IMG/VR virus record: IMGVR_UViG_3300029267_002855
Span: 1 to 38,026 of that record
Source: a virus
Direction: 5' to 3' (one strand)
DNA: 38,026 bases
Shown piece by piece: positions 1 through 38,026 of the stretch; positions within the stretch are counted from its first letter, which is position 1, and every line of letters starts with the position of its first letter. Under the pieces are notes generated by a model. It searched no databases. It was not told the origin of the DNA and saw only the letters and a list, made by a program, of their open reading frames with translations. Made by a program: the position numbers and the translations under genes.

Positions 1-144
1 CCTATTGCTCGTTACACATTCAAACGTAGATGAGGTATGCGATGATGTGAGGAATTGCGGTTGAACACTTGCTTCAACAAAATACCGAGCTGTAACAGGC
101 GCTGTGAAAGTATATGTGCCAGTATTAAAGTCACTATTTTGATC
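1..144. repeat. Window-terminal direct repeat, copy 1 (identical to 37883..38026); circular-assembly overlap or terminal redundancy
   Basis: Compared base by base: all 144 nt are identical to the last 144 nt of the window. A minus-strand frame crosses the junction without a stop. Confidence 0.95.
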
Positions 145-456
145 AAAAATCTCTTGGTTAAATTGAACTGTCCATGTACTCCCGTCACCCGTTACATTGT
201 TATAAGTCGTGCTCATTTCAACAAGTACTGCTGGCTGCAAGGGCATTGTTCGTTCACCATCCGATGTCATGATAAAAAAATCTGTAGTCCCTAAAGCTGA
301 CCCACTAGCAACTTTAAATTTATCCGAATCATCGTCGTCAACCCCCATGCGATATTTTCCAGTACCGTTTATACTGAATTGTGTAAAACTATCACCACTT
401 CCTGGATCTATAGTTATCGACCCACCCTTGTTATCTATACTATTTATTTTTGCCAT
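1..456 (-). CDS. C1q/TNF-like knob protein, paralog 3, N-terminal 152 codons (gene wraps the junction and continues at 37882..37679; 219 aa in total)
   Basis: ATG at 456..454, 8 nt after the stop of 465..1133. Hand translation MAKINSIDNKGGSITIDPGSG...MPLQPAVLVEM...EIFDQNSDFNTGTYTFTAPVTARYFVE...CVTSNR is in frame with TYLLSYVNPY... at the window end. It is collinear with the two neighbouring paralogs. Confidence 0.85.
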   Translation of the reverse strand, partial: MAKINSIDNKGGSITIDPGSGDSFTQFSINGTGKYRMGVDDDDSDKFKVASGSALGTTDFFIMTSDGERTMPLQPAVLVEMSTTYNNVTGDGSTWTVQFNQEIFDQNSDFNTGTYTFTAPVTARYFVEASVQPQFLTSSHTSSTFECVTSNR

Positions 457-464
457 CGCTACCC

Positions 465-1133
465 CTAAGCTACTAAAAACCCTTGTAAACACGTTGATAT
501 TGGAGATGAACCACCTATAATATCAACCACTTTTGATCCACCACTGGGTTGCTGCATAATCAACACACTTGTTGTTGCAGTATCAGACGCATCCATATCC
601 GCCAAACATGTAATCTTGAATACCTTTACCGTGCTTACAGAACAAACATACGGATTCATATGCTCACACATAAAAGTTCTATTGCTTGTATTTATATACG
701 CAACCACTACATCATGACTAGAGGTAAGCCCAGATGCTTCAATGGTTGCAGTTAGTAAATACCGGCCTGTTATCGGAGCGGTAAACGTGTCCGAAGCAAC
801 ACTGCTACTCTGATCAAATATGCTACTATCTACGTCGCATGTGTAATTTGTGCCGTCGCCCGTTACATTGCTATCAGTCGAGCTGTTATAATAGCTAAAA
901 GCTGGTTGTAAAGGCATTGTTATAGCACCATCGGTCGTCATTTTAAACGTGTCATTTGTGCCCAAACTTGAACCCTGGGAAAGCTTCAACATATCTGAAT
1001 CATCATCATCAATACCCAGTCGGAATTCCCCAGTTCCTCCAATATCGTATTGGACAAATGGATCTATCCCAGTCGATCCTTGATCCAATGTCAGCTCATC
1101 AGTCCAATTATTTATAGCATTTATTTTTGCCAT
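465..1133 (-). CDS. C1q/TNF-like knob protein, paralog 2 (putative distal receptor-binding protein)
   Basis: 222-aa ORF. Its N-terminus MAKINAINN..ELTLDQGS is shared with the neighbours. It carries a gC1q-type signature: LQPAFSYYNS, SSIFDQSS, FTAPITGRYLL. It is tightly packed with flanking genes. Confidence 0.8.
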   Translation of the reverse strand: MAKINAINNWTDELTLDQGSTGIDPFVQYDIGGTGEFRLGIDDDDSDMLKLSQGSSLGTNDTFKMTTDGAITMPLQPAFSYYNSSTDSNVTGDGTNYTCDVDSSIFDQSSSVASDTFTAPITGRYLLTATIEASGLTSSHDVVVAYINTSNRTFMCEHMNPYVCSVSTVKVFKITCLADMDASDTATTSVLIMQQPSGGSKVVDIIGGSSPISTCLQGFLVA

Positions 1134-1140
1134 ATTATTC

Positions 1141-1803
1141 CTATACTGCTAAATAGCCACAAAACCTCGTTACCATATCACCACCGCCTTCAACATCTAT
1201 CGTTTTGGTTCCCCCAGAAACTGTAAGCTGTACGTAGGCCGTGTCAGAGGCGTCCATGTCTGCAATTATCAACCCTTGATGCCCAAAGCCAGCAAGACTT
1301 CCGCTTATATCACACGTATCTGGATCACAATTATTTATAAGATAAGTTCTATTACTTGTGACTATACTGCATGAACTTCCAGTATGACCACTAATATCAT
1401 GTATCTTAATACTAAAAAACAGTACGTACCGGCCTGTGGTAGGGGCGGTGAAAACGCCCGTACTGGAATTATAGTCACTACCTTGATCAAATATTTCCGT
1501 GTTACATATTATCTGGTATGCCGTAGAGTCACCCGTTACATCGTTATCATCTGCTGAATTATACGCACTAAACGCCGGCTGTAAGCCAAACCTAGTCTCA
1601 CCTGTTGGCTCAGATGTCATAGCATTACTAGAGCCTAATGAACCACCAGTGCTAATATAAAATCTATCAACGCTACCATCAGGAGTTCCTAACACATATT
1701 TATTTGACGTGTTGATATCAAATTGTATCCTAGACTTCCCGCTACTTCCTTCGTCAATAGTCAGCTCTTGAGCCTTATTGTCTATGCTATTTACCTTAGC
1801 CAT
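1141..1803 (-). CDS. C1q/TNF-like knob protein, paralog 1 (putative distal receptor-binding protein)
   Basis: 220-aa ORF with MAKVNSIDNKAQELTIDEGS, LQPAFSAYNS, TEIFDQGSDYNSSTGVFTAPTTGRYVLFF, TSNRTY and ADMDASDTA. These are the same motifs, in the same order, as 465..1133. Confidence 0.8.
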   Translation of the reverse strand: MAKVNSIDNKAQELTIDEGSSGKSRIQFDINTSNKYVLGTPDGSVDRFYISTGGSLGSSNAMTSEPTGETRFGLQPAFSAYNSADDNDVTGDSTAYQIICNTEIFDQGSDYNSSTGVFTAPTTGRYVLFFSIKIHDISGHTGSSCSIVTSNRTYLINNCDPDTCDISGSLAGFGHQGLIIADMDASDTAYVQLTVSGGTKTIDVEGGGDMVTRFCGYLAV

Positions 1804-1811
1804 ACTTACTC

Positions 1812-4148
1812 CTACACAACTGTAAAGTTACCAACACTACTTGCCACTACCCAATCCGTATTAGCTGTAATACAAACCAATTTTATAGTCCCATACTGGA
1901 TATCAGCAGTAAGTGAGCCACCCGTTCCGGTTGTAGTTGAAGAGCCACCAAAGTGTACAGTCTCTCCAGCATTTTGAGCTATCTTAAATTTCCCTGCACC
2001 CTTACCAACAACTTCAACAACAGATCCTAAAGCTGCTGTGTCAGGTAAAGTTACCGTAACTAAACCAGCATTGTTTGCCACATACCCATTATCTACTGAA
2101 GCTGTCTGAGATGTTCCTGTTACTTCTGACCAAGTAATTCCACCACCGCTTGAAGCTGTAGATCCAAGTTCACCATTAGCATCAATAATAACAGTCTCTG
2201 TTGCGCCACCAGGAGTTACACCATGGATACCAGCTATGAAGCAACTATTTTGCTGCTTATTACCAGTGCCCTGCGTACCTATCCGTATAGTATTATTATC
2301 TCCTACTGTACCTGGATTATGAATTAATAAATTATCACTATCATTTGTTGTAAGAGCATTTCCACAACCAGATCCAATTGCTACATTATAACTTCCAGAT
2401 ACTAAAGCTGCATATGCTGACCCTCCAATACCAATATTATGACTACCTGTCGTTAAAGCTGCTGCACAATTAACACCAAAACACATATTGCTTCCCCCAG
2501 AAGTACACTTCCAAAGGGCCTGCGTTCCTAGTGCTGTATTGTAAGAACCATCTTGCAGATCTGACAATGAATTATAACCAATACTAACGTTGCTTTCGCC
2601 AGTCGTAAGAGCATCTAATGCATTAACACCAACTCCAACATTAAACCCATTCCCAGTTGTTGTGCCATTGCCAGCATTAAAACCAATAAATGCATTATTG
2701 GTACCATATGCATGAAAAAATCTTGTGCTATTTACTTCTATAACACCTTCAGACAATGCAGCATTAGTTGTCGGTAGATTTAAGTTTCCAGCAGTGATGG
2801 TCACATCTCCTGTTGTTGCAGTTAATCCCGTTCCTGCCGTAATTAAACCTTGAGATATAGGAGCCTTACCCCATTCATCTATAGTTTCAAGTGCTGCTTG
2901 AACATTAGTATCCGCTGCACTCAAAATCCAGTCAAAATTTGTTACATCTGTTAAGACTAATGAAGCAGTGTTAGTGCCTGAAGTTGTAGATCCTGAACCA
3001 ACTGTCTGTTTATCTATAATAACATCTACTATAGAGTTAGATGATTCGGAATATATTATATATCCAAGTCTTGCTAACTCTAGGTATGCTAGCTCACCTG
3101 ATGCCGATGCTGGATCTCCATTTGCAATTGCTGTTTGAGCAGAAGCTAAATTATTATATTCTGCTGTGTGCATCACTGAAAAATAAACAGGCGTTGAAGT
3201 ATTTAAATCGTCTTTAGATACATAAAGTTTATAGATACCAAATTTATTAGTATTTAAAGCTGTTGGTGTTCCTGCGTTATTATATTGTCCGGTAAATGTA
3301 TCACTTTGAGTATTCCTTGCCCATTTACCTGAGCCATTTGTATAGTACTGCTCCCATACAACTCCCACACCTGAGCTGTCCGGGATGTCCGTGTAAAGAC
3401 CATGATCAGAGAGCTCATCTGCTCCATTAATCTGAATCTTTTGTGTACCATTAAGAGTGATATTAGCGCCACCAGCATGATTTTCGATAACTATACCTGT
3501 TGTCTCATGTGCCCAATAAGAGGCTGCAACAGGAAAATCATATGGATGATTCTCTTTAACTGTTACCTGTATATTAGTACCTGAAGTAGAGTCACGCATA
3601 CACTCAAACAAGACTATATAATCCTGGAATGTCGCCAATGAAAATGTAGTTGTCTTGCCTATATTACCAGCACTATCAATATATATTAAATATGTATTAC
3701 CAGCTGTCATGCCTGTAACCGTCTGTGAACCTGCCCATGTGACAGGTACACCTTTAATGTATCCAGTGCCAGCCTCTAAAACAGTAAATTGCCCGAGTGT
3801 AGTATCATCATAATATGGTGAACCACCAGACCAACCCTCAAAACCTGTATCAGTTTTTAAGACATCATATGTATCTAACGTTGTACTACTTGCCGCTCCG
3901 GACGTTTGTAACGGGCCCGATCCCACAATGGAAAATGACCCACTAGCGGGTGTACATGTCCCTGAATCCGTAGTAATTGAAGTTGCTACAGCATCAAAAT
4001 TGATATTCCTATCATCTACCGTCCACGTACGAGTTGTCGCAGTTGTGATGCCAGATACATCATAAGTCAGAACCTTAGTGTTATCTGCATCATCCTTAAT
4101 ATCTAAACCGGTTGATGCATCATTAATACAATTCCTTACTGTCGCCAT
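1812..4148 (-). CDS. Long tail fibre (778 aa): shared N-terminal anchor, adhesin-head-like repeats, shared C-terminal knob
   Basis: The first 57 aa are identical to the 4379..5023 product. The middle has GxNxxAhG-type repeats (NTALGTQAL, NIGIGGSAYAAL, NVAIGSGCGNAL). CFIAGIHGVTPGG..IIDANGELG and the last ~105 aa are homologous to the C-terminus of 5033..6454. Confidence 0.8.
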   Translation of the reverse strand: MATVRNCINDASTGLDIKDDADNTKVLTYDVSGITTATTRTWTVDDRNINFDAVATSITTDSGTCTPASGSFSIVGSGPLQTSGAASSTTLDTYDVLKTDTGFEGWSGGSPYYDDTTLGQFTVLEAGTGYIKGVPVTWAGSQTVTGMTAGNTYLIYIDSAGNIGKTTTFSLATFQDYIVLFECMRDSTSGTNIQVTVKENHPYDFPVAASYWAHETTGIVIENHAGGANITLNGTQKIQINGADELSDHGLYTDIPDSSGVGVVWEQYYTNGSGKWARNTQSDTFTGQYNNAGTPTALNTNKFGIYKLYVSKDDLNTSTPVYFSVMHTAEYNNLASAQTAIANGDPASASGELAYLELARLGYIIYSESSNSIVDVIIDKQTVGSGSTTSGTNTASLVLTDVTNFDWILSAADTNVQAALETIDEWGKAPISQGLITAGTGLTATTGDVTITAGNLNLPTTNAALSEGVIEVNSTRFFHAYGTNNAFIGFNAGNGTTTGNGFNVGVGVNALDALTTGESNVSIGYNSLSDLQDGSYNTALGTQALWKCTSGGSNMCFGVNCAAALTTGSHNIGIGGSAYAALVSGSYNVAIGSGCGNALTTNDSDNLLIHNPGTVGDNNTIRIGTQGTGNKQQNSCFIAGIHGVTPGGATETVIIDANGELGSTASSGGGITWSEVTGTSQTASVDNGYVANNAGLVTVTLPDTAALGSVVEVVGKGAGKFKIAQNAGETVHFGGSSTTTGTGGSLTADIQYGTIKLVCITANTDWVVASSVGNFTVV

Positions 4149-4369
4149 TATTCATCCTCAACCTTAGAAGTTTCATACTCCCGCTCTTCCTTTTTAATCT
4201 TATCTTGTTCCTCAGGAGTAAAATCTATTTCAATACCTGTATGATTTTCAATTATTTGCTCAGCTATTTGCTCAACAACATTATCTTTTTTTTTAATTAT
4301 TATAGTTGTTATTGCACCTACAATAAGAGATACCCCTACAACTATTGCACCAACTATATTTAATCCCAT
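4148..4369 (-). CDS. Small single-pass membrane protein with an acidic tail (holin-like or fibre-associated; function unknown)
   Basis: 73 aa. One N-terminal TM helix (IVGAIVVGVSLIVGAITTIII) is followed by a K/E/D-rich tail. Its stop overlaps the next start (TAATG). Confidence 0.6.
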   Translation of the reverse strand: MGLNIVGAIVVGVSLIVGAITTIIIKKKDNVVEQIAEQIIENHTGIEIDFTPEEQDKIKKEEREYETSKVEDE

Positions 4370-4378
4370 AATTACTCC

Positions 4379-5023
4379 TTAAACAACGGTTAAATCAGTT
4401 CTACCACTTAATTGTGCCCATGTAGTATTCGCAACAACACACACTAACTCTAACGGCATAGACTTTCCAGATGTGGAACTATATGAAACTGAGCCTCCTG
4501 TACCAGTTGTACTTGTACCATTAGCTATAGTAATAATCTTTTGGCCAGCATTTTGAGTAACTGTAACTCCACTATGAGCAGTATAAGCAACAAGTCGTAA
4601 AATATCACCTACACTTGAAGTTGATGGTAATAATGGGCTTGCAGACCCTCCGCCACTAGCCGCTATATATCCAGTATTTACAACACCTGTAAATGGATAC
4701 GTTTGATCATCTATCCAATTGATCACACCACCAGAGCCACCAGTACTTGTCACAGTTATAGTGTCTGAACTAGCTGAGGTGGTCACTCCACCTGACCCTT
4801 CAATGGAAAACGTCCCACTGGCGGGTGTACATGTCCCTGAGTCAGTACCCACGGAAGTTGCTACAGCATCAAAATTAATATTCCTATCATCCACAGTCCA
4901 GGTTCGAGTTGTTGCTGTTGTAATACCTGAAACATCATAAGTAAGTACTTTTGTGTTGTCTGCATCATCTTTGATGTCTAGACCTGTTGATGCATCATTT
5001 ATACAGTTCCTTACAGTAGCCAT
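4379..5023 (-). CDS. Short tail fibre (214 aa): same N-terminal anchor as the 778-aa fibre, diverged copy of the shared C-terminal knob
   Basis: Residues 1-57 are identical in protein to 1812..4148. The C-terminus (..GY..LP.TSSVGD...TQNAGQKI...TGTGGS...LELVCVVANTTW...DLTVV) is collinear with the knobs of the 778- and 473-aa fibres. Confidence 0.8.
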   Translation of the reverse strand: MATVRNCINDASTGLDIKDDADNTKVLTYDVSGITTATTRTWTVDDRNINFDAVATSVGTDSGTCTPASGTFSIEGSGGVTTSASSDTITVTSTGGSGGVINWIDDQTYPFTGVVNTGYIAASGGGSASPLLPSTSSVGDILRLVAYTAHSGVTVTQNAGQKIITIANGTSTTGTGGSVSYSSTSGKSMPLELVCVVANTTWAQLSGRTDLTVV

Positions 5024-5032
5024 ATATATCTC

Positions 5033-6454
5033 CTATGCTACGGTTATATTTCCTTTAGATGTCAACAAAGTCCATGTTGTATCTGCTACAGTACACAAAA
5101 CCTCTACTGCGTCATAATCATCTGTAGACTCTAGATATCCAGTAGCTCCAACCGTTGTTGCCGTAGCTTCATCCCAAATAATCTGCTCACCAGCATTTTG
5201 AGCAAGCTTCCAGCCACCACCACCTTTACCACAAATACGTACAATTGATCCTAAAGCTGCTGTATCAGGCAGTGTTACAGTTACTTGTGCTGCATTATTT
5301 GTTATATAGCCACTATCTACAGCGGCCGCTTGAGTTGTTCCTGTAACTTCTGACCAAGCAAGTCCCGTGCTACCTGTATATGAAATTGTAATAGTACCAG
5401 CACCATTGGCTATTCCTATGTCGGCTCCTGCGGTCAGTGTTGCAAGTACTTGATTTGCCCCGGTTGATCCAATTGGGATTTGTCCATTGGTTGCAGCACC
5501 TAATGTACCTAATTCACCATTAGCATCAATTATAGCTGTTTGTGCCACAGCTCCTGGAGTTACACCATGAATACCAGCTATAAAGCAACTATCTTGCTCT
5601 CCTGCACCTGATCCTTGTGTTCCGATATGTATTGTGTTGTCTTCACCTAACACCCCATCATTGGAAATGCAAATATTTGATGACTCTGCCCCAGTATAAT
5701 TAATACCAGAACCGGACCCTATGGCAACATTCAGATCTCCAGTTGTAAGCGTTGACAATACTGGCGTTCCCATACCAACATTTAATGAGCCTGTTGTAAT
5801 ATTTTCACCTGAATAACTACCAATCATAGAGTTAAAATTTCCTGTAGTGGTGTCTGTCAAACTATTAAAGCCTAAACAAGTATTATCTCTTCCAGTAGTA
5901 AGCACGCTTCCACTATTGATACCAAAAAATGTATTTCGAGTACCTAAATTATGCATAAACAATAAGCCGCCAATACGCCACACACCTTCAGTAAATGCCA
6001 CATTTGTAACAGGCATACTAAAGTTTCCACCAGTTGACACACTGCCTGGAAAGTCTGGAGCAATTAAACTAAGATCCTGATCGCACATTGTCAAAGTACG
6101 AGTATTTCCTGTTGTAATCTGATCACACTGGATAGCAAACAACTTACTATTATCACCATCATCATATACTCTAAATACATCATCTTGAAATGTTGGACCT
6201 ATACCAGCCCCGACGGCACTAATAGTAATCGAACCAGGAGCATCAAGTATATTGATATTTGCGCCAGCAGTTAGGTTTGCTAATACTGGATCGTTTCCAG
6301 CACTTCCGATAGGCAAAACTCCGTCACCAGCAACAGCTAATGAAACTAACGAGCCATCAGCCGCACCAACTAATAAAGCATGCTCCGTGGCACCTGTTAA
6401 ATTAGTAATATCTAGGGTTCCAGTAAAATCAGATCCAAATATAATCTGTGACAT
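5033..6454 (-). CDS. Tail fibre (473 aa) with adhesin-head-like repeats and the shared C-terminal knob
   Basis: It has NTFFGINSGSVLTTGRDNTCLGFNSL.. repeats. CFIAGIHGVTPGA..IIDANGELG and WSEVTGTTQAAAVDSGYITNNAAQVTVTLPDTAALGS..AQNAGE..GNITVA match 1812..4148. The G.hPIGS.G..PVLA.LTAG..I module occurs twice. Confidence 0.8.
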   Translation of the reverse strand: MSQIIFGSDFTGTLDITNLTGATEHALLVGAADGSLVSLAVAGDGVLPIGSAGNDPVLANLTAGANINILDAPGSITISAVGAGIGPTFQDDVFRVYDDGDNSKLFAIQCDQITTGNTRTLTMCDQDLSLIAPDFPGSVSTGGNFSMPVTNVAFTEGVWRIGGLLFMHNLGTRNTFFGINSGSVLTTGRDNTCLGFNSLTDTTTGNFNSMIGSYSGENITTGSLNVGMGTPVLSTLTTGDLNVAIGSGSGINYTGAESSNICISNDGVLGEDNTIHIGTQGSGAGEQDSCFIAGIHGVTPGAVAQTAIIDANGELGTLGAATNGQIPIGSTGANQVLATLTAGADIGIANGAGTITISYTGSTGLAWSEVTGTTQAAAVDSGYITNNAAQVTVTLPDTAALGSIVRICGKGGGGWKLAQNAGEQIIWDEATATTVGATGYLESTDDYDAVEVLCTVADTTWTLLTSKGNITVA

Positions 6455-6462
6455 AATACCCC

Positions 6463-6837
6463 CTATATAACTCTATATGAAGACGATATTGTAACCAATC
6501 CAGCTGTAGGATCTGTTCCCGCAACAAGTGACTTAACATAAAACTGAGTACCCTTAGGAAATACTATACCATTTGCAGCAATATCAGTCACAGATCCACC
6601 ATTACTTTTAACTGGAAAATGATCCTCTACACCGTCTAAACTTACCCATAAATTAGCATCGCTAAAATTATATACTGAATCAATCCGACATGGATGATCT
6701 AATGGTGTACCAACAGCAACATAAACACCCGCAACAGGAGTTACCGCAGTATCTAAAGTTCTTGCTGGCTCCATCCACCCACGTTCGGCTGATTGAAATG
6801 TATATGCATTCATATTATTCCTTAAAGTGGGCGCCAT
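6463..6837 (-). CDS. Hypothetical beta-rich virion-module protein
   Basis: 124-aa ORF packed between two fibre genes. No motif recognised. Confidence 0.5.
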   Translation of the reverse strand: MAPTLRNNMNAYTFQSAERGWMEPARTLDTAVTPVAGVYVAVGTPLDHPCRIDSVYNFSDANLWVSLDGVEDHFPVKSNGGSVTDIAANGIVFPKGTQFYVKSLVAGTDPTAGLVTISSSYRVI

Positions 6838-6858
6838 AAAGACGCCCTTTAATTAAAT

Positions 6859-9321
6859 TTAAGCAGCAATTATCCAGAACGTAAGTATCAAATCACTTGC
6901 AAGAGCAGCTGCACCATTATTTTTATATGTAACGGTAAACGAACCTGCCAATGGACGCACTTTTTGTATTGTACACTGAGCATCTTCTGCTCCAACACTA
7001 GCAAGAGTACACAATATTGCTGAACCAACTGTACATACTGCATTTGTAACTGTTAAGACTTGTGTACCAGCTGCGGCGGTAACCAACCCGGTGAAAGTAC
7101 CAACACCGACGTTTGCATTGACTGTAACAGCGGCTGCTGCCTGTGTATCTGTAGCCGGAACCATGTCGACTATACCATCAGCATCAAGAGTAAGACCTCC
7201 TGTACCAGCTTGAATAAGTGTATCTGTCGCACCAGTTTTATTGGAAATAATTACGTTTTTGGCAGTAGCATCAGCCCCTATAGAGATAGCTCCAGTTCCC
7301 GTTTGCATGGTAAATGCACCGTTAACACTATCTACAGTAAAGCCACCCGTTCCATAATCAAAATCAAAACCACCAGCAGCATTCGAAGCATTCAATCTTA
7401 TAGAGTTAGCAGCTGCAAGACCAGAAGTCACAACAACTCCACCTACATCAGATGTTACAGCAATAGAAGCCGCACCTGTTCCTTGATCTGCGTGCAATCT
7501 AAGAGTCTCATTGACTCCCCCATTTGTGTGAAGGTAAATTGCGTCCGCTGCATCTTCAGTAGCTGTAATTGTTGTAGAGCCTAATGTAGAGTTAAGTGCA
7601 ATATCTCCGGTTCCAGAGTTCAAGGTACATGAGGATGCACCATTAACAGCACCTATCACGATATCTTTAGCAGTTGCATCAGCCCCTATATTAATATCAC
7701 CTGTACCAGAGACTAAACCAATCTCACTATTAGTAGCCGTTAATATGATGTTTCCGGTTCCAGCGTTGAAGGCCAATGCATTCGCACCTACAATATTACC
7801 TATAGTTGTCGTACGTTCACCTTGGGTGCCAATATTAATAGCAAAATCGTTATCATCATTTCCGACATTTAATGTTCCAGCTGTCGAATTTAAGGAAACA
7901 TTTCCAGTAGCATCAATATCCACTGTTCCTGTACTTGTAATACTCGTATTTCCGGTTCCAGACTGCAAGATTGTCGATGCCGCTCCTGAGGTCGAACCTA
8001 CGGTTACGGCGTGTACGGCGGCATCAGCGCCTATATTCACATCACCTGTTCCAGAGATCAACGATATGTCAGAGTCTGTAGCCGTCATTACAATGTTTCC
8101 GGATCCAGCGTTGAAAGCCAATGCATTTGCACCTACGATATTACCGATTGTTGTCGTACGCTCACCTTGAGTGCCGATATTAATAGCAAAATCATTGTCA
8201 TCATTTCCGACATTTAATGTTCCGCCAGTTGAGTTAAGAGACACGTTTCCTGCTGCATCAGCATCTATTGTTCCGGTGCTTGTAATCGATGTATTCCCGG
8301 TTCCTGATTGTAGTGTTGCTGAAGAGGTTGTATTTGTGCTGCCCAATATTGTGTCATGAGCTGTAGCAGATGTACCAAACTCAGCGTTTCCGGTTCCTAC
8401 GTTACATGTAATCGATGTCGTTCCTGTAACGTTACCTATCACGATATTTTTTTGTGCAGCATCAGCCCCCAAGTTGATTGCTCCAGTGCCCGTTTCAAGG
8501 TTAAATGGACCATTAGCACCAGTTACAGCAAAGCCTCCTGTACCAAAATCGCAATCAATACCACCAGCAGCATTTGAAGCATTTAATATCAATGCATTAT
8601 TTGCAGCTCTGCCAGAATTCATATTAACTGAACCAACATCTGAGGTTAATGTTAAAGAGTTATTACCTGTCCCTTGGTCAGATCTGATGCGGATGGTCTC
8701 ATTGACCCCCCCATTTGCCCTTAGGTAAATGCAGTCCCCTGCATCTTGATCTGATGTAATCGTACAAGTTCCTGATGTCATCGTAAAATCTACACCAGCA
8801 GTAACAGCTCCTCCAGCATCAAGATCTCCAACAAGTGTAACATTATCATCTAGGTTGAACGTTACGGCATTTGCCGCCCCTGTACTTCCAATGTTTGTGC
8901 CCCCAATCATTTGGGTCACCCCTGCCAGAGGTGCAGCATTCCCAGCGTCCGTTTGGTACTGAGCCGCTTGTGCACCAACTACAGATAACGTAATTGTTCC
9001 TGCGCCTTCAGCTATACCAATAGACCCATCTGTACCTAAGTTTGCCCATACAGGCGTCAAACCAGTTCGAGCTATGTAGAGCTGTCCGTCGGTGCCATCA
9101 GGCGTAGGATCTGCAACAACAGACCATGTAGCTTGTGGAGGACTACCAGATATCAATGTCAAAATAAAATAATTACCAGTTAACCTATTGAGCCACGGTC
9201 TAGCAAGACTAGTAATATCATCGCCAGTTGGGTCTCTATCATAAATTAAAGCACCTTTTTCATTTTCAATTAATGGCTGTGAAAAGCCATACGAAATTTC
9301 AGGATATTCTTTAATGGCCAT
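6859..9321 (-). CDS. Repeat-rich beta-helix-like fibre/spike (820 aa)
   Basis: G/T/A/N-rich. It has nested internal repeats A(193-300)-B(327-441)-B'(442-556)-A'(591-698). The N-terminal ~60 aa are non-repetitive (a possible tail-attachment domain). It is the first gene after the ejection-protein block. Confidence 0.75.
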   Translation of the reverse strand: MAIKEYPEISYGFSQPLIENEKGALIYDRDPTGDDITSLARPWLNRLTGNYFILTLISGSPPQATWSVVADPTPDGTDGQLYIARTGLTPVWANLGTDGSIGIAEGAGTITLSVVGAQAAQYQTDAGNAAPLAGVTQMIGGTNIGSTGAANAVTFNLDDNVTLVGDLDAGGAVTAGVDFTMTSGTCTITSDQDAGDCIYLRANGGVNETIRIRSDQGTGNNSLTLTSDVGSVNMNSGRAANNALILNASNAAGGIDCDFGTGGFAVTGANGPFNLETGTGAINLGADAAQKNIVIGNVTGTTSITCNVGTGNAEFGTSATAHDTILGSTNTTSSATLQSGTGNTSITSTGTIDADAAGNVSLNSTGGTLNVGNDDNDFAINIGTQGERTTTIGNIVGANALAFNAGSGNIVMTATDSDISLISGTGDVNIGADAAVHAVTVGSTSGAASTILQSGTGNTSITSTGTVDIDATGNVSLNSTAGTLNVGNDDNDFAINIGTQGERTTTIGNIVGANALAFNAGTGNIILTATNSEIGLVSGTGDINIGADATAKDIVIGAVNGASSCTLNSGTGDIALNSTLGSTTITATEDAADAIYLHTNGGVNETLRLHADQGTGAASIAVTSDVGGVVVTSGLAAANSIRLNASNAAGGFDFDYGTGGFTVDSVNGAFTMQTGTGAISIGADATAKNVIISNKTGATDTLIQAGTGGLTLDADGIVDMVPATDTQAAAAVTVNANVGVGTFTGLVTAAAGTQVLTVTNAVCTVGSAILCTLASVGAEDAQCTIQKVRPLAGSFTVTYKNNGAAALASDLILTFWIIAA
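7654..8343 (-). repeat. In-frame tandem duplication, 2 x 345 nt (115 aa), inside the 820-aa fibre gene
   Basis: tttccggttccagcgttgaaggcc at 7751 recurs as tttccggatccagcgttgaaagcc at 8096, an offset of 345. The protein copies GNTSITSTGT..NVGNDDNDFAINIGTQGERTTTIGNIVGANALAFNAG are near-identical. Confidence 0.9.
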
Positions 9322-9335
9322 TAAATACTCCTAAA

Positions 9336-9554
9336 TTATTTTTTAAACCAATTATAAACTCTATTATACAAACTCTTAATTTTAGGAACTGCTAGTTTTG
9401 TAACTACACCTCCAACTATAGATCCTATAACAAGACCCACTTTGCCTCTATGATTTTTTGCTAACGAACTATTAGCAACCTTATCTTCAATCCTATCCAA
9501 AATGCATGCGTTCAATGAAGAACACAAAAATATTGTTAATAATACTTTTTTCAT
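9336..9554 (-). CDS. Small lipoprotein with a glycine-zipper helix
   Basis: MKKVLLTIFLCSSLNAC provides a signal peptide plus lipobox (L-N-A-C). A GLVIGSIVGGVV segment follows. 72 aa. Confidence 0.7.
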   Translation of the reverse strand: MKKVLLTIFLCSSLNACILDRIEDKVANSSLAKNHRGKVGLVIGSIVGGVVTKLAVPKIKSLYNRVYNWFKK

Positions 9555-9560
9555 ATTTTC

Positions 9561-12500
9561 CTAACGTCTATTAACTCTACTACTGACTTTTGTAATCAAG
9601 CCATTAATAGAAGCATCCTTGTAACCGTTATCAATTAATACCTTAATAACATTCGATAATAATTTACTATCTTTATTCCTTAAAGCCCTAGCAACATATT
9701 TTTCCGCCTTATATAAGCTCATACCTCGTGATACTGGAACTGATCCAAGACCTGATCCAACATAAGGACCAAAACCTGTAGTAGTTAATGAAGCAACTGA
9801 AAATGGCAATACACCATGCATTAAAGCTTTAACACGAGATACAACACGCTCAGGGGTATATGGTTGGGTTGCATCCCAAGGTTTAAATTTACCTTCATCA
9901 TATTTACCCCTAACTGGGAACTGTGTATCTCCTGCCGGCGTAGCTCCAATAAGTTGTTGATAAGCTAACTGTAATACTGGATTACCTTTTCCAAATAATG
10001 TTTGCACAGGCTTTGTTCCATAACCTAAAACTTCAAGAGCCTGTTTTCCAAGATGCGCATACATCTTCCTACCTTTAGAGTCTCTTCCAGGATTGAATAT
10101 CGAAGATCCTACTTTAACATTTACATCAGGTAATGAAAACATATATGCCTTGCTAGGATCACCATCCCAAAAGTTTTTAGCCGCCTTTTCACGAGACCAT
10201 CTAATACCAGTTACTGAATTATTTTGCTTATCTGTCTGCTCTAAGCCGCCTAACGCATATTTTAATCCAGCCTGTATCAATGACGTTTTAATCATATAGT
10301 TTGCCCAATATCGTCGACCTAACTTACCTGTAACTCCTGACCCAAACCCACTCCCAGCTTGTTTTAATGCTGATATAGTCCAGTCAGGATATGCTATAAA
10401 TCTACGAAGCCATTTCATTGTCTTTGGATTATTGAAAAACTTACTTGTTTCCCATTGTTGACCACCATAAATGTTATTAACAAGAGTAGCTATATCTCTA
10501 CCAATTGCCCTACGCTGCTGCTCTGTAGCTGGATTACCTTTTTTAATTAAATTAGAGAGCTCTTTATTTAATAATTCATTATAAGTTACAGCTTTAAGTC
10601 GTGGGTGATATACCTCAAATAAATGATTCATACCCTTTTTAAGCTTACCAGTTATCGCTTTAGTTATCCTGCCTCCTTTAGATGCTGCAAAGTCTAATGC
10701 TTTATCCATCAAGTTAGAACCTTTACGATAATCAATTGGTTTTTCAAACTTAACACCATCACGTACAGCTTCAGTCATAAATTGTTTGCTATTTAATAGT
10801 TGATCACCTTGCTTTGCAATCCCTTTAAAGTTTAATGCTTTCCTATAACCTAATGCCCCTACTGCTGATTCCGTTAAAGCAACTGCATGGAATGGAGATA
10901 ACTGAACTCGTGCAGTACGCAATATATTAGAAGCATTATCAAAGTTCCGCCAAAATGCACCTTCACGCTTATAACCCTCTTTACTAAATACACCTTGGAA
11001 TGCATCTGCTATTTTAGGATCAACTAATACAGCACCTTGAGCAGTTTTCCAAGTTCCATCTGCTGCTTTATATCGTTTTAATATTGGTTCCTCAAACGGT
11101 ACAAAACCCATATCCTTAGCTTTACTATAAAGTTCTTTATTATTAGTTCTAACGATTAACGGATTCTCACCAGGTGTTTTTTCAATTGCATTAACCATCT
11201 TAGATTTTGCAAGTGCTCTATTTGTTATCTCATCATACACAGCAACATTTTCAACAATACCTTTATACTTAGGTTTCAATCCCGCCTTGATTGCCTCTTG
11301 ATGTGTTAAAAATTGTTTTTGCTCTGAAAATGGAGTTAACTTAGGGAACCCAGCAGTCTTCACCGCTTTTTTAATATCACCCTCATATAAGCCTGGCAAA
11401 TAAGTATCAACAAGCACGTCTCGTGGATTAATATTTTTCAAGCGAGGATCATTATTGATTTGTTGTAATCGTTTTTTAAAATACGTATCTACATCGCTTA
11501 CGAGTTTTTTTACTTGAGGTGACGTACGCTTTTCAAGTGCCTGATATGTATCACCTGTGATATTTGGATTACCTGTTTTTTGTCTTAAGTATGAAGCCTC
11601 TTCAAGTTGTGTTGGTGTGAATTTAGGAACAAGTTTACCCTTATCACGCTTATAAATCTTGTCCCTAAACTCTAATTGCGTCTTAAATATTTGCGCATCA
11701 CGTTCGCCCACATGCTCTTTAACCAAATCAAATGCCTGCTTGTTCTGAACGCTTTGCTTAATCTCTTGAGCATAACCTTGAATCCTCTGTATTGGTTTAC
11801 GTATTGGGGCTGGTAATTTTTCAATAAATCTAGATGGAGCTCTCTTGACAGGTTCAGGTAGATATTTTTTTATTGGTGCTCCAAATTTGTGTGCCATCTC
11901 CATACCAATTAAAGCTATTGCATTATCACGTAACTGCTCTTTACTTGGAAGTTGTCCATCTATTATGGATTGTGCCGTATTTAAACCGATATACTCTAAA
12001 CCTTTATAGGTAGCTTTTTGACCTGCACGTGTATTAAGAACCTTATTCCATACAGGAACTCGTTTCAATAAAGGTACAAATCTACCCATATTTGCAGTCA
12101 CTAGACCCACTGCACCAGCCTTACCAGTTTCGCCAAGTACATGACTAGCTCGATCAATGAATTCGCCAAATGAACCATCACCGCCCTTTTTAACGTAATC
12201 TCTATATTCATTAAATGATGACTTAATTAAAACAGGAGCCGCCATACCCATGAATGCTGCCCCTAATGTTGCGCCTAAAGCTGTTCCAGCACCAGGGATT
12301 ATGGAACCAATAGCTCCTCCAACCAAACCGCCTATCGCAGCTCCTCCACTAAAAGCAGGAGCATCGGAAGCAAGTTCACCCCCAAACTCAGCAAGATATT
12401 CTAAGAAGTTATCTGCTTGTTCTGAGTCTTCTGGAGATCCCAATATTTGTCCTGTAACACCTCGACCTATACCCCGTGAAGCACCCCTTGCAACTCGCTT

Positions 12501-12812
12501 AATTATAGATGCATCTTTCCTATATCGCTTATTTGTTTGCAATGGACCATATAACTCTTCAGTTGTTGGAATAAACATTGCACCTTCATCAAATGAGTCC
12601 TGAGGACCTGTATCAATATTATAATCCTGTGTAGCCGTATCCTGTTGAAACTGAGATAACTCATCTGGTGTAAATGCAAATACATCATCAATAGGAGGTG
12701 CCTGCTGCTGAACCATTGGAAGATTAGCAGATGGTTGTTGTACAGGTTCAGCATTTAACTCTTCAGGTGTAAAAACCAATGGATTATTATTTAACTCTGA
12801 ACCATTTGCCAT
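9561..12812 (-). CDS. Large internal virion / DNA-ejection protein (1083 aa)
   Basis: Largest ORF and the last of four consecutive internal-protein-like genes, as in P22 gp7/20/16 or T7 gp14-16. It has a glycine-zipper membrane segment GGAAIGGLVGGAIGSIIPGAGTALGATLGAAFMG. No catalytic motif recognised. Confidence 0.6.
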   Translation of the reverse strand: MANGSELNNNPLVFTPEELNAEPVQQPSANLPMVQQQAPPIDDVFAFTPDELSQFQQDTATQDYNIDTGPQDSFDEGAMFIPTTEELYGPLQTNKRYRKDASIIKRVARGASRGIGRGVTGQILGSPEDSEQADNFLEYLAEFGGELASDAPAFSGGAAIGGLVGGAIGSIIPGAGTALGATLGAAFMGMAAPVLIKSSFNEYRDYVKKGGDGSFGEFIDRASHVLGETGKAGAVGLVTANMGRFVPLLKRVPVWNKVLNTRAGQKATYKGLEYIGLNTAQSIIDGQLPSKEQLRDNAIALIGMEMAHKFGAPIKKYLPEPVKRAPSRFIEKLPAPIRKPIQRIQGYAQEIKQSVQNKQAFDLVKEHVGERDAQIFKTQLEFRDKIYKRDKGKLVPKFTPTQLEEASYLRQKTGNPNITGDTYQALEKRTSPQVKKLVSDVDTYFKKRLQQINNDPRLKNINPRDVLVDTYLPGLYEGDIKKAVKTAGFPKLTPFSEQKQFLTHQEAIKAGLKPKYKGIVENVAVYDEITNRALAKSKMVNAIEKTPGENPLIVRTNNKELYSKAKDMGFVPFEEPILKRYKAADGTWKTAQGAVLVDPKIADAFQGVFSKEGYKREGAFWRNFDNASNILRTARVQLSPFHAVALTESAVGALGYRKALNFKGIAKQGDQLLNSKQFMTEAVRDGVKFEKPIDYRKGSNLMDKALDFAASKGGRITKAITGKLKKGMNHLFEVYHPRLKAVTYNELLNKELSNLIKKGNPATEQQRRAIGRDIATLVNNIYGGQQWETSKFFNNPKTMKWLRRFIAYPDWTISALKQAGSGFGSGVTGKLGRRYWANYMIKTSLIQAGLKYALGGLEQTDKQNNSVTGIRWSREKAAKNFWDGDPSKAYMFSLPDVNVKVGSSIFNPGRDSKGRKMYAHLGKQALEVLGYGTKPVQTLFGKGNPVLQLAYQQLIGATPAGDTQFPVRGKYDEGKFKPWDATQPYTPERVVSRVKALMHGVLPFSVASLTTTGFGPYVGSGLGSVPVSRGMSLYKAEKYVARALRNKDSKLLSNVIKVLIDNGYKDASINGLITKVSSRVNRR

Positions 12813-12814
12813 AT

Positions 12815-13948
12815 TTATCTCCCTAATATATTACTCAAGCCACCTGATAATAAATTCTCTAGTCCACCCATAGGAGATTGTTGCTCCTGTGGTGAACGTA
12901 CATCCGTTGGCTGATAGCCACCAACTAAACCACTTATAGCACTTCCAGCTCTAGATAACAACCCAGGTTGTTGTGCCTGTAATGCCTGTTGTTGCTGTAA
13001 TGCTGCTTGTTGCTCCATCTGTGCTCGTATAGATCTTTGAACATCCTGTTTTGATGGTTTTTGCACAATATACCCTAAAGACTCAGCAATCTTATAAGCT
13101 AACTTTGAAACATGATACGCCTGCTTTACAGGATCCCATGTGCCAAACCTAATATTTTTACGAGCTTGCTGAAGTGCTTGCTGTTTAAAGTATGCAACAA
13201 TAGGATCGTTTGGGTCTCTACTTATAGGCCTACCACGCATAATTTCACCCTCAAGAGTACCTTCAAGTTGTGCTTGTTCAACAGGTGTCATTTTGCCTTT
13301 AACAAATCTCTTTTTGTTTTCACGTATCTTTTGTATGTCTACTGGTAAACTTTTTAGTTCCTGCCGTTTCCTAAATTGCTTAGCGCTATATACACCGTAA
13401 TTTTGCATAGCGTCTTCATAAGTTCCTCCAGCCTTAATAACATCATTTGCATATCCTTGAAATGCTTTATCTGCACGACTTTGTCTTCGTGCCTCTTGAG
13501 CTACAGCACGTTTTTCAGCAAACGTCTCTTCCCTAGCTCGCTTTTGTATTGTTTTATCTATATATGCTTTTGCCTCATCAGGATTTAAGTTTTGAATTAA
13601 AGTAGGATCTATTCCATGTAACTGTGCTAATTGCAATACGGATTGTCTTTTTTGTTCAAGCTCTTGCTGTTTAAGCTCTTGCTTACTTGTCGATGCTGTT
13701 TGTAATCTATTATACTCTAAAAAACTTCGTCGCTCACGAGGATCCATCTGCTGAAAATTAGGATCATTAACGTCTATACCTTGACTCCTTGCCAAGGCTG
13801 CTACTGACCTAGCTTCACGTCCACGTCTATTTTGTTCAATCTTTGCTCCTAAGTAACCACCCAATACATTTGATAGGCCACTTATAGAACTTCCAATTAA
13901 TCTACGTTCAGGGCTGTATTCATATTCATCTTCATAATATCTAGCCAT
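12815..13948 (-). CDS. Internal virion / ejection protein (377 aa), Q/R/E-rich
   Basis: Charged helical composition with QQQQALQAQQ runs. G-rich ends (SISGLSNVLGGYLG, LLSGGLSNILG). Assigned by position in the ejection block. Confidence 0.55.
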   Translation of the reverse strand: MARYYEDEYEYSPERRLIGSSISGLSNVLGGYLGAKIEQNRRGREARSVAALARSQGIDVNDPNFQQMDPRERRSFLEYNRLQTASTSKQELKQQELEQKRQSVLQLAQLHGIDPTLIQNLNPDEAKAYIDKTIQKRAREETFAEKRAVAQEARRQSRADKAFQGYANDVIKAGGTYEDAMQNYGVYSAKQFRKRQELKSLPVDIQKIRENKKRFVKGKMTPVEQAQLEGTLEGEIMRGRPISRDPNDPIVAYFKQQALQQARKNIRFGTWDPVKQAYHVSKLAYKIAESLGYIVQKPSKQDVQRSIRAQMEQQAALQQQQALQAQQPGLLSRAGSAISGLVGGYQPTDVRSPQEQQSPMGGLENLLSGGLSNILGR

Positions 13949-13949
13949 A

Positions 13950-16082
13950 TTATTTTCCTCTTACAACAGGATTAACTTTTTGAGGTAAACCTTCAGCAAG
14001 TAGTCTACCTGAAATAGGATCTACAACATTACCTACACCCTCAGCAACATTCCACAATCGTGTTGGTTGTTGAACAACTCTTCGCAATGGCGCCTGTGGT
14101 GTGATTTTTTGCCCTAAGGCTGCTTGCTGTGCTGCTAAATTATTAGCTCTTATATTAAGTTCAGCTTGCCTCTCTGCTTCCATAGCTCGTTGCTGATTTA
14201 AAGCTCTTTGATGCTCAAAGTTTTGTGCTTGTTCTTGTTGCTGTAGAAGTCTTTGTGCTTGTCTTGCCTGTTGATTAGCTTGTTCAACATTAACTTGTTG
14301 TTGTATTTGTCTTCTAGCAACATCCTCATTAGCTCGTTGTATATTACGTTGCATTACTTGAGGCATTAAAACATCTCTAAGTTGCACATCAAGGTTACCC
14401 ATAACTTCCTGTGGTTGAACATCACGTCCAAGAATTCTACCTGTTTGTTCCTGTAAAAATGGTATTGCTCGTTGTACTGCACCCGCAATTACTGGATTAG
14501 CCAACTGCTCACCTGTTTCAAAACCTGTATGTGCATACTGAGGACCTTGTTGGAATCCAAGTTTCCTTGCTATCCAATCATTTATACCTGTTGCTTTACC
14601 AATATCATATAATCCCTGAGCGCCTTGAAGACCTAATCTAATATTCCTAGCAGCATTAGGACTTCCTAATATATTACCCAAACCTCTTATTGGTGATGCT
14701 ACACCTCTACGGAATCTTTGAAATCTTGTTGGTGCTTGCTGGCCTCCATAAAGCCAACCCAAAGGATTTCCACCAAGTAAAGTCTTTCCAAGTTTTCCTA
14801 ATAATTGTCCCTCAGTTGTACGTTGTGAGCCGCTCATGAGTGATCTTAATATATCCGCTGTATTGGTACCTCTTAAAAAATCTACTGCTTTACCAGCAGT
14901 GGATTGTTTACCTTGTGTACCTGCAATGATATCTGCCAAACCTCGTGTTCCACGACTAAAATATCCACCCTGGCCACCACGTAATAAATCTGCCAATCTT
15001 GTAAGCTCAGGTTGCTCTTGTGTTAAATAGTTAGTCAATTGATTAGCGCCAAGACTACCAAGTGCACCACCAGCAACGCCACCAAGAGCAGGCAACCCAA
15101 CAAGAGCTCCTAATGCAGTTCCTCCAGCTCTACCACCAATACCAGCTGCCAAATTAGTCATAGGTCGAAATTTTCTAGCAAATCTAGAGACACCACCCTC
15201 TTCAGGTCTTATACGGTTAATTAATGCATCATAACCTCGCACTAATGGACTATCAGTAGGAGCTCCAAATTGAGGTCTTTGTTCATAACCAGATTGTTGA
15301 TACGCCTGAGCAAATGCAGGTAAATGTTCAGCCACAGCAGCACTAGCTCCAGCTGGAACACCAGCTTTAGCCAATAATCCTGCAACCTCTTTTTCAACCG
15401 GGCTTTGCTCTTTTTGCTCTTCAGTAGGCTCTTTTCCACCAACAGTAGGATCTTGATTTCCTCTTAAAGTTTCAACTAACTGTTGATTAAGATCTTGTTG
15501 CTCTTGGGTATACTCAGAACCTGAAGTAGCATCTCTTGCTTTTGTATAAGATTGAACCGCTGGATGATCTTTATTTGCTGTTTTAGGAAGCTTTTTCATC
15601 TTATCAGGGGTAAATATTTTTTTAGATTCACTATATACTTTATTTTCAAAATCATTTTGAGGATTGCCCTGTAAGATACGTTGAAAATCAGGTTCATTTA
15701 AGTTGTAAAAGTTTTTAAATGTTTGTACGTCTCTAGGTGTAATGTCTGATTTATCTTTAAGCGGTGTCGGTTTCTTTTTACGAGCCGCTTTGCGAGCTTC
15801 CTGTTTTTTAATCTTTTCAGACTCTGAATGTAAGAACCTTCCAAGCAACCCAGTACTACGGCCTTCAGCCTTAGCTTTTTGTTTAGACTGTTCATTGAGA
15901 GCCTGCATACCACGCACAGCTTTACCAACCGGGCCTCGCACAGTCCCATATCGTTTTAAAATTTCATCATTACGCTCACTGACACCTTTACCACCCTTAA
16001 TAATAGCCTGCAATTGTTTTAGATTAATTTTATATTTACTTAGCAAAGCTCTTATTGCTTTTATCTCTCTTTTATCTGCCAT
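13950..16082 (-). CDS. Internal virion / ejection protein (710 aa)
   Basis: Basic N-terminus, a glycine-zipper region GIGGRAGGTALGALVGLPALGGVAGGALGSLG, and a Q-rich coiled C-terminal part (QIQQQVNVEQANQQARQAQRLLQQQEQAQ). Confidence 0.55.
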   Translation of the reverse strand: MADKREIKAIRALLSKYKINLKQLQAIIKGGKGVSERNDEILKRYGTVRGPVGKAVRGMQALNEQSKQKAKAEGRSTGLLGRFLHSESEKIKKQEARKAARKKKPTPLKDKSDITPRDVQTFKNFYNLNEPDFQRILQGNPQNDFENKVYSESKKIFTPDKMKKLPKTANKDHPAVQSYTKARDATSGSEYTQEQQDLNQQLVETLRGNQDPTVGGKEPTEEQKEQSPVEKEVAGLLAKAGVPAGASAAVAEHLPAFAQAYQQSGYEQRPQFGAPTDSPLVRGYDALINRIRPEEGGVSRFARKFRPMTNLAAGIGGRAGGTALGALVGLPALGGVAGGALGSLGANQLTNYLTQEQPELTRLADLLRGGQGGYFSRGTRGLADIIAGTQGKQSTAGKAVDFLRGTNTADILRSLMSGSQRTTEGQLLGKLGKTLLGGNPLGWLYGGQQAPTRFQRFRRGVASPIRGLGNILGSPNAARNIRLGLQGAQGLYDIGKATGINDWIARKLGFQQGPQYAHTGFETGEQLANPVIAGAVQRAIPFLQEQTGRILGRDVQPQEVMGNLDVQLRDVLMPQVMQRNIQRANEDVARRQIQQQVNVEQANQQARQAQRLLQQQEQAQNFEHQRALNQQRAMEAERQAELNIRANNLAAQQAALGQKITPQAPLRRVVQQPTRLWNVAEGVGNVVDPISGRLLAEGLPQKVNPVVRGK

Positions 16083-16085
16083 AAT

Positions 16086-16925
16086 TTACCTTCTCTGTTG
16101 TTGAACATTAAAGGCTGGTTGATTACCAATTTGATATTGTTGCACGCCTTGCCTATAACGCTGTTGATTATATTGATTAAATATATCTGCAACATTTTGT
16201 CCACGTTGTTGTTGTTGTAAATAATCTTGTTGAGCCAAACCTTGCTCACCTCGACCTAACCTACCAATAAACTCATCTAATTCATTTTGAGCTTGTCCTT
16301 GTCCAGCCGCCAATCTCCTACCCTCTATATCCGTAATAGCATTTTGCCGTGCATAGTTTGTAAGTGCTTGTAATTGATTTTGACCTGTTTGTTGCGCTCT
16401 ATTCAAATATAAATCCTGAAGCGCTCCCGCCACATTTGAAGACCCATACCCTAATCGTCTTCCCATTTGACTTTGATAAGCACCAACATCTTGTTGATAA
16501 CCTCTTTGGCCTGCCTCTTGCATGTTCCTTAGTATGGCTGGCAAACCCCTTAATGGCTGTGCTGGATCTACATTTTCAACCTGAGCAGGTACGCCCGCAG
16601 CAATACCACCTGCTTGTCGCATCCTAGCTTCCTGAGGTTGTACTATATTTTGCCTGTTTTGCAAATAAGCAAGTCCCTGTTGAAGATTTTGCTTTTGCAA
16701 CTCATAGGCCTCCGGCGTCACATTCATTTGTGATAGCGTACGATTCCTTTGATATTGATATGGATTTTTCCATTGCTTATATTTATCAATGCCATATGCA
16801 CCAGCCCTTAACGCATAAGGTAGCGCCTGCAATGTAAGCCCCGCCCCAATTAACCATGGATTAGCTGTGGCAACGCCAGCCGTAGTGGCCGCACCGCCCC
16901 AACTCAGTGGATTATACCATGCCAT
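16086..16925 (-). CDS. Internal virion / ejection protein (279 aa), Q-rich
   Basis: Hydrophobic G/A-rich N-terminus (WGGAATTAGVATANPWLIGAGLTLQALPYAL) followed by a Q/N/R-rich body. It is the first gene after the nozzle (with the opposite-strand insert between). Confidence 0.55.
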   Translation of the reverse strand: MAWYNPLSWGGAATTAGVATANPWLIGAGLTLQALPYALRAGAYGIDKYKQWKNPYQYQRNRTLSQMNVTPEAYELQKQNLQQGLAYLQNRQNIVQPQEARMRQAGGIAAGVPAQVENVDPAQPLRGLPAILRNMQEAGQRGYQQDVGAYQSQMGRRLGYGSSNVAGALQDLYLNRAQQTGQNQLQALTNYARQNAITDIEGRRLAAGQGQAQNELDEFIGRLGRGEQGLAQQDYLQQQQRGQNVADIFNQYNQQRYRQGVQQYQIGNQPAFNVQQQRR

Positions 16926-16958
16926 AATCTTACTCCCAAAATATGATATATATATCTA

Positions 16959-16970
16959 AGAACATGTTCT
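16959..16970. promoter_or_regulatory. Perfect 12-bp palindrome AGAACATGTTCT next to a TATAAT hexamer (16975..16980), upstream of 17013..17471
   Basis: Read directly. The TATAAT lies 33 nt upstream of the ATG. No good -35 was found. Confidence 0.3.
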
Positions 16971-17012
16971 GTATTATAATAATAATAAGTTTAATAAATT
17001 GAGAGGAAAAAA

Positions 17013-17471
17013 ATGAAAACACAATATAATTATTTTGCATCTAAAGTTTCATACACTCCAAAACAAGAGGAATTAGTAGCTAATATCTTTGATAGATTTA
17101 ATCAATTAGTAGATATAGTTAACCTCAAACCTTTAGGTCTTTATGCGGATACCATTTTGCCCAGTGCGGAAAAATGGTATTTAAACGCTACAGCAAAGGC
17201 TCAAGGTGTTTTATATACGACTATAGACTGTGGAGCTTTGCCTAATACTGGAACTAAAAATGTCCCACACAATATACCTATAGTAGCAGGATATAAAATT
17301 ATTGAATTTTATGGGACAGCAACAGACCCAGCGGGCCTTTTTACAAGATCAATGATTGGTGATCCAAATATTAATATAATAATCAATCAGACTCATATTG
17401 TTATAACAACAACAGCCGCATTAGCTTCATATAGTGAATCACACCTAGTAATTAGATATATAACACCTTAA
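17013..17471 (+). CDS. Hypothetical protein encoded opposite to the structural operon
   Basis: 152-aa ORF preceded by GAGAGGA, then 7 nt, then ATG. Its stop TAA (17469..17471) overlaps the stop of the convergent 706-aa gene (17468..17470). Beta-rich. Confidence 0.65.
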   Translation: MKTQYNYFASKVSYTPKQEELVANIFDRFNQLVDIVNLKPLGLYADTILPSAEKWYLNATAKAQGVLYTTIDCGALPNTGTKNVPHNIPIVAGYKIIEFYGTATDPAGLFTRSMIGDPNINIIINQTHIVITTTAALASYSESHLVIRYITP

Positions 17472-19588
17472 ATATATTTTGCTGGTTCTGTATAAAGCAT
17501 TATTGCATTAATAGTTAGTTGTTGAAACGGTAAGTTATCATCAAGTGTTATATTAAGAGACTGTGACATTACTATAGCAACACTTTCAGCAGTACACGGA
17601 ATACATACATTATGCCATACACGACCTTGTCGAAGCTCTAATGGATCATAACCCTCAGTGTCTAATGTTCCATCTCCTGGATACAATTCATGAGCACTTG
17701 GTTGTACAGGTGCACCATTTGGCTGTAAATATACATCTAACTTACCATTAACAGTTGTTCGATTAACATTAAAAGCTATCTTATTTAAAGATAATCCATA
17801 ACCATTTTTCATATAAGGATTAAATTGCTTTGTCGCTATCAATTTAGTATCTATCGTTAATACATTAGCGTCTCCTGTATATGTAGTTTCATCTACAATA
17901 ACGACTGTATTATTAGTTACTCTTACAGTATTAGCATCAATCACTTCCTGAATGTGATATGAGCCATTTAATCCGTTTAATGCTGAATTAACAACCCTAA
18001 TTGATGAACTTCTAGCCACTAAATTATGATTATAAATAGTCAAACTAATATTGTCAGCATCAAGTCTATGTACATTAGTAATATGACATGAAATTCCATT
18101 TTTATAAGTAGCGGGTGCAGTCGTTAGTAATAAAGTATATCCTTGATGTGTTCCAATCATTGAAACCAACTTATTATATGGAACACCTGTATTACTATGC
18201 CCTAAAATACCAAGACTCATAAAATAATCATCGAATAATGAAAACGTATTATTTATATAATTATATATTATTGCACGTGTTGGATATCGATCATTAACAT
18301 TGGGAGCATACGGGATATACACTAAACCTTCATCTACATCATTATATATATTCCCGTTACGATATTCAGCAGATTCAAATGTATCTGCTATTTGCTGATC
18401 AATCTTATTAACGTTTTTCCCATCATAGACATATATTCCAAAATTATTAACAAACAATAAACTATTAGCAACCTTTGCTACACTATTTTTTTTCGCTCCT
18501 ACATTTGAATCTATAAGATTCCAAAGGAATGGATCTATAGGGTTTCCTGATGGAACCAACTCATAAATACTATTTTTACAAAAAATAATTAACCTATCAT
18601 TTAATATTTCAGCACAATTAATCTCTTCATTAACTGGCAAATCATAAAAACCTCCTTTATTTTTTGCTACTGTAGATTCATACCATGAATCTGCTGCAAA
18701 TACATTGCCTCCCTCACTATACCTAATCCTATTTTTAAACGCCCTTTCCTGTGGAGTTCCTGCGTATTCAACAGTATTCATCAAAAATAATCTACCTTCA
18801 TATTGCTTAATAACTTTACACCGTCTTATTGAAGTATCAGCAACATTGGAATAGTTTGGAATGAAATCTACAAAAGCATCTGTAGTGGAATTATAGTATC
18901 TTACTGGATCTGTATACTTAGCTATAAACAAATAAGCTGTAGTTGGATCAGGGGCACCCAATGCACCAAAGTAGTTTTCAGTTTGATATTCATAAAAAGC
19001 ACTGTCGGTCCATAGTGTATCACGCCCTATCCATCCTGGCCCATTAGCATTAGTAGGATCATATCTATAAGCAAACTCCTGATCAAATGCAAACTCTAAA
19101 ATATCTCCATGTTTATTGTATGCAGAGATATGCATTACTTTTGTTGATGGATACCAATATACAGGTGTACCAGGTGTTGCATTAACAATATTCACCACCT
19201 TAGTACCTACATTACAAGTTCCTGTAACTGCTGGATTAGTTGTCTTCATATCTCCATTGGCCTGCCATACAGTTAATGTAACCCCATCAACTGTAAACTG
19301 TTGTCCTATAGCAACGGTACCTTGATGAAAACTTGCAGCAGTCATTGCTAAATTACCTGTTACAAGATCTGTCGTACCTACATTCATTTTTAAACGTGAG
19401 CTTAATCCTGCCGCATCAGCAGTATTTAATAATCTTGGTGTAGGTCTCTGCTTTACTTTGCCTTTGTAAATATACATATTGTTTAATCCAGTAAATGCAT
19501 CTTCAGGCAGCATAAATGGAACTAAATCAGATTGCAAACCACGTGTAAATGGCGCTATTAAAAACTTATCCATGATAGTACCAGCCAT
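17468..19588 (-). CDS. Putative tail nozzle / tail tubular protein B-like (706 aa)
   Basis: Large beta-rich ORF directly downstream of the adaptor-like gene and upstream of the ejection proteins. The assignment is positional (compare T7 gp12, P22 gp10). An alternative start is M6 at 19573. Confidence 0.55.
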   Translation of the reverse strand: MAGTIMDKFLIAPFTRGLQSDLVPFMLPEDAFTGLNNMYIYKGKVKQRPTPRLLNTADAAGLSSRLKMNVGTTDLVTGNLAMTAASFHQGTVAIGQQFTVDGVTLTVWQANGDMKTTNPAVTGTCNVGTKVVNIVNATPGTPVYWYPSTKVMHISAYNKHGDILEFAFDQEFAYRYDPTNANGPGWIGRDTLWTDSAFYEYQTENYFGALGAPDPTTAYLFIAKYTDPVRYYNSTTDAFVDFIPNYSNVADTSIRRCKVIKQYEGRLFLMNTVEYAGTPQERAFKNRIRYSEGGNVFAADSWYESTVAKNKGGFYDLPVNEEINCAEILNDRLIIFCKNSIYELVPSGNPIDPFLWNLIDSNVGAKKNSVAKVANSLLFVNNFGIYVYDGKNVNKIDQQIADTFESAEYRNGNIYNDVDEGLVYIPYAPNVNDRYPTRAIIYNYINNTFSLFDDYFMSLGILGHSNTGVPYNKLVSMIGTHQGYTLLLTTAPATYKNGISCHITNVHRLDADNISLTIYNHNLVARSSSIRVVNSALNGLNGSYHIQEVIDANTVRVTNNTVVIVDETTYTGDANVLTIDTKLIATKQFNPYMKNGYGLSLNKIAFNVNRTTVNGKLDVYLQPNGAPVQPSAHELYPGDGTLDTEGYDPLELRQGRVWHNVCIPCTAESVAIVMSQSLNITLDDNLPFQQLTINAIMLYTEPAKYI

Positions 19589-20558
19589 ATGGATTAGACC
19601 ATGTTACTGAATTAAACAGTGTGGCTGGTGCCTGTTTAGATCTAGCTAAATCTGATTTTGTCATTACTAATGACTCTTGATATTCAAATTCAGCCATCAT
19701 ATTTTGTATGGCCTCAAAATTAGATAAATCTTCAAAGATTTTTTTAGCTGCTCCTAAAGCAATATACTGCCACCAAGATTCAATTGGGGGAGTATCATCA
19801 TTATTTACAAGAGCATCAGGTTTAATTCGTGCATTAAACTGTACCTCATACACTTCATCAGGTACTGGTCGTAATGTTAATGTATTGTCATAAAACAACA
19901 TAGCCTCTGGTTGTGAATAACTAAATGCATCAAACTCATAGGTGATTTTTTCATTAGCTGCTGGAGGGGCGCCAAATGTTACATCTAACACCCCAGTAAG
20001 ATAATTTATATCTCCTATATCAGTACCAGCCTGATCAAGCATATCACCTGTATTTGCTTCACGACCAAAAGCATCTGTCTCTGGAGAATCTCTTACAATT
20101 AAAGCCTCACCATTAGCATTTAAAGTACCAATAATAACTGAGTTATGTAGTACTTTATTTGGCAATGTATATGTAAAAGCAGTTGTTACGCCATCGCCTA
20201 TTCCTATTTCACCATGAAGTTTATTCATTGGATAAATAGCATAAAACTCTTCAGGCGATTGTGTGAAAAATATCTGATGCCCTGATACATATATAGGTTG
20301 ATCCATAGAGATAACCATGTCTTTAAAATCTTTTAAGTTTAAATCAAAATTACCTGTGGTGGTTTTATAAGCATCAACGTAGGGAGTTGTAGCAAACTTT
20401 ATAGTTTTATTCAAATCAAATGTTTGTATTCGATTTGGTAAATCTTCAGTCAAAAACGTATTAATATAAAGCAATAAATCTGCATCAGATATCTGAGTAT
20501 CTGTTGGCATTTTTGTGATCCGTCTCACTTTATTTTTTATATTTAAAAGTGTTGCCAT
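19566..20558 (-). CDS. Putative head-to-tail adaptor / tail tubular protein A-like (330 aa)
   Basis: The N-terminus L.NIKNKVRRI....TQISDADLLLYINTFL resembles connector/adaptor family N-termini. It sits between the capsid module and the nozzle. Confidence 0.5.
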   Translation of the reverse strand: MATLLNIKNKVRRITKMPTDTQISDADLLLYINTFLTEDLPNRIQTFDLNKTIKFATTPYVDAYKTTTGNFDLNLKDFKDMVISMDQPIYVSGHQIFFTQSPEEFYAIYPMNKLHGEIGIGDGVTTAFTYTLPNKVLHNSVIIGTLNANGEALIVRDSPETDAFGREANTGDMLDQAGTDIGDINYLTGVLDVTFGAPPAANEKITYEFDAFSYSQPEAMLFYDNTLTLRPVPDEVYEVQFNARIKPDALVNNDDTPPIESWWQYIALGAAKKIFEDLSNFEAIQNMMAEFEYQESLVMTKSDLARSKQAPATLFNSVTWSNPYGWYYHG

Positions 20559-20580
20559 AACAACTCCCTTAAGTTAATAG

Positions 20581-20964
20581 TTAATAGTTCATATTGCTAA
20601 ACCAAAACCTCTGAACCACAACTTCTTCATTACCAATTGGATTACCGTTACTATCAAACTTTGTTTTAATATCTGTATACGAACATCTATTTACATGATC
20701 AGCAACCTTCCTAGGTATAGTTGCTTCCTTATCATGATGTAATGTATAAAACCTTGCTGGAAATTTATCATCGGAATAACTAAACTTTATTTTTTTTCCA
20801 GGTGACTCTAGGTTCCTAAACGTACCTGTAACTAATTCATCGCCACGTTTAATAACTCCAGGACTAACAACCTCAACATCAGCCTCCTTAGCCTTAGGCT
20901 TTGTATCTAATGTTGCTTGTAAACTATTATCTGACTTCTTATTTTTATTTATTTTTTCAGGCAT
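20581..20964 (-). CDS. Hypothetical virion-module protein (127 aa)
   Basis: ORF with RBS AAGGAGA, then 5 nt (CAAAA), then ATG. No motif recognised. Confidence 0.5.
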   Translation of the reverse strand: MPEKINKNKKSDNSLQATLDTKPKAKEADVEVVSPGVIKRGDELVTGTFRNLESPGKKIKFSYSDDKFPARFYTLHHDKEATIPRKVADHVNRCSYTDIKTKFDSNGNPIGNEEVVVQRFWFSNMNY

Positions 20965-20981
20965 TTTGTCTCCTTAAACAC

Positions 20982-20999
20982 GGGGGGCAAAAACCCCCC
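20982..20999 (-). terminator. G6/C6 stem-loop after the 313-aa structural gene (attenuator or mRNA-stabilising hairpin)
   Basis: On the minus strand: GGGGGG-TTTTTG-CCCCCC, then GTGTTTAAGG. It is a pure G:C stem in an AT-rich genome with only a weak U tract. Confidence 0.4.
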
Positions 21000-21007
21000 T
21001 AACTCTA

Positions 21008-21949
21008 TTAAGTAAATGGACCTGCATCGGTCGTACCAGCTCTCCAATGTATAACATCATCTTCAGCTCCAGCAGGACCAGCAGCAGCAGTAGCGCCAGC
21101 CTTAAGCTCAAAACCTCTGAATGAATTGTTAGTAATTGGACCACTAATAGGCACAACTTGAGCATACGTTGGCAAGGTTACACCAGTCAATGGGAACGCA
21201 AATGCCGTATATGTAGTTGTGTTAAGATCAACTGTAATGGTATTTACTGTATCAGATGTTGTCTTTGCAAGCACCTCAACAGTTTTATCATTAGCCTCAA
21301 GCATACCAAATGTTTCTGGCACCTTAAGTTTAACCTTATCACCAACCTCAAAGCCATGAGCCACACTCATTGTAATAACAGCCTGAGCAGCCTGTGTAAT
21401 GTTAGTAATAAACCTTACACCTGGATACCAAACTTCAGGATATTTTACCTTATAAAAGGAACCTGTTGTTCCTGCTACAATTGTAGCCATAAACGGTAAA
21501 CTAAATGTTGTTCCGTTTAAATTCGTTATAGTAAAATCCATGCCATTCAATTGAGTAGCACCTGTTACACTAACAAATCTAACAATATCACCTGTAAGAT
21601 ATGTTGTAGCATCTGTAACAGTTACTTGTGGTGGCGTATCCGCACTCACTGCCGTCACAGTAGCATCCTTAGCACTTAAAGGATTATCATTAGTATTTAT
21701 TGCCGTAATACCTGTAGCAGCTAACAATGCTTGTGGAACCACAGCATCTATAGTTGCCTCACGCACATCACCAACACCATATTGATAGTTACCAGTCATA
21801 TTGGTATCCCAATATGATGTACACAATGTAGCATTAGTTGCCGTACGTATCTTTGTTAGGTTACGAATTTCAATCCAATCTGCACCAATAGGTACTTCCA
21901 AATATTTATCCTTACCGTCTGCGGTAAAGTATCCTTGTATTGTAGTCAT
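21008..21949 (-). CDS. Abundant-type structural protein after the MCP (decoration or head-fibre candidate), 313 aa
   Basis: T/V/A-rich beta protein. It has two similar segments (GDIVRFVSVTGATQLNGMDFTIT and GDKVKLKVPETFGMLEANDKTVEV). It lies immediately downstream of the capsid gene. Confidence 0.5.
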   Translation of the reverse strand: MTTIQGYFTADGKDKYLEVPIGADWIEIRNLTKIRTATNATLCTSYWDTNMTGNYQYGVGDVREATIDAVVPQALLAATGITAINTNDNPLSAKDATVTAVSADTPPQVTVTDATTYLTGDIVRFVSVTGATQLNGMDFTITNLNGTTFSLPFMATIVAGTTGSFYKVKYPEVWYPGVRFITNITQAAQAVITMSVAHGFEVGDKVKLKVPETFGMLEANDKTVEVLAKTTSDTVNTITVDLNTTTYTAFAFPLTGVTLPTYAQVVPISGPITNNSFRGFELKAGATAAAGPAGAEDDVIHWRAGTTDAGPFT

Positions 21950-21958
21950 ATTATCTCC

Positions 21959-22900
21959 TTACGATACTAGTAATGTTGCACGAGATCTTACCATATACGA
22001 CTCATTAAGGATCCTAGCAGCTTGTACCCATTTAACAGCACAAGTAAAGTTCTGACGTAGTGGATCAATTGGCGGATTGTAAAGGAACTCTGCATTGCCT
22101 TCAAGCTTAACTCTTATAGCACAATCTTTTGCTATAGTAATTATATTATATACTGTATTATCATTAACTGATTTAGCTGTATCTATAGAGCCTTGAGAGG
22201 ATACAAAGAACCTTGTATTATGTACATATCCATCTTCGGAGTTCAATATTCCATCTTGATTTGAATATTGAATTTTTTGAACATAATTAGGTATCATACG
22301 CAAATCATTAATGAGGTCTGTATGACATAATGCAAAATACGAATCACCTATTGGAGATGTTCCGTATTTATTTGTTCCAGTTTTACCACTAGAGATCCTC
22401 TTACCATCTGCACTACGCAAGGTTGTGTATGTCTTAGCAATATCAGCCGCAGTAATATTGGTAGGTTTATCACCATTAGTTCCATAGACACAGTCTTGGA
22501 ATGATGCAACACTTGCCAATACATCCCTGATGATTATATCATCAGTTTCTTGTGCAAATACACCAAGTTTTTCAGATGCAATATTTAATACAGGATCTTC
22601 ATTGGTTAATACAACCTGCTCATTCATAGGTATAAATGTACCATACCACTGTACCGGGGTTACAAGATCAACTTTATTAAGCAATTGACCTTTAGGTGTA
22701 GCACCCATATCACCAAGAGGTGTTTTATCTGGTACTAGTGGATCATACATACTATAAACAATTTGTTTACTATGGTTTCTGGGCAAAACTCTAGTTTCCA
22801 GCCCAATTCCATAGATTAAATCTCTAGTTCGAGCTTCAATCAACTTATAGCCATACATCTTAGCTACAGCTGGTTTCAAGTTATTTGTAGTTTGTAACAT
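21959..22900 (-). CDS. Major capsid protein, HK97-fold (N4 gp56-like family by motif pattern)
   Basis: 313 aa. The pattern LIYGIGLETRVLPRNHSKQIVYSMYDPL...TPLGDMGATPKGQLL..VDLVTPVQWYGTFIPMNEQV...LGVFAQETDDIIIRDVL matches that family as I recall it. It follows the scaffold gene. Confidence 0.75.
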   Translation of the reverse strand: MLQTTNNLKPAVAKMYGYKLIEARTRDLIYGIGLETRVLPRNHSKQIVYSMYDPLVPDKTPLGDMGATPKGQLLNKVDLVTPVQWYGTFIPMNEQVVLTNEDPVLNIASEKLGVFAQETDDIIIRDVLASVASFQDCVYGTNGDKPTNITAADIAKTYTTLRSADGKRISSGKTGTNKYGTSPIGDSYFALCHTDLINDLRMIPNYVQKIQYSNQDGILNSEDGYVHNTRFFVSSQGSIDTAKSVNDNTVYNIITIAKDCAIRVKLEGNAEFLYNPPIDPLRQNFTCAVKWVQAARILNESYMVRSRATLLVS

Positions 22901-22970
22901 AAACTACTCCTTTGAGTATTTATTAATAACATCAACCATGGAATTAGCGACGTTCCTTTACTGCTAAGTG

Positions 22971-23019
22971 GAGTGGCGTTCTCCGTACAACCATAGAGTG
23001 GCGAACTCTTATACAACCA
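22971..23019 (-). repeat. Two 23-24 nt direct repeats, each with a 4-bp mini-hairpin, in the leader of the capsid gene
   Basis: Plus strand: gagtggcgttctccgtacaacca (22971..22993) and gagtggcgaactcttatacaacca (22996..23019). On the minus strand: TGGTTGTA-N-(AGAG ttcgcca CTCT) and TGGTTGTA-N-(GGAG aacgcca CTCC). Confidence 0.7.
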
Positions 23020-23041
23020 ATTACAATATATTACATATGTT

Positions 23042-23088
23042 AAAAAAATTAAAATATGCTAGATAATTATTACAACTACCTAGCATAT
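23042..23088 (-). terminator. Rho-independent terminator between the scaffold and capsid genes
   Basis: 9-bp stem ATATGCTAG/CTAGCATAT (23054..23062 / 23080..23088), followed on the minus strand by TTTAATTTTTTT. Confidence 0.7.
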
Positions 23089-23106
23089 CTCCCGGAAAAC
23101 AGATCA

Positions 23107-23907
23107 CTAATCTCTATTGTTATATCTCTCTATAGCATCATCCATCTGCTTACGTAAAAACTTAGATACCTCTTCGGTATATCCATTAGCAAAGAGATTT
23201 GCATAGTTTAATTGAGAGTCAGCTGTCTTTGTTGGTGCTGCTGTTACTGCTGGCCGAGGTTTATTAAAATTATCTTCAATTGTTTTTTGAGTACTTTGGG
23301 TAACTGCTTTGTTAGCTTTTTCACTCATAAACTTTTTAATAAGTCTATAAGTAGCTTTGCCACGAGTATACAGTGGAGCTTGCCCTCTAACAATCTCCGA
23401 CATTTCAGGATATTGACCAAGTAACTCTTCAACATTTTTACTAGTTACAATATCATTAAAATCATTAAACTCTGATCGCAACTTTAAATCAGCAGTTGTC
23501 TCTTCATTGCGCATCTTCCATTCATTGACCTCTTGACGTAATCCTTCAACTGAATCATGTATGTGGTTTACATGCTTAGGCTCTACAAAATCATCTTCAC
23601 CAAGTCCTAACGCATTCCTTTGTTGCTGTGTTGGTTGTTGCTGAGGTTGCTGTACTTGAGGATTGTTTAAAGATTGAACATATCGCAACATTTGATCTCG
23701 TTCATATTCAGCACGCTCAGCACGCTCCTGCTCACGTTTTTTAGATTCCCTTAATAGTTTAATATTTTCATCAAGATCACCTTTAGGTTGCACTGGCTCT
23801 TGTTGTTGTGGCTCTTCAACTGGTTGAATGTCTTCTTGTGGCGTTTCATCTTGAGGAAGTTCAGTTGGTTGAATTTCCTGATTATCCATTGTTTCTTCGT
23901 TTATCAT
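23107..23907 (-). CDS. Putative scaffolding protein
   Basis: 266 aa. Acidic Q/E/P-rich N-terminus with helical charged composition. It lies immediately upstream of the MCP gene. Confidence 0.6.
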   Translation of the reverse strand: MINEETMDNQEIQPTELPQDETPQEDIQPVEEPQQQEPVQPKGDLDENIKLLRESKKREQERAERAEYERDQMLRYVQSLNNPQVQQPQQQPTQQQRNALGLGEDDFVEPKHVNHIHDSVEGLRQEVNEWKMRNEETTADLKLRSEFNDFNDIVTSKNVEELLGQYPEMSEIVRGQAPLYTRGKATYRLIKKFMSEKANKAVTQSTQKTIEDNFNKPRPAVTAAPTKTADSQLNYANLFANGYTEEVSKFLRKQMDDAIERYNNRD

Positions 23908-23909
23908 AT

Positions 23910-24434
23910 TTAACCCTCAATAATTAGATTTTTTTGATCTTTATTGTTTTCCGTAAATGCAAGTTTGGTATATGTACCATCATAATATTTTACAATATGC
24001 TCATATATATCTTTTTCATCTTCAGGTACTATAAGCACTATATTTTTATAATAATCACAAACAGTCCGATCAGGCACACACCATAAAAATTGTATCTCAT
24101 CTCCATCATTTACATACTTATATACAATCTGATCATGGAACGGAGACGGACAAGTGCGCCTTGCTGCAAATATATTCATATAAGCATCTGAAATAAGACG
24201 CTCTTTTTTTATCAGGACTTCAATATAAAAGTCACCATCAAAATGTTTTTTACCGTTAGCTACACATTGATTAATCTGTTCATCAAAATCATGAAGGTTG
24301 GCCATAACCTGATCTTCAACGCTATGTGTATTATATTTACGTAGATGATCAACAGAGGCAGCCTGCTCACCAACAGTTGGTCCCGTAGTATCCCGTAACT
24401 TAGTATATCTAACCCAATTTTTATGAATTTCCAT
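23910..24434 (-). CDS. Hypothetical head-module protein (174 aa)
   Basis: ORF abutting the scaffold gene (2-nt gap). No motif recognised. Confidence 0.5.
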   Translation of the reverse strand: MEIHKNWVRYTKLRDTTGPTVGEQAASVDHLRKYNTHSVEDQVMANLHDFDEQINQCVANGKKHFDGDFYIEVLIKKERLISDAYMNIFAARRTCPSPFHDQIVYKYVNDGDEIQFLWCVPDRTVCDYYKNIVLIVPEDEKDIYEHIVKYYDGTYTKLAFTENNKDQKNLIIEG

Positions 24435-24498
24435 ACATTTTTCCTTTTAATATGTTATCTTGTTAATGATATTAACACTTAAAATAGGAGGAACCAAA

Positions 24499-24750
24499 AT
24501 GAAAGTTGTTAATATATTACTCGCCACTCTATTGTTATCTTCTCCATTAACCTATACACAATACAAATATAAACGCCAACCCAAAAAGAGATATCAACGG
24601 ATGCACATCCAGAATAGACGTCGCCAACAACAAGAGGAAGCTACCTGCTGCACACCAACAAACGTCAAAAACGTAATAAAAATATCAGCGAGTCTAACAA
24701 AACTAGCCGTTACAGTATTATATAAGCTTATCCCTATCATAATAAGGTAA
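24499..24750 (+). CDS. Small secreted/membrane protein of the opposite-strand island
   Basis: Start moved to M14: AGGAGG, then 7 nt, then ATG at 24499. It has a signal-like N-terminus (MKVVNILLATLLLSSPLTYT), a very basic middle (KRQPKKRYQRMHIQNRRRQQQ) and a hydrophobic C-terminus. Confidence 0.65.
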   Translation: MKVVNILLATLLLSSPLTYTQYKYKRQPKKRYQRMHIQNRRRQQQEEATCCTPTNVKNVIKISASLTKLAVTVLYKLIPIIIR

Positions 24751-24754
24751 GGAT

Positions 24755-24783
24755 ATGTCCGGTGTAAAAGCCGGACATTTTTT
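24755..24783 (+). terminator. Rho-independent terminator
   Basis: TGTCCGG-tgtaaaag-CCGGACA followed by TTTTTTT. Confidence 0.8.
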
Positions 24784-24784
24784 T

Positions 24785-24814
24785 GTTGCATATCTACATA
24801 TAACCATGCTATAA
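24785..24814 (+). promoter_or_regulatory. Candidate sigma70-type promoter, TTGCAT-N18-TATAAC
   Basis: Read directly. It lies 31 nt upstream of the ATG at 24845. Confidence 0.35.
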
Positions 24815-24844
24815 CTTTTATATATATCCATAAAGGGGTTTAAA

Positions 24845-25294
24845 ATGAAACAAAGTTTGATATTATTGTTACTTATTTCACTAAGTGCCTGTGGAATGAA
24901 ACATGTACCAACGTGGTACGATGAAGATTATAAAAGAGCACGTAAATTCTTAAAGATAAGGAATAAGATGAAATTTGAGTTTAAAGATTTTCAAGGTATC
25001 AAAAACGCTGAATTAAAACTAACTAAAAACGATGGTGAAGATACATACAATGTTATTGTTAACTGTGACGGCAAAGATTGTATTCAATTCCTAACTGTGC
25101 CATCACAATATGTTAAAGAGGATCAAATTGACGATAAGGAAAAAAAGACCCTATCTGAGGAAGATAGCATTAAACTTGTTAAACATAGAGTCAATATTGT
25201 CCTATCACAACTAAGGCAATGTATTTTCACTGCAAATCTATATGGTGCAAAAATCGATGGGTTTATCGAACCTATCAAAAAAGATGAAAACTAA
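24845..25294 (+). CDS. Lipoprotein of the opposite-strand island (superinfection-exclusion-type candidate)
   Basis: MKQSLILLLLISLSAC provides a signal peptide plus lipobox L-S-A-C. 149 aa, with RBS AAAGGGG. Confidence 0.7.
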   Translation: MKQSLILLLLISLSACGMKHVPTWYDEDYKRARKFLKIRNKMKFEFKDFQGIKNAELKLTKNDGEDTYNVIVNCDGKDCIQFLTVPSQYVKEDQIDDKEKKTLSEEDSIKLVKHRVNIVLSQLRQCIFTANLYGAKIDGFIEPIKKDEN

Positions 25295-25460
25295 ACCTGT
25301 TTTGATATTGATGAGCGATGAATATCGCAAGATGTTGAAGGAAATTGCCACAGCTAGGTCTGAGGATTTAAACTATTCCAGACGTGTTACAGCAACTGAG
25401 ATCATACTTTATGGTATACAACTCGCATACAAAAAACAATTCAAAAAGAGGCGGCCATGA
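25284..25460 (+). CDS. Ribbon-helix-helix (Arc/CopG-like) DNA-binding protein
   Basis: Start taken at MKTKPVLILMSDEYRKMLKEIA (beta strand, then helix, as in RHH N-termini). The ATG at 25284 overlaps the end of the lipoprotein gene. The stop overlaps the next start (ATGA at 25457). Confidence 0.55.
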   Translation: MKTKPVLILMSDEYRKMLKEIATARSEDLNYSRRVTATEIILYGIQLAYKKQFKKRRP

Positions 25461-25825
25461 AGAAGATAAAAAAAACAATTGCTTTAAGCAAAGATAACTA
25501 CGATCTCCTTATAGATATTCGTAAAAAATATGCGGCAGGTCATGCACCTGAAGCAGACATAAAGCAAACATTATCACAGGTTGATAAGACAATGCCTACG
25601 ATATCAGGCATTTTTGAACGAGCATTGAATCTTTTTTATACTATGGCTATGAAGCCAGGTACTATTTACTTCATGAACATCAATGAGGAACCTATAACAA
25701 AGATGCAAACAATATACCTGACACCAATAGCTAACAAAAAATATAATGAAATACTAATAAGATTTGACTGTAAACCAGTAGACTTAGTTAACGATCTTAT
25801 AAACTTTATTTATGCACAAAAATAA
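25457..25825 (+). CDS. Protein with two RHH-like segments (possible tandem-RHH regulator)
   Basis: KKTIALSKDNYDLLIDIRKKY lies at the N-terminus and QTIYLTPIANKKYNEILIRF..VDLVNDLINFIY near the C-terminus. 122 aa, translationally coupled to the upstream RHH gene. Confidence 0.45.
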   Translation: MKKIKKTIALSKDNYDLLIDIRKKYAAGHAPEADIKQTLSQVDKTMPTISGIFERALNLFYTMAMKPGTIYFMNINEEPITKMQTIYLTPIANKKYNEILIRFDCKPVDLVNDLINFIYAQK

Positions 25826-25872
25826 TATCCTTATACGGTTTATAAATATTATGTGATGTAGTGCATAAAACG

Positions 25873-25900
25873 ACAGGGTGTACTAATACACCCTGTTTTT
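25873..25900 (+). terminator. Rho-independent terminator closing the plus-strand island
   Basis: ACAGGGTGTA-ctaa-TACACCCTGT, whose 3' end runs into a five-T tract. Confidence 0.75.
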
Positions 25901-25996
25901 ACGTCTCTTCTTCTTACCACGTTTATCTTTTGTAAATGGACGCTTTAATGCCTCATGCATCTCTTGCGCTTCCTTAGTTCGAATACACGTTGGCAT
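25883..25996 (-). CDS. Tiny, highly basic protein (37 aa)
   Basis: Not in the ORF track (below its length cutoff). Hand translation: MPTCIRTKEAQEMHEALKRPFTKDKRGKKKRRKNRVY. The RBS GGAG, then 5 nt, then ATG, overlaps the stop of the upstream small gene. Confidence 0.5.
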   Translation of the reverse strand: MPTCIRTKEAQEMHEALKRPFTKDKRGKKKRRKNRVY

Positions 25997-26004
25997 AACA
26001 ACTC

Positions 26005-26181
26005 CTATGCTTTGTCGTTGTTCATAGGAAGTACAGCTGATTGATAGTTTTGAGGAACTTTACCTTTGGTTGCATTTATAAGGTTCCAAAACTTTTTGGA
26101 ATCCATACCATTGGTACAGTCTTGATACAAACCCTTTTTGCCGGACTTTGGTCTGTAGGACATTTTTTTGGACTTTGCCAT
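26005..26181 (-). CDS. Small basic protein (58 aa)
   Basis: Hand translation: MAKSKKMSYRPKSGKKGLYQDCTNGMDSKKFWNLINATKGKVPQNYQSAVLPMNNDKA. RBS AGGAG, then 7 nt, then ATG. It lies downstream of the portal. Confidence 0.55.
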   Translation of the reverse strand: MAKSKKMSYRPKSGKKGLYQDCTNGMDSKKFWNLINATKGKVPQNYQSAVLPMNNDKA

Positions 26182-26285
26182 GATTATTACTCCTAAAATA
26201 AAAATATTAATATTTCATCTTCTCCATTATATAACGGGATAACTAGAATTAGCTACCCCGTTTAAATAAAAGGAGAACACAGTGA

Positions 26286-28433
26286 TTAAATCAATCCTGG
26301 AGGCATTCCTCCACCCATCTGTCCCGGATCAGGTTCCTGCATTGGTGGCTGCCCTTGCATCTGTGTAGGGTCTTGCATTTGTGCTGGATCCTGCATTTGT
26401 GGTCCCAGATCTTGTGGTGGCAAGTCAGCTTGATTAGCAACGTTGTCCATCTCAGTACTCTGAATCGCCATATCTCTATTTTGTTGTATCATATTCAACA
26501 ATTCAAGTAATTCATCAATACGATTTGGATCAGCTTGCTCTAGCTCTTTAAGTGTTTTTATTGTTTCAGTATTGGTTTTTTGTTCCTCTCTTGAAGATTC
26601 AGCACTCTTATACAGCATGTTGAACTTATCAAGTTTGATTTCACTAGCACGTTTTTTAGCTAGAGATGAATCAGATTCAGCACGAGCATTAATCATATTT
26701 GTGGTTGCTTGTTGTTCCATGAGATCTGACTTAAGTCGCATTTGTTCCATCTCATCAGTTTTTTTATTTTGCTGCTCAATAGCCTGTACCAAGTTCTTTT
26801 TGTTCTGTAATGGAGCTGCTTCTATGATCACGCTATCAGGAATCTGAATACCCTCTTTACGTAGATTAAGTAATTGACCGAACTCGTTTTGTCTTTGATT
26901 AATCGTGTCAAATCCTTCAGAGATAACAATGTCAAACTTGGAAAACAACTTAGTATAAAACTGTGCATGTGGCTCTTCATTGATGATACGTTTAACCTTG
27001 CTGGGAGCATAATTTTTTTGTATAAGCTGAACTATGGAAGTACCTAAAAGCTCCATCGAGCCTTCAAGGTTGTCGTATAATGTTTGCAGAGTGGTTACCC
27101 CTTGAGCCTGTCTCATCCTCGCTCTCATACCAGATATATCGTCATCAGCGAAGCCCAATAATTCCTCATTAACACCAGATATTTGTTGAATTTCATCAGC
27201 AAGCATCTGTGATAATTGTGTAAACGATTGTGGAATATCTATTGGAGGTATCGGTGCAATATCTGCAAGCTCATAACCTCTCTTAACAATTATAGGTCTA
27301 CCATCTCCAGCCCTTATGATTGAGTCTGGATCTTTTAATGCGCCCTCTTTAGCAATAAAGCCAGAGTTAGTTCTGGATTCTGCTAAATTGTATTCAATTA
27401 CTTTCCGACGATTATATAGATATTGTACGTCTCTTAAACCACGCACAACACCTTGAATCTTTAAGGAAAAATCTGCAACATCTGGATGGAAATATCCAAA
27501 CACTGGTATGAATGGATAACTATCTAGTCCTAGGGGATTCACATCGTCGTACATAACTTTGCCGTTAACTAATAAGGCAAGCTTAACCGTAGGTACCATG
27601 GTTTCCAGCACCTTGATCTCTGGTGCAAACTTTAAAAACTGCTCCAGTGCATCATCATCACCATCCCACTCAATTACCTCATTTGTGTTGGGATCGACTA
27701 ACTGCTTTTGCTTACGATAGTCACGATAATAAAACTCATCATACGCCATCAAATTTTGACTAGCGGTAACGCTTTCAGGCATATAATTGAACTTTCCATC
27801 CCCCCTAAAGGTTTCCATCTCCTCAATCTCTCTACGCTTATTTGGTATCAGTGAAGCACATGCATCTCTTGGCATGTATGATCTTTTCCATATAGCGTTA
27901 CAGTCAGATAGATCTTTTTCCCTAAAGTACGGATCAATGATAATACTACTATGGCCACAATTGCTTAATTTAATATCTCCTGAAATTGGATCATTCCTAT
28001 AATCAACATAAAGTTGAATGAAGTTAATTCCAGATATAATCGCACCTTCAAATGCATCTGATATAATCGTTGATGCTCTTGATGTTTTAAATACAGATGC
28101 TAACAGCTTACTTGTTTGATCAGCTGCATCTTGATCACTGCCCTCTTGAGGTGAGGCCAATAACGCTCTACGCTCACGTCGCTGAAACCCAGAGATTAAA
28201 TTAATATTACGTTTTATCCTATTGCAGGTAAAACTTTGCCTTGTTTTTAACGGCACATTGTATAATTCAGACCATAAAGTTTGATCACCAGCATTAAAAC
28301 GAACGTCAATAGCTGCTTCGTCTTGATATTCCTGGTTCATCATTGTTACGTCAGTATGGAATTTCTCTATCCTCTGTTTTACGGCTATATCTTTTTCATC
28401 GAAATAAATACTATTTTCAGGAAATAAAGCCAT
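26286..28433 (-). CDS. Portal protein (P22 gp1-like)
   Basis: 715 aa, downstream of terL. The N-terminal third is collinear by eye with P22-type portals (..RIKRNINLISGFQRRERRALLASPQEGSDQDAADQTSKLL..). It has a long helical, Q-rich C-terminal extension like the P22 barrel. Confidence 0.8.
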   Translation of the reverse strand: MALFPENSIYFDEKDIAVKQRIEKFHTDVTMMNQEYQDEAAIDVRFNAGDQTLWSELYNVPLKTRQSFTCNRIKRNINLISGFQRRERRALLASPQEGSDQDAADQTSKLLASVFKTSRASTIISDAFEGAIISGINFIQLYVDYRNDPISGDIKLSNCGHSSIIIDPYFREKDLSDCNAIWKRSYMPRDACASLIPNKRREIEEMETFRGDGKFNYMPESVTASQNLMAYDEFYYRDYRKQKQLVDPNTNEVIEWDGDDDALEQFLKFAPEIKVLETMVPTVKLALLVNGKVMYDDVNPLGLDSYPFIPVFGYFHPDVADFSLKIQGVVRGLRDVQYLYNRRKVIEYNLAESRTNSGFIAKEGALKDPDSIIRAGDGRPIIVKRGYELADIAPIPPIDIPQSFTQLSQMLADEIQQISGVNEELLGFADDDISGMRARMRQAQGVTTLQTLYDNLEGSMELLGTSIVQLIQKNYAPSKVKRIINEEPHAQFYTKLFSKFDIVISEGFDTINQRQNEFGQLLNLRKEGIQIPDSVIIEAAPLQNKKNLVQAIEQQNKKTDEMEQMRLKSDLMEQQATTNMINARAESDSSLAKKRASEIKLDKFNMLYKSAESSREEQKTNTETIKTLKELEQADPNRIDELLELLNMIQQNRDMAIQSTEMDNVANQADLPPQDLGPQMQDPAQMQDPTQMQGQPPMQEPDPGQMGGGMPPGLI

Positions 28434-28514
28434 GAAACTACTCCTATTATTATGGACATACTTTACAAACCCATTATAATGACAAACCAGGAAAAACTTT
28501 AAGCTTTAATATTA

Positions 28515-29039
28515 TTATTCAAAATTCCATTTGTTAATCTCATATAAATCATCCTGGTTCCAATGGATCATTGAGGTTAATTCAGTATCCTTACTATCAA
28601 ATATACGATGTTTTAATCTTTGTAGTGTATCAATACTTGCACAAAACTTACCACTTGGCGATGCAAGGCCAGTCCGATCCTCAATACCGCCGTCGACTGT
28701 CCATACAATACCTAGCTTAATCTTTGATGCATCATTTAATTTCACATATTTATAATATTGGTCAAGATTTAAACTAAGGTTCCAAATATTATTTATCCTA
28801 TCCCATGTACAAGTTTTTGTATGCTTAACCTCAATAAACATACACTTTCCATACTTATAGATCTGCATGTCAGGAGCTGGCATCTCTTCATCATTAATAA
28901 CAAGCTTTGGACCGCAACACCTAATGAGTCCACTCTCATCTTTTTTAAATCTCACAACAAAATAACGCTTCAAGTCAAAAAACATTGCAACATCTTTTTC
29001 AGCGGCATAACCATATACCGCCTGCTTATTAAAACTCAT
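28515..29039 (-). CDS. PD-(D/E)xK-type nuclease-fold protein
   Basis: Start moved to M40 (AGGAG, then 5 nt, then ATG at 29039), which removes the overlap with terL. The motif is ..PAPD-x13-IEVKH (D ... E-x-K). 174 aa. Confidence 0.55.
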   Translation of the reverse strand: MSFNKQAVYGYAAEKDVAMFFDLKRYFVVRFKKDESGLIRCCGPKLVINDEEMPAPDMQIYKYGKCMFIEVKHTKTCTWDRINNIWNLSLNLDQYYKYVKLNDASKIKLGIVWTVDGGIEDRTGLASPSGKFCASIDTLQRLKHRIFDSKDTELTSMIHWNQDDLYEINKWNFE

Positions 29040-29058
29040 TTGTTCTCCTTGAGTTTGA

Positions 29059-30462
29059 TTAATAATTTGGTTTATTCGGATCTTCAAACATGTGAGGTAG
29101 TCTTTTTCTGCCGTACATAACTTTTTGATATCTCTCCTCGTCCTCTCGGGTATCACCTACATCAGCTTCAATTAAATCAATCGATAAACATAGATACCTT
29201 AAGCAGTCTGCCCAATCATTGGCCCAAGTCTCACTATCTTTAGTAGCAAATACTTTGTTAATGGGATCCCACTTACGACTATAGTTTTGAAGAGCATTAA
29301 GCAGGGTTGGACATTTTTCCTCATCAATAAACAATCTATTAAATTTATGTTTGGTAACCTCAATACCTGTAGCAAGCGCTGACTTATGCAAAACATGCAT
29401 ATCAATACCAAGATTCCTAAAGATGCCAAGCCTTGATTCACCTCTAGTTTGATCATGCTTCACTGCATCATGTGGGCAAAAATGATCCCCATAAAAATAC
29501 TTATGATTAATCTCGTGTGAACGCAGCATAGCCACTAAGTCAGAGATCTGCGCATTATATGCATGGAAGGAATTAATAATAGCGATCTTGGATCCTATCA
29601 CCTGATAAAATAGGAACACACTTGGAGATCTCCAACCAAGATCACAAACAGTATAAACTTTATGCATAGGATCATGAGGTACAAAGCCAACACGTTTTTC
29701 AGCATATGCCATCTTTAAGTTATTAGCGTAGTATGTACCGAAGTTAGCAATCTCAAAGCTGCAATAATATTCCTGAAGGAACAGCTCCTCAGACATTTCA
29801 AGCTTCTCTTTTTCCAACGCTTCAGCACTAATATGCTTGGTATCTTCTACAGTTAGTAAACAAGTGAACCAATCTTTAGACTTTAATGCATTTTTGTAGA
29901 TATAGTAAAAATCATTGTAGCCTTTAGGTGTTGATATGAAAACAACCCAACCGTCATTTGCCGCTAATATAGGTCTCATCAAGCTAAATGCCATTGGATT
30001 ATTTTGTGATGCATACTCAGAGTACACAATGCCAACTGGGTTAGTTCCTAAAAGAGCCTCAATATTATCTGATCCATTAAATTGCAAGTAGCTTCCATTG
30101 ATGAACTTGATCTTCATCTGGGTATTATTAATATTTTCAATAAGGTCATCAGGAATAAACGAGAGGAACTTCTCACCTGTTATAAGTATCGAATCCCAAA
30201 TAGCCTTGCGGCACTGCGAGTATTTTGGGAAAAGATAGTAGTAAGTCCCCACACGTAAAAAAGCTTGCCGTATGATCAAATTTAGAGCTGCTACGTCCTT
30301 ACCCGCTCTACGAGGCCATATCACTACAAGGTTCCTAAATTTATCAACCTCTAACGCCTTAATTAAATCGATCTGATAAAACCGGGGCTTAAACTTATCA
30401 ACACGTACTAGTTTTGATTGTTTATCTAGTTCGTTTTTATTTATAGGCACTAGAGGTTTCAT
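29059..30462 (-). CDS. terL: Terminase large subunit
   Basis: Start moved to M20 (GGAAGG, then 5 nt, then ATG at 30462). It has a Walker-A-like WPRRAGKD and Walker-B-like GIVYSEY. RNaseH-like nuclease motifs are present: VCDLGW, FCPHDA, NDWADCLRYL. Confidence 0.9.
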   Translation of the reverse strand: MKPLVPINKNELDKQSKLVRVDKFKPRFYQIDLIKALEVDKFRNLVVIWPRRAGKDVAALNLIIRQAFLRVGTYYYLFPKYSQCRKAIWDSILITGEKFLSFIPDDLIENINNTQMKIKFINGSYLQFNGSDNIEALLGTNPVGIVYSEYASQNNPMAFSLMRPILAANDGWVVFISTPKGYNDFYYIYKNALKSKDWFTCLLTVEDTKHISAEALEKEKLEMSEELFLQEYYCSFEIANFGTYYANNLKMAYAEKRVGFVPHDPMHKVYTVCDLGWRSPSVFLFYQVIGSKIAIINSFHAYNAQISDLVAMLRSHEINHKYFYGDHFCPHDAVKHDQTRGESRLGIFRNLGIDMHVLHKSALATGIEVTKHKFNRLFIDEEKCPTLLNALQNYSRKWDPINKVFATKDSETWANDWADCLRYLCLSIDLIEADVGDTREDEERYQKVMYGRKRLPHMFEDPNKPNY

Positions 30463-30463
30463 A

Positions 30464-30694
30464 TTAACCTTCCGCTTTACAACTCTGATCGTGTATGATG
30501 TAAGACTCTGATACGACATTCACATTACATTGATCACAGTAAAAACTATATTCAATTTTACGATCCCAGTCCTCACGTGGATCAAGACGATCTAGCTCAT
30601 CAGGACTAAAGTCTTTAAGTGAAGCATCACTACACATCATCTCAGTGCTGCATCTAGGACATAACATTGTAATTACACTACCTTTAATCTTCAT
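30464..30694 (-). CDS. Zinc-ribbon protein (76 aa)
   Basis: CPRC ... CDQC pairs, with an acidic middle. Its stop lies 1 nt upstream of the terL start. Confidence 0.6.
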   Translation of the reverse strand: MKIKGSVITMLCPRCSTEMMCSDASLKDFSPDELDRLDPREDWDRKIEYSFYCDQCNVNVVSESYIIHDQSCKAEG

Positions 30695-30707
30695 CTAGAT
30701 CCTCAAC

Positions 30708-30938
30708 CTATTCATAAACTATTTCACCATCTTTACCTATAGAAACAGCACCTACAAGTGGTTTAACATCTTCACATCCTTTTGCGTTATAACACCTAAC
30801 TGATTGCTCTGCACCACAGTTAAAGCACTTATACATAGAATCAATAGTCCTAGTCATCTTAGTTTCGCTAACAATCTTTTGCCTTTGAAAAAGCACTTCA
30901 TCTTTTAAACATTTTATACATTTAAGCTTCTTTGCCAT
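30708..30938 (-). CDS. Zinc-ribbon protein (76 aa)
   Basis: Start moved to M43 (MAKKLKCIKC...), because the track ORF's N-terminal extension runs across two tRNA-type genes. It has CIKC ... CFNC pairs. Confidence 0.6.
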   Translation of the reverse strand: MAKKLKCIKCLKDEVLFQRQKIVSETKMTRTIDSMYKCFNCGAEQSVRCYNAKGCEDVKPLVGAVSIGKDGEIVYE

Positions 30939-30951
30939 CTTGCTCCTATGT

Positions 30952-31018
30952 GTCCTCAAGGGGGAATCGAACCCACCGACCCGCCGTTGCAAGCGCTCTA
31001 CCACTGAGTTATTGAGGG
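30952..31018 (-). tRNA. tRNA-like element with a truncated, non-canonical anticodon arm (possible tRNA pseudogene or decoy)
   Basis: Minus strand: CCCTCAA-TA-ACTC-AGTGGTA-GAGC-G-CTTGCAACGGCGGGTCG-GTGGG-TTCGATT-CCCCC-TTGAGGA-C. The T arm, D arm and a 6/7-bp acceptor are good. Only 18 nt are present where 23 are expected between the D and T arms, so no 5-bp stem with a 7-nt loop can form. Confidence 0.45.
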
Positions 31019-31039
31019 ACGCCGTTATCCGCTTATCTA

Positions 31040-31112
31040 TGACCCTGAGGGGAATTGAACCCACTGTTTTTGCCGTGAAAGAGCAATGTCCTCACCATTA
31101 GACGACAGGGCC
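31040..31112 (-). tRNA. tRNA-Glu (anticodon UUC)
   Basis: A 73-nt cloverleaf folded by hand. Acceptor GGCCCTG/CAGGGTC, D stem GTCT/GGAC, anticodon stem TTGCT/GGCAA, loop CTTTCAC (U33, UUC, A37), T loop TTCAATT. It resembles bacterial tRNA-Glu. No CCA is encoded. Confidence 0.88.
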
Positions 31113-31118
31113 AACATT

Positions 31119-31490
31119 TCACTCATCTTCGCAGAAATCAAACATTTCAAATTTCCTTGGTGGTATCCTGTCACTATAAACTGGATCGCTTTCATCTTTT
31201 TCAACTAAATAGCCTTCAAGCTTATATCCATGTTTATCAAGTTCCTGCAACAGGGTTGTCGCATAGTCCATCATGTTTTTAGCATATCTAAATGCTCTAC
31301 CCTCTGTTTGAACTAGCCCATGAAGACCATCAGACTCACCACTAATGCCATTAAACTTTAAAGGGAATCCTTCAAGGTCAAGGGTGATATCATAATGAAA
31401 TGGCTTGCCCTTAGTTTCCGTCATATCAGGCTTATATCTAAAGTCCTTACTTAAAAGCTTATAGATATTAAATTTATTTTTTGCTTTCAC
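31119..31490 (-). CDS. Hypothetical protein (123 aa)
   Basis: ORF overlapping the upstream gene by 17 nt. No motif recognised. It is the last gene of a membrane-protein cluster. Confidence 0.5.
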   Translation of the reverse strand: MKAKNKFNIYKLLSKDFRYKPDMTETKGKPFHYDITLDLEGFPLKFNGISGESDGLHGLVQTEGRAFRYAKNMMDYATTLLQELDKHGYKLEGYLVEKDESDPVYSDRIPPRKFEMFDFCEDE

Positions 31491-31743
31491 TTTTTACCTC
31501 TGGTGCTCTATTTTTTTTACCCTTACCAACAAACTTTTTACACCTTGCCTCCAAATCATCTATACGCTTCCTAAGCGTCTCAGTTTCATCGTAAAGCCTG
31601 GAGCGTATATCGCCGATCTTTGTCGCAAGATTATGAATTCGATCATGCGCATTGTTTTCAGTAGCTGAGTTTATTGCATATGTGAAAACAAAATTAGCTA
31701 TGATAAGCCCCATTAAAACTAACAACATATAGATAATGAACAT
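31474..31743 (-). CDS. N-terminal TM plus coiled-coil protein (i-spanin-like topology)
   Basis: MFIIYMLLVLMGLIIANFVFTY, then a helical charged region and a basic tail. 89 aa. Confidence 0.5.
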   Translation of the reverse strand: MFIIYMLLVLMGLIIANFVFTYAINSATENNAHDRIHNLATKIGDIRSRLYDETETLRKRIDDLEARCKKFVGKGKKNRAPEVKSESKK

Positions 31744-31752
31744 ATAGTTCTC

Positions 31753-31941
31753 CTATTGGTTTAAGATTGAATCAATAACTTCGTTCCAAAAAAACACTGA
31801 CATAAATATTACTGGTATACCAAAAACAATAAATCCAAGAACATGATAGCTCATACCTAAAACAGAGCCCAATATTAACAATGCAAGGAACAAACAAGCT
31901 CCCATAACACAGTTACCTAATTTTTTATTATCAAACAACAT
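31753..31941 (-). CDS. Two-TM small membrane protein (holin-like topology)
   Basis: 62 aa with two hydrophobic helices (CVMGACLFLALLILGSVLG and LGFIVFGIPVIFMSVFFW). Confidence 0.5.
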   Translation of the reverse strand: MLFDNKKLGNCVMGACLFLALLILGSVLGMSYHVLGFIVFGIPVIFMSVFFWNEVIDSILNQ

Positions 31942-31949
31942 GCTTCTCC

Positions 31950-32222
31950 TCAGTTTTCAATTTCAATAAAATACCAATCACCAGCCTCATCTTGTCCAGC
32001 AATCCAATGATGCCCATGCTTAGGCTTTGGTGGATGAAACTCCTTATCACCATCATAAGCCCTAGCTTTAAAAGATCCAGAGCTCCAGGTTTCATCAAGG
32101 TCAGGATGTGGAACAATAAACTCAAAGTCACAATCATCAGGTATCTTGATTCTCCTAGCCTCTTTGCCTTCACCTTCATATAACCATGCAAACATCTCCA
32201 TGTGTCGCTTATGTAGTTTCAT
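31950..32222 (-). CDS. Hypothetical early protein (90 aa)
   Basis: Start moved to M42 (GAGGA, then 5 nt, then ATG at 32222). The longer track ORF would overlap most of 32209..32430. Confidence 0.5.
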   Translation of the reverse strand: MKLHKRHMEMFAWLYEGEGKEARRIKIPDDCDFEFIVPHPDLDETWSSGSFKARAYDGDKEFHPPKPKHGHHWIAGQDEAGDWYFIEIEN

Positions 32223-32430
32223 TGTTTTCCTCAACTGGTCCAAGTAACTCTTCATTAACACCTGAGATCTCCTCAAAAGCCTTACGCATCTTTTCAAGTT
32301 CATCTTCAGGATTAAACCAACCATATATTGGTCCACCGTTATCATCTATATCAACACAGCCAAACATTTTTTCAGGTAGCTTCGCACCATACAATGGCTT
32401 GAATTGATTACGGAACTCGTCTTCACTCAT
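32209..32430 (-). CDS. Hypothetical acidic early protein (73 aa)
   Basis: ORF translationally coupled to its neighbours. Confidence 0.5.
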   Translation of the reverse strand: MSEDEFRNQFKPLYGAKLPEKMFGCVDIDDNGGPIYGWFNPEDELEKMRKAFEEISGVNEELLGPVEENNETT

Positions 32431-32626
32431 CTTTATCTCTAGAGTCCTTAAAGTTTACATATACATCAGGTTTGCTCGGCTTCTCTTCACCACGCATAAG
32501 CGCATCAAGCTGTGCCTTAACCAAAGCATCACACAACTTACTCGTCGTCTCGTTTAGTTTTTGCATCTCTCTACAAATACGATCGATACCAAGCTCTATA
32601 TTATAACTGTCTGATTTGTAACTCAT
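32423..32626 (-). CDS. Hypothetical early protein (67 aa)
   Basis: ORF whose ATG overlaps the stop of the upstream small gene (ATGA). Confidence 0.5.
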   Translation of the reverse strand: MSYKSDSYNIELGIDRICREMQKLNETTSKLCDALVKAQLDALMRGEEKPSKPDVYVNFKDSRDKDE

Positions 32627-32763
32627 TTTTTATCCTTACGCTTACTGATCTCCATCATCTTTTTAGCAATCTCAAAATCTTGTCGACTAGAATCCAAAGC
32701 GCCTTTAATGATAAGATGCAGGGCACATAAAATAAAAACGCATACAACTATAGCAATAATCAT
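32623..32763 (-). CDS. Small TM protein (46 aa)
   Basis: Not in the ORF track. Hand translation: MIIAIVVCVFILCALHLIIKGALDSSRQDFEIAKKMMEISKRKDKK. ATGA overlaps occur at both ends. Confidence 0.45.
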   Translation of the reverse strand: MIIAIVVCVFILCALHLIIKGALDSSRQDFEIAKKMMEISKRKDKK

Positions 32764-33296
32764 TTTTTGTCCCCATAGCTATCAAAGTGCACATGCACCT
32801 CGGTTTCTTTTTTCTCATCACGTTTATTACGAAGCTCAGCCTTCCTACGATCAGCTTCATCCCAGTCCTCACTATACTTAAAGAGGGTGTGCTTAAGTGT
32901 ATTAGCGTCATAGTCTTTAAGTATCTCTTCACGTCTAAGACCTAAAAGATCAAGGCATCGTTCATGCATCATTTGAAAGTATTCATTTTTAGCGAGCCAG
33001 TTACGATACATCTGCCTAGTTACTCCTCGCTTTATCCTATATTTGTGTATGTGGCAGCAGCTCTCATCTTTTTTCATAAAGGCAAACTGCTCATCTGCAA
33101 AGTTTTCAATAATCTTATCTGTCACAGCCCCCTTATTACCAAATTCCAAGTAAAAGTCTTCAATCTCTTTTTTAAATTCCCTAACCTTGCCCTTTTTAGG
33201 TTCGTCATTTGATCCAAGGGTCAATTTTGTCTTATTCTTGATAGTAGATTTACTTGACTTCCTCGATTTAACTGACTTACATATTTTTTTAGCCAT
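32760..33296 (-). CDS. HTH DNA-binding protein, small-terminase-like pattern
   Basis: Start moved to M15 (AGGAG, then 5 nt, then ATG at 33296). Basic N-terminus. IKRGVTRQMYRNWLAKNEYFQMMHERCLDLLG resembles the HTH plus 'W...peF' pattern of some TerS families. The C-terminus is a charged coiled coil. Confidence 0.35.
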   Translation of the reverse strand: MAKKICKSVKSRKSSKSTIKNKTKLTLGSNDEPKKGKVREFKKEIEDFYLEFGNKGAVTDKIIENFADEQFAFMKKDESCCHIHKYRIKRGVTRQMYRNWLAKNEYFQMMHERCLDLLGLRREEILKDYDANTLKHTLFKYSEDWDEADRRKAELRNKRDEKKETEVHVHFDSYGDKK

Positions 33297-33304
33297 GATT
33301 ACTC

Positions 33305-33619
33305 CTAACAACAAAACTCTTTGTCTACTTGATCCCACTCATATATCATACTGCTACCTCCCTCATGTGTGCGAATCAATATAATTTCACATGGGTATTC
33401 CCAATCAATAGAGTCAAATACATCCATAAAGGCATTGAAATCAAGATGGTTGATCCCAACAGCATATAGGCAATTATTTAATCCTCTACCAGGAATATAG
33501 TCCTCAAGGTCAACAAGCTTAAGGGCCCTTATAGATCTAAGATATTCATTAAGTTTCAATATATTTTTTTTATCTTCAATAAGTGATGTCATCAAGGTTA
33601 ATGAAGTTACGTGACTCAT
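33305..33619 (-). CDS. Hypothetical early protein (104 aa)
   Basis: ORF with an ATGA-type overlap with the upstream gene. Confidence 0.5.
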   Translation of the reverse strand: MSHVTSLTLMTSLIEDKKNILKLNEYLRSIRALKLVDLEDYIPGRGLNNCLYAVGINHLDFNAFMDVFDSIDWEYPCEIILIRTHEGGSSMIYEWDQVDKEFCC

Positions 33620-33990
33620 GATTGCTCCTTAAACACATGTCGTTTAATAGTGATTTCCACTCTAGGTTCTTTAACATAATACTTATTTAAAGTTAAGTTA
33701 TGAATCAAAGATTCCTTTTGGTAAATCCTACCTATAGCAATGTTATTAATAAACCTAAAGAGGTGGATTAGTTTAGCTTTACGCACCTCCTGATTCATTG
33801 GCATATAAAACTTCACATTAATATCTATTGGATCTTTAATTATTTTTTCATCACCAAATTGATTCTCAAGTGTAACGAGATATCTTATTCGACTCTCAGA
33901 GTAATTACTTGAAACCATATGGTACCTATCATTTTCCTTAAAACAGCTAAATGGAACACCGGGGATGTAAAATTTATATCTCTTTTTCAT
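33616..33990 (-). CDS. RusA-like topology protein lacking the canonical acidic triad
   Basis: 124 aa. YKFYIPGVP..., PIDINVKFYMP..., ...PRVEITI are collinear with E. coli RusA (YSITLPWPP, PVKIRIECHMP, GRLELTI). The positions of the D-x-D and later D are K/K and K-E. Confidence 0.3.
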   Translation of the reverse strand: MKKRYKFYIPGVPFSCFKENDRYHMVSSNYSESRIRYLVTLENQFGDEKIIKDPIDINVKFYMPMNQEVRKAKLIHLFRFINNIAIGRIYQKESLIHNLTLNKYYVKEPRVEITIKRHVFKEQS

Positions 33991-34012
33991 AAGTTCCCCT
34001 GAAAAATATACA

Positions 34013-34594
34013 TTATTGTTCGTTTTTTACCCTGATATTTAACCCTGCAAGCACACTACCTATACCTTGGAAGCCGCCACGACGGGGCTGAGGAACCGGT
34101 TTGGGTTCCTCAACCTTGTCATCGCGGAAAAAAGGAGAGTAGTAATGAAGCATTTTGTTAAGAGGCTTATAAGCCCTTTGAATCGGTGTAGTAACTATGG
34201 ATAGCAATTTCTTACATGAAAAAGCTAGTAGAGTAATATTTGGTATAAAGTTTTTCAGTGCTCGCTTGATCTTTAAGTCCCTAAAGAAGTCATGCATAAA
34301 ATATACTGAGGTGTTGTAGTCCCTAAATATCTTGCAAACCACCCCCAGTTTACAAATTTTACTCATAATCCTATTGATTTGTCGTCTTGTTAATTTTGTC
34401 CACTTAGCAATTGTCGTTTGGGATACGTGTGTAGATTTATATTTAGCACAAAGGAAACAGATGATATCTATAACCTCTAAATCACTCTTGTTTAGCTTAT
34501 TAAACTCAGATTGAGGGTTAGTTTTCATCTCTAAACTTAAATCATTTATAATTGTATGCTTGTGTTTTATTGCATCTTTGCTTATCTTAATCAT
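34013..34594 (-). CDS. Winged-HTH protein, first gene of the leftward unit (replication initiator or regulator candidate)
   Basis: 193 aa. HTH VSQTTIAKWTKLTRRQINRIMSKICKLGVV. It is the first gene downstream of the leftward promoter and next to the palindrome/iteron region. Confidence 0.4.
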   Translation of the reverse strand: MIKISKDAIKHKHTIINDLSLEMKTNPQSEFNKLNKSDLEVIDIICFLCAKYKSTHVSQTTIAKWTKLTRRQINRIMSKICKLGVVCKIFRDYNTSVYFMHDFFRDLKIKRALKNFIPNITLLAFSCKKLLSIVTTPIQRAYKPLNKMLHYYSPFFRDDKVEEPKPVPQPRRGGFQGIGSVLAGLNIRVKNEQ

Positions 34595-34839
34595 GAATTA
34601 CTCGATTCAATATTTGGTGTTTGCTTCTCATAGTAAGCACCTCTTTTTTTAGTAGAAATTACACTCTTTACCAAATTTCAATAATCAGAGTCTATCATTT
34701 AAGTTTGTCATTTTTAAGTTTCCATTTTAGTTTGATACTACAAAGTTGTTTCACGGTTGTCTCGTGGTGCTGACTCCTTTTTTTTTGTTTGGATGCTCCT
34801 ACTGGGGGCATCCATATTATATTTCAAGCTTCTGTATAT

Positions 34840-34868
34840 ATAGTATCATACTTTTTAAACAATGTCAA
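34840..34868 (-). promoter_or_regulatory. Leftward sigma70-type promoter, TTGACA-N17-TACTAT
   Basis: Minus strand: cTTGACAttgtttaaaaagtatgaTACTAT. It shares the 12-nt core CTTGACATTGTT with the rightward promoter. Confidence 0.7.
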
Positions 34869-35087
34869 GGACTTTTTTAAATATTTTTTGCATCAAGAGT
34901 AAAAATAAAGTTAGATTCAAATTTAAACACAGAGCAAAGATTTTTTAAAAATTGAGTAACTTATCGTCTCGATATATATACGTATCTTATATTTGAAGTT
35001 TGATATAAATCCATGAATCTTAAAGTGGTAGATCTATTGTAATTTGATTAACGAATATCCTCTTTAAGGTCTTAAGTATTTTTAACT

Positions 35088-35125
35088 CAACTGTCTACAA
35101 GTTGTCGACAGTTTGTAGACAACTG
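35088..35125. promoter_or_regulatory. Interlocked inverted repeats around a TGTCGACA palindrome
   Basis: AACTGTC (35089..35095) pairs with GACAGTT (35107..35113). GTCTACAA (35093..35100) pairs with TTGTAGAC (35113..35120). The centre is TGTCGACA (35103..35110). CAACTG occurs at both edges. Confidence 0.75.
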
Positions 35126-35128
35126 CCT

Positions 35129-35171
35129 CGTACGTGTACACGTGTGTACGTGCGCGCGCACGCACGTGCGC
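35129..35171. repeat. 43-nt perfectly alternating pyrimidine-purine, GC-rich tract containing three palindromes
   Basis: The tract cgtacgtgtacacgtgtgtacgtgcgcgcgcacgcacgtgcgc alternates Y-R at every position. It contains ACGTGTACACGT (35132..35143), GTGCGCGCGCAC (35150..35161) and GCACGTGC (35162..35169). Confidence 0.9.
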
Positions 35172-35232
35172 CCAGTGTAACTCTCTCACTTCTACAAAGA
35201 GTAACTCTTCCTAAATACGGTTACACACTTAC

Positions 35233-35287
35233 AAAGATATACTCTAAGTAAAAGAGATATACATATAAGAGAGATATATATATATAT
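35233..35287. repeat. Three iteron-like direct repeats (A/G)A(A/G)AGATATA(C/T), ending in an (AT)7 tract
   Basis: AGATATAC occurs at 35235 and 35255, and AGATATAT at 35272 (spacing 20 and 17 nt). The atatatatatatat tract spans 35274..35287. GTAACTCT also occurs twice, at 35177 and 35201. Confidence 0.6.
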
Positions 35288-35372
35288 TCTTTAATACTAT
35301 TGTGAGACATTTTGCTTCTTATTATCCTCCCACTGCTCAATACCACTAATTTAAAATATTTATAAAAAAGAC

Positions 35373-35401
35373 TTGACATTGTTATATAGTTATGTTATAG
35401 T
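35373..35401 (+). promoter_or_regulatory. Rightward sigma70-type promoter, TTGACA-N17-TATAGT
   Basis: Read directly. It lies 47 nt upstream of the first ATG of the rightward unit. Confidence 0.75.
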
Positions 35402-35447
35402 GTGGTCAGTTAGTTGAAATAGTTTAAACAGATATAACTCAAAGGAT

Positions 35448-35828
35448 ATGAATATGAGTTTAATCGAAGATATCAAATTACAGATATCAGCTTATGATAA
35501 ATTGATAAATGATCTTGTAAATAAAAACGCAAGTGACAGAGTCATAGGTGATCTAGAGATGAAGCGTCAAAAACTTATTCAAAGACGCAACAAACTTGAA
35601 AAACAAGATAAAAAAATTATATCTAATGATGGAGATAAAGATAAAGAGATCATAATGCTTAAAAAGCAATGTGAGATGCTTTATGATGTTGCCCAAGCAT
35701 TACTCGAACTTACATATTGCTCTAAGTGTGAGCATGATATCACCGGAGACCAGGCTTACTACGTAGACGAGCTAGCCAAAGACAAATATGATAATGCTGA
35801 CTTACTAGATGAACTAAACTTAATATAA
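35448..35828 (+). CDS. Coiled-coil protein, first gene of the rightward unit
   Basis: 126-aa ORF. The RBS AAGGA fits the second ATG (35454) better. Charged heptad-like composition. Confidence 0.55.
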   Translation: MNMSLIEDIKLQISAYDKLINDLVNKNASDRVIGDLEMKRQKLIQRRNKLEKQDKKIISNDGDKDKEIIMLKKQCEMLYDVAQALLELTYCSKCEHDITGDQAYYVDELAKDKYDNADLLDELNLI

Positions 35829-35838
35829 GGGTAATAAT

Positions 35839-36648
35839 ATGGAAATTAATAAAGCTGAACTTATTGAACTTATAAATGCTGTTATGGATGCTAGAGATAA
35901 TGTTAAAGACATTAAAAAAGATCCAATGGGTAAACTTGAAAGCGACTCTCTCGATAAACTCGCCCCTGCGTTATGCAAGATGCAGGGGGAGTTTACAACA
36001 GTAATACCAACTAAGACTAATCCTAGATTCAAAAGTAAATATGCTGACTATGATGATATTTTAAAGATGGCAAGACCACACCTCGCAGCTAACGGCTTCT
36101 CTATTCACTCTAAAGAGGAAGAGCATGACGGAGTAAGATACATCAGGACTAAACTACTTCATAGCAGCCAACAATATATATCATCTTTTGTAAGAGTTAT
36201 AGAGGATAAAAATAATAAAACTGACATACAGGCATACGGTAGCGGTGTATCATATCATAAACGCTACTCATTACAATCAATACTCGGAGTCTCTATAAAT
36301 GATGACGTCATAGAAAACGACGGCAACCCACCTGAGAAGACAAATGCAACCAATAAGCAAAATCATAAAAAAACTACTCATAAAACTTCTAACCAATCAC
36401 AAGGCCAACAAAAACAACCACAGAACAAAGATTATAAGCCAAGCAAACCAAAACCTCCAGCAGGAGTCCCGCTTTTAACTGAGGGCGAGATTAAGTTTAT
36501 AAACGATGAACTTAATGGACATCCTGATATACGATATACACTTATGACGGAGGTACTGGAAGATATAACCCTTGAGCAATGCCCCAAGGAGGCCTTTGAC
36601 CACATAGTGAGTTATATCAATAAACAAAAGAGTAAAAAAAAGACTTGA
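35839..36648 (+). CDS. erf: Erf-family single-strand annealing protein
   Basis: LAPALCKMQGEFTTVIPTKTNPRFKSKYADYDDILKMARPHLAANGFSI and QAYGSGVSYHKRYSLQSILGV match the ERF pattern. The tail is low-complexity and basic/Q-rich. Confidence 0.85.
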   Translation: MEINKAELIELINAVMDARDNVKDIKKDPMGKLESDSLDKLAPALCKMQGEFTTVIPTKTNPRFKSKYADYDDILKMARPHLAANGFSIHSKEEEHDGVRYIRTKLLHSSQQYISSFVRVIEDKNNKTDIQAYGSGVSYHKRYSLQSILGVSINDDVIENDGNPPEKTNATNKQNHKKTTHKTSNQSQGQQKQPQNKDYKPSKPKPPAGVPLLTEGEIKFINDELNGHPDIRYTLMTEVLEDITLEQCPKEAFDHIVSYINKQKSKKKT

Positions 36649-36657
36649 TTCATATCC

Positions 36658-36684
36658 GGGGCGTTGCCTCAGCGGTAGCGCCCT
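36658..36684 (+). other. GC-rich 10-11 bp stem-loop between erf and the next gene (no U tract)
   Basis: GGGGCGTTGCC-tcagc-GGTAGCGCCCT, including G:U pairs. It is followed by ataagttcaAGGAGtcataATG. Confidence 0.5.
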
Positions 36685-36703
36685 ATAAGTTCAAGGAGTC
36701 ATA

Positions 36704-37138
36704 ATGACTGAGTATAAAAAAATTGTAATAGAGGTTGGCAATAGAGACACGTTGGTGATCAAGGGTGATTTTAAAGCGAGAACTTATCATTGCCTTGAAG
36801 AGACTGCATATTTCGGATTCGATAAGCACACAGCTTTAGCAGTAGCAGAGCAACTATATAAATATTATCAATCCAAAAACAAGGAGGATGATGAAATTAT
36901 TAGAGACACACTCAAAGAGACCGCAACACCTATGTTTGCAGTAATAGACAAAGACCATACAATTCAAAAACAAGTAAATGAAATTAAAGAGATGCTAGAG
37001 CGTGAAAAAGATCAAATACCTCTCCTATATTGCAGAACAATATTTGCAGAGAGCGAGGATAAGATTATACAACTAGCCTTGAAGTGCCTAAAAGCTTATG
37101 CATTAAAACAATTAGTTACACGAGAGAGTGAACAATGA
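36704..37138 (+). CDS. Hypothetical protein (144 aa)
   Basis: ORF with AGGAG, then 6 nt, then ATG. No motif recognised. Confidence 0.55.
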   Translation: MTEYKKIVIEVGNRDTLVIKGDFKARTYHCLEETAYFGFDKHTALAVAEQLYKYYQSKNKEDDEIIRDTLKETATPMFAVIDKDHTIQKQVNEIKEMLEREKDQIPLLYCRTIFAESEDKIIQLALKCLKAYALKQLVTRESEQ

Positions 37139-37227
37139 ATAAATTTATTATACTCACTGAGTTTATTATTGGAGTTGTATTTGGTTACTATCTATATAAA
37201 ACATGGAAATTTTGGAGATCACGATGA
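37135..37227 (+). CDS. Small TM peptide (30 aa)
   Basis: Not in the ORF track. An ATGA overlap couples it to the upstream stop. Sequence: MNKFIILTEFIIGVVFGYYLYKTWKFWRSR. Confidence 0.4.
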   Translation: MNKFIILTEFIIGVVFGYYLYKTWKFWRSR

Positions 37228-37290
37228 ATAAATTAAAAATTACTACAGTTTCTTCTTAGCTCGTTAAAACTGTAATTGCTTTTTCCATTG

Positions 37291-37326
37291 CCCCTCCCCT
37301 ACGGAACTCCCTGGGAGGGGTTTTTT
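37291..37326 (+). terminator. Rho-independent terminator of the rightward unit
   Basis: CCCCTCCC-14 nt-GGGAGGGG followed by TTTTTT. Confidence 0.85.
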
Positions 37327-37332
37327 AGGGGG

Positions 37333-37365
37333 ACAAAAACCAGTCCGTGACATTTTGTCACGGAT
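37333..37365 (-). terminator. Rho-independent terminator of the leftward (structural) unit
   Basis: TCCGTGACA-aaaa-TGTCACGGA on the minus strand, followed by ctggTTTTTg. It lies face-to-face with the plus-strand terminator. Confidence 0.8.
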
Positions 37366-37372
37366 TGAATTG

Positions 37373-37669
37373 TTAGACTTTTGCTTCCTCGTCCAATGCT
37401 TTTTGATCTTTGTAGTCTTCTCTAGCAAATATTAACTCTGCAAACACATCAGGGTCAGTAGGAATAGACTCTGCTCCTTCAGCAATTAAAACAGGAGTCC
37501 ACTTATCCCGTAGTCTCTTGTAGCATTGTTCATACTTATGCATTAATAGCCACGCTATACGCTCTTTATATTTTTCCTCAAACACATCTGATGATGTTTC
37601 AGTCTGTAAGACTTTTTTTTGAATCTCTGTAAGTGTTATTAACTCTTTATCGTTTACCGAAACTTTCAT
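37373..37669 (-). CDS. Last gene of the leftward unit, acidic 98-aa protein (fibre chaperone/assembly candidate by position only)
   Basis: ORF 9 nt downstream of C1q-like paralog 3. No motif recognised. Confidence 0.5.
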   Translation of the reverse strand: MKVSVNDKELITLTEIQKKVLQTETSSDVFEEKYKERIAWLLMHKYEQCYKRLRDKWTPVLIAEGAESIPTDPDVFAELIFAREDYKDQKALDEEAKV

Positions 37670-37678
37670 ATCGCTCCT

Positions 37679-38026
37679 TTATGATACCATATATATACCC
37701 AACCTAGTCCTTGTCGTACTAGAGGGAACATCCACAACTTTTGTTCCACCAGAAATCGTCAATTTAATTGTTAACGTATCACTCTGGTCCATATCTACAA
37801 AACAACAACCCTTTAATGTAATAGGATTACTTACCGCAGCTCTTACTATTGAATACGGATTAACATAACTTAACAAATAAGTCCTATTGCTCGTTACACA
37901 TTCAAACGTAGATGAGGTATGCGATGATGTGAGGAATTGCGGTTGAACACTTGCTTCAACAAAATACCGAGCTGTAACAGGCGCTGTGAAAGTATATGTG
38001 CCAGTATTAAAGTCACTATTTTGATC
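37679..38026 (-). CDS. C1q/TNF-like knob protein, paralog 3, C-terminal part (37883..38026 duplicates 1..144)
   Basis: The frame is continuous with 456..1. TSNRTYLLSYVNPY...FVDMDQSDTLTIKLTISGGTKVVDV parallels TSNRTF..ADMDASDTA..GGSKVVDI in the paralogs. The 'M' at 37876 in the track is an internal TTG (Leu). Confidence 0.85.
   Translation of the reverse strand, partial: DQNSDFNTGTYTFTAPVTARYFVEASVQPQFLTSSHTSSTFECVTSNRTYLLSYVNPYSIVRAAVSNPITLKGCCFVDMDQSDTLTIKLTISGGTKVVDVPSSTTRTRLGIYMVS
37883..38026. repeat. Window-terminal direct repeat, copy 2 (identical to 1..144)
   Basis: See copy 1. Confidence 0.95.

Follow-up and report, generated by a model that had tools for sequence, protein, structure and literature searches.

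C1q-type receptor-binding proteins of phages have already been published, putative examples being known from HTVC010P-like pelagiphages and from uncultured phages of marine and freshwater origin (Mizuno et al. 2014, PMC3909814; Bellas et al. 2020, PMC7468147). In HTVC010P-type pelagiphages, which are short-tailed and of ~35-40 kb, C1q heads occur on small proteins or fibre ends beside the tail fibre, and a conserved N-terminus is combined with a variable C1q domain in a variable genomic 'island', a contrast also seen by read recruitment (Mizuno et al. 2014, PMC3909814). The stretch of DNA analysed here (hereafter the window; 38,026 nucleotides, record IMGVR_UViG_3300029267_002855) resembles these phages in both respects, as do BFVD neighbours of its C1q-like proteins, but it carries three tandem standalone copies and a second family of tips. 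A tblastn comparison of the C1q-like proteins with GenBank phages, HTVC010P included, gave no match, and the C1q-like motif of HTVC010P gp27 was found only by HMM.

Tandem receptor-binding genes with conserved N-terminal parts and exchangeable distal parts are also found in the branched CBA120 (TSP1-4), G7C (gp63.1/gp66) and T4 gp9/gp10 XD systems (PMC8825819), and the window shares this arrangement in its putative receptor-binding genes. For the domain that ends three of its fibres (~108 aa, termed C105), the most likely fold is XD1, the beta-sandwich seen in T4 gp9/gp10 and CBA120 TSP4. In CBA120 and T4, XD1 belongs to an N-terminal hub, whereas here it would come last in the protein, and no XD2 or XD3 docking domains were detected; moreover, small knobs take the distal place of enzymatic beta-helix tailspikes, and the genome measures 38 kb as against 157 kb.

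Three further systems offer partial parallels. The tail fibre gp24 of cyanopodophage A4 is held on the tail by its N-terminal domain and carries, beyond a stem, a jelly-roll binding domain at its C-terminus, with six trimers at the adaptor-nozzle junction (PMC12002296). A C1q-like model from the window superposes on that jelly-roll (PDB 9k09_A; Foldseek TM 0.50 on the query), although A4 encodes a single fibre, whose stem is alpha-helical, and sequence identity is 12%. YadA-like domains in pelagiphage tail fibres were noted by Mizuno et al. 2014 (PMC3909814), and the repeats of two long fibres of the window (p473 and p778) are 37-45% identical over ~100 aa to marine phage proteins bearing YadA-like/FhaB-like annotations (S-PM2, Syn1; HTVC111P, Kolga, CRP-831, Venkman), from which they differ in their 17-residue period and their tips; the repeat region did not match the Pfam YadA family. 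Tail fibres of extracellular contractile injection systems likewise join a conserved N-terminal anchor to exchangeable C-terminal C1q, Peptidase_S74 and lectin modules (PMC12923769), but their machinery and anchors are different, and the link is one of analogy or shared module pools rather than membership.

Genome and block layout

The window represents a closed phage genome, a circle of 37,882 bp with a 144-bp terminal overlap (bases 1-144 are repeated at 37883-38026). Its core genes are only 22-37% identical to those of any isolate, and the phage is a member of a large environmental clade without a cultured member. Given a P22-like portal and no detectable tube, sheath or tape-measure genes in the genome, it is probably of podovirus type with a short tail, which is also the basis on which the original prediction's use of that term can stand. 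Every ORF named in that prediction is present on the minus strand at the size it gave. The features of the block and its flank are as follows.

6859..9321, minus strand: p820, an 820-aa fibre- or spike-like repeat protein (domain HMMs, DNA repeats)
6463..6837, minus strand: p124, a small conserved protein, always after the p820-like gene
5033..6454, minus strand: p473, a long fibre, its N-terminus of class II ('MSQ') (domain HMMs)
4379..5023, minus strand: p214, a short fibre (blastp, domain HMMs)
4148..4369, minus strand: p73, a small non-fibre membrane protein inside the fibre block (sequence read directly)
1812..4148, minus strand: p778, a long fibre (blastp, domain HMMs)
1141..1803, minus strand: C1q-like protein 1, 220 aa (Pfam, AF2, Foldseek)
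465..1133, minus strand: C1q-like protein 2, 222 aa (HMMs c1qN and c1qC, PHROG 15750)
1..455, minus strand: C1q-like protein 3, 219 aa, 5' part; the gene runs on across the circular junction
37679..38026, minus strand: C1q-like protein 3, 3' part (37883-38026 duplicate 1-144)
37373..37669, minus strand: 98-aa ORF, after the C1q-like genes in every relative
37344..37364, minus strand: terminator-like hairpin with a T-run (consensus match only)

The block has nine genes, seven of them fibre-type: three with the C105 domain, three tandem ~220-aa genes with a C1q head, and p820. These seven sum to 8,859 nt, or 23.4% of the genome (25.1% for the whole block including its non-fibre genes), in agreement with the proposal that fibre genes make up about a quarter of it; the companion statement that nearly every gene is fibre-like holds for these seven and fails for p124 and p73. 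The p73 protein has an acidic tail and a single transmembrane helix near its N-terminus, and copies 80% identical to it occupy the same position in two related loci, L001 and L005; p73 homologues account for 33 ORFs in the related loci. Homologues of p124, for which no Pfam or PHROG family match was found, comprise 56 ORFs across 79 related loci, the L005 copy being 100% identical. The 98-aa ORF has homologues in L001, L002, L004 and L005, with three copies in the last. Judged by its consensus match, the hairpin with its T-run may close the long minus-strand late operon, which would make the fibre block the 3' end of that operon.

Modules of the fibre-type proteins

Domain HMMs divide p820 into a class-I N-terminal connector (aa 1-76) and a G.hPIG unit (aa 76-114), followed by repeats nested as A-B-B'-A' over aa ~189-704 and, at the C-terminus, a further domain (aa 711-820, nt 6862-7191); DNA repeats D1 and D3 lie inside the gene. 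An L005 homologue of 921 aa is 92% identical over 708 aa and carries an extra repeat. No Pfam, PHROG or PDB match was obtained for p820, including with an 18-sequence profile, and relatives outside the clade were not detectable. The ORF and repeats described in the original prediction are present, and its label 'beta-helix-like' derives solely from the repeat pattern. Neither p820 nor p124 has a recognisable family, nor does the 345-aa module in the middle of p778, and any roles assigned to the three are guesses.

The three C105-ending fibres are assembled from overlapping sets of parts. In p473, a G.hPIG-type unit (aa 14-86) and a 'DD.DNTK..TRT.T' module (aa 88-146), both defined by domain HMMs, precede a 17-residue repeat region (aa 150-319) containing the neck CFIAGIHGVTPG (aa 290-301, nt 5552-5587), a second G.hPIG unit (aa 321-361) and the C105 tip (aa 366-473, nt 5036-5359). 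Its AF2 model has an overall pLDDT of 82.8, rising to 94-97 in the repeats and tip, and the protein matches PHROG 6002/4636 and has 371 homologues, among which S74 and C1q alternate with C105. The short p214 begins with a class-III N-terminal module (aa 1-63, nt 4835-5023) and ends in a C105 tip that has diverged (aa 101-214, nt 4382-4723), and its L005 orthologue is a 213-aa protein with 72% identity. In p778, the same class of N-terminal module (aa 1-63, nt 3960-4148) is followed by the 345-aa middle module (aa 96-440), a 17-residue repeat region with neck (aa 461-665) and, at the end, the C105 tip (aa 671-778, nt 1815-2138). By tblastn this repeat region matches the 'virion structural protein' of S-PM2, Syn1 and S-RIM44 and tail fibres of pelagiphages and roseophages, and in PHROG it matches tail spike and virion structural protein families.

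Judged from the sequences, module sharing among the fibre genes is far beyond chance, as the original prediction of shuffled modules had it. Specifically, p473 aa 141-472 and p778 aa 452-777 are 39% identical (blastp, E 2e-73), the C-terminal domain of p214 is 24-31% identical to those of p778 and p473 (E 1e-14 to 1e-19), and one domain thus ends all three fibres as claimed. The neck motif is exact in p473 (aa 290) and p778 (aa 636), the G.hPIG module HMM matches p473 and p820 at the second and only units given above, respectively, that module also proves homologous by hhalign (probability 97%) to p473 aa 42-79, and the fibre genes have DNA stretches of 73-83% identity in common. Three classes of N-terminal connector are present, namely the p820 type, the 'MSQ' type and a 'MA[TK].N[SA]I[ND]' type common to five proteins, while the shaft modules are G.hPIG units, the 'DD.DNTK..TRT.T' module, 17-residue Gly/Asn-rich repeats ending in the IRIGT..CFIAGI neck, and the 345-aa module. 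Over their first 120 and 131 residues, p214 and p778 are 69% identical (blastp), and their first 57 residues, proposed as a shared anchor, are indeed identical: the 57 codons carry 26 synonymous and no nonsynonymous changes, the pattern of a module under strong purifying selection. The core of this '57-aa anchor' is also internal to longer fibres (e.g. p473 aa 88-146 and protein P0059), and only its first ~30 residues, which resemble the N-termini of the C1q-like proteins, look like a connector.

Foldseek matches of the p473 model include the XD1 set of CBA120 TSP4-N (the top six, E 3e-5), T4 gp10 and CpaA, and, since Foldseek gave no matching region, the match was placed on C105 by the size of the domain, the confidence of the model and a sequence match of marginal strength. 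That marginal match (E 0.35), the best of the C105 profile in the PDB, is to TSP4 aa 91-126, inside XD1. TSP4, T4 gp10 and CpaA are grouped as XD1-fold proteins (PMC8825819). Single C105 members give weak T4_gp9_10_N and StcE_b-sandwich matches, and C105 corresponds to no Pfam family. The domain is found in 9,145 representative metagenomic protein clusters at E<=1e-3; among the best 150 of these, proteins range from 153 to 1,406 aa, and nearly all have C105 ending a few residues from the C-terminus. Proteins as short as 133-189 aa, whose N-termini are collagen-like or of other kinds, also have it as their last domain. This C-terminal placement is what a distal 'knob' would show, and a receptor-binding tip is the putative role, the XD1 fold being known both, where it has been studied best (T4 gp9/gp10, TSP4), as an internal spacer of assembly regions rather than a receptor-binding tip and as a glycan-binding module (CpaA, StcE) (PMC8825819).

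The second tip family is a genuine gC1q jelly-roll, as predicted for the three tandem proteins. C1q-like protein 1 combines a conserved N-terminal beta module (aa 1-76) with the jelly-roll (aa 77-220), and it matches Pfam C1q PF00386 at 29.0 bits, above the 23.7 cut-off; its AF2 model (pLDDT 84.9) has gC1q domains as top Foldseek matches (E 6.5e-9, TM 0.84). BFVD matches of the model are phage 'C1q domain containing protein' entries and tail-fibre proteins, and weak PDB sequence matches are to C1q domains of EMILIN-1, cerebellin and caprin-2. By itself, C1q-like protein 2 has no Pfam C1q match, and protein 3 scores 15.5 bits, below threshold; the three are mutually 39-48% identical (blastp, E 1e-45 to 1e-60). 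Mean identity within the C1q family is 72% in the N-termini versus 43% in the C1q domain. Two distal-domain families, C105 and C1q, are thus carried by fibre-type proteins, as proposed.

Exchange among relatives

In a large clade of uncultured phages, this multi-fibre layout is the norm. Across 79 loci, the order p820-like, p124, MSQ fibre, p73, C1q-likes is kept while architectures vary, and the combination, which the original prediction did not recognise, is standard there; C1q-type proteins beside tail fibres were described in 2014 (PMC3909814). The idea of a swappable host-range cassette fared better, as relatives keep the gene order and the N-terminal connectors while shafts and tips are exchanged between genes. 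In L001, the p778 homologue ends in C1q instead of C105, and an anchor-C1q fusion is also present. L005 encodes a fibre of 206 aa that shares 72% identity with p473 in the tip, and its p778 homologue is a 347-aa protein without aa 1-447. Between L005 and the window, DNA is 87-93% identical up to the neck of p473, and protein identity falls from 95-100% before the neck to 25-50% after it, such that identity to the closest relative is shown to collapse exactly at 'CFIAGI', a breakpoint in the neck. The tips are 60-83% identical to tips in other genomes and only 31-52% identical to in-genome paralogues; rather than having been triplicated, as was suggested, they are by this comparison old lineages, each closer to tips elsewhere than to its neighbours.

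Readings of the block

We consider it fairly probable (about 0.7) that the block serves an uncultured tailed phage of ~38 kb as its module for host recognition, made of recombining connectors, shafts and swappable tips. Connectors would fix the fibres, presumably trimers, to the tail or to one another, tips would bind host surface structures, probably glycans, and recombination at module boundaries, above all the conserved neck, would exchange tips and shafts among co-circulating relatives. Such exchange could allow one particle or lineage to display several specificities and to change them quickly. That the proteins enter the virion, form trimers, bind receptors, are displayed together or form branches is in each case a prediction, and the block would be an extreme but recognisable case of phages trading host-recognition parts.

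Seven fibre kinds would here have to share the six or twelve sites of a short tail, which would suit a hyper-branched apparatus in which the XD1-like C105 is a docking platform into which the C1q-likes, and perhaps the short fibres, plug by their conserved N-termini, as TSP1-3 do on TSP4 in CBA120 and gp63.1 on gp66 in G7C. The closest solved structure to C105 is indeed the TSP4 assembly region, five proteins carry one strongly constrained connector class, and clade members with standalone C1q-like genes nearly always encode a C105-ending fibre as well. We nevertheless regard this arrangement as unlikely: partners are bound by XD2/XD3 in TSP4 and T4 gp10, XD1 being unable to hold a trimeric partner on axis (PMC8825819), and no XD2/XD3-type matches were seen. 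Moreover, XD1 binds glycans in CpaA and StcE, the position of C105, always last even in 133-189 aa proteins, is what a distal tip would lead one to expect, and the numbers of C105 and C1q-like genes per locus do not go together, some loci having C1q-likes without C105.

A role away from the tail, with the small C1q-like or short C105 proteins as capsid decoration, head fibres or non-structural proteins, has precedent in the carbohydrate-binding cement protein of the A4 capsid (PMC12002296), and a phage 'capsid spike' (9ny6) is in the p473 Foldseek list. It seems improbable, however, for genes at the end of the tail/fibre run and not near capsid genes, whose N-terminal module and tips are interchangeable with those of long fibres bearing tail-fibre-type repeats and whose homologous C1q domains end annotated tail fibres. 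Slightly more doubtful is co-assembly of the three C1q-likes as one heterotrimeric head, like the A, B and C chains of complement C1q, forming one fibre rather than three. Tandem genes of near-equal length with related N-termini would fit it, as would the three copies in locus L010, which are the best matches of the window's three in the same order, but two standalone copies per related locus are commonest (20 loci, against six with three and six with one), clustering yields no position-specific clades and groups paralogues by genome in two loci, and the same C1q domain ends long single-gene fibres. As for an assembly artefact, the 73-83% identical stretches could in principle have produced a chimeric contig with an inflated number of fibre genes, and some independent contigs do break inside p778. 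Such a chimera is hardly credible: the contig forms a closed circle, the gene order recurs in relatives, and the same p473 protein lies on six independent contigs from different samples and assemblers, two of which, as displayed (ENA, JGI), start among the upstream tail genes and follow the order of the window until they end inside p778.

Fibre block, genome and clade

Nine genes make up the fibre block: p820, p124, p473, p214, p73 and p778, each named by the length of its product in amino acids, and three tandem ~220-aa genes for the C1q-like proteins 1, 2 and 3 (C1q_220, C1q_222 and C1q_219), the last of which spans the circular junction and encodes 219 aa. The prediction that nearly every gene here is fibre-like stands for seven of them, which occupy 23.4% of the genome, but not for p73, a single-pass membrane protein, or p124, a conserved protein. 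Bases 1-144 of the window are identical to bases 37883-38026, so the contig closes on itself as a genome of 37,882 bp. A long minus-strand operon carries the terminase, portal and major head protein genes and several unassignable large proteins before it reaches the fibre block. The main landmarks are as follows.

21959-22900, minus strand: major head protein
26286-28433, minus strand: P22-like portal (PF16510, P22_portal, E 1e-72)
29059-30519, minus strand: terminase
31039-31113, minus strand: tRNA-Glu, anticodon TTC, inside the late operon
35839-36648, plus strand: Erf-type annealing protein, among plus-strand early genes
37308-37320, plus strand: terminator-like hairpin
37344-37364, minus strand: terminator-like hairpin at the end of the late operon

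The hairpins stand back-to-back at 37308-37364, where the late minus-strand operon and the early plus-strand genes (35448-37138) converge. As a check on the podovirus-type assignment, we looked for tube, sheath and tape-measure families and found none, while most tail genes match nothing; PDB searches for podovirus morphology with the 706-aa and 330-aa tail-region proteins also returned nothing. A 313-aa ORF adjoining the major head protein (21008-21949, minus strand) matches the Pfam ubiquitin-activating enzyme E1 FCCH domain (E1_FCCH) at aa 107-152 (38.3 bits against a cut-off of 29.5). This domain is unusual within a phage structural module, and the product may be a capsid decoration protein.

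Six contigs drawn from different samples encode the p473 protein, and the two places displayed (ENA ERZ27256770 and JGI 3300017989) have the gene order of the window from the upstream tail genes to p778, where both contigs end. An assembly chimera, which the original prediction proposed to look for among relatives, is therefore excluded, both by these independent contigs and by the closure of the contig itself. We also scanned with module HMMs 79 IMG/VR loci that carry the C1q-like family, together with two closer relatives. The usual order in these relatives is a p820-like gene, p124, a long fibre beginning with 'MSQ', p73 and one to three standalone C1q-like genes, sometimes extended by two or three more C1q-tipped fibres of ~450 aa, with up to six C1q-bearing genes at some loci. 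A combination of fibres that had seemed unfamiliar is thus the typical layout of a large uncultured clade with genomes of ~33-42 kb. Core proteins are 22-37% identical to those of any isolate, and Megablast of the block against GenBank phages gave no match.

Two families of fibre tips

The fibres of the block carry six tips of two families. Among the C1q-like proteins, which are 39-48% identical to one another in all-against-all blastp, C1q_220 exceeds the Pfam threshold for C1q (PF00386; 29.0 bits, cut-off 23.7), C1q_219 falls below it at 15.5 bits and C1q_222 has no PF00386 match; a precomputed match is on record for about one in four family members. Weak PDB sequence matches relate C1q_220 to the C1q heads of EMILIN-1, cerebellin and caprin-2. 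Its AlphaFold2 model, built from 80 homologues (mean pLDDT 84.9; aa 80-220 mostly >90), found gC1q domains in all of its top 38 Foldseek matches in the PDB (best E 6.5e-9; TM on target 0.64-0.84), including caprin-2, C1QL1-3, the NC1 domains of collagen VIII/X, C1q and adiponectin, and the tail fibre of cyanopodophage A4 was also matched. In a viral structure library, annotated tail fibres and a 'C1q domain containing protein [uncultured Caudovirales phage]' matched best, in some cases over all 220 aa with a TM of 0.82. The predicted C1q-like character is borne out, as a gC1q jelly-roll fold, by the Pfam threshold and by this superposition. None of the three proteins has the collagen-like Gly-X-Y run of the classical C1q-family stalk; in its place, aa 1-76 form a conserved beta-strand module.

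C1q-domain putative receptor-binding proteins were described in 2014 next to the tail fibre of HTVC010P-like pelagiphages (PMC3909814), were seen again in cryoconite phages (PMC7468147) and are also known from contractile injection systems (PMC12923769). In Pelagibacter phage HTVC010P itself, the tail fibre gp27 has a C1q-like motif (HMM E 1e-9), and three tandem paralogues of ~210 aa, gp30-32, come after it (region 19876-22984), which parallels the three small tandem genes of the window. We rejected a kinship beyond the gp27 motif, since gp30-32 belong to a different family. A tblastn search of GenBank phages found no match for the C1q-like protein.

The second family, C105, comprises the C-terminal ~108 aa of p473, p214 and p778, which are related at 24-52%, and it corresponds to no family in Pfam or PHROG. 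In a model of p473 (mean pLDDT 82.8), aa 365-473 form a compact domain of ~11 strands with pLDDT 95-97. The top PDB matches of this model in Foldseek were to the N-terminal assembly region of CBA120 tailspike 4 (TSP4; E 3e-5, 116-118 columns), with T4 gp10 and CpaA lower in the list; Foldseek gave no aligned query residues, and the match was placed on aa 366-473 by size, pLDDT and profile match. The C105 profile has its best, marginal PDB sequence match (E 0.35) at aa 91-126 of TSP4, within XD1, in an alignment that covers the conserved GY..N..G..TV.LP....GD motif. TSP4, T4 gp10 and CpaA share the XD1 fold, a ~100-residue mixed beta-sandwich that is a glycan-binding module in CpaA and StcE (Chao et al., PMC8825819). 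Taken together, the structural list, this published grouping and the profile match lead us to assign C105 to XD1, a fold it appears to have on the basis of a model for which the Foldseek-aligned query residues are not reported.

An exhaustive profile search located C105 in 9,145 representative clusters (E<=1e-3). Among the best 150 of these matches, in proteins of 153 to 1,406 aa, the domain is almost always the final ~108 residues, and p473, p214 and p778 all end with it. Across 50,697 GenBank phage records, it occurs only in one hypothetical protein of Microcoleus phage My-WqHQDG, again C-terminally. The XD1 of T4 gp9/gp10 and CBA120 TSP4 stands in an N-terminal assembly region, between an anchor and XD2/XD3, which is not where C105 is found, and C105 appears to re-use the fold in a new position.

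Connectors, shafts and module exchange

The N-termini of the clade's fibres appear to fall into three recurrent classes, as judged from reading the sequences and from a crude pattern match in which most ORFs went unclassified. The p820-type connector belongs to one gene in the window and, in relatives, also to ~450-aa C1q fibres; the 'MSQ' type belongs to the long fibre after p124; and the 'MA[TK].N[SA]I[ND]' type belongs to p214, p778 and all three C1q-like proteins. Comparison by hhalign of the first ~30 residues of the C1q-like proteins with those of p214/p778 (probability 51%, E 1.5e-4, 31 columns), and of the anchor with an internal 'anchor-like' module (probability 21%), is suggestive only. 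The predicted 57-aa anchor is indeed common to p214 and p778, but its central part, DD.DNTK..TRT.T, is also found inside long fibres, which leaves just the extreme N-terminus as a candidate connector. The codons concerned are the following.

4853-5023, minus strand: first 57 codons of p214
3978-4148, minus strand: first 57 codons of p778

These encode the same peptide with 26 codons differing, all synonymously, which indicates very strong purifying selection on the N-terminus, as expected if both proteins must fit one partner. The divergence of the DNA may also make recombination between the copies, with loss of the intervening genes, less frequent. Across 80 members of the C1q-like family, mean identity is 72% in the N-terminal 76 aa versus 43% in the C1q head, and Mizuno et al. 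found the same asymmetry in read recruitment (PMC3909814).

Predicted sharing of modules between the fibres was confirmed by blastp for p473 and p778 (aa 141-472 and 452-777; 39% identity, E 2e-73) and for p214 and p778 (aa 1-120 and 1-131; 69% identity), by the neck motif CFIAGIHGVTPG, which is exact in p473 and p778, and by a G.hPIG unit present twice in p473 and also in p820. In the model, short strands recur at 17-residue intervals along the repeat region of p473 and p778 (pLDDT 94-97). The region has matches in PHROGs for tail spikes and virion structural proteins, and is 37-45% identical over ~100 aa to S-PM2/Syn1 'virion structural protein' features and to pelagiphage/roseophage tail fibres. 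Its likeness to YadA is one of repeat style only; neither p473 nor p778 has any Pfam match at E<=0.1, whether to the YadA head or neck or to another family, and no YadA structure is in the Foldseek list of the p473 model. No meaningful match to p473, p778 or p820 came from sequence searches of the PDB. An 18-member p820 family profile has no relatives in the PDB or Pfam, and the description of p820 as beta-helix-like is therefore plausible yet unverified. The protein has a hydrophobic period of 9-11 residues, its homologues vary in repeat number and so in length (700 to 963 aa), and its gene contains nested DNA repeats.

7676-7965 and 8021-8310, minus strand: inner tandem pair, 80% identical
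7256-7488 and 8447-8679, minus strand: outer pair, 71% identical

A tie between p820 repeat number and the number of small fibres was rejected, as the two mismatch in the window, in its closest relative (L005) and in a further related locus (L001). The 345-aa module at aa 96-440 of p778, which matches no family, may have an enzymatic or a lectin function. At least 15 related loci have it in different settings, ahead of repeat regions, C105 or C1q.

Comparison with relatives shows that modules move within the shared layout. In L001, a C1q domain closes the p778 homologue, and the N-terminal module of p214/p778 is fused straight to a C1q head. In L005, a 206-aa fibre has a tip 72% identical to that of p473, only the C-terminal 347 aa of p778 remain, p820 is longer by one repeat and two C1q-like proteins are present. 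More generally, the C-terminus of p473 homologues alternates among C105, C1q and a Peptidase_S74 chaperone. Between the window and L005, DNA identity is 87-93% over the upstream tail genes, p820, p124 (100% identical as protein) and the part of p473 that encodes its first ~290 aa; protein identity then drops to 25-50% directly past the CFIAGI neck, which singles out the neck as a recombination junction. Relatives that keep N-termini and gene order while swapping distal domains at such sharp breakpoints uphold the idea of a swappable cassette. In contrast, a local triplication of the tips is contradicted: each of the six is 60-83% identical to relatives elsewhere, often on quite different scaffolds, and only 31-52% identical to its paralogues in the same genome. 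The tips are thus better seen as co-resident members of old, horizontally mobile lineages.

Small ORFs accompany the fibre genes. The p73 gene (4148-4369, minus strand), within the block, encodes 73 aa with one N-terminal transmembrane helix and an acidic tail, looks holin-like and is conserved in position among relatives (33 ORFs); no endolysin was identified in the genome. Between a 1083-aa protein and p820, a 72-aa ORF (9336-9554, minus strand; 92% conserved in L005) starts MKKVLLTIFLCSSLNAC, a signal peptide of lipoprotein type that includes a lipobox, and could encode a spanin-like or exclusion lipoprotein. An ORF of ~100 aa (37373-37669, minus strand) always comes after the C1q-like genes, with three ~100-aa genes in L005 (15274-16188), two of them homologous to it, and its product might be an assembly factor.

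A probable multi-fibre adsorption module

Modular exchange of fibre tips and phages with multiple receptor-binding proteins are well established. The best-supported reading of the block is a multi-fibre adsorption module, for which we infer presence in the virion, trimerisation, binding and simultaneous display. Conserved N-terminal connectors would attach the fibres, distal XD1-like and C1q tips would bind host surface structures, and recombination at conserved module borders would re-sort tips among co-circulating phages.

With a chimera excluded, an attractive alternative is a branched complex in which, by analogy with TSP4, C105 would act as a socket. The link to TSP4 favours such an arrangement; however, partner binding in known systems falls to domains other than XD1, C105 is C-terminal in nearly all of its best 150 matches, gene counts of C105 and C1q-like proteins do not track each other, and searches of the block against Pfam, PHROG, PDB sequences and Foldseek (the last with the p473 model) found no XD2/XD3 docking hub. 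We consider it unlikely that the XD1-like domains are sockets rather than receptor binders, into which the small 'MA[TK].N[SA]I[ND]' fibres plug. If true, the adsorption organ of a 38-kb short-tailed phage would be hyper-branched, built from a universal plug-and-socket pair common to thousands of uncultured phages. A single heterotrimeric head formed by the three C1q-like proteins is disfavoured by the predominance of two copies per locus and by a clustering of 64 standalone C1q-like genes that yields no position-specific clades, while the interchange of modules with long fibres argues against capsid decoration in place of tail fibres.

As a probable multi-fibre adsorption module, the block supplies a well-defined set of host-recognition parts for a phage clade that is very abundant and has no cultured member: connectors of three classes, a small number of shaft modules, a neck prone to recombination and tips of two families. 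Its module boundaries show where chimeric fibres could be cut and joined, and which domains to model or express in the search for the receptors and hosts of the clade. Current views of modular receptor-binding protein exchange and of C1q-type phage tips, both established, stand. As far as our searches reach, C105 as a widespread XD1-type C-terminal tip, the three-class connector scheme and seven fibre genes in <38 kb as the norm of a clade without cultured members are undescribed.

Genome assemblies were uninformative as a guide to the host: ~35-kb clade contigs lie in metagenome-assembled genomes of unrelated phyla (L089-L112, including Kosmotogaceae, Simkaniaceae, Ignavibacteria, Promethearchaeota and Scalindua), and are almost certainly mis-binned phage. 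One match, a possible prophage, lies inside a Latescibacterota chromosome of 6.7 Mb.

What the first reader, a model, noticed from the sequence alone, without database searches (positions are those of the whole stretch)
3978..5023. A 57-codon N-terminal module shared by two fibres: 26 synonymous differences, zero amino-acid differences
I aligned by hand codons 1-57 of the 778-aa fibre (4148..3978) against the 214-aa fibre (5023..4853). 26 codons differ, each by a single synonymous change (for example GCG/GCT, TTA/CTA, CGT/CGA, TCA/TCC). No amino acid differs. Identity breaks down abruptly at codon 58.

The longest identical nucleotide run is about 23 nt. So this is an old duplication held under extreme purifying selection at the protein level. 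That is consistent with both fibres docking to the same site on the tail or on another fibre.

Alternatively or additionally, synonymous divergence may be favoured because it prevents homologous recombination from deleting the genes between the two copies.
Basis: seen in the sequence. Interest (0 to 1): 0.7.

Follow-up and report, generated by a model that had tools for sequence, protein, structure and literature searches.

The report
Two phage fibres share codon-scrambled anchor
Two neighbouring tail-fibre genes of an uncultured short-tailed phage begin with the same 57 amino acids written in thoroughly different codons, most likely because both fibres must fit one attachment site on the virus particle; the case shows how phages keep several host-recognition fibres side by side.

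Summary
Codons 1-57 of the 778-aa gene (4148..3978) and the 214-aa gene (5023..4853) differ at 26 codons. Every difference is a single synonymous change, and no amino acid differs. Synonymous sites are close to saturation: pS 0.64, against 30.1±3.5 differing codons expected for unrelated codon choice.

The regime changes at codon 58 (0/57 versus 4/21 amino-acid differences, P=0.004). Weaker homology continues to codon 78 and reappears in the C-terminal domains.

The module is a swappable N-terminal cassette of a multi-fibre locus in a complete circular genome of about 37.9 kb with a P22-like portal. It is not uniformly conserved. Related phages carry different versions (57-88% identical), even a close relative. 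However, each version is frozen in protein while its codons are scrambled. This holds within genomes (L074: 26 synonymous, 2 amino-acid differences) and between genomes.

Best reading: discrete attachment-specificity versions are held by strong purifying selection, and both fibres here use the same version.

Selection for synonymous divergence, to stop the phage's ERF recombinase from deleting the intervening genes, is plausible. Neither the spacing test nor the codon-usage test supports it, and it is not needed.

This is a real and unusual evolutionary pattern, not a new kind of system.

The parts
3978..4148 (-). Cassette copy A: codons 1-57 of the 778-aa fibre gene (version 'W': MATVRNCINDASTGLDIKDDADNTKVLTYDVSGITTATTRTWTVDDRNINFDAVATS)
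   Evidence: identical in protein to copy B, with 26 synonymous single-base differences.
4853..5023 (-). Cassette copy B: codons 1-57 of the 214-aa fibre gene, with the same 57 amino acids
   Evidence: Codon usage is normal for the genome in both copies.
3915..3977 (-). Linker, codons 58-78 of the 778-aa gene (ITTDSGTCTPASGSFSIVGSG)
   Evidence: 4 amino-acid and 6 synonymous codon differences from the B linker. pS 0.49, pN 0.12. This linker type goes with the bodies of A-like fibres in L002 and L001.
4790..4852 (-). Linker, codons 58-78 of the 214-aa gene (VGTDSGTCTPASGTFSIEGSG)
   Evidence: the 'VGT...GTFSI' linker is the kind attached to type II cassettes in L082 and L084. Codon 57/58 is therefore a cassette junction.
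1812..4148 (-). 778-aa fibre gene A: cassette, then a central domain shared with many metagenomic fibres, then a repeat region, then a C-terminal beta domain
   Evidence: PHROG tail spike / virion structural protein; 325 homologues, most with other N-termini. One search shows a strain-level recombination breakpoint near codon 208.
4379..5023 (-). 214-aa fibre gene B: cassette, linker and a C-terminal beta-sandwich domain
   Evidence: AF2 gives pLDDT 75-92 for residues ~100-214. Foldseek top hits are CBA120 TSP4-N (E=5.6e-5), with T4 gp10 (2fl8) a weak hit (E=0.77). The body is orthologous to the L076 213-aa protein (pS 0.335).
4148..4369 (-). 73-aa gene between the two fibre genes. It has a hydrophobic N-terminal stretch followed by a charged tail. 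It would be lost, together with the B body, if the two cassettes recombined.
   Evidence: The gene is conserved at this position in L001, L002, L076, L079 and L090. The membrane-spanning character is inferred from the sequence only.
5033..6454 (-). 473-aa upstream fibre. Residues 96-138 (about 6041..6169) are a degenerate internal copy of the cassette domain. Its C-terminal domain (5039..5365) is 52% identical to that of fibre A.
   Evidence: Relative to the close relative L076 it looks like a fusion of the 451-aa and 206-aa fibre genes.
1815..2144 (-). C-terminal domain of fibre A, homologous to the C-terminal domains of the 473-aa protein (5039..5365) and of fibre B (4382..4729)
   Evidence: tblastn 52% and 28% identity.
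465..1803 (-). Two C1q-like fibre genes (1141..1803 and 465..1133). A third spans the contig ends. All start with a related N-terminal motif (MAK[IV]N.I[DN]N...).
   Evidence: (Pfam C1q).
35839..36648 (+). ERF-family single-strand annealing protein, the phage's own recombination function
   Evidence: PF04404, E=2.3e-19. It is 87% identical to the ERF gene of L076.

Best explanation
The 57-codon segment is an exchangeable N-terminal attachment cassette of the receptor-binding fibres of a multi-fibre, short-tailed phage.

The cassette exists in the phage gene pool as discrete versions. Each version is held almost unchanged in protein by strong purifying selection, presumably because it must fit a matching docking surface on the virion or on another fibre. 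Its synonymous sites drift to saturation.

In this genome both the 214-aa and the 778-aa fibre carry the same version ('W') because both must be mounted on the same kind of site. The two copies are not a recent duplication or gene conversion. They are either an old one or were joined to their present bodies by cassette exchange at the codon 57/58 junction.

Nucleotide-identical copies probably do not last in a phage with an ERF recombinase. The codon-scrambled state is therefore also the state expected to survive.

Shown: the counts, the saturation, the cassette junction, the mosaicism, the frozen versions within and between genomes, and the ERF gene.

Inferred: the docking function, the existence of a matching partner surface, and the survivorship effect.
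For: (1) Counts: 26 synonymous and 0 non-synonymous differences, pS 0.64. The number of differing codons matches unrelated codon choice (30.1±3.5 expected, P(<=26)=0.15). There are no multi-step Ser/Leu/Arg switches (3.3 expected, P=0.015), as natural drift under protein constraint predicts.

(2) Replicates:
- L074, a distant phage, has adjacent 207- and 212-aa fibres with 26 synonymous and 2 amino-acid differences in codons 1-57, pS 0.67. They share 9-10 residues that differ from the window.
- L090 has a pair with 3 amino-acid and 7 synonymous differences in 33 codons, sharing a unique 'LFIGVS'.

(3) Among 105 pairs of 15 distinct modules, the two closest in protein are these two within-genome pairs. 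Their synonymous difference (0.46-0.47 of codons) equals that of pairs with 7-14 amino-acid differences. Fisher test of the window pair against the L001 pair gives P=4e-4, and against the L002 pair P=5e-5.

(4) The same version in different genomes is also frozen:
- W, first 25 residues, window versus L079: pS 0.85 and 0.57, dN 0.
- Version T, L079 versus L090, 27 codons: pS 0.68, amino acids identical.

(5) Cassette behaviour: the window's B body is close to that of the L076 213-aa protein (pS 0.335), but the L076 protein carries a type II cassette. The junctions lie at codons 57/58 and about 74.

(6) Attachment role:
- The cassette heads fibres with unrelated bodies (C1q-like, long and short) in relatives.
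- The AF2 model of B matches CBA120 TSP4-N (E=5.6e-5) and, weakly, T4 gp10 (E=0.77).
- In CBA120 such N-terminal regions assemble the branched tailspike complex (PMC8825819).
Against: - No docking partner was identified and no complex could be modelled.
- The N-terminal cassette itself is poorly predicted (pLDDT 42-66).
- The close relative L076 has a nearly identical virion core: the 124-aa protein is 100% identical and the 1083-aa protein 98%. Yet it uses a different type I version and a type II cassette. Any partner must therefore be one of the variable proteins, or tolerant of different cassettes.
- Some same-type pairs are not frozen. L001 has 8 amino-acid differences at pS 0.48, and L002 has 11.
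- All clocks are blurred by mosaicism and synonymous saturation, so the age of the pair cannot be measured.
- Only about 8 distinct genomes were available.
Confidence: 0.55

Rival explanations
1. Recent copying followed by selected codon scrambling. One fibre's cassette was recently copied onto the other by intragenomic gene conversion. This created a 171-nt perfect direct repeat flanking the B body and the 73-aa gene. Synonymous changes were then driven to fixation because each one lowers ERF-mediated deletion. Non-synonymous changes were blocked by function.
For: - The phage encodes an ERF annealing protein.
- Gene conversion between fibre N-termini does occur in this group. The L001 C1q-like paralogues share 39 codons with only 2 synonymous differences.
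- Paralogous fibre genes have fused or been deleted in this lineage on a short time scale: the window's 473-aa gene corresponds to the L076 451-aa plus 206-aa genes.
- Cassette dS (1.4) far exceeds core-gene dS to the nearest relative (0.08-0.17), and exceeds pS of the B body (0.335; P=0.0015).
- Both the window and L074 stop at a longest identical run of 23 nt.
- Experimental precedent: a fifth tailspike gene carrying a duplicated assembly domain recombined with tsp4, or caused deletions (PMC11414711). Engineers synonymise repeats for the same reason (PMC4403262).
Against: - The differences are not more evenly spaced than random. The longest run is 23 against a null mean of 17-19, and P(null max run <= observed) is 0.88 and 0.92.
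- Neither copy is pushed into rare codons (33rd and 42nd percentile).
- Divergence does not exceed the neutral saturation level.
- Same-version copies in different genomes show the same pattern of frozen protein and scrambled codons. Purifying selection alone is therefore sufficient.
Confidence: 0.2
2. Parallel tracking of a changing partner. The two cassettes have been separate for a very long time. They reached the same protein sequence by parallel substitutions, as both followed changes in a shared docking partner.
For: - Within-genome pairs share residues specific to their lineage while synonymous sites are saturated.
- In L074, Ser57 is encoded by AGT in one copy and TCA in the other. That switch requires passing through another amino acid or a double change.
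Against: - About 10 identical parallel changes per genome would be needed.
- Apart from the single boundary codon, all shared residues use codons of the same family, differing only at one position. This is what common descent predicts.
- Gene conversion and cassette exchange are directly documented and explain the shared residues more simply.
Confidence: 0.1
3. Nothing special. This is ordinary purifying selection on a conserved fibre N-terminus plus chance, or an artefact of metagenome assembly.
For: - Fibre N-termini are usually the most conserved part of receptor-binding proteins (general knowledge).
- The window is a metagenomic contig.
Against: - At comparable synonymous divergence, other pairs of this module have 7-14 amino-acid differences. 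Fisher tests give P of 5e-5 to 5e-4.
- The two closest pairs out of 105 are both within-genome pairs.
- The arrangement is syntenic in several independent assemblies. An independent ENA contig is 100% identical across both copies.
Confidence: 0.05

Closest known systems
Branched multi-tailspike complexes with conserved N-terminal assembly regions (Ackermannviridae TSP1-4, e.g. CBA120 TSP4-N; T4 gp10-like XD domains)
   Same: - Several receptor-binding proteins are encoded side by side, with conserved N-terminal parts for assembly and exchangeable distal parts (PMC8825819, PMC8432352 abstract).
- The AF2 model of fibre B gives CBA120 TSP4-N as its top PDB hits (E=5.6e-5), with T4 gp10 a weak hit (E=0.77).
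- Duplicating an assembly domain at the DNA level provokes recombination or deletion (PMC11414711).
   Different: - There is no detectable sequence similarity: no Pfam hit and no PDB sequence hit.
- This is a ~38-kb phage with a P22-like portal, not a large myovirus.
- Here the shared part is a 57-residue cassette that also occurs as an internal repeat in giant fibres.
- Foldseek TM-scores are low (0.3-0.4).
- Codon-level scrambling of an identical protein segment was not found described for those phages in the papers I searched.
Dual receptor-binding proteins of KP32-type / SP6-K1-5-type podoviruses, with a conserved N-terminal anchor or adaptor (recalled from the literature, not read here)
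   Same: A short-tailed phage mounts two or more alternative fibres or spikes through a conserved N-terminal peptide or domain. The distal domains are swapped horizontally.
   Different: Membership was not tested. No T7 gp17-like N-terminal domain was detected by Pfam or PHROGs. Five or more fibre genes here share related N-termini.
Paralogues kept identical in protein by purifying selection rather than by gene conversion (the histone H4 / ubiquitin pattern in Nei and colleagues' birth-and-death model, recalled; see also yeast histone paralogues as a co-adapted complex, PMC4700949 abstract)
   Same: Paralogues within one genome are identical or nearly identical in protein while their synonymous sites are saturated. 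By that argument the identity is due to selection, not to recent homogenisation.
   Different: Histones are conserved across all species. This cassette differs by 12-43% between related phages and comes in discrete versions, so the constraint is specific to each version.
Engineered synonymous recoding of repeats to stop deletion (PMC4403262)
   Same: The same protein sequence is encoded by deliberately different codons so that repeats no longer recombine.
   Different: That is a design practice. Here the state is natural, and no signature of optimisation was found (spacing and codon usage).

Membership tests
Multi-fibre (branched) receptor-binding complex with shared N-terminal attachment module | Two or more receptor-binding protein genes clustered in the tail-gene region | tested here: met
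   The 473-, 214- and 778-aa fibre genes and three C1q-like fibre genes lie in a row. The arrangement is syntenic in L001, L002, L074, L076 and L079.
Multi-fibre (branched) receptor-binding complex with shared N-terminal attachment module | A conserved N-terminal part combined with variable, horizontally exchanged distal parts | tested here: met
   The same cassette heads bodies of 203-1085 aa, including C1q-like ones. The B body is shared with L076 under a different cassette. Homologues of the fibre A body carry other N-termini.
Multi-fibre (branched) receptor-binding complex with shared N-terminal attachment module | T4 gp10-like (XD) docking domains | tested here: inconclusive
   Foldseek hits to CBA120 TSP4-N (E=5.6e-5, prob 1.0) and a Klebsiella phage baseplate protein (9f4a, E=1.8e-3); the T4 gp10 hit (2fl8) is weak (E=0.77, prob 0.66). 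TM-scores are only 0.34-0.39, and the model is a monomer with mean pLDDT 71. No sequence-level match was found.
Multi-fibre (branched) receptor-binding complex with shared N-terminal attachment module | Physical attachment of the N-terminal module to a tail or fibre partner | not testable with these tools
   No multimer prediction or experiment was available.
Concerted evolution by gene conversion | Paralogues within a genome are more alike than orthologues at synonymous sites as well as in protein | tested here: not met
   The window pair differs at 26/57 codons, against 20-29 of 42-47 for between-genome pairs. All are near the saturation value of 30.1/57. The feature is met for the L001 C1q-like paralogues (2 synonymous differences in 39 codons).
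Purifying-selection (birth-and-death) maintenance of identical paralogues | Protein identity together with high synonymous divergence between paralogues | tested here: met
   pS 0.64, dN 0. L074 pair: pS 0.67 with 2 amino-acid differences.
Purifying-selection (birth-and-death) maintenance of identical paralogues | The same protein sequence conserved in orthologues of other genomes | tested here: inconclusive
   Met only per version: W residues 1-25 in L079, and T residues 1-27 in L079/L090. Not met for the family as a whole (57-88% identity).
Diversity-generating retroelement (template/variable repeat pair) | Mismatches confined to adenines of one copy and changing amino acids | tested here: not met
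   The differences involve all base types (12 transitions, 14 transversions). Neither copy is consistently A, and all are synonymous. A reverse transcriptase was not searched for systematically.
Any curated protein domain family for the cassette | Significant match to Pfam, PHROGs or a PDB sequence | tested here: not met
   No Pfam hit for either protein. No PHROG hit for the 214-aa protein, and none covering residues 1-78 of the 778-aa protein. No PDB sequence hit for the cassette profile. Yet 988 representative proteins match the 214-aa protein.

The most novel reading that the evidence does not exclude
Fibre attachment cassettes in this phage group may behave like specificity (lock-and-key) alleles. 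They would be discrete versions, each frozen in protein over times long enough to randomise codons, and reassorted among fibre bodies at a fixed junction. In addition, codon scrambling between same-version copies in one genome may be actively selected, because it protects multi-fibre loci from deletion by the phage's own ERF recombinase. If so, synonymous sites of duplicated docking modules would be under positive selection for being different. That effect is rarely, if ever, demonstrated in nature.
Probability: 0.2. Interest if true: 0.75.

Novelty: new variant of a known kind. Interest (0 to 1): 0.55.

Why it matters
Phages that carry several receptor-binding fibres must mount all of them on one particle. 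They must also keep the repeated DNA that encodes the common attachment part from recombining.

This locus is a clean natural example. Two fibres have identical attachment cassettes whose DNA has diverged to the point (15% different, longest identical run 23 nt) where homologous recombination should be negligible.

The comparative data suggest that attachment cassettes come in discrete, internally frozen versions that are swapped at a fixed junction at codon 57/58. That gives three things:
- a concrete design rule for engineering extra fibres into phages: recode the anchor and graft at the junction;
- a testable case for whether synonymous sites can be selected for dissimilarity;
- a handle for finding the docking partner by co-variation, once more genomes are available.

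The cassette is also an undescribed domain family that is abundant in metagenomic fibres.

Tried and rejected
- **GenBank phages:** no nucleotide match and no protein match to the cassette. The portal protein is only ~22% identical to cultured phages, so no annotated relative helps.
- **First protein-database search** with the 78-aa cassette found nothing, because the query was too short for the word index. Longer queries worked.
- **Reference bacterial and archaeal genomes:** no prophage copy.
- **PDB sequence searches:** nothing.
- **Using the close relative L076 as a clock** for the age of the cassette pair failed. The fibre locus is mosaic, with junctions at about codons 57 and 74 and a fused gene, so flanking dS does not bound the age of the cassette.
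- **Strain-level variants** (L073 and the duplicates of L001, L002, L074 and L076) are identical across the cassettes, so they give no polymorphism data.
- **A recently homogenised linker?** The 20-nt identical run in codons 62-68 might mark one, but the difference is not significant (2/11 versus 26/57 codons, P=0.11). The segment is not conserved at the DNA level in other genomes.
- **DGR-like mutagenesis:** rejected on the mismatch pattern.
- **Assembly artefact:** rejected on synteny and on an independent identical contig.
- **Synthetic recoding:** rejected because all changes are single-step and natural relatives exist.
- **Searching for the docking partner by co-variation:** not attempted, because there are too few genomes.


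Full report
**1. The observation**

The 778-aa ORF (1812..4148) and the 214-aa ORF (4379..5023) both lie on the minus strand. A 73-aa ORF (4148..4369) separates them.

In codons 1-57, 26 codons differ, each by one base. All differences are synonymous and no amino acid differs. The longest identical run is 23 nt, and there are 12 transitions and 14 transversions.

Nei-Gojobori values are S=40.7, N=130.3, pS=0.639 (dS about 1.4) and dN=0.

I also drew codons for these 57 residues independently from the codon usage of the window's genes. On that basis 30.1±3.5 codons would differ, and 26 is not significantly fewer (P=0.15). The synonymous sites are therefore essentially randomised with respect to each other. 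The only trace of shared descent is the absence of multi-step Ser/Leu/Arg codon switches (3.3 expected, P=0.015). That absence is also what natural drift under protein constraint predicts.

The statement that identity 'breaks down abruptly' needs qualifying. There is a real change of regime at codon 58 (0/57 versus 4/21 amino-acid differences, P=0.004). But codons 58-78 are still 81% identical. The C-terminal ~110 residues of the 214-, 473- and 778-aa proteins are also homologous (28-52% identity).

**2. What the genome is**

The window's first and last 144 nt are identical, so it is a complete circular assembly of 37,882 bp.

It encodes:
- a P22-like portal and a large terminase;
- an ERF-family annealing protein;
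- a run of fibre genes: 820 aa, 124 aa, 473 aa, 214 aa (B), 73 aa, 778 aa (A) and three C1q-like proteins, the third spanning the contig junction.

There is no nucleotide or cassette-level match in GenBank phages. The portal is ~22% identical to those of cultured phages. This is an uncultured lineage.

**3. What the module is**

Relatives were recovered from IMG/VR, JGI and ENA/Logan assemblies. They show the same locus plan, and the same ~57-residue segment sits at the N-terminus of fibres with quite different bodies. These range from 203 to 1085 aa and include C1q-like ones.

A degenerate copy lies inside the upstream 473-aa-type fibre. The first ~50 residues also occur as an internal repeat, up to 20 times, in giant metagenomic proteins. 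No Pfam, PHROG or PDB sequence family covers the segment.

An AlphaFold2 model of fibre B is confident only for the C-terminal beta domain. Its best PDB matches are the N-terminal tailspike-assembly region of CBA120 TSP4; T4 gp10 is only a weak match (E=0.77). In that system such regions build a branched multi-spike complex (PMC8825819). Viral-library hits are fibres and tailspikes.

Two main cassette types exist:
- type I, 'M..V[RF]N.IND...GL.I.DD';
- type II, 'M.TKNS.NNKTGPLTITDS'.

Type I has several versions.

**4. The cassette is exchanged as a unit**

L076 is a close relative. Its 124-aa protein is 100% identical (dS 0.075), its 1083-aa protein is 98% identical (dS 0.17), and its fibre genes have dS 0.37-0.45.

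Its orthologue of fibre B has a nearly identical body (codons 76-214, pS 0.335) but a type II cassette. Its other short fibre carries a different type I version.

B's linker (codons 58-74, 'VGT...GTFSI') is the kind attached to type II cassettes in L082 and L084. A's linker matches the linkers of long-fibre orthologues that carry other cassettes. Codon 57/58 is therefore a recombination junction, which explains the sharp boundary.

The locus recombines in other ways too:
- The window's 473-aa gene corresponds to a fusion of L076's 451-aa and 206-aa genes.
- A strain-level contig (L073) is 100% identical from 8023 down to 3526. It then becomes ~10% divergent inside gene A.
- Two C1q-like paralogues of L001 share 39 N-terminal codons with only 2 synonymous differences, which indicates a recent conversion.

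**5. How unusual is zero amino-acid change?**

I compared 105 pairs of 15 distinct cassettes. Pairs that differ at 35-63% of their synonymous-capable codons normally have 7-14 amino-acid differences.

The two closest pairs of all are within-genome pairs:
- the window pair, with 0 differences;
- the L074 pair, with 2 differences, 26 synonymous codon differences and pS 0.67.

Fisher tests of the window pair (26 synonymous, 0 non-synonymous) give P=4e-4 against the L001 pair (19, 11). They give P=5e-5 against the L002 pair.

L074 is a distant phage (its neighbouring proteins are 45-60% identical). Its two copies share 9-10 residues that differ from the window's version.

L090 adds an intermediate case: 3 amino-acid and 7 synonymous differences in 33 codons, with a unique shared 'LFIGVS'.

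Other genomes do not match their two cassettes: L001 has 8 differences, L002 has 11, and L076 and L082 have different types. So the family is variable, but certain genomes keep two copies of one version.

**6. The key discriminating result**

Copies of the same version in different genomes are also frozen in protein and scrambled in codons:
- The first 25 residues of the fibre after the 73-aa gene in L079 are identical to version W. pS is 0.85 to copy A and 0.57 to copy B.
- Version T (MATIRNCINDTSTELFIKDDTDNTKVL) is identical over 27 residues between L079 and L090, with pS 0.68.
- Between W and T there are 5 differences in 25 residues.

There can be no deletion pressure between copies in different genomes. 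Strong version-specific purifying selection must therefore exist, and it suffices to explain the window pair.

**7. Tests of the anti-recombination idea**

- The synonymous differences are not more evenly spaced than random placement. This holds in both the window and L074: longest run 23 versus null means of 18.9 and 17.4.
- Neither copy uses unusual codons.
- Divergence does not exceed neutral saturation.

These results give no positive support. They do not exclude the idea, because several points still favour it:
- The phage has an ERF recombinase.
- Recombination between paralogous fibres is documented in the lineage.
- Cassette dS exceeds that of every flanking comparison with the nearest relative.
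- In an engineered Ackermannviridae phage, a duplicated assembly domain led to recombination with tsp4 or to deletions (PMC11414711).

I therefore keep a weaker form as part of the best explanation: nucleotide-identical cassettes are unlikely to persist, so long-lived pairs are codon-diverged. Active selection for scrambling stays as a rival at about 0.2.

**8. Verdict**

The most likely mechanism is version-specific purifying selection on an exchangeable N-terminal attachment cassette that two fibres of this phage share.

The docking function and the matching partner are inferred, not shown. The pattern is an unusual variant of the known theme of a conserved anchor with a variable tip in phage receptor-binding proteins. 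Its conceptual analogue is histone-type maintenance of identical paralogues by selection rather than by conversion.

Noticed in passing
window 1-144 and 37883-38026: The two ends are 100% identical over 144 nt. The contig is therefore a circularly closed assembly of a 37,882-bp genome.
   Followed up: partly
window complement of about 37683..37882 joined to 1..456: A third C1q-like fibre gene (about 219 aa, MAKINSIDNKGG...) spans the contig junction. The genome therefore has three tandem C1q-like fibres. All have N-termini related to each other and, loosely, to the cassette motif (M-A-x-x-N-x-I-N).
   Followed up: partly
window 4148..4369 (minus strand): A 73-aa protein with a hydrophobic N-terminal stretch and an acidic/lysine-rich tail sits between the two fibre genes. 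It is conserved at that position in L001, L002, L076, L079 and L090. Its role (assembly factor, holin-like or other) is unknown.
   Followed up: no
L073 versus window 2935..8023: An independent ENA contig is 100% identical to the window from 8023 down to 3526. It is then ~10% divergent from codon ~208 of the 778-aa gene onward, mostly at third positions. This is a strain-level recombination breakpoint inside fibre A.
   Followed up: yes
window 5033..6454 versus L076 5637..7621: The window's 473-aa fibre equals the N-terminal two-thirds of L076's 451-aa fibre (93% nt identity) joined to a C-terminal domain collinear with L076's separate 206-aa fibre (77%). This implies a fusion or deletion, or conversely an insertion, between paralogous fibres.
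   Followed up: partly
L001 11440..12099 and 12107..12772: Two C1q-like paralogues share 39 N-terminal codons with only 2 synonymous differences, then diverge sharply. This is a recent gene-conversion tract in the same kind of locus.
   Followed up: yes
L076 8496..9539: A 347-aa fibre starts with the first ~10 residues of a type II cassette (ATKNSINNKT). These are fused directly to the 'AGNLNLPTTNAALTEGVIEVNS' repeat region that lies ~450 residues into the window's 778-aa fibre. It is a natural deletion variant, and it suggests that the extreme N-terminal peptide may be enough for mounting.
   Followed up: no
proteins P0129, P0131, P0133: The first ~50 residues of the cassette recur 15-20 times as an internal repeat in giant (1600-2600 aa) metagenomic proteins. 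The cassette therefore belongs to a widespread, uncurated fibre-repeat domain family.
   Followed up: partly
window 7256..8679 (820-aa gene): There are internal direct repeats within the Ala/Gly/Thr-rich 820-aa protein: 290 nt at 80% identity (7676-7965 versus 8021-8310) and 233 nt at 71%. Homologues of 921-963 aa in relatives differ in repeat number.
   Followed up: no
window 21008..21949 (minus strand): A 313-aa protein in the head-gene region gives a Pfam hit above threshold to the ubiquitin-E1 FCCH domain (PF16190, E=1.4e-9). This is an odd match for a phage structural region.
   Followed up: no
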